A stretch of 64,000 nucleotides of DNA from an uncultured candidatus Porisulfidus sp. (GTDB taxonomy: Bacteria; Pseudomonadota; Gammaproteobacteria; Poriferisulfidales; Poriferisulfidaceae): assembly GCA_965204575.1 (NCBI GenBank), contig OZ241993.1:544001-608000 (forward strand), in the 5' to 3' direction. The translations under genes were made by a program, and so were the position numbers. Positions 1 to 64,000 of this stretch are shown here, piece after piece. The notes beneath the pieces were generated by a model. It worked only from the letters and a program-made list of their open reading frames with translations. It had not been told where the DNA came from and searched no databases. Numbering within the stretch: position 1 is the stretch's first letter; each line of letters begins with the position of its first letter.

Positions 1-515
1 CCATCCGGACCCGCGCCCGGGAGAAAATGACCGACGGCGCCGTGACGGGCGCGTACAAGGCCGACCTGCAGCAAGTCATCGCCGTGCTGAACGAGGTGTT
101 GGCGACCGAGCTCGTCTGCATCTTGCGCTACAAGAACCACTACTACATGGCGGCCGGGATCAACGCCCCGACCGTGGCGGCGGAATTTCTGGAGCACGCC
201 AACGAGGAGCAGATGCACGCGGACTGGATTGCGCAACGCATCACCCAGCTCGGCGGAGTGCCGAACTTCGACCCGAAAGGCCTGGCCACTCGCGCACACG
301 CGGAATACGTCGAAGGCGAATCCCTGTCCGACATGATTCGGGAAGACCTGGTCGCGGAACGGATCGCAATCGAGACTTATTCCGAGATCATTCGCTGGCT
401 CAAGGACAACGACCCCACGACCCGGCGGATCATGGAAGACATCCTGAAGATGGAGGAAGAGCACGCGGACGACTTGGCCAGCCTGCTGGAAATGGTCGAA
501 GGCGCGCCGGACTGA
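1..515 (+). CDS. Ferritin-like / bacterioferritin-family protein, probably starting upstream of the window
   Basis: Four-helix ferritin pattern with ExxH diiron motifs (EEQMHAD, EEEHADD). The frame is open back to the window edge (IRTRAREK before Met27). Confidence 0.85.
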   Translation, partial: IRTRAREKMTDGAVTGAYKADLQQVIAVLNEVLATELVCILRYKNHYYMAAGINAPTVAAEFLEHANEEQMHADWIAQRITQLGGVPNFDPKGLATRAHAEYVEGESLSDMIREDLVAERIAIETYSEIIRWLKDNDPTTRRIMEDILKMEEEHADDLASLLEMVEGAPD

Positions 516-575
516 ACCGGCCCGCACGCATTCCCGCCGGCGTGGTAGTATTGGAGGGCCTGCCGGAGACTCCGT

Positions 576-652
<77 letters not shown>

Positions 653-795
653 GAATCTTGTTCCAGACAATCCCAGCCCGCCCTAAGTGAACATTCCGTA
701 AAAATAATTGTCTGACATGGCTGCCCCCCCAAAGCGGCGCGAGACTTGTCCTCTTTTCGTGATGGCGGCAGGGCTCAAACTTTAACGGTACGAGC

Positions 796-2058
796 ATGAA
801 TGCTAAGGCTTTTGTCGTCAGCATGCTGGCCCTCATCGGATATCTCTCTGCCGGGCCGGCGTTCTCATCCAACGCATCCTCTTCCCCGGATGTGCAATTC
901 CAACCCTCTGGCGAGGGGGTGCCGTTCAACCCTGGCCAGTACCAGGATTTCGGCGACTATATCCGCCAAACGCGTGAACGGCTCTTGCGACACAAGGTGT
1001 ACATGGATCCGAATCAGAAGCAGCTGGAGTTGGCCGCCTCCATACCCTTTGAGCGCGTGCCCGCTGGCGCCTGTGAATCGACGGGCGGGACGCACCGGAG
1101 CCGGGGAATTGTGCTGTTGCATGGGCTGGCCGATATGCCTGTGGCCATGACGGACCTGGCCGAGGCCTTCGCGGCGCGGTGCTTTCTGGTGCGGGTGCTT
1201 TTGCTGCCCGGGCATGGCACGCGGGCGGGTGATCTGCTTGATGTGACCCGCAGCGACTGGCTGGCCGCGACACGATTCGGACTGGAGACACTGAAAATGG
1301 ATGTTGATGAGGTGTACGTCGGCGGTTTTTCGCTGGGAGGGCTGCTCGCCGTCCATGCCCTGCTGTCCGATGCCTCGCTCAAGGGCGCCTTCATCTTCTC
1401 TCCCGCACTCTCGCTGGACAGCGCGGGGTGGGTACGTCAGGCGGTCTGGCTGCGACATCTTTTCGAATGGGCGGACCGAGACCCCCAGGACGATTACGCG
1501 CGCTACGAGGCGATGCCGATGAATGCCTTGGCGGAGACCTTCCTCCTGACCAGGGAGTTGGCGCGATTGCTGGAGCAAGATGAGGTTGCCGTGCCCGTTT
1601 TCGTTGCGCACAGTGCGGATGATCCCGTAGTCGACGTGACCGCCAACCGCGACTACTTCCGCAAGCGATTCATTCATCGGGGAAGCCGCCTGGTCGAGTA
1701 TCGCCGCCATTTTCGGGAAGAGGCCGACCCCAGCGATCCGCGAATCCGTTACGTCAACAGTTTTCTGCCCGAGCAGCGGATCGCCAGTTTTTCACACCTG
1801 TCGATTCATATAGCACCAACCCACACGCATTACGGCATGGCGGGCGACTATCGAAACTGTGGCCAGAACTCGGATGACCGCGACCTTGATGCGATCACAC
1901 GTTGTCTGCAGGCTTTGCACCCGTGGCGCGGAGAAACATTCGGGGAGGCCCCGACGGCGGTTCCCAACCGCGAGACGATGGCGCGCCTGACGTTCAATCC
2001 ACGGTTCGAGGAACTGTTTGATCAAGTCGATGACTTCATCATGACAAACGGATTTTGA
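796..2058 (+). CDS. Secreted alpha/beta-hydrolase (esterase/lipase-like)
   Basis: Signal peptide; LLHGL oxyanion motif, LPGHG, nucleophile elbow GFSLG, DPVVD and FSH as candidate triad residues. Confidence 0.85.
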   Translation: MNAKAFVVSMLALIGYLSAGPAFSSNASSSPDVQFQPSGEGVPFNPGQYQDFGDYIRQTRERLLRHKVYMDPNQKQLELAASIPFERVPAGACESTGGTHRSRGIVLLHGLADMPVAMTDLAEAFAARCFLVRVLLLPGHGTRAGDLLDVTRSDWLAATRFGLETLKMDVDEVYVGGFSLGGLLAVHALLSDASLKGAFIFSPALSLDSAGWVRQAVWLRHLFEWADRDPQDDYARYEAMPMNALAETFLLTRELARLLEQDEVAVPVFVAHSADDPVVDVTANRDYFRKRFIHRGSRLVEYRRHFREEADPSDPRIRYVNSFLPEQRIASFSHLSIHIAPTHTHYGMAGDYRNCGQNSDDRDLDAITRCLQALHPWRGETFGEAPTAVPNRETMARLTFNPRFEELFDQVDDFIMTNGF

Positions 2059-2117
2059 GAACCGGCTGAATCGCCGGAACCCACCCGGATTCAGGGCTTT
2101 GGGCCACCAATTCTTTT

Positions 2118-2279
2118 CTAACTGGAGCCTTTCTGCACGCGCTTCGCGTGCCGGGCCCGTTTCTCGCGTTCGCGCTCGCGCTTTTTGCACCTCGGGCATC
2201 GCGCCGTGGAAGAGGGCACCGGGCACTCGACGCAAATGTTCATCGCGCGCCGCCGCGCACGCTCGGCTTTACGGGGCAT
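2118..2279 (-). CDS. Possible small basic CxxC-CxxC (zinc-ribbon-like) protein, 53 aa
   Basis: MPRKAERARRRAMNICVECPVPSSTARCPRCKKRERERE..., preceded by an SD-like GGAAGG. Confidence 0.35.
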   Translation of the reverse strand: MPRKAERARRRAMNICVECPVPSSTARCPRCKKREREREKRARHAKRVQKGSS

Positions 2280-2677
2280 CAGCCTTCCCTCGCGGGAACG
2301 GAGGCAGCCCGTTTGACGGCGGTTTCCAACCGCGACTCGTCCAGCATGTTGCACCTCGCTTGGGTCTCGGTGGGCTGCCGGTGCCGATGTCGTGGTCAGA
2401 TCACGCGGCCACCCGCCGTGAATCCCCCCATTTGTTTGACATATGTCGGCGCCCAAGTTTCCTGGGGAGGGGGGGAGGAAGCGAGGCGAAAAGCCGCGCC
2501 GCGCGAGGTGCGGCGGGTTTCTTGTTCAGGGGCGGGGGTCTATAATTTCCTTTTGGATTTCGCGGGAATCATATTTCCAGAGGCCGCGATGGAATCGCCG
2601 TTACTCGGTTTTGCAAAATCTTGTGTTTCGGGGTGTTTTCGCGGAACCAGCTGCAGGCATGAACCGGGAGAAATTTA

Positions 2678-3034
2678 ATGCTTGACGAGTATCTGGCCGT
2701 GCTGTTGTTCCTTCTGGTGGGTGCAGGCATCGGTGTGGCCGTATTGCTGCTGGGACACCTGATGTCGAAGCGGGACCCGGACCCGGACAAATTGCGCCCC
2801 TACGAATGCGGGTTCGAGGCCTTTGACGATGCGCGCATGAAATTCGATGTGCGCTACTACCTGGTGGTGATCCTGTTCGTGTTGTTCGACCTGGAGGTCG
2901 CGTTCCTGTTTCCGTGGGCGGTGGCGCTGGAGGAAATCGGGGTGTACGGGCTGATTTCGATGGCGGTGTTTCTGCTGATTCTGGCCGTGGGCTTTGCATT
3001 CGAATGGCGGCGAGGGGCGTTGGAATGGGATTGA
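2678..3034 (+). CDS. nuoA: NADH-quinone oxidoreductase subunit A
   Basis: PYECGF and [12 protein letters not shown] motifs; three TM helices. Confidence 0.97.
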
Positions 3035-3525
3035 TGGAACAGTTGCGCCCGCAAGAGGCGGAGCAATTACAGCGCGGTTTCATGGTGACCAGCGCCGACC
3101 TGTTGGTCAACTGGGCGCGCTCGGGTTCGCTCTGGCCGATGACCTTCGGGCTTGCTTGCTGCGCGGTGGAAATGATGCACGCCGGCGCGTCGCGTTACGA
3201 CCTGGACCGGTTTGGCGCGCTGTTCCGGCCGAGCCCGCGGCAGTCGGACGTGATGATCGTGGCGGGGACCCTGGTCAACAAGATGGCCCCGGCCCTGCGC
3301 CGCGTGTACGACCAGATGCCGGACCCGAAATGGGTCATCTCGATGGGGTCGTGCGCGAATGGCGGAGGCTACTATCACTATTCCTATTCCGTGGTGCGCG
3401 GTTGCGACCGCATCGTGCCGGTCGACATCTACGTTCCGGGCTGCCCGCCGACAGCGGAAGCGTTGCTGTACGGGATCCTGCAACTGCAGAACAAGATCCG
3501 CCGCACCCATACGCTGGCCCGCTGA
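3025..3525 (+). CDS. nuoB: NADH-quinone oxidoreductase subunit B
   Basis: [11 protein letters not shown] and GCPP; start chosen at MGLMEQ. Confidence 0.97.
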
Positions 3526-4206
3526 ATGACCGCTTCGGATTCCTGGATCTCCGCACAGGCGGACTGGCTGGGCGACCGGGCTGAAATCCGCGCCGACCGG
3601 GATTGCCCGCGCCTGATGACCTCGGCCGAGCATGTGGCCGACATCCTGCGCCACCTTCGAGACACGCCGGAATGCCGGTTCGAACAGCTCATCGATCTGG
3701 CGGGCCTCGACTATGCCGAATACGGGCAGGATGAATGGCAGACCGAAGAGGCGAGCGCCGCCGGATTTTCGCGGGCGCCGGCGGCGGCCACCTCCGCCCG
3801 CTACTCTTTCGCGAACCCGCACCCGCCGGTGACGCGGGACGGACGATTCGCCGTCGCCTACCAGCTGCTTTCGCTGTCCCATAATCGGCGGATCCGGGTC
3901 GTGGCAAGCTGCGCGAGCGGCGCGTGGCCGACCCTGCCGTCGGTACGGGAGCTCTGGCAATGCGCGGACTGGTACGAACGGGAAGCCTTCGACCTGTTCG
4001 GCATCGTGTTCGAGGGCCACCCGGACTTGCGCCGCATCCTGACCGATTACGGCTTCATCGGACACCCGCTGCGCAAGGACTTCCCCCTGAGCGGGCACAT
4101 GGAAGTCCGTTACGACCCCGGCCTTCGGCGGGTTATCTACCAGCCGGTGACCATCGAGCCGCGGGTCACCGTGCCGAAAGTCCGGCGAGGGCAAGGCCAT
4201 GGCTGA
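3526..4206 (+). CDS. nuoC: NADH-quinone oxidoreductase subunit C
   Basis: [12 protein letters not shown] and GHPLRKDFP. Confidence 0.96.
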
Positions 4207-5452
4207 GATTCACAACTACACCATGAATTTCGGGCCGCAGCACCCGGCGTCCCACGGCGTCCTGCGGCTGGTGCTGGAACTGGACGGCGAAGTCGTGGAA
4301 CGCATCGACCCGCACATTGGCCTGTTGCATCGGGGCACCGAGAAATTGGCCGAAAGCAAGCCCTACAACCACAGCATCGGCTATATGGACCGGCTGGATT
4401 ACGTGTCCATGATGTGCAACGAGCATGCCTACGTGCGCGCGATCGAGCAGTTGCTCGAGATTGAGCCTCCGCCGCGCGCGCAATACCTCCGGGTCATGTT
4501 CGACGAAGTCACCCGCATCCTCAATCACCTGCTCTGGCTGGGCGCGCACGCGCTTGATATCGGCGCCATGACCGTGTTCCTGTATGCCTTCCGCGAGCGG
4601 GAAGACCTGATGGACTGCTACGAAGCGACCACCGGCGCACGCATGCACGCGACCTATTACCGGCCCGGCGGCGTGTACCGCGACCTGCCGGAGTCGATGC
4701 CGCGCCACCAGCCGTCGCGTTTCTGCTCGAAACGCAAGGCGCGCCTGCGAAACCGCGACCGCGAGGGCAGCCTGCTGGATTTCATGGACGCGTTCACCGG
4801 CCGCTTTCCCGGCTGCGTCGACGAATACGAAACGCTGCTGACCGACAACCGCATCTGGAAGCAGCGGACGGTGGATATCGGCGTGGTCGGTCCCGAGCGC
4901 GCGCTGCAGCTGGGATTCACCGGCCCCATGTTGCGCGGTTCCGGCATCTCTTGGGACTTGCGCCGCCGGCAGCCGTACGCGGTGTACGACGCGATGCGGT
5001 TCGACGTGCCGGTCGGCACCAACGGCGACTGTTACGACCGTTACCTGGTGCGGATCGAGGAAATGCGCCAATCGAACCGGATCATCCGCCAGTGCGTGGA
5101 ATGGCTGCGCGAGAACCCGGGACCGGTCATCGTTGCCGACCACAAGATCGCGCCGCCGCCGCGCGAAGAGATGAAGCACGACATGGAGGCGATGATCCAC
5201 CACTTCAAGCTGTTTACGGAAGGGTTCTGCCTGCCGGAAGGAGAGACCTATGCCGCGGTCGAACACCCGAAGGGCGAATTCGGCGTATACCTGGTCTCGG
5301 ACGGGGCGAACAAGCCGTACCGGCTGAAGATCCGCGCGCCGGGCTTTCCCCACCTGGCGGCGCTCGATGAATTGGCGCGCGGGCATATGCTGGCGGACGT
5401 GGTCGCCCTGATCGGCACCCTGGACCTGGTGTTTGGCGAGGTCGACCGGTGA
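4199..5452 (+). CDS. nuoD: NADH-quinone oxidoreductase subunit D
   Basis: [15 protein letters not shown] at the N-terminus, C-terminal GEVDR. Confidence 0.98.
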
Positions 5453-5931
5453 ACGACATCCTGAACCCGGACCTGCGCGGCCGCATCGATACCTGGCTGG
5501 AGCGCTTTCCCGCGGAACATCGGCGTTCCGCAGTGCTGGGGGCCCTGCGAGAAGTGCAGAAAGAATACGGGCACCTGACCCCGGAACGCATGGATGCCGT
5601 GGCCGACTACCTGGGTCTTTCGGCGGTCCAGGTGTACGAGGTCGGATCGTTCTACACGGGATTCGAGCACCAGCCGGTCGGGCGGCACACGGTGGCGGTT
5701 TGCACCAACGTTTCCTGCTGGCTGCGCGGCGGCGAGGAGATTCTGGCCCACATTGAAAGAAGCCTGGGCATTCGTGCCGGCGAGTCGACCCGGGATGGCC
5801 AAATCTACCTGAAATGCGAGGAGGAGTGCTTGGCGGGATGCTGCGGGGCGCCGATGATGCAGGTCGATCATGTCTACCACGAGAACCTGACTCTGGAGAA
5901 GGTCGACGAGATCCTGGGGGCGCTGTCGTGA
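5449..5931 (+). CDS. nuoE: NADH-quinone oxidoreductase subunit E
   Basis: CTNVSC and [10 protein letters not shown] 2Fe-2S ligands; GTG start overlaps the nuoD stop. Confidence 0.96.
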
Positions 5932-7202
5932 TCAAGCACCACAATGAAATGTGCTTCGCCACGCTCGAGCACCCGGAGCCCTGGTCGCTGAAGGCGTACG
6001 AATCGGTCGGCGGCTACCGCGTATGGAAACAGATTCTCGCCAAGCCCCCGCCCCGGCGCGACCTGGTCGAACAGATCAAGAGCTCGGGGCTGCGCGGGCG
6101 CGGCGGCGCGGGGTTCCCGACCGGGGTGAAGTGGGGGTTCATGCCGGATTGCGACGAAAGTTATCTCGTATGCAATGCCGACGAGTCGGAGCCGGGCACC
6201 TGCAAGGACCGGGACATCCTGCGCTTCAACCCGCATGCCTTGATCGAGGGCATGGCCATTGCCTGCTACGCGATCGGTGCCAAGGCCGGGTATGCCTACC
6301 TGCGCGAGGAATTCGGCGACGAGCCGTACCGCCGGTTCCAGAAGGCATTGCGCGAGGCGTACGGAAGCGGAATGCTGGGCCCCAACCTCGAGGGCAACGG
6401 CGTCACGGTCTACCTTCACGACACGTTGGGCGCGGGGGCGTATATCTGTGGCGAGGAAACCGCGTTGCTGGAATCTCTGGAGGGCAAGAAAGGGTTTCCG
6501 CGCTTCAAACCGCCGTTCCCGGCCAATTACGGCCTGTGGGGCTGCCCGACTACGGTCAACAACGTGGAAACCCTGGCGCTGGTGCCGGGAATCCTGCGCC
6601 AGGACGACGGCTGGCAGGTCGGGACGGAGAAAAGCCCCGGCACCAAGTGTTTTTCGGTGTCCGGCCACGTCTCCCGGCCCGGCAACCACGAGCTCCCGCT
6701 CGGCGTCCCGTTCGCGGACCTGCTCGAGATGTGCGGCGGAGTCTGGAAGAACCGTGAACTCAAGGCGGTCATCCCGGGCGGTTCCTCGGTTCCGGTGCTT
6801 CCCGCCGGGATCATGATGGAGACCAACATGGATTTCGAGAGCGTGGCGGAGGCGGGCTCGCTGCTCGGTTCCGGCGCGGTGATCGTGATGGACGAAACCA
6901 CCGACATGGTGCGGATGCTGCAGCGCATCTCGCGCTTCTATTTCATGGAATCCTGCGGGCAGTGCACGCCCTGCCGGGAAGGCACGGGCTGGCTGTACCG
7001 CGTGCTGACCCGCATCGTCGAGGGGCAGGGCGAGGAGCAGGACCTGGAGATCCTGGAGAAGGTGCCCGGGCGCATCGAGGGCCACACCATCTGCGCGCTC
7101 GGGGATGCCGCGGCCTGGCCGGTGCAGAGTTTCCTGCGGCACTTCCGCGACGAGTTCGAGCACTACATCCGCCATGGCAAGAGCCCGGTGAGCCCGGCAT
7201 GA
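5928..7202 (+). CDS. nuoF: NADH-quinone oxidoreductase subunit F
   Basis: GRGGAGFPTG, YICGEETAL, SCGQCTPCREG; GTG start at 5928. Confidence 0.97.
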   Translation: MIKHHNEMCFATLEHPEPWSLKAYESVGGYRVWKQILAKPPPRRDLVEQIKSSGLRGRGGAGFPTGVKWGFMPDCDESYLVCNADESEPGTCKDRDILRFNPHALIEGMAIACYAIGAKAGYAYLREEFGDEPYRRFQKALREAYGSGMLGPNLEGNGVTVYLHDTLGAGAYICGEETALLESLEGKKGFPRFKPPFPANYGLWGCPTTVNNVETLALVPGILRQDDGWQVGTEKSPGTKCFSVSGHVSRPGNHELPLGVPFADLLEMCGGVWKNRELKAVIPGGSSVPVLPAGIMMETNMDFESVAEAGSLLGSGAVIVMDETTDMVRMLQRISRFYFMESCGQCTPCREGTGWLYRVLTRIVEGQGEEQDLEILEKVPGRIEGHTICALGDAAAWPVQSFLRHFRDEFEHYIRHGKSPVSPA

Positions 7203-9499
7203 GCGACCCGATCACGATTACCTTGGACGGGCGCGCGGTCGAGGCGACCGCCGGCGAGATGCTGATCGCGGTGGCGGACCGCGAGGGCATCCCGATCCCG
7301 CGCTTCTGCTATCACCCGAAACTCTCGGTGGCGGCCAACTGCCGCATGTGCCTGGTCGAGGTGGCGGGCGCGCGCGGCCCGGTCCCGGCCTGCGCGACCC
7401 CGGTGATGGACGGCATGGAAGTGAAGACCCATTCCGAACCGGCCCGCGCAGCGCAGCGCGCCACCATGGAATTCCTTCTGATCAACCATCCGCTCGATTG
7501 CCCGATTTGCGACCAGGGCGGCGAATGCGAATTGCAGGACCTGGCCCTCGAGTATGGCAGTGACATCTCCCGCTACTCGGAAGCACGGCGGGTGGTGCCG
7601 GACCCGGACCTGGGCTCGCTGGTGTCGACCGACATGACGCGCTGCATCCACTGCACCCGCTGCGTGCGGTTCACCGAGGAGATTGCCGGCGATCAGGAAC
7701 TGGGCGCGTTCGGGCGCGGTGAATTCATGAAGATCGGCACCTACGTCGAGCGGGCGATGAACTCCGAACTTTCAGGGTGCGTGATCGACCTGTGCCCGGT
7801 CGGCGCGCTCAACGCCCGGCCTTCGCGGATGAGCGCCCGGGCCTGGGAACTGAATGATCATCCGGGGCTCGGCGAGCACGACGGGGTCGGATCGCACCTG
7901 TCCCGGCATATCTTGCGCGGGCGGCAGATCCGTTGCGTGCCGCGCACCGAAGAGACGATCAATGAAAGCTGGCTGTCGGACCGGGACCGGTTCAGCTACC
8001 AGGCGGCCAGCCACCCGGACCGCTTGTGCTGGCCGTTGGTCCGCCACCGCGACCGCTGGGTTCGGGTCAGTTGGGAGGAAGGCCTGGAGCTGGCGGCGGA
8101 AGCCCTGGCGAGAACCGGCACCAAGGCTGGCCTGATTCACCCGTCCAGCACGGTGGAGGAATGCTTCCGGTTCCAGCAGTTGCTGCGCCGGTGCGGGGCG
8201 GAAACGGTCGAGCATCGGACCCGCATGTCGGATTTCCGCGGGGGCGGACAATATCCGCGCCAGCCGACGCTCGGCTGCGACCTGGACCGAATTGCCGAAA
8301 ACGACGTGGTCGTCCTGCTCGGCAGCCTGCTGCGGCACGACCAGCCGATCCTCAACCACCGCCTACGCCAGGCGATGCGCTCGGGCACGGAAGTCTGGGT
8401 CATCAACCCCGCCCCGTTCGACTGGAACTTCGCACCGACCGAGGAAGCCATCCTGTCACCCCGGCAGTGGCTGACCCTGCTGCAGTCGGTGAAGCGCGCG
8501 CATGCCTTGCAGATGAAAGAAGCCTATGCGCGTTTTTCCGACCGGCTTGCACGGCGCCTGGGGGAGGCGGACAACGCCCTGTTCTGGCTGGGCCCGCTTG
8601 CGCTCAACCATCCGGACGCCGACCTGATTTACGCTTCCGCGCGCAACCTGTGCGAGCAGACCGGGGCCCGCCTGGGCACCCTGCAGGAAGGCGCCAACGC
8701 GGCCGGGGCCTGGCTGACGGGATGCGTCGCGCACCGCGGCCCCGGCGGCGAGGTTGTGGAGGGCGTGGATCTGCCGTCGCGGCTCCAGGAGCCACCGGAT
8801 CTCTGGGTGTTCTACGGAACGGACCCGGCCTGCGACGTCGCCGACCCGGCGCAGATGCGCCAGGCGATGGCGGAGGCGAGAACGACCATTGGCTTCCAGT
8901 CGTTTGTCCCGGATCCGCAGCACCTGCCGTACGACCTGTTGCTGCCGGTCCCTACGGTCGGGGAGCGCGGAGGCCATCTGATTAACCTGGAAGGGCGTTG
9001 GCAATCGATGACCCCGGCCGTCCCTCCACCGGGCGAGGTGAGAGATGGCGTGGAAGCGCTGGTGGAGTTGCTGCGCATGACCGGCCACGACCCGGGCTTT
9101 GCCGGGGTTTCCCTGGTTGCGCACTGCCGCGGCCTGGAAGCGCGCGCGGTTGTGCCCGACAAGATACCCAAGTCTGCGAGGCGGTTGCCGGAAAAGGGCC
9201 TTTTGCGGATAGGCTCTCCATCGATTTACCAGCAGGACCCGGCGACCCGCCACGCCCATGCCCTGCAACAGACCGAACTGGCGCAGGACCTGGTGTTGCG
9301 CCTGCACCCGGAAACCCTGAACGAACGGGGCCTGAAGGACGCGACACATGCGCGCCTGTCCCAGAACGGCTCGTCTCTCAAGCTTCCCCTGGTCGTGGAT
9401 GCGCAAATCCCGCGCGACTGCGTCTACCTGCCGACCGGGGATGTCCGCCTGGGACTGCTCGGTGCCGCATTCAGCGTGGTGGACCTGTGCGATGCCTGA
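7199..9499 (+). CDS. nuoG: NADH-quinone oxidoreductase subunit G
   Basis: [37 protein letters not shown]. Confidence 0.96.
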
Positions 9500-10526
9500 T
9501 TGGATGACCGACCTGTCGGTGTGGCTCCGGGTCGGAGAAATCCTGCTCGGCGCCATGTTGATCCTGCTGCCGTTGCTGGCGGTGGTGGCGTACTACACGT
9601 ACGCCGAGCGCAAGGTGGTCGGGTTCATGCAGATGCGGCTGGGGCCGAGCCGGGTCGGGCCGCGTGGCCTGTTCCAGCCGATCGCCGATGTGCTGAAGCT
9701 TCTGACCAAGGAGGTCGTTCTCCCGGCCCAGGCCAACCGGGGCCTGTTCCTGGTGGCGCCGCTCGCGGCCCTGGTTCCGGCGCTTGGCGCCTGGGCGGTG
9801 ATACCGTTTGACGACGGCCTCTGGCTTGCGAACATCGATGCGGGCCTGCTGTACGTTCTGGCGCTGACTTCGCTCGGCGCGTACGGCATCATCATCGCCG
9901 GCTGGGCGTCCAACTCGAAGTACGCCCTGCTCGGGGCGATGCGCCAGGCGGCGCAGGTGGTGTCCTACGAAATCGCGATGGGCTTCGCACTGGTCGGCGT
10001 GCTGATGCTGGGCGGAAGCCTCAACCTCGCCGCCATCGTCCAGGCGCAGTCCGGCGGCATCCTGGACTGGTTCTTCCTGCCCCTGCTGCCCTTGCTCCTG
10101 GTGTACCTGGTGTCGGGCGTGGCCGAGACCAACCGCCTGCCGTTCGACGTGGTCGAGGGGGAGTCGGAACTGGTGGCGGGCTTCCACGTGGAGTATTCCG
10201 GTTCGGCGTTCGCGGTGTTCTTCCTGGCGGAATACTCCGCCATGATCCTGATCTCGGCGCTGACCGCGATCCTGTTCTTCGGCGGCTGGCTGTCGCCGCT
10301 CGAGGGCACGCAGCTCGCGCAGGCGGTCCCGGTTCTGGATTCCGGCATCCACTGGTGGCTGCTCAAGACCGCGTTCTTCATGTTCTGCTTCCTGTGGTTC
10401 CGGGCGACCTTCCCGCGCTACCGCTACGACCAGATCATGCGCCTGGGCTGGAAGGTGTTCATCCCGGTGACGCTGATCTGGATCTTCGTGCTGGGCGCCG
10501 CGCGCTATACCGGGTTTACGGGGTGA
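9492..10526 (+). CDS. nuoH: NADH-quinone oxidoreductase subunit H
   Basis: [30 protein letters not shown]. Confidence 0.97.
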
Positions 10527-10530
10527 CGTC

Positions 10531-11028
10531 GTGCGCTGGCTGAATTCCCTGCTGTACCTGTTGCGCAGCCTGAGCCTGTGGGACCTGTTGCGGGGCCTGA
10601 GGCTGACCGCCCGGCGCCTGTTTTCGCGCAAGATCACCCTGCGTTACCCGGACGAGAAGACCCCGAAATCCCCGCGCTTCCGCGGTCTGCACGCGTTGCG
10701 CCGCTACCCCAACGGCGAAGAGCGCTGCATCGCCTGCAAACTGTGCGAGGCGGTCTGCCCGGCGCTGGCCATCACCATCGAATCCGAGGAGCGCGCCGAC
10801 GGCAGCCGGCGGACCACCCGGTACGACATCGACCTCTTCAAGTGCGTGTACTGCGGCTTCTGCGAGGAGGCCTGCCCGACCGACGCGGTGGTCGAGACCG
10901 ACATCCTGGAGTTTCATTTCGAACGTCGCGGCGACCAGATCATGACCAAGGAGGACTTGCTGGCGGTCGGCGACCAGTACGAGGAGCAGATCGCCGAACA
11001 CCGCAAGACCGATGCCCGATTCCGCTGA
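10531..11028 (+). CDS. nuoI: NADH-quinone oxidoreductase subunit I
   Basis: Two 4Fe-4S motifs, [12 protein letters not shown] and [12 protein letters not shown]. Confidence 0.97.
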
Positions 11029-11624
11029 TGGCCTTCCAGACGCTGCTGTTCTACCTGTTCGGGACCGTGCTGCTGGCGGCCGCCACGGCCGCCGTGACCT
11101 TGAGGAACATGGTGCATGCGGCCTTGTCCCTGATCCTGTCGTTTTTCACCGCCGCCATGCTCTGGATGCTGCTGGAGGCGGAATTCCTGTCGATTCTCTT
11201 GGTGCTGGTCTACATCGGCGCGGTCCTGGTGCTGTTTTTGTTCGTGGTGATGATGGTCGAGCGGCATACGCCGACGATCCACCGTCGCCGCAACTACCGG
11301 ATCGTCGCCTCGGCGGTGGCCGCGGTGATGGTTGCCGAACTCGGCATGGCCCTTCTCGCGCCGGATTTCTCCCCGACCGCCCAGCCCATGCCGGCGCCGC
11401 TGGAATACAGCAACACGAAGGCGCTGGGGTCCGTGCTGTATACCGATTACGCCTTGGCGTTCGAGGCCGCCGCGGTCGCGCTGCTGGTCGCCATCGTCGG
11501 CGCGATTGCGCTGACGTTGCGCGTGCGACCGGATCACCACCGGCAGAACCCGGCGCGGCAGAGCCGGGTGCGCAAGCAAGACCGCCTGCGGTTGACCGAC
11601 GGGCGCTCGGAGCCGCCATGCTGA
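11028..11624 (+). CDS. nuoJ: NADH-quinone oxidoreductase subunit J
   Basis: VYIGAVLVLFLFVVMM; operon position. Confidence 0.95.
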   Translation: MAFQTLLFYLFGTVLLAAATAAVTLRNMVHAALSLILSFFTAAMLWMLLEAEFLSILLVLVYIGAVLVLFLFVVMMVERHTPTIHRRRNYRIVASAVAAVMVAELGMALLAPDFSPTAQPMPAPLEYSNTKALGSVLYTDYALAFEAAAVALLVAIVGAIALTLRVRPDHHRQNPARQSRVRKQDRLRLTDGRSEPPC

Positions 11625-11923
11625 GCCTGACTCATTTCATGCTCCTGTCCGGCGCGCTGTTCGCGATCGGCGTCGCCGGCGTGTTCGTCAACCGCCGGCA
11701 TGCGCTGGTGTTGCTGATGTCGCTGGAGTTGATCCTGCTGGCGGTCAACACCAACCTCATCGCGGCATCCCACTACCTGCAGGATCTCGCGGGGCAGGCG
11801 TTCGCGCTGTTCGTGCTGACCATCGCCGCCGCCGAGATCGCGATCGGCCTGGCCATCGTCGTGGTGGTGTTCCGCAGCCGCGAGACCATTGATGCCGAAG
11901 ACCTGAGCGAGGTGCGCGGCTGA
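11618..11923 (+). CDS. nuoK: NADH-quinone oxidoreductase subunit K
   Basis: LMSLELILLAVN and IAAAEIAIGLA. Confidence 0.96.
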   Translation: MLSLTHFMLLSGALFAIGVAGVFVNRRHALVLLMSLELILLAVNTNLIAASHYLQDLAGQAFALFVLTIAAAEIAIGLAIVVVVFRSRETIDAEDLSEVRG

Positions 11924-13854
11924 TGGATCTTCAGGTCCTTGCCCTGATCGTCGTGGGTGCGGTCGGCGCGGGCGCGGTTGGCGCGGGACTGGGCGTGCGC
12001 GTCCTGAGCCCGAAAGCCGCCACGCAACTCACCCTCGCGGGCGTCGGCGCGGCATTTCTGGCCAGCGTCGCCTTGGCGGTGGGTTATGCGCAGAACCCGG
12101 AACCGCAGGCTTTCACCCTCTACCACTGGGGCCCGGGCGATTTCGGGATGAAGATTGGTTTTCTGATCGACTCCCTGAGCGTGGTGATGATGATCGTGGT
12201 CACGCTCATCTCGCTGCTGGTGCATGTCTACAGCATCGGCTACATGCGCGAGGATCCCGGGTACGTCCGGTTCTTCGCCTACCTGTCGCTGTTTACGCTC
12301 GCCATGTTGCTGCTGGTCATGGCGGACAACTTCCTGCTGCTGTTCATCGGCTGGGAAGGGGTCGGCCTGGTGTCGTACCTGCTGATCGGGTTCTGGCACA
12401 CCCGGGAGCGGGCGCCGAGCGCGGGACTCAAGGCTTTCCTGGTCAACCGCTTGGGCGACTTCGGGTTCCTGCTTGGCATGGGGGCACTGCTGGCCGCCGC
12501 CGGCAGCCTGGACTATTCCACCGTGTTCGCGCAGAGCGAGGCGCTGGCGCAGCAGCCGTCGCCGTTCCCCGGCCTGAGCGCGCTGAGCCTGATCTGCCTG
12601 TTCCTGTTCGTCGGCGCCATGGGCAAGTCGGCGCAGGTGCCGCTGCATGTCTGGCTGCCTGATTCGATGGAGGGCCCAACCCCGATCTCGGCAATGATCC
12701 ACGCCGCCACGATGGTGACGGCGGGCATTTTCATGGTGGCGCGGCTGTCCCCGCTGTTCGAGGGCAGCGAGGCGGCGCTCAACCTGATTCTGCTGGTCGG
12801 CGGCGTCACCGCCCTCTCGATGGGCCTGCTTGGATTGGTGGCCAACGACATCAAGCAGGTCATTGCCTATTCGACCCTGTCCCAGCTCGGCTACATGACC
12901 CTGGCGCTCGGCGCCTCGGCCTACGCCGCGAGCATTTTCCATCTCTTCACGCACGCCTTCTTCAAGGCGTTGCTGTTCCTGGCCGCGGGATCGGTGATCC
13001 TGGCGATGCACCACGGGCAGGACATCCGGCATATGGGCGGGCTGGCGCGGCGCATGCCGATCACCGCCGCCACATTCGCCGTCGGCTCGCTGGCGCTGAT
13101 CGGCATGCCGGGCTTTGCCGGCTTCTTCTCCAAGGAATCCATCATCGAGGCGCTGGCGCATTCCGACCTGCTGCTGGCCAAGCCGGCGCATTTCCTGGCG
13201 CTTGCCGGAGTGGCGGTGACCGCGCTGTATTCGTTGCGCCTGTGGTGGTACGTGTTCCAGGGAACCCCGCGCTCGACGGAAGCGGAACAGGCGCGGGAGC
13301 GAGACCCGACCGTGGTCCTCCCGCTGGTCCTGCTGGCGATGCTGACGCTGGTGGCGGGCTTCGGGGTCGAGGCGTTCCTCTACGGCGGGTTGCTGGGGGA
13401 TGCCCTGGTCGTTCATGCTGCGCACGACACGCTGGCGCGGATGGCGGAAAACTGGAATGGCCTGGGCGGCGCAATCCTGCACGGATTCGCGACACCCGCG
13501 GTCTGGTTGCTGGCATTGAGTCTTGTGGGCGGATATTTCCTGTACGCGAAAGGCTACGCCGACACACTGACCCCGAACGTTTCCCGGTTGCGTTCGATCC
13601 TTGTCCAGAAATACGGTTTCGACGTGTTCTACGAGAACTGGGCCGTGCGGGCCGCGCGTGCCGTGGCGGACGCCTGCGCCCGAATCGGCGACCAACGCAC
13701 GATCGACGGGCTGATGGTGAACGGAACGGCGCGGATGGCCCGCCGCGCTGCCGCCACGCTTCGCCTGGTGCAAAGCGGCGTGCTCGGCCACTACGCCCTG
13801 GCCATGCTGCTAGGCCTGATTGCCGCGCTCGGCTACCTGTTCTTGAGGGGGTAA
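11923..13854 (+). CDS. nuoL: NADH-quinone oxidoreductase subunit L
   Basis: GKSAQVPLHVWLPDSMEGPTP and HAFFKALLFL. Confidence 0.97.
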   Translation: MDLQVLALIVVGAVGAGAVGAGLGVRVLSPKAATQLTLAGVGAAFLASVALAVGYAQNPEPQAFTLYHWGPGDFGMKIGFLIDSLSVVMMIVVTLISLLVHVYSIGYMREDPGYVRFFAYLSLFTLAMLLLVMADNFLLLFIGWEGVGLVSYLLIGFWHTRERAPSAGLKAFLVNRLGDFGFLLGMGALLAAAGSLDYSTVFAQSEALAQQPSPFPGLSALSLICLFLFVGAMGKSAQVPLHVWLPDSMEGPTPISAMIHAATMVTAGIFMVARLSPLFEGSEAALNLILLVGGVTALSMGLLGLVANDIKQVIAYSTLSQLGYMTLALGASAYAASIFHLFTHAFFKALLFLAAGSVILAMHHGQDIRHMGGLARRMPITAATFAVGSLALIGMPGFAGFFSKESIIEALAHSDLLLAKPAHFLALAGVAVTALYSLRLWWYVFQGTPRSTEAEQARERDPTVVLPLVLLAMLTLVAGFGVEAFLYGGLLGDALVVHAAHDTLARMAENWNGLGGAILHGFATPAVWLLALSLVGGYFLYAKGYADTLTPNVSRLRSILVQKYGFDVFYENWAVRAARAVADACARIGDQRTIDGLMVNGTARMARRAAATLRLVQSGVLGHYALAMLLGLIAALGYLFLRG

Positions 13855-13858
13855 CGCG

Positions 13859-15349
13859 GTGTCCCTGCTCGGCCTGATGATCTGGACGCCGATCGCGGCA
13901 GGGTTCGCGGCCCTGCTGCTGCGGGACCCGGCCGTGGTGCGTCGCTGGTCGCTGGCGATCAGCCTGTTCGTGTTCGTGTTGGCGGTGGTGGCGGCCTTGG
14001 GCTTCGATCCGGCGGGCGGCTACCAGTGGCAGTACCGGACCCCGTGGATCCCGGCCTTCAACATTGACTACCACTTGGGCGTCGACGGTCTGTCGCTGCC
14101 GCTGGTGGTTCTCACTGCCTTCATCGGCATGCTCGCCATCCTGACCGGCTGGGAGACCGCCACGCGGCATATCGGCCAATTCTTCGCCGCGTTCCTGATG
14201 CTCGAAGGCCTGTTGATCGGGGTGTTCTGCGCGATGGATGCCGCGTTGTTCTACGTTTTCTTCGAGGCGATGCTGATCCCGATGTTCCTGATCATCGGGA
14301 TCTGGGGCTCCGACAACCGGATTTACGCGGCCGTCAAGTTCTTCCTGTACACCTTCCTGGGATCGGTGCTGATGCTGGTGGCGTTCGTTTACCTGGCGAT
14401 TCAGTCCGAAAGCTTCCGGATTACGGACTGGCATGCGTTTTCATTGTCGCCACTGGAGCAGACCTGGCTGTTCCTCGCGCTGTTGCTTGGGTTTGCGGTC
14501 AAGGTGCCGATGTGGCCAGTGCACACCTGGTTGCCGGATGCCCATGTCGAAGCTCCGGCCGCGGGATCGGTGGTGCTGGCGGCGGTGTTGCTGAAGATCG
14601 GCGGTTACGGCCTGCTTCGTTTCTGTCTTCCGATTGCGCCGGATGCTTCGCTGGCGCTCGACGGGCTGGTGATCGGGCTGTCCCTGATCGCCGTGGTCTA
14701 TATCGGATTTACCGCGCTGGCGCAGACCGACATGAAGAAGCTGATCGCGTATTCGTCCATCGCGCACATGGGGTTTGTCACCCTGGGGTTGTTCATCCTG
14801 TACCGGCTGGCGACGGAGACGGCCATGCTGAGCGTCAGCGGCGCGATCATGCAGATGATCTCGCACGGCCTCGTGTCGGCCGCGCTGTTCGTTTGCGTGG
14901 GCGTGTTGTACGACCGTCGGCACAGCCGCGACATCCAGGATTATGGCGGCGTGCTTGAGACGATGCCGGTATTCGGCGCGCTGTTCGTGTTCTTCGCGCT
15001 GGCGAATGCCGGGCTGCCGGGCACTTCCGGTTTCGTGGGCGAGGTCATGGTCATCCTGGCCACGTTCCAGGCCGGGTGGTGGCTGGCCGCGCTGGCGGCG
15101 ATGGTGGTGGTGCTGGGGGCCGCCTACTCGCTGTGGATGGTGCGGCGAGTGGTTTTCGGTCCGGCCGAACATGCGGAGGTCAAGGCATTCCAGGACTTGT
15201 CGGGGCGCGAGATGTTGATCTTGCTGGCGCTGGCCGTCCCGGTGCTGGCGGTGGGGCTGTGGCCGGTGCCGTTGCTGGACCTGATTGAGCCGTCCGTGGC
15301 GCAGTTGATCGACCAGGCGCAGGCATTCAAGGCGGGAGGCGCCCCATGA
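13859..15349 (+). CDS. nuoM: NADH-quinone oxidoreductase subunit M
   Basis: VKVPMWPVHTWLPDAHVEAP and LPGTSGFVGE. Confidence 0.97.
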   Translation: MSLLGLMIWTPIAAGFAALLLRDPAVVRRWSLAISLFVFVLAVVAALGFDPAGGYQWQYRTPWIPAFNIDYHLGVDGLSLPLVVLTAFIGMLAILTGWETATRHIGQFFAAFLMLEGLLIGVFCAMDAALFYVFFEAMLIPMFLIIGIWGSDNRIYAAVKFFLYTFLGSVLMLVAFVYLAIQSESFRITDWHAFSLSPLEQTWLFLALLLGFAVKVPMWPVHTWLPDAHVEAPAAGSVVLAAVLLKIGGYGLLRFCLPIAPDASLALDGLVIGLSLIAVVYIGFTALAQTDMKKLIAYSSIAHMGFVTLGLFILYRLATETAMLSVSGAIMQMISHGLVSAALFVCVGVLYDRRHSRDIQDYGGVLETMPVFGALFVFFALANAGLPGTSGFVGEVMVILATFQAGWWLAALAAMVVVLGAAYSLWMVRRVVFGPAEHAEVKAFQDLSGREMLILLALAVPVLAVGLWPVPLLDLIEPSVAQLIDQAQAFKAGGAP

Positions 15350-16773
15350 GCGTGGGTCAGGAAATGATCCTGATGCTGCCGGAGATCGTGCTGGTCGTCG
15401 GCGCCTGCTTTGTTCTGTTGTGCCCGCGTTTTCTGGCCTGGCCGCTGACGATGCTGGTGTTGGCCGGGACGGTGGGCGCCATTGCCGCGACGGCACCGGA
15501 ATCTCCGACCATGCTGATGACCGGCATGTTCGAGCGTTCCTCCGAAATCGACTTTTTACGAATCCTGATCTGCGTGCTGACCGTGCTGATCTTGCGCTAT
15601 GCCCGCGGGCACCCGATCTCTCCGGATCGCCTCCAATCCAACGAGTTCTACACGCTGGCGATATTCGGGTGCGTCGGCATGTTCCTGATCAGCGGCGCGG
15701 AACACCTGGTTACGCTGTACCTGGGGCTGGAAATCCTCGCCCTGTCGCTGTATCCGATGATCGCGATGATGCGCGACGACGGCCGCGCCGGCGAAGTGGC
15801 GCTCAAGTATTTCGTGCTCGGGGCGCTGGCTTCGGGTTTTCTCCTGTACGGGATGTCGCTGATGTACGCAGCGACCGGAACCCTGTATATCGGAGAACTG
15901 GCGAGCCAGCTGGAGCAACTGGAAATGAATCGGGTGCTGCTGCTCGGCATGGTGTTCATGCTGGCCGGCCTGGCGTTCAAACTGGGCGCCACGCCGTTTC
16001 ACATGTGGCTTCCGGATGTCTACGACGGCGCCTCCCTCCCGGCCGTAACGTACCTGTCGGCCGCCCCGAAGATCGCCGGGCTGCTGTTGCTGCTGCGCCT
16101 GTTCGGCGACGGCCTGATGGTTCTGGCCGTCGACTGGACGACCCTGATGATGGTTCTGGCCGTCCTGTCGCTCCTGCTCGGCAACCTCGTCGCGATCGCG
16201 CAGACCCGGATCCGCAGGATGCTGGCCTATTCGGCCATTGCCCATACCGGTTTCGTGTTCCTGGCGCTGGGCGTGGGTACCCCGCACGGGATGAGCTCAG
16301 CGGTTTTCTACACCTTTGTCTACGCGCTGATGGCTGCCGGGAGCTTCGGGATGCTGTTGCTGCTCAACGCCCGGGTCGCGGCTGAGGACATTCAAGACTT
16401 CAAGGGCCTGAACCACAGCCATCCCTGGCTGGCGATCATGGTGCTGATCCTGATGTTTTCGATGGCGGGCGTGCCGCTGACCGCCGGGTTCTACGCCAAG
16501 CTGTACGTGCTGCAGGCGGTGGTTGGTGCCGGGCTATGGCCGCTTGCGGTCGTGGCGGTGCTGCTGACGGTGGTGGGGGCCTACTACTACCTCCGCATTG
16601 TTTGGTACATGTACTTCGAGGAGGCGGACCGGCCCGCCGAGCCCGGGGAGGATTCGGTCCATGTTTTGCTAGTCAGCGCAAACGCGCTGGTGCTGGTATT
16701 GATCTTCGCGGTGCCGCAGCCCTGGCTGGAGATGAGCCGCGATGCGGCGAAAGTGTTTGTGGGGGGACAGTGA
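15346..16773 (+). CDS. nuoN: NADH-quinone oxidoreductase subunit N
   Basis: FKLGATPFHMWLPDVYDGA and RMLAYSAIAH. Confidence 0.97.
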   Translation: MSVGQEMILMLPEIVLVVGACFVLLCPRFLAWPLTMLVLAGTVGAIAATAPESPTMLMTGMFERSSEIDFLRILICVLTVLILRYARGHPISPDRLQSNEFYTLAIFGCVGMFLISGAEHLVTLYLGLEILALSLYPMIAMMRDDGRAGEVALKYFVLGALASGFLLYGMSLMYAATGTLYIGELASQLEQLEMNRVLLLGMVFMLAGLAFKLGATPFHMWLPDVYDGASLPAVTYLSAAPKIAGLLLLLRLFGDGLMVLAVDWTTLMMVLAVLSLLLGNLVAIAQTRIRRMLAYSAIAHTGFVFLALGVGTPHGMSSAVFYTFVYALMAAGSFGMLLLLNARVAAEDIQDFKGLNHSHPWLAIMVLILMFSMAGVPLTAGFYAKLYVLQAVVGAGLWPLAVVAVLLTVVGAYYYLRIVWYMYFEEADRPAEPGEDSVHVLLVSANALVLVLIFAVPQPWLEMSRDAAKVFVGGQ

Positions 16774-16791
16774 GGCTGGCGTGGCGGCCCC

Positions 16792-17541
16792 TCAGTCGAA
16801 TGCATCGCCGAGAGCTCTGATGTTCTGATACGTCCGTAGCAGCCCCCCGCCGTCCGAGTACCCGTCGTTTTTCGCTTGCTCGGTTGCTTCCTCAAGCCGG
16901 GCTAGGGCGTCACCCTGCCTCGCAGCCGAGTCTTCATAGTCCAGATCGAGTTTTTCCAGTTCTTCCTCGATTTCTCCGATCTTCGTCCATGCGTCATTCC
17001 GGTCTTCGAAAGAGGTTTCATCCGATTCAAACTTTACGCGTTGCGCCCCCAGTTCTTCTTCCAACCCGTCAATTTTTTCTCTCAGCTTTCTCCTTTCCAG
17101 TTTGATGTCCCACACTTCCATCTCTATTCCACGTACTTCTTTCCCCCTGCGGAATCCTGCTAGAAATGACACTTCCATCGAATCAGGGCAGATCCCGGTG
17201 TAGGAGTCGCCATCGCGGCCAACCGTGTAGCCATTGAATCGGGTGCAGTAACGCCGCAAAAAATCCTGCCGCCCGCTCCGGTAGCCTTTCATGTAGGCAT
17301 CTCGGTTTGGCGTTACCCCATATTCCGCACATGCTTCCTGATGTTCTGCAAGATAGGAAGGGGGCCTCCTATCGAATCCGTCTTCATGCCCAATGATCCA
17401 CCAGTCTGCCGCCAAACATTCATCCTCCGACATGGAGGCGCAACCTTGGAGCAACAAAACCAGGCTTGCGAGCAATACGACTGTTGCCAGGCCTTTCTTG
17501 GGCCAAGCTTGTTGAGGGGGCGAGCAAGAAGCGGAAAGCAT
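16792..17541 (-). CDS. DUF2799-like lipoprotein with C-terminal coiled coil (paralog 1)
   Basis: Lipobox LQGC, then SMSEDECLAADWWIIGHEDG...YC. Start chosen by alignment to the neighbouring paralog. Confidence 0.8.
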   Translation of the reverse strand: MLSASCSPPQQAWPKKGLATVVLLASLVLLLQGCASMSEDECLAADWWIIGHEDGFDRRPPSYLAEHQEACAEYGVTPNRDAYMKGYRSGRQDFLRRYCTRFNGYTVGRDGDSYTGICPDSMEVSFLAGFRRGKEVRGIEMEVWDIKLERRKLREKIDGLEEELGAQRVKFESDETSFEDRNDAWTKIGEIEEELEKLDLDYEDSAARQGDALARLEEATEQAKNDGYSDGGGLLRTYQNIRALGDAFD

Positions 17542-17619
17542 CAGGGGCGTACTCTCGCGTTCGGGGTGTGGGCAGGACTGTATTGCAGGCGCAAACCTTT
17601 CAATCAACGAGAGTTGGTA

Positions 17620-18360
17620 TCAGTCCAGCGCGTCCCCCAAGGATCGGATGATCCGCCGCGTTCCGCCGAGCAGTTCGCCGTCGTCGGCGTAGCCGTCGTC
17701 CCGCGCCTGTTCGACCGCTTCGTCGAACCGCGCCATGGCATCGGCCTGCGTCTTGGCCGAGTCTTCGTATTCCTGCTTCAGCACCTCCAACTCCCGGCCA
17801 AGTTCCACGATCTTCTCCGCCATGCTTTCCCGGTCCTGGGGGATGCTTTCGTCCGCCGCGAGCTTCTCCTGCAGCGTCTTCCGCTCATGTTCCAGCCGCC
17901 CGATCTTATCCCCTAGGCTTCCCCGTTTCTGCTTGATGTCCCAGGCTTCCGTCTCCAGCGTGTGCACCATCCGCCCCCTGCGAAGCCCGGGTTCGAACGC
18001 TTCCGCCAGCTCGCCGTCGCAGATTCCATGGTAGGGCCGGCCGCTTCGGCCGACCTTGTAGCCGGTGAACCGGGTGCAGTAGACCGCCAGCCCGCTGCGG
18101 TGGCCTTTGGCATAGGCCTCGCGGCCGGGCGTCACCCCATGCTCCGCGCAGGATTCCTGGTGTTCCTCAAGGTGGGCAAGAGGCAGGCCTTCGGATCCGT
18201 CTTCCTGGCCGATGAGCCACCAGTCCGCCGTCTCGCATTCATTCTCCGACAAGGTGGCGCAACCTTGGAGCAACAAAGTCAGGCTTGTGAGCAATATGGC
18301 TGCTGCCAAGCCTTTCTTGTGCAGGATCTGTGGGGTGGGCGGGCAAGAGATGGGGGGCAT
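17620..18360 (-). CDS. DUF2799-like lipoprotein with C-terminal coiled coil (paralog 2)
   Basis: Lipobox LQGC, then TLSENECETADWWLIGQEDG...YC; colinear with paralog 1. Confidence 0.8.
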   Translation of the reverse strand: MPPISCPPTPQILHKKGLAAAILLTSLTLLLQGCATLSENECETADWWLIGQEDGSEGLPLAHLEEHQESCAEHGVTPGREAYAKGHRSGLAVYCTRFTGYKVGRSGRPYHGICDGELAEAFEPGLRRGRMVHTLETEAWDIKQKRGSLGDKIGRLEHERKTLQEKLAADESIPQDRESMAEKIVELGRELEVLKQEYEDSAKTQADAMARFDEAVEQARDDGYADDGELLGGTRRIIRSLGDALD

Positions 18361-18565
18361 CCGGAATCTGCCGAGTTGCGTTCGCAATGTGGGGAGCAGT
18401 TTACTGCAAAGTGCGGAGTGACTACCGGCCGCCAGGGATTATGTCGCCAAAGATTGACTGGGTGGTGGTGGGGCAAGATATAATGAAATCAAGCTAGAAC
18501 AACCCGTCGGCGGATGGGATTCTCCGACAGGTTTCGGGAAGCGGCAGGGTTCCGCTGTCAACCAA

Positions 18566-19003
18566 ATGGCTGCGATGGGCATGGGAATCAACACAAACTT
18601 TGTCAGGCGCTGTCTGACTACGCTGGAAGCCGCGTTGAAGGAACTGAAAGGCGTCGAGCCGGAAAGCATCGCTTACGATATCTATCGGGCGGCCTGCGTC
18701 AAGGAGTTTGAGCTCGTTCTGGAACTGAGCGCAAAATTGCTGAAAAGGCGGCTGGCCGACTTCTTCGCGAACCGCCGCCAACTGGATGAGTTAGCGTTCA
18801 AGGACCTTTTCCGCCATGCCGTCAAGCATGGCATCATTGAGGCGGATGCATGCGAGCGTTGGCTTGGATACCGAGACAACCGCAACGATACCGCGCATGA
18901 CTATGCTGAAGGATTCGCTGAAACGACGCTGAAGCTCCTGCCTAATTTCATTGAGGACGCCAAGGCGTTGGCGGAGGCCGTCGGAGAGGCAGGAGATGGC
19001 TGA
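18566..19003 (+). CDS. HEPN toxin / nucleotidyltransferase substrate-binding protein (HI0074-like)
   Basis: KEFELVLELS and R-x4-H motif RNDTAHDY; overlaps the downstream MNT gene. Confidence 0.88.
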   Translation: MAAMGMGINTNFVRRCLTTLEAALKELKGVEPESIAYDIYRAACVKEFELVLELSAKLLKRRLADFFANRRQLDELAFKDLFRHAVKHGIIEADACERWLGYRDNRNDTAHDYAEGFAETTLKLLPNFIEDAKALAEAVGEAGDG

Positions 19004-19304
19004 TCGCCTGCACCTCTTGCCCCGGCATCGCGCCATGCTCGCGATGCTGTTACGGGAATATCTGCCGGGAGTCGAGGCTTGGGCCTACGGCAGCCGCGTG
19101 AATGGCCAAAGCCATGACGGCAGCGACTTGGACGTGGTTCTCCGAAGCCCGGAACTTGCGGAGACTGACGCGCGACAACTGGCTGGTTTTGTCGAGGCGC
19201 TACGGAATTCCAACATTCCTTTCCTGGTGGATGTGCACGACTGGGCGCGTTTACCGAAGGAGTTCCATCGCGAGATAGAACGTGAACATGTGATCCTCCA
19301 GTAG
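18996..19304 (+). CDS. Minimal nucleotidyltransferase (MNT antitoxin)
   Basis: YGSRVNGQSHDGSDLD (GS-x-DxD) and FLVDVHDW; SD AGGAG upstream. Confidence 0.88.
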   Translation: MADRLHLLPRHRAMLAMLLREYLPGVEAWAYGSRVNGQSHDGSDLDVVLRSPELAETDARQLAGFVEALRNSNIPFLVDVHDWARLPKEFHREIEREHVILQ

Positions 19305-19368
19305 CGAAAGGGCGGGTAGCCCGAGATGGATCGATGCGACAGACTTTACGTATCTGGAAAAGGGTTGA

Positions 19369-19414
19369 TTTACTCAAATAAATGAGTAAAATTACTCAAT
19401 ATAATGAGTAATTT
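19369..19414. promoter_or_regulatory. Two tandem TTACTCA-N6-TGAGTAA palindromes over the putative promoter and start codon
   Basis: TTTACTCA-aataaa-TGAGTAAA (19369-19390) and ATTACTCA-atataa-TGAGTAAT (19391-19412), 22-bp period. Confidence 0.7.
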
Positions 19415-20615
19415 GCCAGATTACGTCCGTCCTCAGGCTGAAGATCTTATCCAGCGCCTGACAGAGCCCCGCGGTTTCATCCAAGTCCTTTCAGGCGCGC
19501 GGCAGGTTGGAAAAACGACCTTAGCTAAGCAGGTAGCTGACCGGTCGGGTCTGCCCATGCATTATGCCAGTGCTGACCATCCGGTCCTTCGTGACATCTC
19601 ATGGATTGGGCAGCAGTGGGAGGCCGCCCGCCTGCTTGCCGATGAGGCAGACCAGAATGGTGCGCTTCTCATTCTTGACGAAGTACAGAAAATCACGGAT
19701 TGGTCCGAGGCGGTAAAAGCATACTGGGATGCCGACACGCATGTGGGCAGATCTCTGAAAGTTGTCCTGCTCGGCTCGGCCCCGCTTCTCGTCCAGCGTG
19801 GTTTGGGTGAAAGCTTGGCCGGTCGGTTTGAAGTTTCACATCTGCCGCACTGGAGTTTCGCGGAGATGCGCGAAGTGTTCGGATGGTCTTTGGAACAGTA
19901 CGTTTTCTACGGGGCTTACCCTGGCGCGGCGCGGCTGATAAAACAGCCAGCTCGGTGGGCTCGTTACATTCGCGAGTCGTTGATCGAGCCAACGATTTCA
20001 CGCGACGTCCTGCTGCTGTCACGAGTGAACAAGCCCGCGTTGCTCCGCAGGGTGCTTGAATTGGGTTGTGCCTATTCAGGACAAATTCTCTCGTACAACA
20101 AGATGCTGGGCCAGTTGCAGGATGCCGGCAACACGACCACGCTGGCCTATTACCTTAATCTGCTGGCGGGCGCCGGGCTTGTGACGGGGCTGACCAAGTA
20201 CGCAGGGACCAGGATCCGACAAAGGACGTCAAGCCCGAAGCTTCAGGTCTTCAACACCGCGCTGATCACAGCGCAAAAGAACCTATCCTTTTCCCAGGCT
20301 CGCGAGGACTCGGAATTCTGGGGACACCTGGTCGAATCGGTGGTCGGAGCCCACTTGATCAATGCGGCTTTCTCCGGCGATTGCTCGGTCCACTATTGGC
20401 GCGAAAAGGGCCGGGAGGTCGATTTCATCGTCGAATCAGGCAACCATCTGGTTGCCATTGAAGTGAAAAGCGGTCGCCCACGCGCCCACCCGCCCGGTAT
20501 GGCGGCTTTCTCCAAGCTTTTCCATCCAACCCGCACATTGCTAGTTGGGGGCGACGGCATCGACCTTGAGGCGTTTTTGTTGCGGCCCGTGGCCGATTGG
20601 TTCAGGCGATCGTGA
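19404..20615 (+). CDS. AAA+ ATPase with C-terminal DUF4143 (PD-(D/E)xK-like) domain
   Basis: Walker A GARQVGKT, Walker B LILDEVQ, ESLAGR, C-terminal EVDFIV...AIEVKSG. Confidence 0.9.
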   Translation: MSNLPDYVRPQAEDLIQRLTEPRGFIQVLSGARQVGKTTLAKQVADRSGLPMHYASADHPVLRDISWIGQQWEAARLLADEADQNGALLILDEVQKITDWSEAVKAYWDADTHVGRSLKVVLLGSAPLLVQRGLGESLAGRFEVSHLPHWSFAEMREVFGWSLEQYVFYGAYPGAARLIKQPARWARYIRESLIEPTISRDVLLLSRVNKPALLRRVLELGCAYSGQILSYNKMLGQLQDAGNTTTLAYYLNLLAGAGLVTGLTKYAGTRIRQRTSSPKLQVFNTALITAQKNLSFSQAREDSEFWGHLVESVVGAHLINAAFSGDCSVHYWREKGREVDFIVESGNHLVAIEVKSGRPRAHPPGMAAFSKLFHPTRTLLVGGDGIDLEAFLLRPVADWFRRS

Positions 20616-20667
20616 TAGAGCTAGGCTCAACTGAAACGGATATAGTTAAGAAAGATATTTAAAAACA

Positions 20668-20707
20668 TCAAGATTATCTTGACATATCTGTACGCAGGCC
20701 TTATACT
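20668..20707 (+). promoter_or_regulatory. Near-consensus sigma70 promoter with a palindrome overlapping the -35 box
   Basis: TTGACA (20679-84), 17-bp spacer, TATACT (20702-07); palindrome TCAAGAT-T-ATCTTGA at 20668-20682. Confidence 0.75.
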
Positions 20708-20738
20708 TCCGCCAGTCTTAATCAAACAGGGCCGACCA

Positions 20739-21119
20739 ATGGATGAAATAACGATCAACCGGGTACGTCAGCGACGCAAGGAATTGAATAACGAAATTGC
20801 GAAGATGCAAGAAGAGCTAGGTCGGCTCAATGCATACCTATCGGTTCACGAAGAGTTCAGTCGGCCTCCATCTAGGGCAGTGTCTGGCAAGGAAATCGAC
20901 GCGCTGTGTCAGATGGTGCTGCGCTATGCCCCTGAGCCCATGACACCCGCGCAGTTAGTAGATGCGCTCAAGGATCGGTTTGGAGCAGTGATCGATGCTG
21001 CGAACCCAGCGAGGTTGGTTTCCACGCGCATGTCGATGCTTGCCTCAGTTGAGAGCACGGAAGATGGCTGGCAGTTGGTGCCAGGCCGTATCGAACTTGA
21101 ATCGGAGGCGTACGAATGA
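20739..21119 (+). CDS. Hypothetical protein with N-terminal coiled coil and probable winged-helix C-terminus
   Basis: RRKELNNEIAKMQEELGRL coiled coil; VLRYAPEPMTPAQLVDAL...DGWQL resembles a wHTH. ATG lies downstream of the promoter. Confidence 0.6.
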   Translation: MDEITINRVRQRRKELNNEIAKMQEELGRLNAYLSVHEEFSRPPSRAVSGKEIDALCQMVLRYAPEPMTPAQLVDALKDRFGAVIDAANPARLVSTRMSMLASVESTEDGWQLVPGRIELESEAYE

Positions 21120-22003
21120 CCGAAAAGATTACCTACAAGAAGCCGCTCTACATCCGGGTCTGGTTGGAAACAGCACTGAAGAAGGAATGGCTGAAATTCG
21201 CGGCGACACCCGTGATGCCGGACATGGCACCGGGATATGAGGAAGCCCAGGCGTGGGGATACGTTGTCGCGGGATACTTCCTGATCGAACAGGGCCTCAA
21301 GGCGGTTCTACACATGCGGGGCATCCAATCGGCAAAGACACATGCGTTGTCCGTCCTGTTCTTTGAACTTCCGGCAGAAGATCAGGACATGCTGCGCATC
21401 TACTATGATGACTTTCGCCATACCTTTCCCGGCATGAGTTTGTTTCCGTTTTCGACACTTGACGAATTTCTGGTTAATCTGGATGGCACCCGGAACAGCC
21501 GGGGCCAGCGTGCTGGATCCTTCGATTGGCGGTACTTCCTGACGGAGGAGGGCAGCGGCGCATCGATGCCGCTTGTCAGTATTAATGTAATGCATGAGAT
21601 CGTATACGGGTGCGTGCAGCTGGTCAGTTCGACCGACAAGGGGGATCAAAAGGCAGACAGAGCTACCTATAGTTGGCGCCTCCGATGGGAAAGATCAAGG
21701 CTTCAGCAGGACTGGTTGACGGTTCGTATGAATTCTCCGGAATGGGGAAAGGAAGGTGACCGGCTCGAGATCTTGTCGGGACCGGCGTATGGCGACCGGT
21801 ATGACTATCTGGTGTTCAAGGATGGTCAGATTCGGTCTTTCTTCGCACCGCTTCCTAGAACGGAAGAAGCCGGACTTACGGTCTTGGACAAGCGAGTTGA
21901 AATGGAATCGTTCGACCCAAAGGAAGGGTTCCGTAGCATCGGTGTCACTGTAAGTAAGCCGACGAAGCGTCGGGAACCTACGTCCCATCACGTGATGTTC
22001 TAG
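21116..22003 (+). CDS. HEPN-like domain protein
   Basis: IEQGLKAVL...KTHALSVL...DWRY resembles the HEPN E-x-x-LKA / KTHDL / RY pattern; ATGA overlap with the upstream gene. Confidence 0.55.
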   Translation: MTEKITYKKPLYIRVWLETALKKEWLKFAATPVMPDMAPGYEEAQAWGYVVAGYFLIEQGLKAVLHMRGIQSAKTHALSVLFFELPAEDQDMLRIYYDDFRHTFPGMSLFPFSTLDEFLVNLDGTRNSRGQRAGSFDWRYFLTEEGSGASMPLVSINVMHEIVYGCVQLVSSTDKGDQKADRATYSWRLRWERSRLQQDWLTVRMNSPEWGKEGDRLEILSGPAYGDRYDYLVFKDGQIRSFFAPLPRTEEAGLTVLDKRVEMESFDPKEGFRSIGVTVSKPTKRREPTSHHVMF

Positions 22004-22218
22004 GAGGCAACGCCACCATGCGAATTTGCCCCCAAACCAACGTCCCCAGATGCCATCGCAACCCACCTGCCGCTGGTCTCGCTGTGTGCAGTTTTCTGGA
22101 ATCATCAACATTCTTGACGCCCTGGGCGGAATAGAGGACTATAAATAGCGTGCCGAAGCGTCTTTTTGCAAATCATGAAGATTGAACACAGACGACCCTC
22201 TCCCGCGAGCCACATCTC

Positions 22219-23934
22219 ATGAAACGCTACGATGTTGTCACCGAAGAAAAGGCTGGTGGAGCAGTTTACACACCGAAATCATTGGCTGATTTCGTGTCGC
22301 AACAAATTACGAACATGGCTGGCGAGATGACCACTGGAAATTCGCTTTGTATCCTAGACCCTGCCGTTGGCGATGGAGAACTTCTTGTCAGTCTTCTTGA
22401 GCGCTTGCCATGCCGACCAAATCCCCATATTCAAGTTTGTGGTTTCGAAACAGACCCCGAAGCTCTGGATACCGCTAGAAAACGGATTGAACGGCAGTTC
22501 CCTGACATTCCCCTCTCTTTCAAGCTAGGCAACTTTCTCGAATTCATTCTCGAATATTTCGCGCTTAACGGCAATGAAAATCTATTCCATTCTGCTGTTC
22601 CCAAAGTTTACGACCTTGTCATTGCAAATCCCCCCTATGTGCGCACGCAGATCATGGGGGCACAACGGGCGCAGCAACTTTCAGAGCAATTTGGCCTCTC
22701 TGGCCGTGTCGACCTCTATCATGCATTCATCATCGGTATCTCCCAAGTGCTCAAGCCACAGGGTACGGCCGGGATTATCGTGTCCAACCGCTTCATGACC
22801 ACCAAGTCTGGCGCGGCCGTGCGGCGAGCTCTCTTTGACCGATTCAATGTCCGCCATGCTTGGGATTTGGGCGACACGAAACTTTTCGAAGCTGCGGTCC
22901 TGCCAGCGGTCTTGCTTGTTCAAGGAAAGCATGACCACCAGCGGGAGTCACCCGCATTTACATCCATCTACCAAACATCTGAACCTGCGAGCAAAACGGC
23001 CACTGACCCCATTTCTGCGCTCCGCACAGAAGGAATCGTGAGAGTCAGCGACGGACGGAACTTTCAAGTCCAGCATGGAAAGATAGACACGGGCGGCAAA
23101 CCCGATGGTGTCTGGCGCGTCGCAACAGAGGCAAGCGACAATTGGCTGAATGCCGTGGCGGCACGTAGTTGGGGCACTTTCCGCGATATTGGGAAAATAC
23201 GTGTTGGGGTTAAGACTTGCGCAGATAAAATTTTCATTCGTAATGATTGGTATGACATTGCGGAGACTGATCGACCAGAACTTCTTAAGCCGCTTACGAC
23301 CCATCATGTTGCCCGGCGCTTCAAGTCTCTTTCATCCGACCAACCAACTCAAATCCTCTATCCACACGAGATAGCAGAAGGCCGTCGCCGCGCCGTTGAC
23401 CTAGATCGGTACCCTCGTAGCCAGGCCTATCTCGCAGCGCATCGACCGATCTTGGAGAGCCGAAAGTACGTCATCGAGGCAGGCCGACAGTGGTATGAAA
23501 TCTGGGTTCCGCAAGATCCGGGTGCTTGGGACCAACCGAAACTCGTATTCCGGGACATTGCGGATCAGCCGACATTCTGGATCGATTTGGATGGTTCCGT
23601 TGTCAACGGAGATTGTTATTGGCTTGCTGTTGAGAACTCCGCTGACTTGGACCTTCTCTGGCTCGCGGTCGCTGTTGCAAACTCGACATTTATCGAACAA
23701 TTCTACGATCTCCGGTTTCACAACAAACTTTATGCGGGCCGCCGGCGATTTATGACGCAGTATGTTGAAAATTTTCCTCTTCCCGACCCACGTAATTCTT
23801 TGGGCAAGTCCATCATCGCCAAAGCGAAGCGGATACACCGAGTTATGCCCTCCCCGTCCAGCGAGACACTTCAGCAGGAACTGAACGCGATGGTCTGGAA
23901 AGCGTTTTCCAGCAGCGCTCTCGCCTATGGCTAG
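22219..23934 (+). CDS. Type II N6-adenine DNA methyltransferase, M.BseCI/M.BanIII/M.ClaI-like
   Basis: LDPAVGDG and NPPY. The blocks NPPYVRTQIMGA, GRVDLY, WYEIWVP and NKLYAGRRR match my recollection of M.BseCI. Confidence 0.88.
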   Translation: MKRYDVVTEEKAGGAVYTPKSLADFVSQQITNMAGEMTTGNSLCILDPAVGDGELLVSLLERLPCRPNPHIQVCGFETDPEALDTARKRIERQFPDIPLSFKLGNFLEFILEYFALNGNENLFHSAVPKVYDLVIANPPYVRTQIMGAQRAQQLSEQFGLSGRVDLYHAFIIGISQVLKPQGTAGIIVSNRFMTTKSGAAVRRALFDRFNVRHAWDLGDTKLFEAAVLPAVLLVQGKHDHQRESPAFTSIYQTSEPASKTATDPISALRTEGIVRVSDGRNFQVQHGKIDTGGKPDGVWRVATEASDNWLNAVAARSWGTFRDIGKIRVGVKTCADKIFIRNDWYDIAETDRPELLKPLTTHHVARRFKSLSSDQPTQILYPHEIAEGRRRAVDLDRYPRSQAYLAAHRPILESRKYVIEAGRQWYEIWVPQDPGAWDQPKLVFRDIADQPTFWIDLDGSVVNGDCYWLAVENSADLDLLWLAVAVANSTFIEQFYDLRFHNKLYAGRRRFMTQYVENFPLPDPRNSLGKSIIAKAKRIHRVMPSPSSETLQQELNAMVWKAFSSSALAYG

Positions 23935-23946
23935 CAACTCTTTTTT

Positions 23947-24996
23947 TCAGTCAAAAAAATCCAACGGCAATGGTATTTGGAGTTTCTTATTCAGCACTTT
24001 GCCCTGAAACTGCGGAAATCGAGTAAAAAAGTTCTCACCGGTGCTCAGAAACAAATGCGTCAATGTCACCATTTCCCCGTCTGTTTCAGCGTAGAACAGA
24101 GCATAGCGGACATCGCAATGCCGGATTTGCCTGCCACTGATCTTCGGTATATCAAATGTTTCCTCACTGTTTGGGCACACCAAGCCCAGATCAATAGTCG
24201 GTGACGTTTGGAGCTTTACTTCCAACAGTTGATGCCGGACATCAGGAAATTGACCATCGTCGCGATATTCGGCATATCCTAAGTACTGACATACAAGTCT
24301 ATGCAATAGTGCACCCCGATTGCGTTCCTGATCATGCCCAGCGTCGACAAATGATACGCCGACAAGAGACCGAAGCCGATTGAACATCTCCTGGATCGGT
24401 AATAGTTCTTTCGCGCTTGGATCGTCCGCCGGACTTTTCGCGGCCGATAGATCAACGCCTGCCCGCACAATGGCGTCAAGTGTTTCTGTATCCTTCTCGC
24501 CGACTAGTTCGGCCTTTGTGCTACCGGGAATCAGCCTTGCTTGATACTTCTGAGTCAGGGTCCCCGTTGTATCCAGTAACGCTAGTGTGTTGCCTGCGAC
24601 CACTTTAATCTTGGTGATCACGTCCTCCGGTCCTACTCGAATAATCACGTAACGCCGTGTGGGCGCCAGTTCTTCATTCCAGATCTGAAGGTTGTTTGAT
24701 TTCTGCGTGTAAACATCAAAGAGTTGACCCGGGAAGCGGGGTTGCACTTTTTTGAAACTAGGCGGTACCGGGTATCCAAGCGAGAGACACACATGTTCCT
24801 TAACAACCTTTGAGCGGGTCCGTAGCGAGAGTCCGGCAAGTGAAATGCCAGACATGGCCATGTTGAGCAATTCCTCCAGTCTCGGCGTTGGGATCCAAAG
24901 ATCTGGGTCACCGATCTCGATATGGTCGTAGATTGACAACCCGCTTCGGCGGATTGCTTCAACGTATCGCTTTGCCCCAATACCGTTAGATGCCAT
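23947..24996 (-). CDS. Type II restriction endonuclease, probable cognate of the adjacent MTase
   Basis: FPDVRHQLLEVKLQ PD-(D/E)xK motif; convergent with the MTase; start chosen at MASNG. Confidence 0.8.
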   Translation of the reverse strand: MASNGIGAKRYVEAIRRSGLSIYDHIEIGDPDLWIPTPRLEELLNMAMSGISLAGLSLRTRSKVVKEHVCLSLGYPVPPSFKKVQPRFPGQLFDVYTQKSNNLQIWNEELAPTRRYVIIRVGPEDVITKIKVVAGNTLALLDTTGTLTQKYQARLIPGSTKAELVGEKDTETLDAIVRAGVDLSAAKSPADDPSAKELLPIQEMFNRLRSLVGVSFVDAGHDQERNRGALLHRLVCQYLGYAEYRDDGQFPDVRHQLLEVKLQTSPTIDLGLVCPNSEETFDIPKISGRQIRHCDVRYALFYAETDGEMVTLTHLFLSTGENFFTRFPQFQGKVLNKKLQIPLPLDFFD

Positions 24997-25025
24997 TGCC
25001 AAACATTTTCTATAGAAGTCCTGCG

Positions 25026-28000
25026 CTAGACCGGTTGATCCACAGGTCCTTTCGCCTTGCCCAACTGCAAGAGGCAGGGCAGCAGAATCAGCGTGAAGGC
25101 GGTGCTGACGGCCATTCCGCCGATGATAACACTCGCGAATCCCTTGTAGATCTCGGACCCGGGTCCCGGTAGGAGCAGCAGGGGCATCATCCCGAAAATT
25201 CCGGTGAGGGTACTCATGAGAATAGGCCGCAGGCGGATGTGCACGGACTCCCACACGGCGTCGTGCCTTGATCTTCCCTCGCGTTCGGCGGCGCGCGCCT
25301 GATGCACGAGCAGGATCGCATTGTTCACGACCAGGCCCAAAACAACAATAAAGCCGAGCATGGTCAAGAGATCCGCGGGAAGGCCCAGGAAGCGCAGCAT
25401 GAACACGCCTCCCACCGTTGCGAGCGGCAGCACCAGGATGACCCAGATTCCGTCGATGAATGATCGGAACAAGGCGCTGACCAGCAAGTAAAGAATGATG
25501 ATCGCCAAGACGAAACTGCTGGCGAAACTCTGGATTGCCGTCTTCAGGTTGTCCGCGGAACCGCTGAGCCGGATTTCCCCGTCCTCGGGCAATTCCCGTT
25601 CCATCACCGGCACGACCTCCTGGTTTATTTTCTCGATCACCTCTTCCAGCGGCATGCCGTCGGGCGGGCGCAGTTCCAGCGTCACCGTGCGCCGCCGGTC
25701 CAGGCGACGGATCTGGTTCGGACCGGCCGTGCGCTGGATGTCGACCAGTTCGCTGACCGGCAAGACGCCCCCGTCTGTTGTGTACAGGGGGATGGCCGCC
25801 AATTCCTCCGGGGTCTTCCAGGGCTCCACCCTGGCGATCACGTCCAGTTTCTTCTCGCCGTCAAAACGCTCGCCCACGAACAGGCCCTGGCCGAGGAACC
25901 GGGCAATCTTCGCCATCACGAGCCGGCTCCAGCCGATTTCGGCCAGGCGTTCATCCTTGGGTTCCATCCGCAGTTCGGGTTCGGCCAGTTCCAGGCCGGG
26001 ACGCGGACGGGCGCGGGCGCCGTTGAAGACTTCCGGGATCTTGGCAAACCCGACCCTCGCGGCCTGCAGCAGATCGTCGATGTTGCTCCCCTGGACATTG
26101 ATGTCGATTTCGGCGCGTCCGCCGATGCCGCTGAACAGGGAAGCCTTCTGCGCGATGGCGAAACTGTCCGGGAAACCCGACACGACCTCGTTCACCACGC
26201 CGACCAGCTGGTTGATTTCTTCCTTGTCGGGGTTTTCGGCCCGCGCCCCCAGGAAGATGGAGCCCTCCGCGGCGACGAAGAAGAAGCGTTTGACCTTCGG
26301 CGTTTTTTCGCCTTCCAGGTAGGGTTGCAGGCGCTCGACGATCACCTCGCCCATTTCCTTCTCGATGTGGTCGATATTGACGCCCGGGGGCGGGATGATG
26401 ATGCCGATCACCAGGTTGCGGTTGCCCGTGGGCATGTAGTCGGTCTTGGGGAACGCCAGGTACGTAAGGGTCACCGCCGCCCCGATCAGCCCGGCGATCC
26501 ACAATGCGCGCAGGGTGGCCGTGCCGGTCAGGCCCATGATGACCGAGGTCGCGCGGTTCCACCAGTCCTCGTGCAGGCTCGTCAGTTCTTCCCCGGCCAG
26601 GAGCTTGTGCTTTGCGACGGGGATGACGACGCTTGCGACCAGCAGCGAGGTCGCGATGGCGACCGAGATCACGATGGCGAGGTCCGCGAACAGCTGGCCG
26701 CTCTGGTCCTTCATGAAGATGATGGGCAGGAATATCGCGACCGTCGTCACGGTGGACGCGAACAGGGCCGGCCAGACCTGGCGCACCCCTTCGAGCGAGG
26801 CTTCCCGCGAGGCCATGCCCCGCTCGCGCATGCGCACGATGTTCTCCAGCACGATGATGGCGGCATCCATGACCATCCCCACGGCGAAAGCCATGCCCGC
26901 CAGGGAAATGATGTTGATGGTGCGGCCCGTCATGTTCATCACGACGAGCGTCACGAACAGGCACAACGGGATGGTCAGGGCGACGGTCAGCGTGGCCCGC
27001 AGTTTCCGGAGGAACCACCACAGGATTGCCACAGCGAACAGGATGCCCAGGCTCAGGCTGTTGCGCAGCAGCCGGATGGCGCTGTCGATGTAGACGGTCT
27101 CGTCGTAGACCTGTTCGAGGACGAGATTGGCGCGCTTGATGGGGCCGCGTTGCATCTCCTCGACCGCGGCACGGATATCGTCCATGGTTTCGAGCACGTT
27201 GACGCCCGTCTGGCGGTAGGCGTTGACCGCGATGGAATGGCCTTCCCTGGTGACCACGAAATTGCTGCGGTCCGCGGGCAGGCGTTCAACGCGGGCGATA
27301 TCCCCCAGGGTGACCGGCTCGCCTTCGCGCCACGCCAGGATCAGTTCCTTGAGTTGCCGGGCGTTCAACGCGCCGGCATAGCGCAGCGTGTAGCGGCGTT
27401 TCCCGACGTCCGCCGTGCCGCCGGAGATGTCTTCGTTTCCGGAAGCGAGCCCGATCGCCTGGGTCAGGTCCACCCCCAGCCCGGCCGCCTTGTACGGGTC
27501 GACCGTGATGCGGACCTCGTTCTCGTTGCCGCCGTACACCTGGGAGAGGGCGACCCCGGGAACCCGCTCCAGGCGCGGTTGGACGGATTCTTCGATGAAG
27601 TCCTGGTAGGCGCTGATCGGTCTTGGGTTGCCTTCGGCCGGCCGGATGACGAACCAGGCAATGGGGCGGCCCCGGCCTCCCGATGTGCTGAGTATGGGCT
27701 CGTCCGCATCTTCGGGATAGCTGGGGACGCGGTTCAGGCGGTTGATGACTTCGACCAGGGCGCGGTCCAGTTCCTGGTCCACTTGGAAGGTGATCGTGAT
27801 CTTTCCGGTGCCCATGTTGGCTTCGGAGAGCAGTTCCTTCGCACCGGGCAGCCCGCGGAGCTGCTTCTCCTGGGGCTCGATGATCTCGGCCTCGACCTCC
27901 TCCGGCGCGGCGGCCCGCCAGGTGGTCGTGATGACGATTTCGGGCTGCTCCACCTCGGGGACAAGCTGGATCGGCAGGTGGGTCAGGGTCACCGACCCGA

Positions 28001-28070
28001 ACAGGATGGCAAGCAGGCACCCGGCCAGCGTTGCCACGGGGTTCCCTAGGGCAAGCCGGATGAGACCCAT
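25026..28070 (-). CDS. RND efflux permease (AcrB/CzcA-like family)
   Basis: About 1010 aa; GMVMDAAIIVLENI, VVNNAILLV, RLRPILMST. Confidence 0.95.
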   Translation of the reverse strand: MGLIRLALGNPVATLAGCLLAILFGSVTLTHLPIQLVPEVEQPEIVITTTWRAAAPEEVEAEIIEPQEKQLRGLPGAKELLSEANMGTGKITITFQVDQELDRALVEVINRLNRVPSYPEDADEPILSTSGGRGRPIAWFVIRPAEGNPRPISAYQDFIEESVQPRLERVPGVALSQVYGGNENEVRITVDPYKAAGLGVDLTQAIGLASGNEDISGGTADVGKRRYTLRYAGALNARQLKELILAWREGEPVTLGDIARVERLPADRSNFVVTREGHSIAVNAYRQTGVNVLETMDDIRAAVEEMQRGPIKRANLVLEQVYDETVYIDSAIRLLRNSLSLGILFAVAILWWFLRKLRATLTVALTIPLCLFVTLVVMNMTGRTINIISLAGMAFAVGMVMDAAIIVLENIVRMRERGMASREASLEGVRQVWPALFASTVTTVAIFLPIIFMKDQSGQLFADLAIVISVAIATSLLVASVVIPVAKHKLLAGEELTSLHEDWWNRATSVIMGLTGTATLRALWIAGLIGAAVTLTYLAFPKTDYMPTGNRNLVIGIIIPPPGVNIDHIEKEMGEVIVERLQPYLEGEKTPKVKRFFFVAAEGSIFLGARAENPDKEEINQLVGVVNEVVSGFPDSFAIAQKASLFSGIGGRAEIDINVQGSNIDDLLQAARVGFAKIPEVFNGARARPRPGLELAEPELRMEPKDERLAEIGWSRLVMAKIARFLGQGLFVGERFDGEKKLDVIARVEPWKTPEELAAIPLYTTDGGVLPVSELVDIQRTAGPNQIRRLDRRRTVTLELRPPDGMPLEEVIEKINQEVVPVMERELPEDGEIRLSGSADNLKTAIQSFASSFVLAIIILYLLVSALFRSFIDGIWVILVLPLATVGGVFMLRFLGLPADLLTMLGFIVVLGLVVNNAILLVHQARAAEREGRSRHDAVWESVHIRLRPILMSTLTGIFGMMPLLLLPGPGSEIYKGFASVIIGGMAVSTAFTLILLPCLLQLGKAKGPVDQPV

Positions 28071-28080
28071 AGATCGCTTT

Positions 28081-29130
28081 CTACAGGGGCTTCACTTGGA
28101 CCGGCATGCCGGGGCGCAGGTTTTCGCCGCCGCGGATCACCACCCGGTCATGTTCCCGGATTCCGCCGACCACCTCGATGCGATCAGGCGTGGCGATCCC
28201 GGTCTGCACCGCCACCCTCTCGGCGATGGACTCCTGGTTCACCCGGTACACGTAAATTCCTTCACGGCGCAAAATCAAGGCGTCACGGGGCACCAGCACG
28301 GCCTCGCGCGGGAGCGCGGTCGGCACGGCCACGCGCAGCAGGTTGCCGGCGCTCAGGGAGGGATCCGTCACGGAGAGCCTCAGTTCGTACAGCCGGGACA
28401 CGTCCCCGCCGATCGGCACGATCGTGCGCACCGTGCCGGTTCCGGAGACCTTCCCGTCGGTGTAGGTCAGCGAGGTGCCGACCGTTGCAAGCTTCAGGGA
28501 ACTGGCCGGAATGTGGGTCTCGACCTCCAGGTTGTCGGCGCTGACTAGGCGCACGATGGCGTCCCCGTTGTCGGCCCACTCCCCGGCCTGCAGCCATCGT
28601 TCCGACACGACGCCGTCGAAAGGCGCGAGGATGCTGGTGCGTTTGAGGCGTTCTTTCGCCTGCGACAGGCGGGCCTGGGCGGACAGGATATTGTTGTGCG
28701 CGACGGAGCGGTCCATTCTTTCCTGATCGACCTGGCTGCGCGCAATGTTGTTTTCCTGCAGCAGCTTCTCCAGGCGTTCCACCTGCCGGGTGTGGAAATC
28801 GAACTTGGCCTGTTCCCGCTGGATGATGGACTGCTCCTCGATGACCTGCTGGCGGAAGAAGGTGTCGTCCAGCTTGGCGACGGTTTCCCCCTTGAGGAAG
28901 CGATCGCCGACTTCCGCGACCCACGTCAGGCGACCGGCGATTTCCCCGGCCAGCTTCGCGTCGTCCCGGCTGATGACCGTGGCGCTGTACAGCGCGGTGG
29001 GAGACACGAACTGCTTGACCGCGTGATCGACCACGACGAGTGCGGCGGGCGGCCCCTTCTGGTCTTCCGCCAGCGTCGCAGAGGCGGGCAGGACCAAGGC
29101 CAAGGCGACGGCGGCAAGTACGGGTCTCAT
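28081..29130 (-). CDS. RND periplasmic adaptor (membrane fusion protein)
   Basis: Signal peptide, lipoyl half-motifs (EIAGRL...GDRF; ILAPFDGVV), VPRDAL. Confidence 0.92.
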
Positions 29131-31088
29131 GGGGAAGCCCGGTTCATCCGGTTCTCGATCAGGTCGTCGACCACGGCCGGGTCGGCCAGCGTCGAGGTGT
29201 CGCCCAGTTCCGCGTAGTCGTCGGCCGCAATCTTGCGCAGGATCCGGCGCATGATCTTCCCGGAGCGGGTCTTCGGCAGCCCCGGCGCCCACTGGATGAG
29301 GTCCGGTCGTGCGATCGGCCCGATCTGCTCGCGCACCCAGGCGCCCAGAGCCCCCCGCAATTCCTCGTCCGGGTCCTGCCCGGCCATCAGCGTGACATAG
29401 GCATAGATGCCTTGGCCCTTGATCTCGTGAGGGAACCCCACGACGGCCGCTTCCGCCACCTGCGGATGCGCGACCAGCGCCGACTCCACTTCGGCGGTGC
29501 CCATGCGGTGCCCCGAGACGTTGATCACGTCGTCGACCCGACCGGTGATCCAGTAATCGCCGTCTTCGTCGCGGCGGGCGCCGTCGCCGGTGAAGTAACG
29601 CCCGGGGTATTGGGTGAAATACGTGTCGATGAATCGCTGGTGGTTGCCGTAGACCGTGCGCATCTGCCCGGGCCAGCTGTCCGCGATGCACAGGTTGCCT
29701 TCACCGGCGCCTTCAATTTCATTTCCCTGGGCATCCACAAGGACCGGCTGAATTCCGAAGAACGGACGGGTCGCGGAGCCCGGCTTCAGGTCCATGGCGC
29801 CGGGCAGCGGGGCGATCATGATTCCGCCCGTCTCGGTCTGCCACCAGGTGTCCGCCACCGGGCAGCGGCCGTCGCCGATGACTTGGTGATAGAACAACCA
29901 GGCTTCCGGGTTGATGGGCTCGCCGACCGTGCCGAGCACGCGGAGCGTCTTCCGGGAAGTCCTGCGCACCGGTTCCATGCCCTCGCGCATCAGTGCGCGG
30001 ATGGCCGTCGGCGCGGTGTAGAACAGGGAGACCTGGTGCTTGTCGCAGACTTGCCAGAATCGTGACGCATCCGGGTAGTTTGGCACGCCTTCGAACATCA
30101 GGGTGGTGGCACCGTTGGCCAGCGGGCCGTAAACGATGTAGCTGTGCCCGGTGACCCAGCCGACGTCGGCCGTGCACCAGTAGATCTCGCTCTCGTGATA
30201 GTCGAACACGTACTGGTGGGTCATCGAGGCGTAAACCAGGTAGCCACCGGTGGTGTGCAGCACGCCTTTCGGCTTGCCGGTCGAGCCCGAGGTGTAGAGG
30301 ATGAACAGCGGATCCTCTGCAGCCATCTCTTCCGGCGGGCAGTCGTCATCGACCTGTGCGTCCAGGTCGTGCGCCCAAAGGTCGCGGCCTTCGTTCCATG
30401 CGATTTCTGCGCCGGTATGCCGCACGACAACCACATGTTCGACCGAGGGACAAGTCTCGACTGCCCGGTCGGTGTTTGCCTTGAGCGGGATCCGCTTGCC
30501 GCCGCGCACGCCCTCGTCGGCCGTGATGACCATGTTGCTGTCGGCATCGCGGATGCGTCCCGCCATCGCTTCAGGCGAGAAACCGCCGAACACCACGGAG
30601 TGGATGGCGCCGATCCGTGTGCATGCCAGCATGGCGACGGCCGCTTCCGGGATCATCGGCATGTAGATGGTGATCCGGTCGCCTTTTCTGGCGCCGGCTG
30701 CCTTGAGACCGTTGGCGAACCGGCAGACCTGCCGGTGCAGTTCCCGGTAGGTGATGGCCTTGTCCTGATCCGGCTCATCGCCCTCCCACAGGATGGCGAC
30801 CTGATTCCCACGCGATTCGAGATGGCGGTCGACGCAGTTGTAGCAGGCGTTCAGGGTGCCGTCGTAGAACCAGCGGATATGCAGATCGGACGCATCGTAG
30901 GAGACGTCCCGGATGTGCGTGTAGGGCCGGATCCAATCGATTCTACGGCCGTGCTCCAGCCAGAACCCCTCCGGGTCCTCGATCGAGCGGCGATAGTTTT
31001 CAAGATATCCGGCCCGGTCGACCCACGCCGTTTTCGCCAGGGCGTCAGGGACCGGGAAAAGCTGGCCGGAAAGCGAAGCGTCGGCCAT
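29127..31088 (-). CDS. acs: Acetyl-CoA synthetase
   Basis: [31 protein letters not shown]. Confidence 0.97.
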
Positions 31089-31102
31089 GGGATCGTTGCG
31101 GC

Positions 31103-31921
31103 TCACAGGTGCCGGATCAGGGCGAGCGCCAGTTCGGTCTCCCGCATGTCCAGCCGGAACACATTGGAGATGTCCGAGAAATACTGGCCCCAGCGGTGCT
31201 TTTCGTATTGAGTGTGACGGAGTTCGCCGCGTAGCGCGAAGTCCGTGCCGAGAGGGACTTCCATCCCGCCGCCGAAAGACCAGCCGGTCTGGTAGAAATC
31301 CCAGTGCGGGTCGCCGTCGATGTACTGGTCGTCGGTGCAACCGTCGCCGCGCGTACAGCCGCGGGAGCGGTAGCCGAAACTATTGTGCACGCGGCGCACG
31401 CCGGCCAGCAGGTACAGGCTGGAGTCGGCGCCGGCGAGCGTACGCAGGAAGGCCGGATTGCCGCCGAGCCGCAGCGTCAGGCCGAAACTGCGATCCTTCT
31501 CGAAGCGCCAGCGGTAGGGCCAGCTCTCGCCGGCCTGGTCGCGGCCGGGGGAGACGCCGACACCGGGCAACCGGCCGCGGGCAGTGCCGCCATGCACGGC
31601 AGCATCGAGCTCCGCTTCCAGGAACAGGCCGTCGGCGAAGGTTCGGCGATAGCCAAGCAGCAGGCCGACGCCGGCCAGAACCTCGCTGTCCTCGTCGCGG
31701 TCGCTCAGAACCCGGCCCAGGCCGGCGGGCACGGCTTGGGCGTGGTTGTGGAAAGTGCGCCCGAATTCCGGTTCCGCATCCGCGGCGGTCGCTTGGATGC
31801 CGATATGGAAGCGCCCGTCGCTCGCGGCGGCGGTTTGGGCTGCGAGCAGGCCGATGGCGAGCAGTGCCGCACCGCGCCCGATTCCGAGAACTGTCTGGGT
31901 TGGGTTGCGGAAGATGGACAT
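31103..31921 (-). CDS. Outer-membrane beta-barrel protein (Omp25/RopB/OmpA-barrel-like)
   Basis: Signal peptide, alternating beta-strands, [11 protein letters not shown]...[10 protein letters not shown]. Confidence 0.7.
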
Positions 31922-32020
31922 GGCGATTTTTCCGGGGGCGGGCCAGAAGGCCAGGGCGAACATGGCGGCTTTCCATTATTCTAGAGCATGACAGTCGCGG
32001 TTTGGGTCTACAATGGGGGC

Positions 32021-32443
32021 ATGGAAACTGGCACGCACCCTGGTCTCAACGCTGACGAGGCGGCGACTCTGCTGCGCGCACACGGCATCACTCCAACCTC
32101 CCAACGCGTCGCCATCGGCACGGTCCTGTTCGCCTGTCAGCAGCACATGGCGGCATCAGAGTTGTTTCGCCGGGTGCAGGCGAGCGACACCTCGATTTCC
32201 CGCAGCACGGTCTACAACACGCTGGAGCTGTTTGTCGGGAAGGGATTGCTCCAGGAGTTGAATTTCAGTGACCGCTCGCGCATTTACGACACCAATCTGG
32301 CGCCGCATCACCACCTGTACCACGTCGATTCCGGAAAGATCGAAGATCTGGATCTCTCCCGGATCAAGGTGAAGGTGCCGGATGAGGTCTTGGGGGATTC
32401 CAGCCTGGTGGGCGTGGATGTGACCCTGCGGGTCGCTGGCTGA
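32021..32443 (+). CDS. Fur-family regulator, Irr-like (HHH motif, no CxxC)
   Basis: TSQRVAI, STVYNTL, YDTNLAPHHHLY. Confidence 0.88.
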   Translation: METGTHPGLNADEAATLLRAHGITPTSQRVAIGTVLFACQQHMAASELFRRVQASDTSISRSTVYNTLELFVGKGLLQELNFSDRSRIYDTNLAPHHHLYHVDSGKIEDLDLSRIKVKVPDEVLGDSSLVGVDVTLRVAG

Positions 32444-32527
32444 TTTTCCTTTCGCTTGATGCGGCGGACTTGAAGCCCGCAATCCAGAATCTGTCGGCCG
32501 CAGGCCGCTCAAATCCCCAACACGGAC

Positions 32528-33046
32528 ATGTCCCGGAAATACGTTCCCGGCGTCTGGGTCGAGGTGCACGACAAAATGCAGTCGGATTACCGCTACCTGC
32601 TGGAAGCGCGGGTGGGGCGGGACTTCGCGTCGGATTTCAATCCGTGTTTCACTCCCAAGGAAATGCTGGCGCACGGCGTGTTCGAGGGGAAGTACCTGAA
32701 CGATTGCCGTGCAGAATTCCCCGCCAGTTGGTACCGCGGCGCGAAACTGAGCGAGGAACCGGACCCCTCGGTCAACTGTTTCGGCGTCAAGTCCCGGCAA
32801 TCATTGCAGGTGTGGCAGAAAAAGGGATGGATTCGCGGCGACGACCCGCGCGGCTGGTTCCAGTGGTACTGCCGCTATTACCTGGGCCGGCGCGACCCGG
32901 TGGTGGATGCGATCCAGATCCGCAGGTGGAAAGGAATCGCGCGCCACGCGGCGCAGATCCGGAAGAATTGCAATCCGGGCGACCTTGCTTGCCGCCCGCG
33001 CCAGCGGCAGGCGTTGTTGCAATGGGCCTGGCCGCCATTCGAGTGA
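32528..33046 (+). CDS. Conserved hypothetical protein rich in W/Y/R
   Basis: FTPKEML..GVFEG, FGVKSRQ, DPRGWFQWYCRYYLGRR, RQALLQWA look like conserved blocks. Confidence 0.75.
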   Translation: MSRKYVPGVWVEVHDKMQSDYRYLLEARVGRDFASDFNPCFTPKEMLAHGVFEGKYLNDCRAEFPASWYRGAKLSEEPDPSVNCFGVKSRQSLQVWQKKGWIRGDDPRGWFQWYCRYYLGRRDPVVDAIQIRRWKGIARHAAQIRKNCNPGDLACRPRQRQALLQWAWPPFE

Positions 33047-33080
33047 TGGGCGACTCAGTTAAAATGGGTAACGGCGCGGT

Positions 33081-33156
33081 GCCGGTGTAGCTCAGTCGGT
33101 AGAGCAACTGTTTCGTAATCAGTAGGTCGGGGGTTCAATTCCTCTCGCCGGCACCA
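33081..33156 (+). tRNA. tRNA-Thr(CGT)
   Basis: GCCGGTG/CGCCGGC acceptor stem, anticodon loop TTCGTAA, GGTTCAATT, CCA end. Confidence 0.95.
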
Positions 33157-33229
33157 CCCGCGTCACCCCGCCCGGAGGGGTTTTGGAGATAGAGGATAAT
33201 AGCGGCTCCAAAAACCAACGAAAGTACCC

Positions 33230-33826
33230 ATGCTCTTGCCAAGAAAAGGAAAGTCGCAGTTCGTTGCGGCACTGGCCGCGCTGCTGCTTTCAGGAGATCT
33301 GCTGATGGCTGCGAACGACGATGCCCCCCAAGTCCGGATGGAAACCTCGTCCGGAACCCTCGTGATTGAACTGGACGCGAAGAACGCGCCGGAGACGACC
33401 AAGAACTTCCTGATCTACGTCGATGACGGCTTCTACAACGGGACGATCTTCCACCGCGTGATCAAGGGATTCATGATTCAGGGCGGTGGATACGACCGGG
33501 ATTTCAAACAAAGACCGACCCTGCCGCCGATTCAAAACGAGGCGGACAATGGCCTGAAGAACGAGCGGGGCACCATCGCCATGGCCCGCACCGGCGATCC
33601 GCATTCGGCCACTGCGCAGTTTTTCATCAACTCGGTCGACAATGACTTTCTGGATCACCAGGAAAAGAGTCCCCAAGGCTGGGGTTATGCCGTGTTCGGC
33701 AAGGTGGTCGAAGGACTCGAAGTGATCGATGCCATCAGCGGGGTGGCGACCGGCAGGCACGGTCCGCATAGTGACGTCCCCCAGAGCCAGATCCTGATTC
33801 TGAAGGCCGAACGCGTCGAAGACTAA
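33230..33826 (+). CDS. Cyclophilin-type peptidyl-prolyl isomerase with signal peptide (PpiA-like)
   Basis: [32 protein letters not shown]. Confidence 0.95.
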
Positions 33827-33832
33827 TCCGAT

Positions 33833-34843
33833 ATGGACACCTGCGTGGTGGGAGGGGGCATCATCGGTGCGCTCACCGCGCACGCGCTGGCGCAGAAAGG
33901 ATTCGACGTCCGGGTGCTGGATGCCGGCAGGCCTGGCGCCGCTACGCCGGTTTCGGCCGGAATCCTGTTTTCCATTTTCGATCCGACGAGCGATAGCGTT
34001 TGGGCGAACCTCGCGCGTCATGGCCATGCCGCCTATCCGAAATTGTGTGCGGGTATTGAATCGGAAACGGGATTCGAACGGCGCGGGTTGCTCATTGTCG
34101 GCATGGAAGCGAAACAAGCCGAGCAGTGGGCAAGAACCAACAAACTGGATTGTGAAATCTTGTCTCCTGGCGAGTGCCACAGGCGATTTCCGCAGTTGGC
34201 AGTCCCCGAACACGATGTCGCCCTGATGCCGGAGGTGGCCCAGATCGATCCGCCTCGGTTCATGGAAGCGTTCCGCTCCAGGCTTCAGGATGACGGAGTA
34301 TGTTGGGAATCTGCCCGGGTTTCCGGGATCTTGCAGGACGGAGATCGGGTCCGGGGCGTGAGCAATGGCGAGCAGGAATGGCAGGCTGAGCAAGTGGTGA
34401 TTGCGGCAGGCGCCTGGAGCACGGAACTCCAACAGGCCACAGGATCAGAACCGCTGATTCGCCCGCGCCGAGGACAGATCATCGCCTGGCGGTCGGTCGA
34501 TGCGGGGAACCTGCCGGTCATTTTGGATGGCCACCGGTATCTGGTAGTGCGGGAGAGCGGCGAGGTGCTGGCAGGGGCGACCAACGAGGATGTAGGATTT
34601 GATGCGGGTGTTACCGCGCAGGCAAAGGCAGAACTGACGGACTTTGCTCGGCGCTGGTGTCCGGACTTGCTGGCGGCGGAGCCGGACACGCAAAGGGCAG
34701 GCCTGCGCCCGGAAGGAAAAGCTTCTGGGCCGAGGATCGGCGCACATGGCAAGATTCAGGGGCTGTTTTTCAATACCGGGCACTACCGGCACGGGATTGT
34801 TTGCGCGCCAGGCGCTGCGGCGCAACTCGCCGAGAACTTCTGA
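33833..34843 (+). CDS. FAD-dependent oxidoreductase, glycine oxidase (ThiO)/DAO family
   Basis: VVGGGIIG Rossmann motif, AAGAWS, PRRGQI, GLRP, GHYRHGI. Confidence 0.85.
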   Translation: MDTCVVGGGIIGALTAHALAQKGFDVRVLDAGRPGAATPVSAGILFSIFDPTSDSVWANLARHGHAAYPKLCAGIESETGFERRGLLIVGMEAKQAEQWARTNKLDCEILSPGECHRRFPQLAVPEHDVALMPEVAQIDPPRFMEAFRSRLQDDGVCWESARVSGILQDGDRVRGVSNGEQEWQAEQVVIAAGAWSTELQQATGSEPLIRPRRGQIIAWRSVDAGNLPVILDGHRYLVVRESGEVLAGATNEDVGFDAGVTAQAKAELTDFARRWCPDLLAAEPDTQRAGLRPEGKASGPRIGAHGKIQGLFFNTGHYRHGIVCAPGAAAQLAENF

Positions 34844-34947
34844 TCACAAAGCTCGCGGCTTCCGTTGAACGCAAATCCCCTATAATTCGTATTTCATTTT
34901 TCCGATTCCCCGATTTTCCCCTGCCACAGGCTTACAGGAGAAACCCG

Positions 34948-35580
34948 ATGGCTTTGTCACAAGAAGAACTCGACGCAATCATGGAGCGGAAGGGCAAGAT
35001 GCGCCGCGAGGCGTACGATCGTCGTGCCGCCCAGGAAAACAAGGACGAAATCAGTGCCCAGGCGGTCGCGCGCCTGATGGCCCTGCAGGAGTACCAGGAC
35101 GCGAATACCGTCATGTGGTACATCGACTGCCGTTCCGAAACCCGAACCAAGCCCGAACTGCTCGAAGAAGTGGCCAAGGGCGAGAAGAAGATCGTCGTGC
35201 CGTACTGCACGGTAGACGAAAAAGGCGACAACAAGCTCGGCCTTTGGCACATGGAAAGCCTGGAGGAGATGGTGGTCGGCAAGTGGAACATCCTCGAGCC
35301 GCCCAAGGAGATGTGGGGCAACCCGGACAAGGAGCCGCCGGCGGAAGAACTGGACATGGTGATGGTTCCCGGTGTCGGGTTCGACCGCACCGGGGGGCGC
35401 ATGGGCAACGGCCAGGGGTACTACGACCGCCTGCTTGAGCGGGTCCGCCCGGATTGCTCGCTGGTGGCGCTGTGCTACGAGTCGCAGCTATTCGACGAGA
35501 TTCTGGTCGCCCCGCACGACGTGTACATGGATTACGTGGTGACCGAAGACGCGGTGTACAAGGGCCGCGGGCGGGACTGA
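34948..35580 (+). CDS. 5-formyltetrahydrofolate cyclo-ligase (YgfA/MTHFS family)
   Basis: VPGVGFDRTGGRMGNGQGYYDR and PHDVYMD; SD AGGAG. Confidence 0.93.
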   Translation: MALSQEELDAIMERKGKMRREAYDRRAAQENKDEISAQAVARLMALQEYQDANTVMWYIDCRSETRTKPELLEEVAKGEKKIVVPYCTVDEKGDNKLGLWHMESLEEMVVGKWNILEPPKEMWGNPDKEPPAEELDMVMVPGVGFDRTGGRMGNGQGYYDRLLERVRPDCSLVALCYESQLFDEILVAPHDVYMDYVVTEDAVYKGRGRD

Positions 35581-35583
35581 GCC

Positions 35584-36510
35584 ATGCCGGCCCAGATAGA
35601 CGACACTTACGCGGAGGCGTTCCGCAGCCTTTACACTGAGTTCCTGATCACGGCCCGGGACCAAACCTGGGTCAAGCACGCGGTGGATGCCGCGGTCGGG
35701 AATGCCGCCAGCACCATCCTGTGTGACTGCGAGGCCGGCCTGGATCGTTTCGTCGGACCGGGCGGGGACGAATCCTTCGAGACCCCGGACGGTCGTCCGG
35801 GCGCCATCGTGCAACTGCATGTCCCGCGTTTCTGGAAGGATCGGGTGGAGAAGCTGGAGCGGGCCGCGCTGGTCCGGATCAGCCAGAACGTGCTGACCTG
35901 TCCGACGGCGTCCTGCTTCAACCTCCTGGACACCGAGGAGTACTACCAGATGGGACGGAAGGTGGCCTATTTCGGCAATGGCAAGCAACGCCGCATCGAG
36001 CGCTTCGGCCGAAAGATGTGGTGGGTGCCGATCCTGGGCGGCGAGTTCGTGCTGGACCGCCGGCTGGGCTATGCCGACGGCTTGATGGGCGGCAACCTGT
36101 GGTTCTTCGGCAGCGATGCCGATTCCGCGCTTGAGGCCGCCATGAAGGGGGCCGAAGAGATCGCGAAGAGTCCGGGGGTGGTGATGTGCTTTCCGGGCGG
36201 GATCGCGGGATCCGGCTCCAAGCCCGGCAGCAACTACGAATTCTCGATTGCCAGCACCTACGAGAAATACTGCCCCCTGCTGCAGGACGACCCGGAAGTC
36301 GAACAGGGCCTCCCCGAAGGCGTCAACTCGGTCATGGAGATCATCATCAACGGACGCAACCTGGAGACTATCATCCAGGCCACTCACGCGGCCATCGAGG
36401 CCTCCAAGGACACCGAGGGCCTGATCATGATCTCGGCCGGCAACTATGGCGGCCGTCTCGGCAAGAACCTGATCTATCTCGATCCGGACAAGCAGCCTCC
36501 CGTTGAGTGA
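35584..36510 (+). CDS. ftr: Formylmethanofuran:H4MPT formyltransferase family (Ftr/FhcD-like)
   Basis: IDDTYAEAF, CEAG, TPDGRPG, QNVLTCPT, GSGSK, ISAGNYGGRLG. Confidence 0.92.
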   Translation: MPAQIDDTYAEAFRSLYTEFLITARDQTWVKHAVDAAVGNAASTILCDCEAGLDRFVGPGGDESFETPDGRPGAIVQLHVPRFWKDRVEKLERAALVRISQNVLTCPTASCFNLLDTEEYYQMGRKVAYFGNGKQRRIERFGRKMWWVPILGGEFVLDRRLGYADGLMGGNLWFFGSDADSALEAAMKGAEEIAKSPGVVMCFPGGIAGSGSKPGSNYEFSIASTYEKYCPLLQDDPEVEQGLPEGVNSVMEIIINGRNLETIIQATHAAIEASKDTEGLIMISAGNYGGRLGKNLIYLDPDKQPPVE

Positions 36511-37366
36511 GCCCGGCCAGCTGATCGATGGCAATGCGTTGGCGCGCGAAATCCGCGCGCGATTGGCCGAACACCTGGACTCCGCTGCACCGGTAACCCT
36601 GGCGACCGTGCTGGTCGGCGAGGATCCGGCCAGCCAGCTGTACATCTCCCGCAAGATCAAGGAAGCCGGCGAAGTCGGCATTATTTCCCGGCACCAGACG
36701 CTGCCGGCGGACATCGCGCAGGACGACCTCGTCGAGGCGATCCGTATCCTGGCGCACGATGCTTCCGTGCACGGAATCCTGGTGCAGATGCCACTGCCGT
36801 CGGTGCTGGATGCCGCCGAGGTGCTGGCCGCCATCCCTCCGGAGAAAGACGTGGACGGCCTGACGGAAACCAACCTGGGCCGGCTCGCGGCCGGGCTTCC
36901 CGGGCTTCGCCCGTGCACGCCGTTCGGCGTGATGGAACTGCTTCGGCACTACCGGATCACGACTTCCGGGGCAAGCGCGCTGGTGATCGGGCGCTCCCGG
37001 CTGGTGGGCATCCCGATGGCCCTGATGTTGGCCGAGAAGGGGGTGGATGCGACCGTAAGCGTGGCGCACTCGCGAACCCGGGACCTGCAGCAGCTCGCCC
37101 GCGAGTCGGACATCCTGGTGGCGGCGACCGGCAGTCCCGGGATGGTCACGGCGGATTTCGTCAAGCCGGGCGCGGCGGTGTTCGACGTCGGGGTCAGCCG
37201 CGTGGACGGCAAGATTCAGGGTGACGTGTGTTTCGAGGAAGTGCGGGAGGTCGCGGGGTTCGTGACGCCGATGCCCGGCGGTACCGGGCCGATGACGGTG
37301 GCCTGCCTGTTGCTCAACACGGTGCGGGCGGCGGCGATGCAGGGCGTGGTTGCGCCTCTGCCGTAG
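36503..37366 (+). CDS. folD: Bifunctional methylene-THF dehydrogenase / methenyl-THF cyclohydrolase
   Basis: GILVQMPLP, KDVDG, PCTP, GRSRLVG, PGGTGPMT. Confidence 0.95.
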   Translation: MSEPGQLIDGNALAREIRARLAEHLDSAAPVTLATVLVGEDPASQLYISRKIKEAGEVGIISRHQTLPADIAQDDLVEAIRILAHDASVHGILVQMPLPSVLDAAEVLAAIPPEKDVDGLTETNLGRLAAGLPGLRPCTPFGVMELLRHYRITTSGASALVIGRSRLVGIPMALMLAEKGVDATVSVAHSRTRDLQQLARESDILVAATGSPGMVTADFVKPGAAVFDVGVSRVDGKIQGDVCFEEVREVAGFVTPMPGGTGPMTVACLLLNTVRAAAMQGVVAPLP

Positions 37367-37414
37367 CCGCATCTATGGTGTGGGCATCTAAAAATCCGGA
37401 TTCGATGTTCCGGG

Positions 37415-37648
37415 TCATAGGAGCGGATTACCCTTGGCCTTGTGAAAGCCTTCGGCGAAGCCCTCCTTCCATTCCTCGAACAGGACTCTGGCCCGGTTCT
37501 CGGCCCTCAGGTAGAGTTCCTCCGTGAGGTCTTCATCCGCCTGAGAGTAACCCGCGCTGTATGCTTCCTCCAGGAGTTCCATCGATTTGGCGGGTTCCTG
37601 CTCCAGCGTTTCTGCGAGACGGTCCAGAAGGCGAGATTTGTAGCCCAT
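37415..37648 (-). CDS. Small acidic hypothetical protein
   Basis: 77-aa helical-looking ORF co-oriented downstream of the PIN gene. Confidence 0.5.
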   Translation of the reverse strand: MGYKSRLLDRLAETLEQEPAKSMELLEEAYSAGYSQADEDLTEELYLRAENRARVLFEEWKEGFAEGFHKAKGNPLL

Positions 37649-37687
37649 GGTTGTTTTCCGGTAATGAACCTAAAAGATTGCGCCGAT

Positions 37688-38107
37688 TCAACCTGCATCC
37701 CAGGGATTGATGATCTCGACCCCCAGGGCTTCAAAATCCCTCGCGTCCCGGGTGACCAGCGCAAAGTCGTTCGCTACGGCCGTCCCTGCGATCAGGGCGT
37801 CGCTTACTGCGAGTGGATGACCTGAGCGTTTCGCTTTGGCCCGGAGAAGAGCCGCCGCCTCCATCTCTTCTTCCCCGATTGGCAGTATGCGGCCCTTGAA
37901 CAGGTCCATGAGGAAACTGATCTGGATTTTCAGGGTATCTTGGCGGTGCCCTTGCGGGAGAAGATGAACGCCATATTCCAACTCGCCGCACACGACGACG
38001 GATGTCCAGAATTTTTTCCGATCGGCCAGAAAGGCGACAACCGAAGCGGCCGGGTCGTGTTTCGTGAATTCGGAAAACACGTTGGTGTCGAGAAGGAAAC
38101 CAGACAC
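37688..38107 (-). CDS. vapC: PIN-domain VapC toxin
   Basis: LLDTNVFSE, DALIAGTA, LVTRDARDF. Confidence 0.92.
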   Translation of the reverse strand: MSGFLLDTNVFSEFTKHDPAASVVAFLADRKKFWTSVVVCGELEYGVHLLPQGHRQDTLKIQISFLMDLFKGRILPIGEEEMEAAALLRAKAKRSGHPLAVSDALIAGTAVANDFALVTRDARDFEALGVEIINPWDAG

Positions 38108-38108
38108 G

Positions 38109-38426
38109 TCACTCCGTCGCGTAATCAATGAATGGAATGGGGCGCTCCCTCTCCTCTTTCCTTGAAGGAATTTCCAGGCCGTCCTTGGGCAGGTCTTCCG
38201 GATTGGGCCTGAACTTCATGATCATCTCGCCAAGCGACATGCCTGAAGTCTCTGTGGCTTTCCAGGCTTCCCGCGGCATGATGACGAAGGTCTTTTTCAC
38301 CCCGACCTGCTGCGGTCCTTCTTCTTCGGCCAGCCGCAGGATCTCGGACAGGCGGGCCTTGGCCTCGGCGATTGGCCAGACTTTCTCGGACAGTTCAGCG
38401 GCAGGATTTTTCATGGTTCTCTCCAT
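38109..38426 (-). CDS. Phd/YefM-type antitoxin
   Basis: WPIAEAKARLSEILRLAEEEGPQ, directly upstream of the PIN toxin. Confidence 0.85.
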   Translation of the reverse strand: MERTMKNPAAELSEKVWPIAEAKARLSEILRLAEEEGPQQVGVKKTFVIMPREAWKATETSGMSLGEMIMKFRPNPEDLPKDGLEIPSRKEERERPIPFIDYATE

Positions 38427-38431
38427 AAAAA

Positions 38432-38449
38432 CTAGTCTAATCTAGTCTA
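38432..38449. promoter_or_regulatory. CTAGTCTA direct repeat, putative antitoxin operator
   Basis: CTAGTCTA-AT-CTAGTCTA immediately upstream of the antitoxin ATG. Confidence 0.55.
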
Positions 38450-38525
38450 TCATATTTTCCTCGATGTATGGCTTCATTCAGTCGGAATTGCACGATGCCG
38501 GGTGCTATACTGAAAAAACAGCTTC

Positions 38526-38600
38526 GCTCCCTTCGTCTAGCGGTCAGGACATCGCCCTCTCAAGGCGGGAACAGGGGTTCGATTCCCCTAGGGAGCGCCA
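38526..38600 (+). tRNA. tRNA-Glu(CTC)
   Basis: GCTCCCT/AGGGAGC acceptor stem, TCGCC-CTCTCAA-GGCGG anticodon arm, GGTTCGATT, CCA. Confidence 0.95.
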
Positions 38601-38813
38601 TCGCCTGTTTTTCCCGCCCCAAGGTGCCGGGATCTTCTTCCCGAAATTTCAGCCACTGGGTTTTTCATCGGCAAAGGCATTGATGCCGGGGTCGGGCCTG
38701 AGCGAGGCCCAGATGCATAGAGCGTACAGGTCGAGGAATGGTGTTAGAATTTCGGCCAGTTCCTGATGGGAGGTGCAGAATCGTGAATGGTCGTTCCATC
38801 TCTGGGCGGTTCC

Positions 38814-38849
38814 TGCCGCAATATTGCGGCATTAATACCCCCCCCCCCC
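38814..38849. repeat. 18-bp perfect palindrome followed by a C12 homopolymer
   Basis: TGCCGCAATATTGCGGCA (38814-38831); C x12 (38838-38849). Confidence 0.8.
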
Positions 38850-38871
38850 TCTTTCTGAAGGCTCGCACTCG

Positions 38872-41316
38872 ATGTGTGCTGAAGAAACAACGTTTGGCCT
38901 AGCGTCCAGATTTTTCAGATTCTTTCAGGCCGCCGCCATGCTTCTGGCTGCCGCCATTCTTGTCTCGGCCTGTGGAGGCGGAGGCGGGGGCGGTGTTGGA
39001 GGCGGCACCGAAGACACTCGCATGCCTCCTCCCGAGGATCCTCCCCCTGCAGACAATATGGCCGGGGCTCCCACTGATGAGCCCCCTCCTGATGACCCCT
39101 CTCAACAACCTGCGCAACCCGGTTTCCAAGCCCGGGCGCAGGCGATTGCCAGCCAGTACCACAGCAACAGAGAGTTCTCCAACCAGTGGGGTTTGGGCCG
39201 GACCCGGGCCGACCGGGCGTACGCGCATCTGGAACTCGCGCTCGGTTCCGGCTTCAGCGCGGGGAAGGGAGTGACCATCGGGGTCGTCGACACGGGCATT
39301 GACCTCAGCCATCCGTCCTTTGTCACCAACGCCAGTGATCCGGACAAGGACAGGACAATTACCCGACAACTCCTGCCCGGTGCGTCAATTGAAGACGGAA
39401 GCAAGTCTTCGCATGGCACGGCGGTTGCAGGCGTCGCTGCCGGAGGCCGGAATACCGGTTTTTCTCAAGCGGCTCATGGGGTTGCCTGGAACGCCAACCT
39501 TGCAGTCTTCGCCGTTTCGCTGGGGTCTGGAGACGGCACTTACCGTCCCGTGGACTTGTCCGGCTTCGCGCAGCAGCAGGAGGACGACCTGAACCGGTGG
39601 TTCAGCACACCTCTTTCCTGGCGTGGGTCGGGCGGGGAACGCATTGACATCCTGAATTTGAGTTTGGGCATCACTGGGATCATCGAGAGCTACAGCGAGT
39701 CAGCCCTCCGCACCGCTCTTGGCGATGTTATTCAAACCATGGCCCAGGCAGGGGCGTCGGAGAAGACCATCCTGGTTTGGGCGGCCGGCAATAGCCATGG
39801 CGATACGTGTTTGCCCGGTTCGACTGCTGCCGAATGCAGGCAGGGGACAGTCAGTGCGACTTCCCCTTCGATCCTTCCGGGGCTGCCGGCGAAGATCAGC
39901 GAATTGCGGGGCCATGTCGTCGCCGTCGTGTCGGTTGGCGAGAGTGGGGCGATCTCGGGTTTCTCGAACCGCTGCGGAATTGCGGCCGACTGGTGCCTTG
40001 CCGCCCCCGGGGATAACATATTGACCTCCTACTTTGGTCCCAGAAGCGATAACGATCCCACGGTGATACGGGGTTATGGCAGATTCAGAGGCACATCTTT
40101 CGCCGCACCGATGGTGTCGGGCGGACTCGCGTTGATGAAGCAGCTCTTCCGCGGGCAATTGTCGAACACGGCCCTGCTTTCCCGGCTTTTCGCGACGGCC
40201 GACAAGAGCGGCAGGTACGCCAACCGGAGCATTTATGGCCAAGGCCTGATGGACCTTGGCGCCGCAACGACCCCCCGTGGGCAAACCACCGTGGCGATTG
40301 GCAATAGAGTCGGAGGCCCCGGCGGGAATCTGCAAACGTCCAACATCGTGCTCGGCCGCGCGTTTGGCGACGGGCTGACGCAATCTTTCGCGGGCAGGGA
40401 GATCGCGGCATTCGATTCACTGGGGGCGCCGTTCTGGTTTGATCTTGGCAACTTCGCGACTCCCGTGCGTACCCCCTCGTTGGCGAGACGACTCAAGAAC
40501 TTTATGGCGCGGACGCCGGAAGCGCCAGGAACCGAGGCTCGACGGACTTCTTTTTTCGCGGGGACAGGAAAAGCGAGACCTGGCCGCTGGCGGCTTGGCT
40601 TGCTGGAGACTCCGGCAGGGGTTCGGGGAGGGCACCTCGGGCTTGCCGGACATGCGAATACTTTCACCTACGAAGGGTGGAAAGATCTGACGGCCACGGC
40701 GTTTTCGACGGAAGGCTTTCGGCAGGCTCCGACATCGGGGGCGGTTCTGTCCTGGCGACCACCCGAAGCCTGGGCCAGCCTGCGTGCCGGCTGGATGATG
40801 GAACGGAAAAGCTTGCTTGGAAGTACGGCAAAAGGGGCTTTCGGCAGCCTGTCTTCCGATTCCGCGTTCATCGGATTCAATGCGGACACTTGGGTTGACG
40901 GGTGGCACCTTGGCGCGAACGCTGAGGTGGGGCTCGCCACCGTAAAACCGCGCAACGGGTTAATTGCGGACGTCTCCCCCGTTGCCACGGGCGCGTTCGC
41001 GGTTCGCGCGACCCGGCCGTTCTCCGGCGATAGGCTGTTGCAGTTTTCCGTGTCGCAGCCGTTGCGGGTCGAGCAGGGCCGCGCCACGCTGTCCGTACCT
41101 GTTGGCCGCACCAAGGATGGCGATGTCTTGCGCCGGTCGGTCGCGGCGGACATTACCCCGACAGGCCGGCAGATCGATGTCACGGCGCACTGGCACCAGC
41201 CGTTGACTACGATGGGTGAATTGCGCTTGGGCGCGGCTTGGACCCGCGATCCGGGACACAGCGCGACGGAAAGTTCGGACCTGTCCTTCATGGTGGGTTG
41301 GCGTTCTCCTTTCTAA
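38872..41316 (+). CDS. S8 (subtilisin-like) serine peptidase with lipoprotein signal and probable C-terminal beta-barrel (autotransporter-like)
   Basis: LVSACGGGG lipobox; triad VVDTG, SHGTAVAG and GTSFAAP; AAGN; ends in F. Confidence 0.88.
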   Translation: MCAEETTFGLASRFFRFFQAAAMLLAAAILVSACGGGGGGGVGGGTEDTRMPPPEDPPPADNMAGAPTDEPPPDDPSQQPAQPGFQARAQAIASQYHSNREFSNQWGLGRTRADRAYAHLELALGSGFSAGKGVTIGVVDTGIDLSHPSFVTNASDPDKDRTITRQLLPGASIEDGSKSSHGTAVAGVAAGGRNTGFSQAAHGVAWNANLAVFAVSLGSGDGTYRPVDLSGFAQQQEDDLNRWFSTPLSWRGSGGERIDILNLSLGITGIIESYSESALRTALGDVIQTMAQAGASEKTILVWAAGNSHGDTCLPGSTAAECRQGTVSATSPSILPGLPAKISELRGHVVAVVSVGESGAISGFSNRCGIAADWCLAAPGDNILTSYFGPRSDNDPTVIRGYGRFRGTSFAAPMVSGGLALMKQLFRGQLSNTALLSRLFATADKSGRYANRSIYGQGLMDLGAATTPRGQTTVAIGNRVGGPGGNLQTSNIVLGRAFGDGLTQSFAGREIAAFDSLGAPFWFDLGNFATPVRTPSLARRLKNFMARTPEAPGTEARRTSFFAGTGKARPGRWRLGLLETPAGVRGGHLGLAGHANTFTYEGWKDLTATAFSTEGFRQAPTSGAVLSWRPPEAWASLRAGWMMERKSLLGSTAKGAFGSLSSDSAFIGFNADTWVDGWHLGANAEVGLATVKPRNGLIADVSPVATGAFAVRATRPFSGDRLLQFSVSQPLRVEQGRATLSVPVGRTKDGDVLRRSVAADITPTGRQIDVTAHWHQPLTTMGELRLGAAWTRDPGHSATESSDLSFMVGWRSPF

Positions 41317-41417
41317 TCGCCGAAGCACTCCAGAAATAATCGACAGGCCCCGTGACGGAGGCCTCGTGCAGCGGGGTTCGAATTTGGGGATTACATAGAT
41401 AACTTGACAAACACAAG

Positions 41418-41549
41418 TCAGACTTCCTTGACATAGGGTTTGCCTTTCTTATCCGTCCGCATCACGAACTTCCATTCAAGGTCTTTCATCGTGGGCGTGG
41501 CGTGAAAATCACAGCCTTTGTTGAATGGTGGGTCAGTGCGATAAAAGGC
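41418..41549 (-). pseudogene. Relic of an amino-DNA methyltransferase gene
   Basis: Startless frame ...TDPPFNKGCDFHATPTMKDLEWKFVMRTDKKGKPYVKEV* containing catalytic motif IV (DPPF). Confidence 0.55.
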
Positions 41550-41607
41550 CTATAGAAAATATAGCGTTAATTTTGTTAACTAAAGTAGATGATTCCCAAA
41601 AAAAGGT

Positions 41608-42279
41608 CTATAACATGTATTCTTTCAGGAGATCCGGTAATTGCCCTATTGTCAAAGCATGACTTTTAGGTGCTTGTGATCTCTGATGACTTTGCAGATC
41701 ACGCAGTCTCTTGGCATTGTTTTCTTGATAGTATTCTCCATCCACAATTACAGCTAGCACCAACTTTTCATCCCTGCAATGCAGGAACCGTTTCATCAAT
41801 TCAACCATTTCCTGGTATTGGCTATCCTGGTTTCCTCCCCCTTCCTTGGTGTATTTATGCATGGCATAGAATGTAGCATTCTCGGTTTTCCACCGAAAAT
41901 CCAAACTTTTCCCGGGAAGATTCGGCATCTGCTTGAGTTGTACAACATTGCCATCACTACTTACCTTGAAAGCGTTTTTCCCACTTTTAGGTAGCGTTTT
42001 GAATTTCTCTACCCCAGGCAAGGCCTCAATCCACTTGGCAGCTTCTTTCTCATGTACGCCCATCCGCCTTGGCTCTTTGGCAAAATGGGCCGCGAACATG
42101 GGGTCTTGCTTGATTTTGTCTAACACATCCTCTGTGGGGTACCCAAATCGACTTACAAAAGTATCTACACGCTTAAGTAACCGATCATCTTTCCTATATG
42201 CTTCTTGAACCACCTTCTGATTAAACAATCTCCAATATTGTTCTTCGATTGCGTCATAATCAGGAGGGTCAACCGACAT
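41608..42279 (-). CDS. Putative restriction endonuclease (PD-(D/E)xK-like)
   Basis: KSLDF...HKYTKEGGGNQDSQY...IVDGEYY; overlaps the MTase stop; AT-rich. Confidence 0.6.
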   Translation of the reverse strand: MSVDPPDYDAIEEQYWRLFNQKVVQEAYRKDDRLLKRVDTFVSRFGYPTEDVLDKIKQDPMFAAHFAKEPRRMGVHEKEAAKWIEALPGVEKFKTLPKSGKNAFKVSSDGNVVQLKQMPNLPGKSLDFRWKTENATFYAMHKYTKEGGGNQDSQYQEMVELMKRFLHCRDEKLVLAVIVDGEYYQENNAKRLRDLQSHQRSQAPKSHALTIGQLPDLLKEYML

Positions 42280-43201
42280 GGTGGATAATTCCACGCGCCA
42301 ATGCCCAATCGCACCGCCTACGATATTTCCCGTCCTTCCTGATGCCCTTGTAGCAGGTCATCAGGACATCTTGCGTTTTTCCTCTGATCTCTGCTAGTAA
42401 CCTGTTCCACTCTCGAATTTTTACATCACCAACATTTAACTTCGTTATGTGTCTTCCGGTGGGCTTGACCTCGTAATCAGCCAATTCCCCAACATCGCAG
42501 AATCTTATGGAAGCCTCTTTGGTGTTGTCTAACGCAATCAAACCTACATTCCCGTCAGGATCATTAAATCGGACAGGAACTCCATCCTGCTGAGGTGTTG
42601 GCTTAATCTTTTGGAGGACGGACAACAACCCGACCCGTTTAGTACCAGACCACACTTCTACATCACACACCGAATCGGGAACAAACAATGCCAGCCCGAC
42701 AGGATGTTGTGTCTCGGAAAACATCTTTACTGTAAGAGAGACAAATGACTCTAGTCTGTCTTGAAAGAGGTTGGCCGTGATAAAAGATTCTGGAACCAGC
42801 GCGGCAACATAAGGGCAATTATCGAGACATTTCGCCAAAGCGTATTTATAGAGATCATCATACGGACAATCGGGGAAATCCAGCCCGCGAACTGTTGCAC
42901 TATTCTTGGCCAGCCACGGCGGATTCGTTACGCAAAGGTCGTAGCCTTTGGGAAACCTTTTCAAGGTGTCCCGTTCTTTCACTGCCACCGCACCGGGTGC
43001 TATGTCATATGAATCGGACTGCTGGCACAGCCCCATCTCAGACAACATTTCAATCAGGCTGTTCGATCCAGCGAACGGCTCGAGTATATGAGTATTAGGG
43101 AGGCCCGCACGGGTTGCCCATTCCGAAAAAGGCGGAGCAGAAAATGGGTTCCCGGAAGTGTAGTAGCAACCCATTCCCCGCTTTAGGTCTGGGAGAGTCA
43201 T
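42269..43201 (-). CDS. Small amino (N6A/N4C) DNA methyltransferase
   Basis: GCYYT (motif X), ILEPFAGS (motif I), TNPPW (motif IV), DLY. Confidence 0.75.
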   Translation of the reverse strand: MTLPDLKRGMGCYYTSGNPFSAPPFSEWATRAGLPNTHILEPFAGSNSLIEMLSEMGLCQQSDSYDIAPGAVAVKERDTLKRFPKGYDLCVTNPPWLAKNSATVRGLDFPDCPYDDLYKYALAKCLDNCPYVAALVPESFITANLFQDRLESFVSLTVKMFSETQHPVGLALFVPDSVCDVEVWSGTKRVGLLSVLQKIKPTPQQDGVPVRFNDPDGNVGLIALDNTKEASIRFCDVGELADYEVKPTGRHITKLNVGDVKIREWNRLLAEIRGKTQDVLMTCYKGIRKDGKYRRRCDWALARGIIHHVG

Positions 43202-43419
43202 CCTGCAAATGTTAGCATATTTCGGTAGGCTAACTTTGTATATGTGGTATTTTAATATAGAAATGTCAATAATTTCCACTACATACAGTATACTCTCCGC
43301 CACCTTACCAAAGCATTGTTTGCTCTCTGTCAACTAAAGTATGTAATTCCCTCGAATTTGGTGAAATCCCCGCTCTGTGGCATATTACGCGCCTAGCGGG
43401 CTGGCGACGGGTGCTTTTG

Positions 43420-43459
43420 AAAAGCCGCCTGCCCCTATGGCCGCTCCGGCGGCTTTTTT
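43420..43459 (+). terminator. Terminator-like hairpin in the sga leader
   Basis: AAAAGCCGCC...GGCGGCTTTTTT, ending about 65 nt before the sga ATG. Confidence 0.5.
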
Positions 43460-43523
43460 GTGACGGCGCGGGTGCTGTGGTGCCCGGCGTTCGTCTTTAT
43501 CCATCAACGAAAAGGACTTTCTT

Positions 43524-44804
43524 ATGCCCGCTGAAAAACTTGTCTTTCCTGGCCGCAACTATCTCTACGCGCCAGGACCCACGCATATCCCGGTCGAGGT
43601 TCAGAACGCCATGGTCGTCCCGATGGAGGATCATCGGGCGCCCGATTTCCCCCAGCTGGTCAAACCCCTCCTGCGCGACCTGAACAAGATCTTCAAGACC
43701 CGCACCGGCAAAAGTTTCATCTTTCCCGCCACCGGCACGGCCGGCTGGGAAGTGGCCCTGACCAACACCCTGTCGCCCGGCGACCGCGTCCTGACTGCCC
43801 GTTTCGGGCAGTTTTCGCATCTGTGGGCGGACCTGGCCGCGCGCATGGGCCTGGATGTGGAACTGGTGCAGGTGAAGTGGGGCGAAGGCGTGCCGCTGAA
43901 GCAGTTCGAGCAGATCCTGAGAAAAGACAAGGAGCATAAGATCAAGGCAGTGCTGGCCTGCCACAACGAGACCGCGACCGGGGTGACCAGCAACATCGCG
44001 GGCCTGCGCCGGGCCATGGACCGGGCCAAGCACCCGGCCATGCTGATGGTCGACGGCGTCAGCTCCATCGCGAGCATCGACTTCCGCATGGACGAATGGA
44101 AGGTCGACGTGGCCGTGTCCGGTTCGCAGAAGGGCTTCATGCTGCCGGCCGGCATGGCGCTGGTGTGCTTCTCGCGCCGCGCACTGACGGCAGCCAAGAC
44201 CGCCAAGTGCAGGCGTTGCTTCCTGGACATCGCCGATCACATCGCGACCAACAAGGACGGATTCTTCCCGTACACCCCCTCGGCACCGATGCTGCGCGGC
44301 CTGCGCGCCTCCATCGACCTGTTGCTCGGGGAAGGCCTGGAGAACGTGTTCCAGCGCCACCACCGGCTGGCCGAAGGCGTGCGCCGGGCCATTGGCGGAT
44401 GGGGCCTGGACCTGTGCGCGGCCGAGCCGAAGTGGTATTCCGACACGGTATCGGCCATCAAGGTCCCGAGAAACGTCAATGCTGCCGAAGTGATCCACAT
44501 CGCCTACCACCGCTACAACATCTCGCTGGGCGCCGGCCTGTCCGAGGTCGCCGGCAAGGTGTTCCGAATCGGCCATCTGGGCGACAACAACGAAGTGCGC
44601 ATGATGGCGGCCCTCGGCGGCGTCGAGATGGCGATGCGCGACGCCGGCATGAAGGTGCGCCCGGGTTCGGGCGTGGCCAAGGCGGTCGAGTACTACTGCG
44701 ACACCGCGAAGGGCAAGAAGAAGATCCCTGCATTCGGTGCCGCCAAAGGCCCCCGCGAGACCGCGGCCAAGAAGAAAGCGGCGCCCAGGCGCAAGAAGAA
44801 GTAA
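43524..44804 (+). CDS. sga: Serine-glyoxylate aminotransferase
   Basis: PGPT, HNETATGV, DGVSS, GSQKG (PLP lysine), FRIGHLG; serine-cycle context. Confidence 0.93.
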   Translation: MPAEKLVFPGRNYLYAPGPTHIPVEVQNAMVVPMEDHRAPDFPQLVKPLLRDLNKIFKTRTGKSFIFPATGTAGWEVALTNTLSPGDRVLTARFGQFSHLWADLAARMGLDVELVQVKWGEGVPLKQFEQILRKDKEHKIKAVLACHNETATGVTSNIAGLRRAMDRAKHPAMLMVDGVSSIASIDFRMDEWKVDVAVSGSQKGFMLPAGMALVCFSRRALTAAKTAKCRRCFLDIADHIATNKDGFFPYTPSAPMLRGLRASIDLLLGEGLENVFQRHHRLAEGVRRAIGGWGLDLCAAEPKWYSDTVSAIKVPRNVNAAEVIHIAYHRYNISLGAGLSEVAGKVFRIGHLGDNNEVRMMAALGGVEMAMRDAGMKVRPGSGVAKAVEYYCDTAKGKKKIPAFGAAKGPRETAAKKKAAPRRKKK

Positions 44805-44814
44805 GAGGTCCTGA

Positions 44815-45756
44815 ATGAGCCACACTCAAGCCACCCCCGCGCCGACCCGCCTGCAGCGCAGCGAACTGGCGGTCCCGGGTTCCAACCCGGCGCTGTTCGA
44901 AAAAGCGCTGAACTCCGAGGTTGACTACGTCTTCCTGGACCTGGAGGACGCGGTCGCGCCGGGCGACAAGGAGCAGGCCCGGATCAATGTCATCCAGGCC
45001 CTGCTTGACCTGGACTGGCGAGGGGCGGGAAAAACCATCTCGGTTCGGATCAACGGACTCGACACTCACTACATGTACCGCGACGTCGTGGACCTGATGG
45101 AACAGGCGGGAGACCGTCTGGACACGATCCTGATTCCGAAAGTCGGAGTGCCGTCGGACGTCTACATGGTTGAGGCGATGGTGAACCAGATCGAACAGGG
45201 GAAAGGCTTCGAGACCCGGGTCGGCCTGGAAGCCCTGATCGAAACGGCTCTCGGCATGGCCAACGTCGAGGCGATCGCCGCCTACGGCGGACGCCTGGAG
45301 GCCCTGCACTTCGGGGTGGCGGACTACGCCGCTTCCAACCGCGCGCGCACGGTCAACATCGGCGGGCTCAATCCCGACTACCCGGGAGACCAGTGGCACT
45401 TCGCCCTGTCCCGCATGACGGTGGCCTGCCGGGCGTACGGCCTGCGGGCGATCGACGGGCCGTTCGGCGACTTCAAGGATCCGGATGGCTACCGCGCGGC
45501 CGCGCGCCGCGCCGCTGCGCTCGGGATCGAGGGCAAGTGGGCGATCCATCCGTCCCAGATCGAACTGGCCAACGAGATCTTCTCTCCGCCGAAGGCGGAA
45601 GTGGACCGGGCCCGGCGGATCCTGAAGGAACTGGAGATTGCGGCGGCGGAAGGCCGGGGCGCGGCTGCCGTCGACGGCAAGATGATCGATGCGGCATCGG
45701 CCCGGATGGCCGAGAATGTGGTGCGTTTGGCGGAAGCAATCGCCGCACGCAGCTGA
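44815..45756 (+). CDS. mcl: Malyl-CoA lyase (CitE family)
   Basis: RLQRSELAVPGSNP, FLDLEDAVAP, THYMYRDV, EGKWAIHPSQ. Confidence 0.92.
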   Translation: MSHTQATPAPTRLQRSELAVPGSNPALFEKALNSEVDYVFLDLEDAVAPGDKEQARINVIQALLDLDWRGAGKTISVRINGLDTHYMYRDVVDLMEQAGDRLDTILIPKVGVPSDVYMVEAMVNQIEQGKGFETRVGLEALIETALGMANVEAIAAYGGRLEALHFGVADYAASNRARTVNIGGLNPDYPGDQWHFALSRMTVACRAYGLRAIDGPFGDFKDPDGYRAAARRAAALGIEGKWAIHPSQIELANEIFSPPKAEVDRARRILKELEIAAAEGRGAAAVDGKMIDAASARMAENVVRLAEAIAARS

Positions 45757-45772
45757 AACGAGGACAAACAAC

Positions 45773-46945
45773 ATGCATATACACGAATACCAGGCCAAGG
45801 AAGTCCTGGCCAACTACGGGATTCAGATCCAGCCGGGGACCCTGGTGTACAGCCCCGATCAGGCGGTCGCGGCCTACAACTCCCAGGGATCCGCGGTGTG
45901 CGCGGTCAAGGCGCAGATTCATTCCGGTGCCCGCGGCAAGGCCGGGGGCATCCGCCTGTGCCGGAGCAACGACGAGGTGCGCCGTGCCGCCGACGAGATG
46001 CTCGGCGAGAAGCTGGTGACCCACCAGACCGGTTCGAGCGGCAAGCTGGTGCAGAAACTGTACGTCGAGGCCGGGGTCGACATCGACCGCGAAATCTACC
46101 TCGCGTTCGTGCTGGACCGGGCCAAGCAGCGGCACGTCGCCGTGGCTTCCGCCGAGGGCGGCATGGAGATCGAGCAGCTGGCCCAGGAGAAGCCGGACAG
46201 CATCCTGCGCATCAGCATCGACCCGGCTTCCGGCATGCGCCACTTCCAGGCGCAGGAACTCGCTTTCGGGCTGGGCCTGGGAGCCGATCTGGTCAAGCAG
46301 GCGGTGGCCACGTTCCGCGGCCTGTACAAGGCGATGATCGAACTGGATGCCAGCATGGTCGAGATCAATCCATTGGTGGTGACCCGGGACCGTCGCCTGA
46401 TCGCGCTGGACGCCAAGATGGAATTCGACGACAACGCGCTGTTCCGCCACCGCGAGGTGGCCGAGTTGCGCGACATGTCGCAGGAGGACCCGCGCGAGAC
46501 CGCGGCCTCCGACCACGACCTCAGCTACGTGGGACTGGATGGCGACATCGGCTGCATGATCAACGGGGCCGGGCTGGCCATGGCCACCATGGACATGATC
46601 AAGCTGTCCGGAGGCGAGCCGGCCAACTTCCTCGACATCGGCGGCGGCGCGTCGCCGGAGCGGGTGGCCAAGGCGTTCGAGCTGGTGCTGCAGGACGGCA
46701 ACGTCAAGGCCATGCTGGTCAACATCTTTGCCGGAATCAACCGCTGCGACTGGATCGCCGAAGGCCTGATCAAGGCACTCGGCGTGGTCGATCTCGGCGT
46801 GCCCCTGGTGGTGCGCCTGTCCGGCACCAATGTGGAGGAAGGCACCCAGATGCTGGTCGACAGCGGATTGCCCATCATCATGGCCGACACGCTGGCCGAT
46901 GCCGCCCAGAAGGCGGTGGCGGCCGCACGGGAACAGGGAGAGTGA
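45773..46945 (+). CDS. mtkA: Malate-CoA ligase (malate thiokinase) beta subunit
   Basis: HEYQAKE, NGAGLAMATMD, NIFAGINRCDW (Mtk-type rather than SucC GGIMRC); located next to mcl. Confidence 0.9.
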   Translation: MHIHEYQAKEVLANYGIQIQPGTLVYSPDQAVAAYNSQGSAVCAVKAQIHSGARGKAGGIRLCRSNDEVRRAADEMLGEKLVTHQTGSSGKLVQKLYVEAGVDIDREIYLAFVLDRAKQRHVAVASAEGGMEIEQLAQEKPDSILRISIDPASGMRHFQAQELAFGLGLGADLVKQAVATFRGLYKAMIELDASMVEINPLVVTRDRRLIALDAKMEFDDNALFRHREVAELRDMSQEDPRETAASDHDLSYVGLDGDIGCMINGAGLAMATMDMIKLSGGEPANFLDIGGGASPERVAKAFELVLQDGNVKAMLVNIFAGINRCDWIAEGLIKALGVVDLGVPLVVRLSGTNVEEGTQMLVDSGLPIIMADTLADAAQKAVAAAREQGE

Positions 46946-46949
46946 CACG

Positions 46950-47837
46950 ATGTCGATTCTGATCAACAAAGACACCAAGATCCTGATCCAGGGCTTCACC
47001 GGCCGGATCGGAACCTTTCATGCCAAGGAGATGCTGGAATACGGCAGCAACGTGGTCGGGGGCGTCACGCCGGGGAAAGGGGGACAGGCGCACCTGAACC
47101 TGCCGGTGTTCAACACCATCAAGGAAGCGGTGGAAGCGACCGGCGCAACGGCCAGCATCGTATTCGTGCCTGCCGCCGCGGCCGCCGACTCGATCATGGA
47201 GGCCGCCGACGGCGGCATCAAGTATTGCGTGGCGATCACCGACGGCATCCCGGCCCAGGACATGATTCGCGTCAAGCGCTTCATGCTGCGCTACCCGAAG
47301 GAGCGCAAGATGATCCTGACCGGGCCCAACTGCGCGGGTTCCATCACGCCGGGCGAAGCGATGCTCGGCATCATGCCGGGCCATATCTACGAGCCGGGCC
47401 GGGTCGGCGTGGTCGGACGTTCCGGCACGTTGGGCTACGAGGCCGCCTCGCAGATGAAGGCCGAAGGCATCGGCATCTCGACCAGCATCGGGATCGGCGG
47501 CGATCCGATCAACGGCAGTTCGCACCGCGACATCCTGGAGTTGTTCGAACAGGACCCCGACACGGACGCGGTCATGATCATCGGCGAGATCGGAGGGCCG
47601 CAGGAAGCCGAAGCGGCGGCATTCGCGCGCGACCACATGAACAAGCCGGTCGCGGCCTACGTGGCCGGGCTGACGGCGCCGAAGGGACGGCGCATGGGCC
47701 ATGCCGGGGCCATCATTTCCGGGAAAGGCGAGAGCGCCTCGGAGAAAGTCGAAATCTTCCAGGAAGCCGGCGTGGCAATCGTGCCGAACCCTTCCGAATT
47801 CGGCACCACCATGAAAGACGTTGTATCAAAGCTCTGA
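46950..47837 (+). CDS. mtkB: Malate-CoA ligase alpha subunit
   Basis: QGFTG, GPNC, RSGTLGYE, RMGHAGA; follows mtkA. Confidence 0.88.
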   Translation: MSILINKDTKILIQGFTGRIGTFHAKEMLEYGSNVVGGVTPGKGGQAHLNLPVFNTIKEAVEATGATASIVFVPAAAAADSIMEAADGGIKYCVAITDGIPAQDMIRVKRFMLRYPKERKMILTGPNCAGSITPGEAMLGIMPGHIYEPGRVGVVGRSGTLGYEAASQMKAEGIGISTSIGIGGDPINGSSHRDILELFEQDPDTDAVMIIGEIGGPQEAEAAAFARDHMNKPVAAYVAGLTAPKGRRMGHAGAIISGKGESASEKVEIFQEAGVAIVPNPSEFGTTMKDVVSKL

Positions 47838-47846
47838 GGAGGCTGC

Positions 47847-48818
47847 ATGTCCAAACCCAAAGTCATTGCCACGCGCCGCTGGCCGGAGCCGGTCGAGGCG
47901 CACCTGTTCGAGCACTACGACTTCACGCTCAACGAGGACGACCACCCGATGGGCGTGGACGAGTTGCACCAGGCTCTGCGCGAGTACGATGCGGTTTGCC
48001 CGACCGTGACGGACCCGATCACCGCCGAGGTGCTCGGCATCGACGGCATCCGCGCGAAAATCCTGGGCAATTTCGGCGTGGGCTTCAACCATATCGACTT
48101 GGACGCGGCCAAGCAGGCCGGCCTCGTGGTGACCAATACGCCGGAAGTTTTAACCGACTGTACCGCCGATATCGCCATGAATCTGTTGCTGACCGCCGCC
48201 CGCCGCACCGGCGAAGGCGAACGGCACCTGCGCGCCGGGGAATGGGCCGGTTGGCGCCCGACCCACATGCTGGCGACCAAGGTCACCGGCAAGACCCTGG
48301 GTTGCGTCGGTTTCGGTCGCATCGCCCAGGCCATGGCCCAGCGCTGCCATCTCGGTTTTGGCATGAAGGTGATCTTCCACGACCCGTACCCGCCGAAGCC
48401 GGAAATCGTGGAAAAATTCCAGGCGACTGCCTGCGATTCGGTCGAGGAAGTGCTGGAGAAGGCGGATTTCGTGTCCCTGCATTGCCCGGGTGGCGAATCG
48501 ACCTATCACCTGATCAACGATGAGCGCCTGGCCCGGATGAAGTCTTCCGCCATACTGGTCAATTCCGCCCGAGGCGACATCATCGACAATCAGGCCCTGA
48601 TCAAGGCGTTGAAGAATGGCACCATCGCGGGGGCCGGGCTCGACGTCTTCGAAGGCGAACCCAAGCTCGACCCGGGATTCCTGGATCTCGAGAATGCGGT
48701 TCTGGTGCCGCACCTCGGAAGCGCGTCGACCGAGACCCGGATCGCCATGGGCATGCGGGTGGTCGAGAACCTGGATATGTTCTTTTCCGACCAGGAGCCG
48801 CGCGACCGCGTCGCCTGA
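47847..48818 (+). CDS. D-glycerate dehydrogenase / hydroxypyruvate-glyoxylate reductase (D-2-hydroxyacid dehydrogenase family)
   Basis: NTPEVLT, GFGRIA, NSARG, GLDVFEGEP, PHLGSA. Confidence 0.88.
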   Translation: MSKPKVIATRRWPEPVEAHLFEHYDFTLNEDDHPMGVDELHQALREYDAVCPTVTDPITAEVLGIDGIRAKILGNFGVGFNHIDLDAAKQAGLVVTNTPEVLTDCTADIAMNLLLTAARRTGEGERHLRAGEWAGWRPTHMLATKVTGKTLGCVGFGRIAQAMAQRCHLGFGMKVIFHDPYPPKPEIVEKFQATACDSVEEVLEKADFVSLHCPGGESTYHLINDERLARMKSSAILVNSARGDIIDNQALIKALKNGTIAGAGLDVFEGEPKLDPGFLDLENAVLVPHLGSASTETRIAMGMRVVENLDMFFSDQEPRDRVA

Positions 48819-48847
48819 GCACCCGCTCCGGGATCGGCCCCGCCTGC

Positions 48848-51550
48848 ATGCCGTCCGACGTCGCCGCTTCTGCCGATCGCCCGGAAGACCGCATACGCGC
48901 CGACACCCTGCGCTATACCGAGAGTATGGTCCAGCAGCTGGGCGGGTTGCTGCTGGGAGTCATTCGTCGCCGCACCCCGGAAATTGTCCCGCTTCTTGAA
49001 AGCCGAGGGGAGATAACCTCGGAGACCCGATTGCGGGTTCTCCAGGCCTACGGGATCGGCTTCCAACTGTTCAATATCGCCGAGCAGAACGCGGCAATCC
49101 GGCATCGCCGGGCAATCGAGGACGAACTCGGGCCGCAGCAGGTCCCCGGTTCTTTTTCTGCCGCGCTCGCGCACGCCCGCGCTGTCGGGCTTGATGCCGA
49201 AGCCGTTCGCGACCGCCTGCGGGGCGCGCAGGTCGTGCCGGTGCTGACGGCGCACCCGACCGAGGCCAAGCGGGTAACGGTACTGGAAATCCACCGACGC
49301 ATCTACGTGCTGCTCAAGGAGCTGGAAGAGACCCGCTACACGGAGCGGGAACGCCAGCGCATGATCGATGCCATCAGCGACGAGATCGACCTGCTGTGGA
49401 TGACCGGAGAAATTCGCCTGACCAAACCCACCGTGACCGAGGAGGTCGCGTGGATCCTGCACTTTTTCGACGAATCGCTTTATCGTGGTGCGCGCGACCT
49501 GTTCTGGCAGTTGTCGCAGGCGCTGAAAGAGCACTATCCCGACACGCAGTTCGAGACGCCACCGCTGCTCCACTTCGGTTGCTGGGTCGGCGGCGACCGC
49601 GACGGCAATCCCCACGTGACGCCCGAGGTGACCCGGGAGGCTCTCGATGGCTACCGGGAAGCGGCGCTGTCGCACCTGTACCGGCAGATGGCCGAGGCCC
49701 GAAGCCGGCTGTCCATCGCCGCCCATGCGGTGACCGTGCCCGGGAACTTCCTGTCGCGGCTGGACGTGATGCTGGGCGGGCAGGAGGACGCCAAGGCGCT
49801 GCGCGCCCGCAATCCCCAGGAAGTATTCCGGCAATACCTGAACCTTTTGATGCGCCGCCTCGAAGCGACTCAAAATGAGGCGCCGGATGGATACGCCAAC
49901 GCGACCGAACTGGTGGAAGACCTGAAGGCCTTGGAGAGAGGCTTGCGCGAAACCGACTGCGGCTCCATCGCCGACTTGCTGGTGCGCCCGCTGCGCCTGG
50001 AAGCGCAAGTGTTCGGCTTCCATACCGTGAGCCTGGACATTCGCGAGAACAGCACCGTGATCAACAACACCCTGTCGGCCCTGTATCGCCAGTTGGAAGG
50101 GGAGGAACCGCCGGAGCCGGGCAGCGAAGCATGGCGGGAATGGCTGAAGCGGCAGATCGCCGAACCCATGGAAACCCTTCCCGAATTTGAACTCGGGGAT
50201 GAGATGGCGCAGCGCACCGTGGCGCTGTTCCAGTTGCTCGGCGAGATCGCGGACCGGCGCGGGATGGAGCCGTTCGGGGCCTTCATCCTGAGCATGACGC
50301 ACACGCCGGCGGATCTGCTCGGGGTGTACCTCTTGGCCAAATACGGCGGGCTGTTTTCCGACCTCAAGAACTGCGAAACCTGCCGCCTGCCGGTGGTGCC
50401 GCTGCTGGAGACGATCGACGACCTGCGCCGGGGACCCGTGCTGCTGCGCGAGATGCTGGATGTCCCGATGGTGCGCCGCAGCGTCCGTGCCGGCCTTGGA
50501 GTCATGGAGGTCATGGTCGGGTATTCCGACTCCAACAAGGACGGCGGATTCCTGTGTTCCAACCATGAAGTGTCGCTGGCTCAGGCTCGAATGCGCCGGG
50601 TGGGCGAGGAGCGTGGCGTGCCGGTGGCGTTCTTCCATGGACGCGGCGGATCTTCGTCACGCGGCGGGATGCCGGCCGGCCGTGCGATTGCCGCCCAGCC
50701 GCCGGGCACCATCGGCGGGCGGATGCGCCTGACCGAACAGGGCGAAGTGGTGTCGGGAAAGTACGCGAACCGCGGCTATGCGGAGACGCAACTGGAGATC
50801 CTGGCGGCCAGTGTGCTGGAACATTCCCTGCCTGGAGACGAGAATCGCCATCCCGGGTTCGAGGAGGCGATGGAGGCCTTGTCGAAGCTGTCGTACACCG
50901 CCTACCGGAAACTGGCCGATCACCCCGGCCTGGTCATGTTCTACCAGGATGCCTCGCCGGTCGAGGAGCTGGCGTTGCTCAAGATCGGCTCCCGCCCGAT
51001 GCGCCGGTTCGGCGCCAATACCCTGGACGACCTGCGTGCCATCCCTTGGGTGTTCGCCTGGACGCAGAACCGGATGATGGTCCCGGGCTGGTACGGGGTG
51101 GGCGACGCCATCGCGGAATTCATCCGGGTGCGGGGCAAGGCGGGCGAAAAACTTTTGCGCGAGATGTTCGAGCAGCACCGCCTGTTCCGGCTGGTGATCG
51201 ACGAGGTGGAGAAGACCCTGTTCCAGGTCCAGCTCGACATTGCGCGGGATTACGCTGCATTGGTTCCAGATCCCGAGGTGGGAGCCGAGATCTTCTCGAT
51301 GATCGAGCAGGAATACGAGCGGACTTGTGAGGCCGTGCTTCGGGTATCTGGCAGCGAGGCCCTGTGCGACCGCTTCGTGATGTTCAGCGACCGCCTGTCG
51401 CGGCGGTTGCCGATTATCGACCGGGTCAGTCGCGAACAGGTCGAACTGATCAAGCTATGCCGGAGCCAAGAGCGTCCGGAGACTTTGGACCTAGTTCCGC
51501 TGCTGCTGTCGATCAACTGCGTGGCGGCCGGGTTGGGCTGGACCGGTTAG
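48848..51550 (+). CDS. ppc: Phosphoenolpyruvate carboxylase
   Basis: VLTAHPTE, GGDRDGNP, GYSDSNKDGG, FHGRGG, LRAIPWVF. Confidence 0.96.
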   Translation: MPSDVAASADRPEDRIRADTLRYTESMVQQLGGLLLGVIRRRTPEIVPLLESRGEITSETRLRVLQAYGIGFQLFNIAEQNAAIRHRRAIEDELGPQQVPGSFSAALAHARAVGLDAEAVRDRLRGAQVVPVLTAHPTEAKRVTVLEIHRRIYVLLKELEETRYTERERQRMIDAISDEIDLLWMTGEIRLTKPTVTEEVAWILHFFDESLYRGARDLFWQLSQALKEHYPDTQFETPPLLHFGCWVGGDRDGNPHVTPEVTREALDGYREAALSHLYRQMAEARSRLSIAAHAVTVPGNFLSRLDVMLGGQEDAKALRARNPQEVFRQYLNLLMRRLEATQNEAPDGYANATELVEDLKALERGLRETDCGSIADLLVRPLRLEAQVFGFHTVSLDIRENSTVINNTLSALYRQLEGEEPPEPGSEAWREWLKRQIAEPMETLPEFELGDEMAQRTVALFQLLGEIADRRGMEPFGAFILSMTHTPADLLGVYLLAKYGGLFSDLKNCETCRLPVVPLLETIDDLRRGPVLLREMLDVPMVRRSVRAGLGVMEVMVGYSDSNKDGGFLCSNHEVSLAQARMRRVGEERGVPVAFFHGRGGSSSRGGMPAGRAIAAQPPGTIGGRMRLTEQGEVVSGKYANRGYAETQLEILAASVLEHSLPGDENRHPGFEEAMEALSKLSYTAYRKLADHPGLVMFYQDASPVEELALLKIGSRPMRRFGANTLDDLRAIPWVFAWTQNRMMVPGWYGVGDAIAEFIRVRGKAGEKLLREMFEQHRLFRLVIDEVEKTLFQVQLDIARDYAALVPDPEVGAEIFSMIEQEYERTCEAVLRVSGSEALCDRFVMFSDRLSRRLPIIDRVSREQVELIKLCRSQERPETLDLVPLLLSINCVAAGLGWTG

Positions 51551-51607
51551 ACAGAAAGCGATACAATACGATATGAGTAAGCACTGTACCTTTGCTTCCT
51601 CAAATAA

Positions 51608-52504
51608 ATGGCAAATTCTCTACAGTCTTCAATCCAACCTGTCTTAGGCAAACCTAAGAGCTTAAGACAGCCTCTCGTTGTCCCCCGCGCACAAATTCGG
51701 CGCCCTAAGGTGCGGATTCTTAAGGGCGATTGCGCGAAAGTAATCCGGAAGCAAATACCGCCTGAAAGTGTAGATTTGATATTTACTTCACCGCCTTACG
51801 CTGACCAGCGAAGAAAAAATTACGGTGGCATCTCTCCGGATGAATATGTAGATTGGTTTTTGCCTCGTGCAGAGGCCTTTAAATCTTGTTTGAAGCCAGA
51901 AGGTTCGTTTGTTTTGAATATTAAGGAGAAAGCGATCAACGGAGAACGACACACATATGTTCTAGAACTAATACTCGCGCTCCGCAAGCAGGGCTGGCGA
52001 TGGGTAGATGAATATTGTTGGCACAAAAAGAATTGCTACCCAGGGAAATGGCCTAATCGATTTCGAGATTCTTGGGAGCGATTACTGCATTTTACCTTGT
52101 CTAAGAATTTCAAAATGAGACAAGAAGCAGTCATGGTGCCCATGGGTGATTGGAAACATAGTCGCTTGAAGTCGCTGTCAGAAACAGATCAAATACGTGA
52201 CTTGTCAAAGAACGAAAATGGCTTCGGGAAACGTATCGCCAATTGGGTTGGGCGAGATATGGCATATCCAACCAATGTGCTACATTTTCCGACGGAATGT
52301 GGTTACAAGGGGCACCCCGCAGCCTTTCCGCTGACCCTTCCGGATTGGTTTATTCGATTATTTACGGATCCGGGAGATTGGGTTCTGGACCCCTTTGCCG
52401 GTTCTGGAACCACACTAGCAGCAGCAAAATCTCTGGGACGGCATAGTGTCGGCATTGATGTTCTTTCGGATTACTGCGAAGTAATGCGAGAAAGACTGCG
52501 CTAG
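51608..52504 (+). CDS. Beta-class N4C/N6A DNA methyltransferase
   Basis: TSPPY, HPAAFP, LDPFAGSGTT. Confidence 0.92.
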   Translation: MANSLQSSIQPVLGKPKSLRQPLVVPRAQIRRPKVRILKGDCAKVIRKQIPPESVDLIFTSPPYADQRRKNYGGISPDEYVDWFLPRAEAFKSCLKPEGSFVLNIKEKAINGERHTYVLELILALRKQGWRWVDEYCWHKKNCYPGKWPNRFRDSWERLLHFTLSKNFKMRQEAVMVPMGDWKHSRLKSLSETDQIRDLSKNENGFGKRIANWVGRDMAYPTNVLHFPTECGYKGHPAAFPLTLPDWFIRLFTDPGDWVLDPFAGSGTTLAAAKSLGRHSVGIDVLSDYCEVMRERLR

Positions 52505-53292
52505 TGACTCGATTGAATTACCCTCAGTGGTGGTCTGCTGCGGAGCCGGAACTTCGTAAAATCGTTTCAGATTTTTTTGTCAAAATGGAGGAAAAATTAA
52601 ATGAACCTCCAGAAAAAATGGTGAAAAGAAAAAATCCATTTCTATTTAGAACTAAGGCAGAAACTGGGGAAGACTATGCGGCGGCATTGATTGAAGCATT
52701 TCTTTCATCAAGCGAAGAAACCGTTTTTGGCGGCGTATTAGAAAGCATGGCTACAGTGATATGTCGCCATGCAAAAGGAGGAAGAAAATCAGGGATAGAA
52801 CATATCGATCTCGAATACGATATTGAAAATAACACACGCGTAATTGTCCAAATCAAATCAGGAATTCATTGGGGAAATTCAAGCCAAAGAAAATCTCTAC
52901 GCAATGCTTTCCAAAAGGCTAGCCGAATTTTAAGGCAGGGGAATAAAGGCTTAAATGTGAGATGCATAGAAGGTTGTTGTTATGGTCCGAGTGGACACCA
53001 AGATTTAGGCCATCATGAACGTCTCGTAGGCAATGAGTTTTGGCAAGAAATTTCTGATTGGGATAAAACGAGTGTGGCCGTACTCAATCTAGTAGGCGAG
53101 CATGCTAGTAATGATTTTCATATGGCACGAGAACAAGCTAAAGCCAGGGTTCTTGAATACTTAAAACATCAACAGGTGTTAAATGGGGATAAAGTTCTTT
53201 GGGGTAAGCTTCTTGACTTAGTTTTGCGGCCAAAAACACCAAAGAAAAATAATAAGTCTGATGACGAATCTACGCTAGCATCAGAAATGTGA
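52504..53292 (+). CDS. Type II restriction endonuclease, EcoO109I/PmeII-like
   Basis: KRKNPFLF, SSEETVFG..LE, IDLE, QIKSG.WGNSSQ; GTG start overlaps the MTase stop. Confidence 0.78.
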   Translation: MTRLNYPQWWSAAEPELRKIVSDFFVKMEEKLNEPPEKMVKRKNPFLFRTKAETGEDYAAALIEAFLSSSEETVFGGVLESMATVICRHAKGGRKSGIEHIDLEYDIENNTRVIVQIKSGIHWGNSSQRKSLRNAFQKASRILRQGNKGLNVRCIEGCCYGPSGHQDLGHHERLVGNEFWQEISDWDKTSVAVLNLVGEHASNDFHMAREQAKARVLEYLKHQQVLNGDKVLWGKLLDLVLRPKTPKKNNKSDDESTLASEM

Positions 53293-53445
53293 ATTTGTGG
53301 CATGATCAAGAGAAACTAAAAACTTAATAAAGCCCGGCTTGCGTGAAGCACTTATTCTTTTGTTACTCGCGCGCCATAGTTGAGGATGCGCTAGGGAATA
53401 AAATGATTGACTTTTCGAAAACTTAAAAAATCAACGAGGCAAAAA

Positions 53446-55272
53446 ATGTCTGCACAAAAACTACCAGAAATCAAAAACGCATTTGATGCTCTTCGCGACG
53501 AGATTAGAAAACTGAGAAAGTATGAAGATAACAAACTTCTTGCTCCGGTTTATATCCAGTATTACATGCAGGAAGGCGAATATCGCTATTCTGATTATGT
53601 GGAACAAATTACGGATGATACGGGCGATGGGGGGATAGATGCTGTTGTTATGCAAAATGAGGACCAGACAGATCAATTATTATTAATTCAGGCAAAACAT
53701 GTGCCTAGTTTTAGCAAAGAAGAGGCCTTAAACGCGGCCCAAAAAATTAAAAACACCATCGAACTTTGGAAAAATGGTCAGCAAGAAGGGCTCAACCGAA
53801 AAATTAAAAGAATTCTTGCAGCGGCAATGGATGTGTTTGATGAAGAGGATGAACCCGCTATCGAAATGGCGATCGTTACTACGGCGTCCCCATCTCTGAA
53901 AGAGAAAAGTAAAATCAGAAAAGCATTGTCGGATGATCCCGACCTTGAGAATTATTCACCCAAGATTGTATTTGGCGATGAACTGGTTGAGAAAATAAAG
54001 GCAATTCAAACCCCCAAATTTAAAGTAGATCTGGGAGAAATCAAGATTAGCAGGCAGTCTGGGCAATTGTCCTATTCATTAGCTGGTGAGGAAAAATGTA
54101 TCATCGTTAGCATTTCTGCGAAATCACTAAAAAGTTTGTACAACCAATTTTGTGAGAATGGCTTATTCGGACAAAACTTGCGCGAATATATTCAAAATAG
54201 AAAAGTTGACAGTGCCCTTGTTAAATCTATACAGAAAAAACCTGACTACTTTTGGATGTTAAATAACGGGATAACTATAGGATGTAATGAATATAGTGTT
54301 GATGGCAATCGGCTTAGGCTTTCTGGCTTTTCGATTATTAATGGAGCACAGACCACCACCAAAATTGGCAAAACCGATTTCGCCTCTGACTTCTATTTGC
54401 CCTGCAAAGTAATTCAAGAGAGCGCGGAGGAAGAATTAGATACATACGCTGAAGCAGCGAACGCACAGAAGCCTATAAAAGATAGAGATTTGAAAGCTAA
54501 TTCTGATGAACAGCGCCAGTTGAAGCAACGTTTTGAAAACAATTCTCCCCCTGTGCACATCGAAATTAAGCGCGGTGTGAAGAAATTTACAAGTGCTCAG
54601 AGAAAGAAACTTGATCTAAGAGACTGGCAGCAAATTAACAACCATGAATATGGGAAACTTGTTCTTGCTTTTCATCGCCAGAAGCCATGGATTTCTTATG
54701 GCTACCCAGGGAGAATATTTTCCTCAGATGATATCTACCAAGAAACTTTTCGCCGATCTTACTACTTAGAAACTGACATAGATATTCTACGCATTCATGA
54801 TGTGTATTTGTCATGGAAAGACAAAATAATTGAAAAATGGGAGAGCCAAAAACGCTTTGAGATGTCAAGTGCAAATCATGAGGAAATAGTAAAATTTGGG
54901 AAATTCGCCTTGATAGCAAATCTTCGATTGATTATTTGTTATTCGAGCATTAAACAAGCAATAAGTGAGAGGAAACTTGAGACTTGGGAAGACGTAATCA
55001 CATGTCAAGAATTAAAAGGGAGGCTCTTGTCAGATGATTCTGGCTCTATAGATTTAAGTGAGATATGCAGTGAAAAGATTGAGAACTTTTTAGACACACT
55101 ATTGGAGGTGCATGGCGAATTAATCGAATCATCCGGGAAAAGTCCGCAACAAATGTACAAGGATAAGGAGTTCTACCATAAGCTTAGCCGAGTAATTGTG
55201 GATAGACTTGGGAGGAAAACAGAATTGCAATTTGCCTACAAAAATGTTGGTGATGTTTTTTCCTCAGTTTAA
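53446..55272 (+). CDS. AIPR (abortive infection phage resistance) family protein
   Basis: DGGIDA, NLREY, FWMLNNGITI, IINGAQTT, ANAQKPI. Confidence 0.88.
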   Translation: MSAQKLPEIKNAFDALRDEIRKLRKYEDNKLLAPVYIQYYMQEGEYRYSDYVEQITDDTGDGGIDAVVMQNEDQTDQLLLIQAKHVPSFSKEEALNAAQKIKNTIELWKNGQQEGLNRKIKRILAAAMDVFDEEDEPAIEMAIVTTASPSLKEKSKIRKALSDDPDLENYSPKIVFGDELVEKIKAIQTPKFKVDLGEIKISRQSGQLSYSLAGEEKCIIVSISAKSLKSLYNQFCENGLFGQNLREYIQNRKVDSALVKSIQKKPDYFWMLNNGITIGCNEYSVDGNRLRLSGFSIINGAQTTTKIGKTDFASDFYLPCKVIQESAEEELDTYAEAANAQKPIKDRDLKANSDEQRQLKQRFENNSPPVHIEIKRGVKKFTSAQRKKLDLRDWQQINNHEYGKLVLAFHRQKPWISYGYPGRIFSSDDIYQETFRRSYYLETDIDILRIHDVYLSWKDKIIEKWESQKRFEMSSANHEEIVKFGKFALIANLRLIICYSSIKQAISERKLETWEDVITCQELKGRLLSDDSGSIDLSEICSEKIENFLDTLLEVHGELIESSGKSPQQMYKDKEFYHKLSRVIVDRLGRKTELQFAYKNVGDVFSSV

Positions 55273-55321
55273 TTTTGGGCATCAATAGCATTAAAAAAAC
55301 AGGCAATTCACAACAAATACT

Positions 55322-56182
55322 ATGAAGAAACTGCTCTTTCATCTGGACACGGACGCCCAGCCATCCGCTTTCGACCAGGTGGTCGCCTACGACGGAGGCG
55401 CGGATGCCGTCCTGGCCTACGGCGGGGTCACTGCTGACAATTGCTTCCCGCTGGTGGAAGGTGCGATCTTCACCCGCGCGCCGAAAAACAAACGCTATAC
55501 CGCGATTCTGATCGGTGGTAGTGACCTGGCACAGGCCGAAGCCCTCATGGACACCGTGAAGTCCCAGTTTTTCCAAGGTTTCCGGGTGTCATTGATGATG
55601 GACGCTAATGGCTGCAACACCACTGCGGCGGCAGCAGTCGCGATGCTGGGTGCTGCGCACCCGCTTGAAGGCTCCAGCGCGACGGTGCTCGCCGGAACCG
55701 GGCCGGTTGGCCAACGTGCTGCGGTCATGTTGGCGCAGTCGGGAGCCCAGGTGCGCCTGACTTCACGCAAACTGGAGCGCGCCCAGCAGGCGTGCGAGGG
55801 AATTTCGGAACGTTATGGCGTGGCGGTGGAACCGATGGCGGCATCGGATGCGGCCGGGACGGCCGCCGCAATCGAAGGCGCGGCCATCGTCCTGGCTACG
55901 GGTCAGGCCGGGGTGCGGTTGCTGCCGACCGAAATCTGGCAGGCATCGTCCAGCCTGCGTGCGGTCGGGGACGTGGGAACCTGCCCGCCTCTGGGCGTGG
56001 AAGGGATGGACATGACCGATGGCGGTCGAGAAGTTGACGGAATCTCCCTGTTCGGCGGGCTGGCCTTCGGGGCCCTGAAACTCCGAACCCACCGCGAGGC
56101 GATCTCGCGGATGTTCGAGAGCAACGATCAGGTATGGGATGCCGAGGAGACGCTGGCCTTGGCCCGCGAGCTTTACGACTGA
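55322..56182 (+). CDS. mtdA: NADP-dependent methylene-H4MPT/H4F dehydrogenase (MtdA-like)
   Basis: KKLLFHLDTD..PSAFD.VVAYDGGAD, FRVS.M.DANG.NTTAAA, GTGPVG. Confidence 0.85.
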   Translation: MKKLLFHLDTDAQPSAFDQVVAYDGGADAVLAYGGVTADNCFPLVEGAIFTRAPKNKRYTAILIGGSDLAQAEALMDTVKSQFFQGFRVSLMMDANGCNTTAAAAVAMLGAAHPLEGSSATVLAGTGPVGQRAAVMLAQSGAQVRLTSRKLERAQQACEGISERYGVAVEPMAASDAAGTAAAIEGAAIVLATGQAGVRLLPTEIWQASSSLRAVGDVGTCPPLGVEGMDMTDGGREVDGISLFGGLAFGALKLRTHREAISRMFESNDQVWDAEETLALARELYD

Positions 56183-56844
56183 CGCCGGCGCAACTCGGTG
56201 TCGATCTGGTCGATCTGTTCCTTCAGCGTTTCAGCCTGGTAGCGAAGTTCCAGCCGTTCGCGCGCTTCCTGGACCAAGCGGTAGGTTTCCTTCAGGCGCT
56301 GGGAGTGCCGGCCGAGTATCGTCTCGGGATCCTCATGATCCTGCAGCATCCGATCCCGGATAACCTGCTTCCTTTGCATGATGGTCATCATCGCGGCGTA
56401 GCTGACGCCTAGGCGGAAGTCGTAAGGCTTGTACCTTTGCAAGGTGGTGACCTCCGGGCGCAATTCCTCGACGATCTTGATCAGCGTACGCCGGAAGTTC
56501 ATCAGGTCTTCCTTGAGCGTTCCCTCGACTTCGTAGTGCTGGATGATCTGCGGGATCAGGCCGATGATCTGGATGCGTTCGTCGTCGTAGACCAAGAGCG
56601 CGTGGAGCAATTGCTTCTCCAGTTCTTCGATGGAGAGGGCGGAGGCGGTGTCCAGCTGTTCGGCGTAGGTTTCGCGCTGGGCCCGAAGTTCGCTGATCGT
56701 GCTGTCTTGCAATGATTCCGCGGAAGGCACGGCTGTGCGCGGAATGTCGACGACCGGGTGCGGGGGTTCGCCCTCCGCGTAGGCGCAAAGCGACAGGGTG
56801 GCCAGCAGGATGCCGGGGAGTATGGAGTGGATGCGTGGTGGCAT
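56173..56844 (-). CDS. Secreted helical hypothetical protein
   Basis: Signal peptide ending AYA; coiled-coil-like body; host-like codon usage. Confidence 0.65.
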   Translation of the reverse strand: MPPRIHSILPGILLATLSLCAYAEGEPPHPVVDIPRTAVPSAESLQDSTISELRAQRETYAEQLDTASALSIEELEKQLLHALLVYDDERIQIIGLIPQIIQHYEVEGTLKEDLMNFRRTLIKIVEELRPEVTTLQRYKPYDFRLGVSYAAMMTIMQRKQVIRDRMLQDHEDPETILGRHSQRLKETYRLVQEARERLELRYQAETLKEQIDQIDTELRRRQS

Positions 56845-56918
56845 GGGAATACAGGTGTTAGGGCAAGCAGTATAACGGGTAAGCGGTGCAGTTATAGCAC
56901 GCCATGAAGATGGCGTGT

Positions 56919-57338
56919 CTATACAAGTTTTAAACGGCTATAAGTAAAGGTAAATTCTTTATTGCGTGACATGTGGAAATCTCCCTTCTGGAGAATATCG
57001 CGCCCAATTAGACCTTGGTATTCTTTACTGTTGCCCTTGTATTCAAGGACATCGGACGAGAATCTTTCAGAATGTCCATCGTCAAAAAATAGGGCTATAT
57101 CTACTATGTACGATCTTGATTCTGATAGGCCCACTGGGGTTGCCACGCCCGTTCGGCCTATGGGCAACAAATTCAATTGCTTGACAATTTCTGGTGCAAC
57201 ACACGAAAGGCATGCTCCCGTGTCAATGAGGAATTTGTAACGATCTGATGAGTGTTCGACCGGTTGACCTGGAAGTACAACGCTTACTTCAATGAGTGGG
57301 CCGATTTCAGGTTCATACCTTCCAACTATTTTCGACAT
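56919..57338 (-). CDS. Retropepsin-like aspartyl protease
   Basis: FLIDTGA and LIGRDIL motifs, 139 aa. Confidence 0.82.
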   Translation of the reverse strand: MSKIVGRYEPEIGPLIEVSVVLPGQPVEHSSDRYKFLIDTGACLSCVAPEIVKQLNLLPIGRTGVATPVGLSESRSYIVDIALFFDDGHSERFSSDVLEYKGNSKEYQGLIGRDILQKGDFHMSRNKEFTFTYSRLKLV

Positions 57339-57579
57339 GAGAGAAATACCCTAAGTCCACGACTGTGTCCGTCACTTTCTGTATGGAAAACACACCATCA
57401 GGATAATTTTTTTCTGCATGTGTGAATGCATCTGAGGCTGAAGCAAAATACTTGATAATCTTTCTGTCGCGGAGCAGGGCATACTCCCCTGAATGTGAAG
57501 ATTTAATGGTCGGCAACAGTTTCTTGAACGCCTGAAAATTTTTATCTATTTCGGCTGTTCTTTCTTCCAGAGTGATCAC
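57313..57579 (-). CDS. Small hypothetical protein (DUF5678-like)
   Basis: FKKLLPTI...GEYALLRDRKII..F.SASDA..AEKNYPDG.FSIQKV; overlaps the protease start. Confidence 0.6.
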   Translation of the reverse strand: MITLEERTAEIDKNFQAFKKLLPTIKSSHSGEYALLRDRKIIKYFASASDAFTHAEKNYPDGVFSIQKVTDTVVDLGYFSHVENSWKV

Positions 57580-57596
57580 TGTAAACTGCCCCCAAC

Positions 57597-57616
57597 TTTT
57601 GCCCTGCAGGGCAAAA
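57597..57616. promoter_or_regulatory. 20-bp perfect palindrome
   Basis: TTTTGCCCTGCAGGGCAAAA, 17 bp upstream of the GTG at 57579. Confidence 0.6.
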
Positions 57617-57815
57617 TCATGATAGCACACGCTCGCCTGCAGCAAAGCTCTCGGTCTCTCTCCCATATACCAGTGCATACACATTCTCAACTTACTCATC
57701 GACAGCCGCTGGGTGTGCCATACAATAGTCAAATAGCCCTGACCGATGTCGGTACGCGGACCCCGCCCGGATTCGGACAGTCGAGACCCTAGCATCGTGG
57801 CCCGACCGGAGGAGC

Positions 57816-58364
57816 ATGTCGATGACCGATGAGAAATACCACCTGGCCGCGCGCCTGATCCACTGGGTCATGGCGCTGGGCTTCGTCTTCATGTGGGGCT
57901 GCGGCTACGCGATGACGACCCTCGTGGAGGACGACTCCCCGCTGGAGGAACTCCTGTTCGACCTGCACATCTCGGTCGGGGTGACGCTGCTTGCCCTGCT
58001 GGTTCTGCGCATCGCCGTGCGCCTGACCCACCCGCCGCCGCCGTTGCCGGACGCGATTCCGAGATATGAACGGACCGGCGCGCATCTGGGGCACGCCGCG
58101 CTCTACGCGCTTCCCGCCTTGGTCATCGCGGTCGGCTGGGCAGAGACGAATTTCGGCGGCCATGCGGTGCAATGGTTCGGCGTCGAGATGCCCGCGGTCT
58201 TCCCCGAGACCGGGGAAGATCTTCAGGACTGGGCCGAGGATATGCACATGTGGCTCGCCTACACGATGCTGGCGGTCGCCGTGATCCACGTCACCGCCGC
58301 ATTCAAGCACCGATGGTTCGACGGGCACGACGTGATCCACCGAATTGCCTTGGGCGGCAGGTGA
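57816..58364 (+). CDS. Cytochrome b561 (YceJ/CybB-like)
   Basis: IHW, LHISVG, GHAALY, HMWLAY and IHV heme histidines in four TM helices. Confidence 0.92.
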   Translation: MSMTDEKYHLAARLIHWVMALGFVFMWGCGYAMTTLVEDDSPLEELLFDLHISVGVTLLALLVLRIAVRLTHPPPPLPDAIPRYERTGAHLGHAALYALPALVIAVGWAETNFGGHAVQWFGVEMPAVFPETGEDLQDWAEDMHMWLAYTMLAVAVIHVTAAFKHRWFDGHDVIHRIALGGR

Positions 58365-59494
58365 TGCGCCCCAAAATCGACACGTATCCCGATTGCGGGC
58401 AGGCGGCGCACGGCGGATTGAGCCGGCGCGCGTTCCTGAAGCTCGGTGTCGCCGCGACCGCGACGGCGGGGCTGTTCGGCGCCGCTGCGCCGAGCGTGCG
58501 GGCCGAGAACGGGAAACTGTTTCTCATCGGACTGGAAGAGCACTTCGCAACACCCGAGCTTCAACGGCGGCATAGCGTCAAGGAAAAGCGCCTCTTCTCG
58601 GGTGGCCGCCGCAGACCCGAACTCCTCGACCTGGGGGCGGGCCGGGTCGCGGACATGGACGAGGCGGGGGTCGACATTCAGGTGCTTTCGGCCGTGACGC
58701 CCGGCGTCCAGAACCTGCCTGGAGCCGAAGGCGCGGCATACGCCCGCAAGCTCAATACCTGGGTCGCCGACGAAGTCATCGCGGCCTATCCGGAGCGCTT
58801 CCGCGCCTTTGCCACGTTGCCGCTGAACCAACCGGAGGCGGCGGCTGACGAGCTCGAGCGTTCAGTGCGCGAGCACGGTTTCGTGGGCTGCATGAGCTAT
58901 GGCGCCATCGATGGAAAGTTTCTCGACCACGTCGATTTCAAGCCCGTGTTGGCCCGGGCCGAAATGCTCGGCGTTCCCGTCTACATCCACCCGAACTGGC
59001 CTTCCCCCCAGGTGAGGGACATCTACTACGACGGGCTGGGCGACGGGCTGGTGAGCCGGATTCTCAGCGGACCGGGTTATGGCTGGCACCAGGAAGTCGC
59101 GCTCCAGTTCCTGCGCATGGTCGTCAGCGGAGTCTTCGACGAATTTCCCAAGCTTCAGATCGTCGTCGGGCACATGGGCGAAGGGCTTCCCTTCTATTAC
59201 TGGCGATTCGGGGACGACCTGGCTCGCATCGCGAAGGACAGGCTGGACAAGCCCGTGCAGCAGTACTTCCATGACAACCTCTGGATTACGACCAGCGCGT
59301 TCTTCCGCGATGAGTTGCTGTCTCTGGCTTTGGCGGTCATGGGCGAGGACCGGGTTCTGTTCTCGGTTGACTATCCCATGGCGAGCGGAAAGCAGGGCGC
59401 CGACTGGTTCCGGGCGGTCGATCTGCCCCGGACCACCAAGGAAAAGATCGCGCACGGGAACGCCGAGAGGCTTCTCGGGATCGGTCCGTTTTAG
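58364..59494 (+). CDS. Tat-signal amidohydrolase-2 family protein (aromatic-acid decarboxylase/ACMSD-like)
   Basis: SRRAFLK Tat motif; LEEHF, YIHP, GHMGE, FSVDYP. Confidence 0.85.
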   Translation: MRPKIDTYPDCGQAAHGGLSRRAFLKLGVAATATAGLFGAAAPSVRAENGKLFLIGLEEHFATPELQRRHSVKEKRLFSGGRRRPELLDLGAGRVADMDEAGVDIQVLSAVTPGVQNLPGAEGAAYARKLNTWVADEVIAAYPERFRAFATLPLNQPEAAADELERSVREHGFVGCMSYGAIDGKFLDHVDFKPVLARAEMLGVPVYIHPNWPSPQVRDIYYDGLGDGLVSRILSGPGYGWHQEVALQFLRMVVSGVFDEFPKLQIVVGHMGEGLPFYYWRFGDDLARIAKDRLDKPVQQYFHDNLWITTSAFFRDELLSLALAVMGEDRVLFSVDYPMASGKQGADWFRAVDLPRTTKEKIAHGNAERLLGIGPF

Positions 59495-59699
59495 GGCAAG
59501 CTCCGGTTGGCGGTGCCCCCCGTGCATTAGCATCAGGCGAATGGATACCGCCATGTTCGATCTGGTCGCGGCCGGTCTCTACGCGGCGGTTGAATAGTCG
59601 TTGCGCCTGCGCATCCAGCACCGGGTGCAAGGACACTGAAGCTGTGCGTTAGTTCTAGAAAACTGCCGAATTAAAATCCTGAATAGGAGATAATTAACG

Positions 59700-60119
59700 A
59701 TGCAGAACATCAAACAAAAAGGCTATCCAACACTAGGAACAATTCTCGCGCTGGCCGTGCTAACCACGGGGTGCGTTGAAATTGAGCCAACACCTCCTGA
59801 AATCACTACCATCAGTGATATGGCAGTCGAAGTTACCGCATTTTCCAACCTCTGGGTCTGGCCAACGGAGGAGGCGGTCACGAAAAAAGCATACCAAGGA
59901 TGTTCAACATATGGAAAACAAGCGATCTACCAAGGCCAGCATTGTTCAAGCCACGATATCAACACAAACACCTACTGCTACGGCGGTCGCGAAGCTAGCT
60001 ACCAATACAACTACAGCACAGGCACCTTTCAATACATCCCAAGCACTCCTGAAACTTGCAGAACCCGTACTTCCACCACATGCGAAGCCATGACGTATGT
60101 ATTCTCCTGCATCAAATGA
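59700..60119 (+). CDS. Cysteine-rich lipoprotein of unknown function
   Basis: SD AGGAG, lipobox TTGC, six further cysteines; AT-rich. Confidence 0.7.
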   Translation: MQNIKQKGYPTLGTILALAVLTTGCVEIEPTPPEITTISDMAVEVTAFSNLWVWPTEEAVTKKAYQGCSTYGKQAIYQGQHCSSHDINTNTYCYGGREASYQYNYSTGTFQYIPSTPETCRTRTSTTCEAMTYVFSCIK

Positions 60120-60322
60120 TAACTTTAATTAACGGTTATAAGTAAGGAAGTTGACGATCCTAAAGTCGCTTCGCGGCGAACTTCTGAAACTCGCCTAAAG
60201 CGAATATATCGCGCAGTTGATTCTATAAATTGACGGAGCCAGTCTAATGTTGTACGCTCTTCATCACTTCGGCCCCGTCGGGCTTGCCGCAAGGCCCTCG
60301 GCGGGGTTATTTATTTTGTCCG

Positions 60323-60607
60323 TTAGACCCTTCTTGTCGCCGCCCGATAAACTGTATTGCGCTCGCGTTTGCCGACGGCCACCACCGCCACGACAATGTC
60401 CCGTTCCCGCACTTGGTAGACGAGCCGGTACCCTACGCTACGCAGTTTGATTTTGTAACAGTCTTTCACGACACTCAGGCGGTCTCGCTCGACCCGTGGC
60501 GCTTCGAGACGGGCGACCAGTTTCGTTTTGAACTGTTTGCGGATATCCGGGTCCAGTTTTTTCCATTCGCGCATCGCGCTCGTGAGAAAAACCAGCCTAT
60601 AGCTCAT
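60323..60607 (-). CDS. RelE/StbE-family toxin
   Basis: MSYRLVF..A.REWKKLD, YKIKLRSVGYRLVY, VGKRER. Confidence 0.92.
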   Translation of the reverse strand: MSYRLVFLTSAMREWKKLDPDIRKQFKTKLVARLEAPRVERDRLSVVKDCYKIKLRSVGYRLVYQVRERDIVVAVVAVGKRERNTVYRAATRRV

Positions 60608-60854
60608 CGACCTTGACTTCGATTTCAGCCTCGCCCTCGCGCTCGCGAACAAGCGCCGCAAGTTCAAGGTCTTCCAGTTTGCCCATAATGGCTTCCCAAG
60701 CAGCGGAGGGAACGGCGTAAAAGACTGGGCGGTTGCGATTCAGGATCGCGACCGGCGCACCCTCGGCGTACTTGATGACGGCCATGGGATTCTTCTTCAG
60801 ATCAGATATGCCTACGCTTGCGTTAGCGAGGACAGGATAGATTGGGTTCATCAA
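60597..60854 (-). CDS. StbD/Phd-family antitoxin
   Basis: ISDLKKNPM, PVAILNRNRPVFY, LEDLEL. Confidence 0.9.
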   Translation of the reverse strand: MMNPIYPVLANASVGISDLKKNPMAVIKYAEGAPVAILNRNRPVFYAVPSAAWEAIMGKLEDLELAALVREREGEAEIEVKVDEL

Positions 60855-60885
60855 AAGACCTCATAAAGAGTCAATATAAAGACCT
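60854..60885. promoter_or_regulatory. Three AAAGA(C/G) direct repeats, putative antitoxin operator
   Basis: AAAGACCT at 60854, AAAGAGTC at 60865 and AAAGACCT at 60878. Confidence 0.55.
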
Positions 60886-61112
60886 ATTATTAGCTCGTTA
60901 AACTAAATGTCAACTGTCATGTCGTCCTGATGCCCTGAGGCCGAGTGCCATCTTTAATGAGTCTGCATTGAACTGCCTCGCCGTTGTTCCGGGCAAATTC
61001 CAGTTCTTCGGCAGAGTGTTTTGTCCAGCGAAATTTGCCAATTTCCCCACTTCCGGGGAAAATACGCACCCTGTCGATGACCCCACCTGAAAACCCTTCT
61101 TCTTCCGGGCCG

Positions 61113-63113
61113 ATGCCTGCACCGCGAACGCTGGCCAACGCCATTCGGGCGTTGAGCATGGATGCTGTCGAACAAGCCGCTTCCGGCCATCCCGGCATGC
61201 CGATGGGAATGGCGGATATCGCGGAAGTCCTGTGGCGTCGGCACCTCAGGCACAACCCTGCCAACCCCAACTGGCCGGACCGGGACCGCTTCGTGGTCTC
61301 CAACGGGCACGGCTCCATGCTGCTGTACAGCCTGCTGCATCTGACCGGCTATCCGCTGGCGATGGAAGAACTTCAGGCCTTCCGCCAGTTGCACTCGCGC
61401 ACGCCCGGCCACCCGGAGCTTGACCGGGACATCGGGGTCGAGACCACGACCGGCCCGCTGGGCCAGGGGCTGGCCAACGCGGTCGGGATGGCGCTGGCGG
61501 AGCGGTTGCTGGCCGACCGCTACAACCATGACGGGCACGAGGTGGTCAACCACCGGACCTATGTGTTCGCGGGCGACGGATGCTTGATGGAAGGGGTTTC
61601 GCACGAGGCGTGCAGCCTGGCCGGCACGCTCCGCCTGGGCAAGTTGATCGTGTTCTACGACGACAACGGCATCTCGATTGATGGCGAGACCAAGGGCTGG
61701 TTCACCGACGATACGGCCGGGCGCTTCTCTGCCTACGGCTGGCACGTGATCCCGGGCATCGACGGGCATGATCCGGAGGCGGTGGACCGGGCCATTCGCG
61801 AAGCCCAGGCCGACCCCCGGCCGTCGTTCCTTTGCTGCCGGACCGTGATCGGTTACGGCGCACCGCAGAAGCAGGGCACTGCAGATACGCACGGCGCTCC
61901 GCTTGGCGCCGAGGAAGTGGCGCGGGCGCGAGAAACCCTGGACTGGCCCCACCCTCCGTTCGAGGTTCCGGGCGAAATTCACGAAGCCTGGGACGCCCGG
62001 GAGAAGGGCGCGGAACTGGAGTCCCAATGGCGGGCGCGAATGGATGATTATGCCGCCCGTTGCCCGGACGATGCGACCGAACTGGCCCGGCGCCTGGAAG
62101 GCGACTTGCCGGAGGCGTTCACGGAGGCGATTGACGCCCATATCAGGAACCAGCTAATGGAGCCGGCGAAAGCGGCGACCCGCAAGCATTCCGGGAACAC
62201 CCTGGATGCGATTGCCGGCAGCCTGCCGGAACTGATCGGCGGCTCGGCGGACCTGACCGGGTCCAACAACACCCAACCCAAGGGCAGCCGTGCGGTCAGC
62301 GCGGACGAGTCCGGCACCTACATCTACTACGGGGTCCGGGAGTTCGGCATGGGGGCGGTGATGAACGGTTTGGCCCTGCACGGTGGGTTCATCCCGTATG
62401 GCGGAACCTTCCTGACGTTCTCCGACTACGCCCGAAACTCTATCCGCATGGCGGCGCTGATGCACCAACAGGTGATTTTCGTCCTGACGCACGATTCCAT
62501 CGGCCTGGGCGAGGACGGCCCGACCCACCAGGCGGTGGAGCATCTGGCGAGCCTCAGGCTGATTCCGGAGCTCGAAGTCTGGCGACCGGCCGATGCCGTG
62601 GAGACCGCAGTCGCCTGGAAGTGTGCGCTGCAGCCCGGGAACGGGCCGACTGCATTGGCGCTGTCGCGCCAGTCCGTGGCGCAACTGGAGCATACCCCGG
62701 AAACTGTCGCGCTATCCGCGCGCGGTGGGTACGTGCTGGCGGATTCGGACGGCCCACCGGAACTGATTTTGCTTGCCACCGGGTCCGAAGTCGGGCTGGC
62801 CGTCGAATGTGCCGCGGCTCTGGACGGAATCCGGACACGGGTCGTGTCGATGCCCTGCATGGAACAGTTTGCCCGACAGGATCCGGGCTACCAGGAACAG
62901 GTCCTGCCGAGCGAGGTATCTGCCCGGATCGCGGTCGAGGCGGGAGTCAGCGCGCCGTGGCACCGCTGGATAGGACCGCAAGGACGCGTGTTGGGGGTCG
63001 AGGAATTCGGCCATTCGGCACCAGGCGCCCGGGTGATGGAACACTTCGGGTTTACCGTGGAAAACTTGACAACGATGGCCCGGGAAATGTTGGGTCAGGG
63101 AGTGACAGCATGA
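61113..63113 (+). CDS. tkt: Transketolase
   Basis: [40 protein letters not shown]. Start is 61113 or 61077. Confidence 0.97.
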
Positions 63114-64000
63114 GCATTCGCGTAGGAATCAACGGCTATGGACGCATTGGGCGCAACATCCTGCGGGCCCTTTACGAAGCCGGGCGGCAGGATGAAATCA
63201 GCATTGTTGCCATCAACGACATCGGCGACTTGGAGGTCAGCGCGCACCTGACCCGCTACGACTCGGCGCATGGGCCGTTCAACCTGAATGTGCAGGCCGA
63301 TGGAGACGCCATGATGGTGGGAGGCGACCGCATCCGGTTCACCGCCTGCCGCAACCCGGCGGATATTCCCTGGAAAGAGTCGGAAGTGGATGTGGTGATC
63401 GAGTCGACCGGGCTTTTTGCGTCGCGCGAGAAGTCGCGAGGCCATCTGGAAGCAGGCGCGCCCCGGGTGCTGATCTCGGCTCCGGCCGGCAAGGACGTGG
63501 ATGCGACCGTGGTGTATGGCGTCAACCACGACCAGTTGGGCCCGGATCACGTCGTGGTCTCCAATGCTTCCTGCACGACGAACTGTCTGGCGCCCCTGGC
63601 CAAGGTCCTGATGGAATCGGTCGGCATCGAGTCCGGCATCATGACCACCATCCATTCGTATACCAACGACCAGGTGTTGACGGACGTGGCGCACAGCGAC
63701 CTGCGCCGGGCCCGTTCGGCCACGCAGTCAATGATTCCGACCGCGACCGGCGCGGCGCGGGCGGTCGGCCTGGTGCTGCCGGAACTCGACGGCCGCCTGG
63801 ACGGATTCGCCATCCGCGTGCCGACCATCAACGTTTCGGTGGTGGACTTGAGCTTCGTGGCCAGTCGGGAGACGAACGCGGAAGAAGTCAACGCGGCCGT
63901 GCGCGTGGCAGCCGAGGGGCCGCTGGAAGGCGTTTTGGCGTACAGCGAGGATCCCCTGGTTTCGATCGACTTCAACCACAGCTCGGCGTCGTCCTCGCTC
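63110..64000 (+). CDS. gap: Glyceraldehyde-3-phosphate dehydrogenase (type I), truncated by the window end
   Basis: Translated by hand: [38 protein letters not shown]. Confidence 0.93.

Follow-up and report, generated by a model that had tools for sequence, protein, structure and literature searches.

A conserved cyclo-ligase and formyltransferase gene pair hints at an undescribed way of moving one-carbon units into folate

A 5-formyltetrahydrofolate cyclo-ligase gene (cyl) and a gene for a divergent formyltransferase of the Ftr/FhcD family (ftr2) form a conserved pair in marine and sponge-associated Gammaproteobacteria and in Planctomycetes, matched in 372 species-level genomes. Their linkage hints at an undescribed way of moving one-carbon units into folate. 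The best explanation of the sequence comparisons is that cyl and ftr2 encode a two-enzyme module, which would carry a formyl group from the methylofuran/H4MPT branch into the folate pool. The pair was examined here in a window of 64,000 nucleotides, the whole stretch of DNA analysed, from a genome of 1.82 Mb that is 98.75% complete. The first-pass annotation of this DNA, which proposed a direct formyl link from H4MPT/methylofuran to folate, is partly supported: every genome-level check it suggested turned out favourably.

Three coupled genes and their surroundings

The three genes at positions 34948-37366 encode the cyclo-ligase, the Ftr-family formyltransferase (Ftr2) and FolD. A gap of 3 bp (35581-35583) separates cyl from ftr2, and ftr2 overlaps folD by 8 bp (36503-36510); the tight coupling first described was found again at the same coordinates. 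The features of the region are as follows.

33230-33826, cyclophilin gene upstream of cyl (profile search)
33833-34843, gene for a ThiO-like FAD oxidase upstream of cyl (profile search)
34936-34941, plus strand, Shine-Dalgarno-like AGGAGA, 6 nt 5' of the cyl ATG, read from the sequence
34948-35580, plus strand, cyl, 5-formyltetrahydrofolate cyclo-ligase (MTHFS) family, 210 aa, ATG start (PF01812, TIGR02727)
35584-36510, plus strand, ftr2, divergent Ftr/FhcD-family formyltransferase, 308 aa, second paralog of the genome, ATG start (PF01913, PF02741)
36503-37366, plus strand, folD, bifunctional methylene-THF dehydrogenase / methenyl-THF cyclohydrolase, 287 aa, TTG start (PF00763, PF02882)
37367-38455, insert separating folD from the tRNA gene, variable among strains and missing in L006 and L007
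37688-38128, minus strand, PIN-domain gene downstream of folD, inside the insert between folD and the tRNA gene (PF01850)
38526-38600, plus strand, tRNA-Glu(CTC), the element conserved across the genus in the stretch from folD to sga (ARAGORN)
38606-43351, strain-variable insert of lower G+C (0.52-0.59), absent from L006 and L007
38872-41316, plus strand, subtilase gene inside the 38606-43351 insert (PF00082)
43524-44804, plus strand, sga-like class-V aminotransferase in the serine-glyoxylate aminotransferase position (PF00266)
44815-45756, plus strand, mcl-like HpcH/HpaI aldolase in the malyl-CoA lyase position (PF03328)
45689-46945, plus strand, mtkA-like ATP-grasp / CoA-ligase beta subunit, start codon uncertain (PF08442, PF00549)
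46830-47837, plus strand, mtkB-like CoA-binding alpha subunit, true start probably later than 46830 (PF02629, PF00549)
47847-48818, plus strand, hpr-like D-2-hydroxyacid dehydrogenase (PF02826, PF00389)
48848-51550, plus strand, ppc, phosphoenolpyruvate carboxylase (PF00311, 745 bits)

The start of sga lies 6.2 kb past folD, in agreement with the roughly 6 kb given earlier. This spacing is strain-specific and consists of the conserved tRNA-Glu(CTC), which is 88-99% identical in L006, L007, L015 and L016, together with the two inserts, neither of which occurs in the close relatives L006 and L007. None of fhcA, fhcB, fhcC or mch adjoins ftr2 in the window, as had been noted at first, and no fhc gene was found near ftr2 in the window, among the recurring gene families of 80 retrieved ftr2 loci or among the ten planctomycete neighbours scanned.

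A promoter and terminator scan of positions 34400-38200 returned matches no better than those in shuffled sequence. Contigs of a sponge metatranscriptome library (X20) are 90-97% alike to cyl, ftr2, the ftr2/folD overlap and folD. These contigs belong to a relative, such a library may contain DNA and the uncovered parts carry no meaning, so the matches are a weak hint of expression.

Ftr2 and its cyclo-ligase as a paired clade

Ftr2 has both lobes of the family (distal, PF01913, 136 bits; proximal, PF02741, 155 bits; Pfam cut-offs 27 and 25). It falls short of the equivalog cut-off for bacterial FhcD (TIGR03119, 277 vs 292.6 bits), a model on which the genome's own FhcD scores 394.5 bits, and barely passes the looser subfamily model NF002554 (302.4 vs 297 bits). 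The two paralogs share 40% identity, and in a library clustered at 50% identity one full-length representative stood at 64% to Ftr2 and the next at 46% or less. In the tree, Ftr2 forms a clade separate from both FhcD and archaeal Ftr (SH-aLRT 100, stem length 0.46), in line with the distinct clade envisaged in the first-pass annotation.

Comparison with four solved Ftr/FhcD structures gave 155-217 bits for Ftr2 and 277-291 bits for the genome's own FhcD. The best-scoring solved relatives of Ftr2, at 204-217 bits, are the archaeal stand-alone Ftr proteins (EC 2.3.1.101; 1FTR/2FHJ/2FHK, 1M5H and 1M5S), which it resembles in being encoded outside any complex operon. Archaeal Ftr, however, serves methanogenesis and uses diffusible methanofuran and H4MPT, whereas Ftr2 belongs to a separate clade of aerobic bacteria in a folate and serine-cycle context. 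With FhcD of the Methylorubrum extorquens FhcABCD complex (PDB 6S6Y), Ftr2 has in common the two-lobe fold family, the catalytic glutamate and most of the conserved positions, but its match to 6S6Y_D is 155 bits, against 291 bits for the genome's own FhcD, and ftr2 has a cyclo-ligase gene as neighbour in place of fhcA, fhcB and fhcC.

The catalytic glutamate, a role described in PMC6926001, corresponds to Glu245 of M. kandleri Ftr and Glu252 of FhcD. In Ftr2, the Glu of VMEIIING aligns with that of VYEIVING in 1FTR, and E252 is invariant in 35/35 Ftr2 sequences. Across 18 Ftr2 sequences from two phyla, 129 of the 308 positions are invariant. Changes specific to the clade comprise Arg to Glu at position 19 (R19E), Asn to Tyr at position 226 (N226Y) and inserts at 60-64 and 82-83. 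Of the 30 positions at least 85% conserved in canonical Ftr/FhcD, 29 are kept, the catalytic Glu included; thus, no change of acceptor is demonstrated by the Ftr2 sequence, which neither shows nor excludes THF in this role. A complex prediction for Ftr2 with the cyclo-ligase (alignments A1 and A2) scored 0.00 against a mark of 0.32 and is neutral on binding.

The cyclo-ligase (PF01812, 133 bits) lies above the equivalog cut-off for bacterial MTHFS (TIGR02727, 128 vs 84.9 bits) and is the only MTHFS-family protein encoded in the genome. Like MTHFS of known structure (YgfA; 1SOU, 1YDM, 2JCB and human 3HXT), it keeps the glycine-rich G-x-G-x-G-Y-Y-D-R segment, which aligns to 1SOU, 1YDM and 2JCB, is invariant in 25 sequences (G153-R161) and which we take to act in nucleotide and phosphate binding. 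FolD has both the catalytic and the NAD(P)-binding domain (PF00763, 115 bits; PF02882, 200 bits) and is single-copy in the genome. It scores below the cut-off of all 25 listed NCBIfam models (best NF010785, 324 vs 396 bits); the name FolD was kept because the domains are present and these cut-offs are lineage-specific.

Ftr2-linked cyclo-ligases form one clade (SH-aLRT 96) and evolve far slower than ordinary MTHFS, a poorly conserved repair enzyme: their end branches measure 0.06-0.4, against 0.8-1.65 in 7/12 ordinary MTHFS rows, and their identity across two phyla is 65-100%. This high conservation, together with occurrence only alongside Ftr2 (bar one genome), points to a main-flux role for the clade. 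The clade sits among planctomycete MTHFS, some from genomes without any Ftr-family gene, and these neighbours therefore cannot be H4MPT enzymes. Such nesting is indirect evidence that 5-formyl-THF may be the substrate of the Ftr2-linked cyclo-ligase.

The co-occurrence of the two genes, which the first-pass annotation had raised, is borne out. Of the 80 retrieved ftr2 loci, 77 have a cyclo-ligase homologue, which in 76 cases immediately precedes ftr2 in the same orientation. In the source order, exactly one MTHFS-family gene was found in 50/53 genomes, and 49 of these 50 genes adjoin Ftr2. The planctomycete sample consisted of 151 genomes of one order, 62 with Ftr2 and 89 without; the cyl type (E <= 1e-48) was detected in 62/62 Ftr2 genomes, on the same contig beside Ftr2 in 57 of them, and a strong match of this type in only 1/89 of the remainder, 63 of which had no MTHFS match at E <= 1e-4. 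The Ftr2 and cyclo-ligase trees have parallel shapes across the two phyla. Binning contamination as the source of the planctomycete pair was rejected, because the pair is flanked by genes unlike those in Gammaproteobacteria, among them the DUF1559 family (presumably typical of Planctomycetes), because the genomes are large (6.4-7.9 Mb) and because the pair occurs in 62/151 sampled genomes of that order at 54-76% identity.

One-carbon genes in the genomes that carry the pair

In Gammaproteobacteria the pair heads a cluster of the order cyl-ftr2-(folD)-sga-mcl-mtkAB-hpr. Among the 80 retrieved loci, folD adjoins the pair in 60, sga follows folD or ftr2 in 52, and mcl, mtkA and mtkB are present in 47, 43 and 39, respectively; in 11 the pair lies directly 5' of sga. 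Genomes as small as 1.2 and 0.9 Mb retain this order, and H4MPT genes were never beside the gammaproteobacterial pair in these loci. The linkage seen in the window is conserved elsewhere, joined to folD and serine-cycle genes, in Gammaproteobacteria, and the planctomycete pair stands alone among unrelated genes.

Ftr2 is not the only FhcD-family protein of its genome, a circumstance that the first reading had left open. A canonical fhcB-A-D-C operon lies 245 kb from ftr2, and the genome also carries an H4MPT island, mptG-mtdB-mch-fae. Mch was detected in the source genome and in all six further Ftr2 genomes checked, and FhcD in nearly all Ftr2 genomes; given this distribution, the pair may depend on H4MPT. 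A search for Ftr2 genomes without the H4MPT pathway led to G461 and G604, which have Ftr2 and Mch but no FhcD match, G604 with FhcA. In two fragmented metagenome-assembled genomes of the source order, G008 (81% complete) and G012 (93% complete), the searches detected Ftr2, cyl and Mch but no fhcD or fhcA. FhcD is present in the 12 remaining Ftr2 genomes of their genus, and the missing operon may be an assembly gap.

The search for formate-THF ligase (FtfL) returned no match to PF01268 in the 98.75% complete source genome, and FtfL is present in 3/53 genomes of the source order. The complementarity of Ftr2 and FtfL is seen in Gammaproteobacteria and missing in Planctomycetes. In a gammaproteobacterial class sample of 401 genomes, FtfL was identified in 3/11 Ftr2 genomes and 33/40 FhcD-only genomes, the 11 coming from five families with related genomes that are not independent; without four unpublished genomes (G089, G166, G310 and G320) the figures are 2/10 and 30/37. 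Planctomycetes show no such contrast, with FtfL in 3/62 Ftr2 genomes and 2/70 FhcD-only genomes. FtfL and Ftr2 were found together in six genomes, three of the source order (G021, G022 and G028) and three planctomycete (G528, G545 and G595).

A proposed formyl route into folate and its alternatives

Ftr makes an N5-formyl-tetrahydropterin, and MTHFS consumes one, converting 5-formyl-THF irreversibly to 5,10-methenyl-THF at the cost of one ATP. The product type of the one is the substrate type of the other, and this chemical fit favours the proposed pairing. Gene content and families, paralogy, clade structure, co-occurrence, gene order and the lack of ftfL are observed; THF as acceptor, the nature of the donor and the way the flux runs we infer. 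Formyl-methylofuran would be made by the canonical Fhc complex, from formyl-H4MPT or formate. Ftr2 would then transfer its formyl group to N5 of tetrahydrofolate, giving 5-formyl-THF, which the cyclo-ligase would convert with one ATP to 5,10-methenyl-THF. FolD could reduce the latter to methylene-THF for serine hydroxymethyltransferase and the downstream serine-cycle genes, or alternatively open it to 10-formyl-THF. We lean slightly towards the central step, in which N5 of THF receives the formyl group of formyl-methylofuran through Ftr2, and the ATP-dependent cyclo-ligase pulls the product to methenyl-THF.

The serine cycle of M. extorquens is entered by FtfL, Fch and MtdA, which take formate to methylene-THF. 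The present locus is alike in placing C1-folate genes within a serine-cycle cluster and, as proposed, in spending one ATP for each C1 unit that enters folate, so that the module would replace FtfL and Fch at equal ATP cost. Here, however, FtfL is absent and FolD stands in place of Fch and MtdA, and the proposed entry is N5 formyl transfer followed by ATP-driven cyclisation, whereas M. extorquens uses ATP-driven N10 formylation. The donor calls for caution, because in M. extorquens Fhc binds methylofuran tightly as a prosthetic group (97% in fractionation; PMC6926001), and free formyl-methylofuran may thus not exist. The bypass of free formate suggested in the first-pass annotation is open to the objection that Fhc could equally well supply the donor, formyl-methylofuran, from formate.

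Both enzymes could instead work on H4MPT, with Ftr2 as a stand-alone formyl-methylofuran:H4MPT formyltransferase and the cyclo-ligase as an ATP-driven enzyme taking 5-formyl-H4MPT to methenyl-H4MPT, such that the H4MPT branch is pushed reductively. The retention of 29/30 conserved Ftr/FhcD positions and the restriction of Ftr2, among the genomes checked, to those with Mch agree with this. A possible precedent is the MTHFS homologue of THF-lacking methanogens (MTH204 / MTBMA_c06530), likewise found where Ftr makes a formyl-pterin and proposed by Kaster et al. to act on 5-formyl-H4MPT (PMC3087415), although no pairing of it with Ftr is reported. We nonetheless consider this explanation unlikely, as FhcD and Mch, already encoded in the genome, carry out both steps without ATP, the cyclo-ligase clade is nested among MTHFS of genomes without an Ftr-family gene, and the gammaproteobacterial pair lies beside folD and serine-cycle genes and, in 80 loci, never beside H4MPT genes. 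In addition, this cyclo-ligase is the sole MTHFS in genomes of the order (exactly one in 50/53). The FhcD and Mch steps are themselves reversible. Somewhat less probable again is that the two proteins are not coupled at all, the cyclo-ligase performing ordinary repair of 5-formyl-THF, an SHMT inhibitor, under high serine-cycle flux, Ftr2 being a redundant FhcD isoenzyme and the genes being simply co-regulated. The equivalog score and the place at the head of a serine-cycle cluster, which suits SHMT protection, fit this, and the cyclo-ligase must also cover the repair role because it is the only MTHFS copy in the genome. Repair alone, however, sits poorly with a planctomycete pair that stands among unrelated genes yet co-occurs in 62/62 genomes while 63/89 non-Ftr2 genomes have no MTHFS match, with the parallel tree shapes of both genes in two phyla, and with the far slower evolution of the Ftr2-linked cyclo-ligases.

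The Ftr reaction is near equilibrium, and the flux might therefore be reversed: Ftr2 would charge methylofuran with the formyl group of 5-formyl-THF, and FhcA would hydrolyse the formyl-methylofuran to formate, an ATP-free disposal; alternatively, the donor might be other than formyl-methylofuran. Of the three alternatives we hold this the most improbable. In its favour, besides the equilibrium, about 40% of the MYFR bound to Fhc is formylated at equilibrium when formate is in excess (PMC6926001), and G008 and G012 have Ftr2, cyl and Mch with neither fhcD nor fhcA found, but their gap may be one of assembly, given FhcD in the other 12 Ftr2 genomes of the genus. An irreversible cyclo-ligase that consumes 5-formyl-THF would also pull flux to methenyl-THF, and the context, with a serine cycle and ppc, is assimilatory.

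For the preferred reading, formyl transfer to THF followed by cyclisation, we regard the chances as about even that it holds in its widest form. Ftr2 would then represent the first N5-formyltransferase of the formyl-methanofuran/methylofuran:tetrahydrofolate type, and its partner would be a repair MTHFS taken over for main-flux anabolism, the two forming an FtfL-independent bridge between H4MPT/methylofuran and folate. The module would probably be of planctomycete origin and have been transferred intact to marine and sponge-associated Gammaproteobacteria, where it would provide the way into the serine cycle and has been kept even in genomes of about 1 Mb. No paper linking Ftr/FhcD with MTHFS or cyclo-ligase was found in the literature searched, a coverage outside which many subscription journals fall.

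To our knowledge, the H4MPT/methanofuran and folate carriers are thought to be linked in bacteria only through free formate or formaldehyde. If true, passing formyl groups on directly would connect the two in a new way and would give 5-formyl-THF and its cyclo-ligase a new physiological role. It would also account for the serine cycle of abundant marine and sponge-associated bacteria that lack formate-THF ligase. With its two genes the module is small; it is also widespread and easily tested in vitro, and may be of use in the engineering of formate or methanol assimilation.

The gene trio and its genome

The three genes lie where the first-pass annotation had placed them, with the same overall span, 3-bp gap (cyl/ftr2) and 8-bp overlap (ftr2/folD), and the cyclo-ligase, Ftr and FolD family assignments were confirmed with Pfam and NCBIfam.

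34948-35580, cyl, 5-formyl-THF cyclo-ligase (MTHFS family); ATG start, 6 nt past AGGAGA
35584-36510, ftr2, the Ftr gene
36503-37366, folD; TTG start

As also claimed there, no fhc or mch gene adjoins the window's Ftr gene. The neighbors are ThiO-like oxidase and cyclophilin genes upstream and a PIN-domain gene downstream. The direct formyl link to folate proposed for the trio had directed attention to a separate fhcABCD set and to formate-THF ligase (FtfL) elsewhere in the genome, a single 1.82-Mb contig with a completeness of 98.75%. The former is present: the genome has two Ftr-family genes, and because the other sits in a canonical fhcB-A-D-C operon (FhcD 394.5 bits to TIGR03119, FhcA 684 bits to TIGR03121, FhcB 504 bits and FhcC 248 bits, each to its own model), the window's gene is an extra paralog, Ftr2, which shares 40% identity with the operon's FhcD. 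A search of the 98.75% complete genome for formate-THF ligase found none. An island apart from the fhc operon carries mptG, mtdB, an ATP-grasp gene, mch, a RimK-type ligase, a CitG-like gene and fae, and the only MTHFS-family gene and the only folD of the genome are those in the window.

Ftr2 and its cyclo-ligase partner

The library, clustered at 50% identity, contained a single full-length representative sharing 64% identity with Ftr2, followed by others at 46% or less. A tree of 53 Ftr sequences, built by a quick method without bootstrap, placed the 14 Ftr2-type sequences in one clade (SH-aLRT 100, stem 0.46) with all archaeal Ftr and bacterial FhcD sequences opposite, which bears out the suggested separation from FhcD. 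Ftr2 is the diverged lineage, since the genome's own FhcD outscores it against all four solved Ftr/FhcD structures (277-291 bits, vs Ftr2 scores of 204-217 bits with the three archaeal structures and 155 bits with that of M. extorquens FhcD). Nevertheless, of the 30 columns with a conservation of at least 85% among 33 canonical Ftr/FhcD sequences, Ftr2 retains 29, including the catalytic Glu. The sole lost column, position 19, is a charge reversal from Arg (31/33 canonical) to Glu (18/18 Ftr2); also fixed in the clade are Tyr instead of Asn at position 226 and two inserts, at 60-64 and 82-83. Judged by sequence, Ftr2 is a distinct, highly constrained lineage. Canonical FhcD-type domains fused to other sequence were seen in three library representatives, P0140 (541 aa), P0148 (592 aa) and P0164 (655 aa), which entered the tree with their Ftr part only.

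The expected co-occurrence with the cyclo-ligase was found in nearly all Ftr2 carriers sampled. Among 80 Ftr2 loci drawn from named public genomes, 77 had a cyl homologue (65-100% identity), in 76 directly upstream on the same strand; L023 and L064 held a partial cyl at the contig start, and those without were L056, where Ftr2 begins at the contig's first base, L081 and L085. Across the 53 genomes (4 families) of the window's order, 50 had Ftr2-type genes, 49 FhcD-type and 48 both, and exactly one MTHFS-family match was detected in 50, within ~40 nt of Ftr2 in 49 of these 50. In a sample of 151 genomes from one planctomycete order, 62 carried Ftr2-type genes (54-76% identity), 70 FhcD only and 19 neither. 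The cyl type (E <= 1e-48) was present in all 62 Ftr2-bearing genomes, adjoining Ftr2 on the same contig in 57, vs a strong cyl match in one, an intermediate match in two, a weak MTHFS match in 23 and none in 63 (E <= 1e-4) of the 89 genomes without Ftr2.

In an MTHFS tree of 28 sequences, the Ftr2-linked cyclo-ligases formed one clade (SH-aLRT 96) that also takes in G490, the sole genome there without a detected Ftr2. End branches were 0.06-0.4 in this clade and 0.8-1.65 in 7 of 12 ordinary planctomycete MTHFS sequences; ordinary MTHFS sequences, some from genomes lacking any Ftr-family gene, surround it. Planctomycete sequences branch basally in each of the two trees, which fits an origin of the pair in Planctomycetes and its later transfer as a unit.

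Gene neighborhood and FtfL distribution

In Planctomycetes the cyl-ftr2 pair stands alone amid unrelated genes. In Gammaproteobacteria, folD follows in 60/80 loci, and further downstream come an sga-like aminotransferase (52/80), mcl (47/80), mtkA (43/80) and mtkB (39/80), counts for which many of the 80 loci stop short of the genes. In 11 loci without folD, the pair immediately precedes sga-mcl-mtkAB-hpr. The order cyl-ftr2-folD-sga-mcl-mtkA-mtkB-hpr is intact in 1.2-Mb and 0.9-Mb genomes, and together with ppc in genomes of two further families, one belonging to another order; among Gammaproteobacteria, the linkage to serine-cycle genes seen by the first-pass annotation is conserved. In M. 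extorquens, the serine-cycle cluster includes mtdA and fch, whose place is taken here by cyl-ftr2-folD. In many gammaproteobacterial loci (L017 and 20 others), a conserved ABC ATPase, DUF6627 and C39-peptidase/TPR block lies ~2.5 kb upstream of ilvD, ahead of ilvD-cyl-ftr2, and is probably plain synteny.

In the window, sga, mcl, mtkA, mtkB, hpr and ppc all fall within 43524-51550, and folD is kept apart from them by a conserved tRNA and two strain-specific inserts.

37367-38455, variable insert 1, with a PIN-domain toxin-like gene at 37688..38128 (-)
38526-38600, tRNA-Glu(CTC), between folD and sga, kept across the genus
38606-43351, variable insert 2, of lower G+C, with a subtilase (814 aa) at 38872..41316

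Two loci of close relatives, L006 and L007, have neither insert, and L009 and L011 have parts of the inserts. G+C is 0.42-0.47 at 52000-56000, a stretch that starts beside a DNA methylase gene (51608..52504, PF01555) and may represent a foreign island, of the restriction-modification or another type, vs ~0.6-0.66 in the rest of the window; a second lower-G+C stretch (0.52-0.57) spans 20000-26000.

FtfL exceeded the cut-off in 3/53 genomes of the window's order, all three also carrying Ftr2. In an even sample of 401 gammaproteobacterial genomes, 51 had an Ftr-family gene, 11 with Ftr2 (all with FhcD) and 40 with FhcD only, and FtfL was found in 3/11 of the former vs 33/40 of the latter, the 11 being non-independent because they come from 5 families. 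Without four unpublished genomes (G310, with Ftr2 and FtfL; G089, G166 and G320, FhcD only with FtfL), the counts are 2/10 vs 30/37. This contrast is absent in Planctomycetes, where FtfL occurs in 3/62 Ftr2 genomes, 2/70 FhcD-only genomes and 12/19 without any Ftr-family gene; five Ftr2-bearing genomes of 6.4-7.9 Mb had FtfL in 0/5 and one MTHFS gene each.

Predicted reaction and formyl donor

The genomic pattern of the pair is well supported. The enzymes are a new form of known kinds, and their biochemistry is a prediction; the literature searched, with subscription journals and supplements outside its reach, held no paper joining Ftr/FhcD to a cyclo-ligase.

The Ftr reaction makes N5-formyl-tetrahydropterin and the MTHFS reaction uses one up, and this common intermediate would be the simplest reason for the strict pairing. 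A repair enzyme beside a redundant Ftr, merely co-regulated, appears quite unlikely. With H4MPT as the pterin, Mch already performs the second step reversibly and without ATP, and therefore an ATP-driven duplicate would have little point. An H4MPT-specific pair, which would follow a suggestion by Kaster et al. on methanogen MTHFS homologues (PMC3087415), is accordingly unlikely. THF is somewhat favored as the pterin of the predicted pair, because the pair adjoins folD and serine-cycle genes, cyl descends from ordinary MTHFS and FtfL is scarce in gammaproteobacterial carriers. N5-formyl-THF is a stable dead end with no known way back to the pool other than MTHFS, so the pair makes chemical sense with THF: Ftr2 would form N5-formyl-THF by formyl transfer to THF, and the cyclo-ligase would return it to the folate pool at an ATP cost equal to that of FtfL.

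The formyl donor is the main gap in the THF reading. One study describes methylofuran in M. extorquens as a prosthetic arm of Fhc, bound tightly but non-covalently (PMC6926001); Ftr2 may therefore need to dock on FhcABC. Another possible source of the formyl group is formate, by FhcA running in reverse, and the route would then not avoid free formate. A reversed net direction, or a donor of another kind, seems improbable. Two genomes of the same order (G008 and G012, genus g3) carry Ftr2, cyl and Mch, and searches of these fragmented ~0.9 Mb assemblies (81% and 93% complete) found neither fhcD nor fhcA. Should both genes truly be missing, these genomes would have no formyltransferase other than Ftr2, a point relevant to what its donor is.
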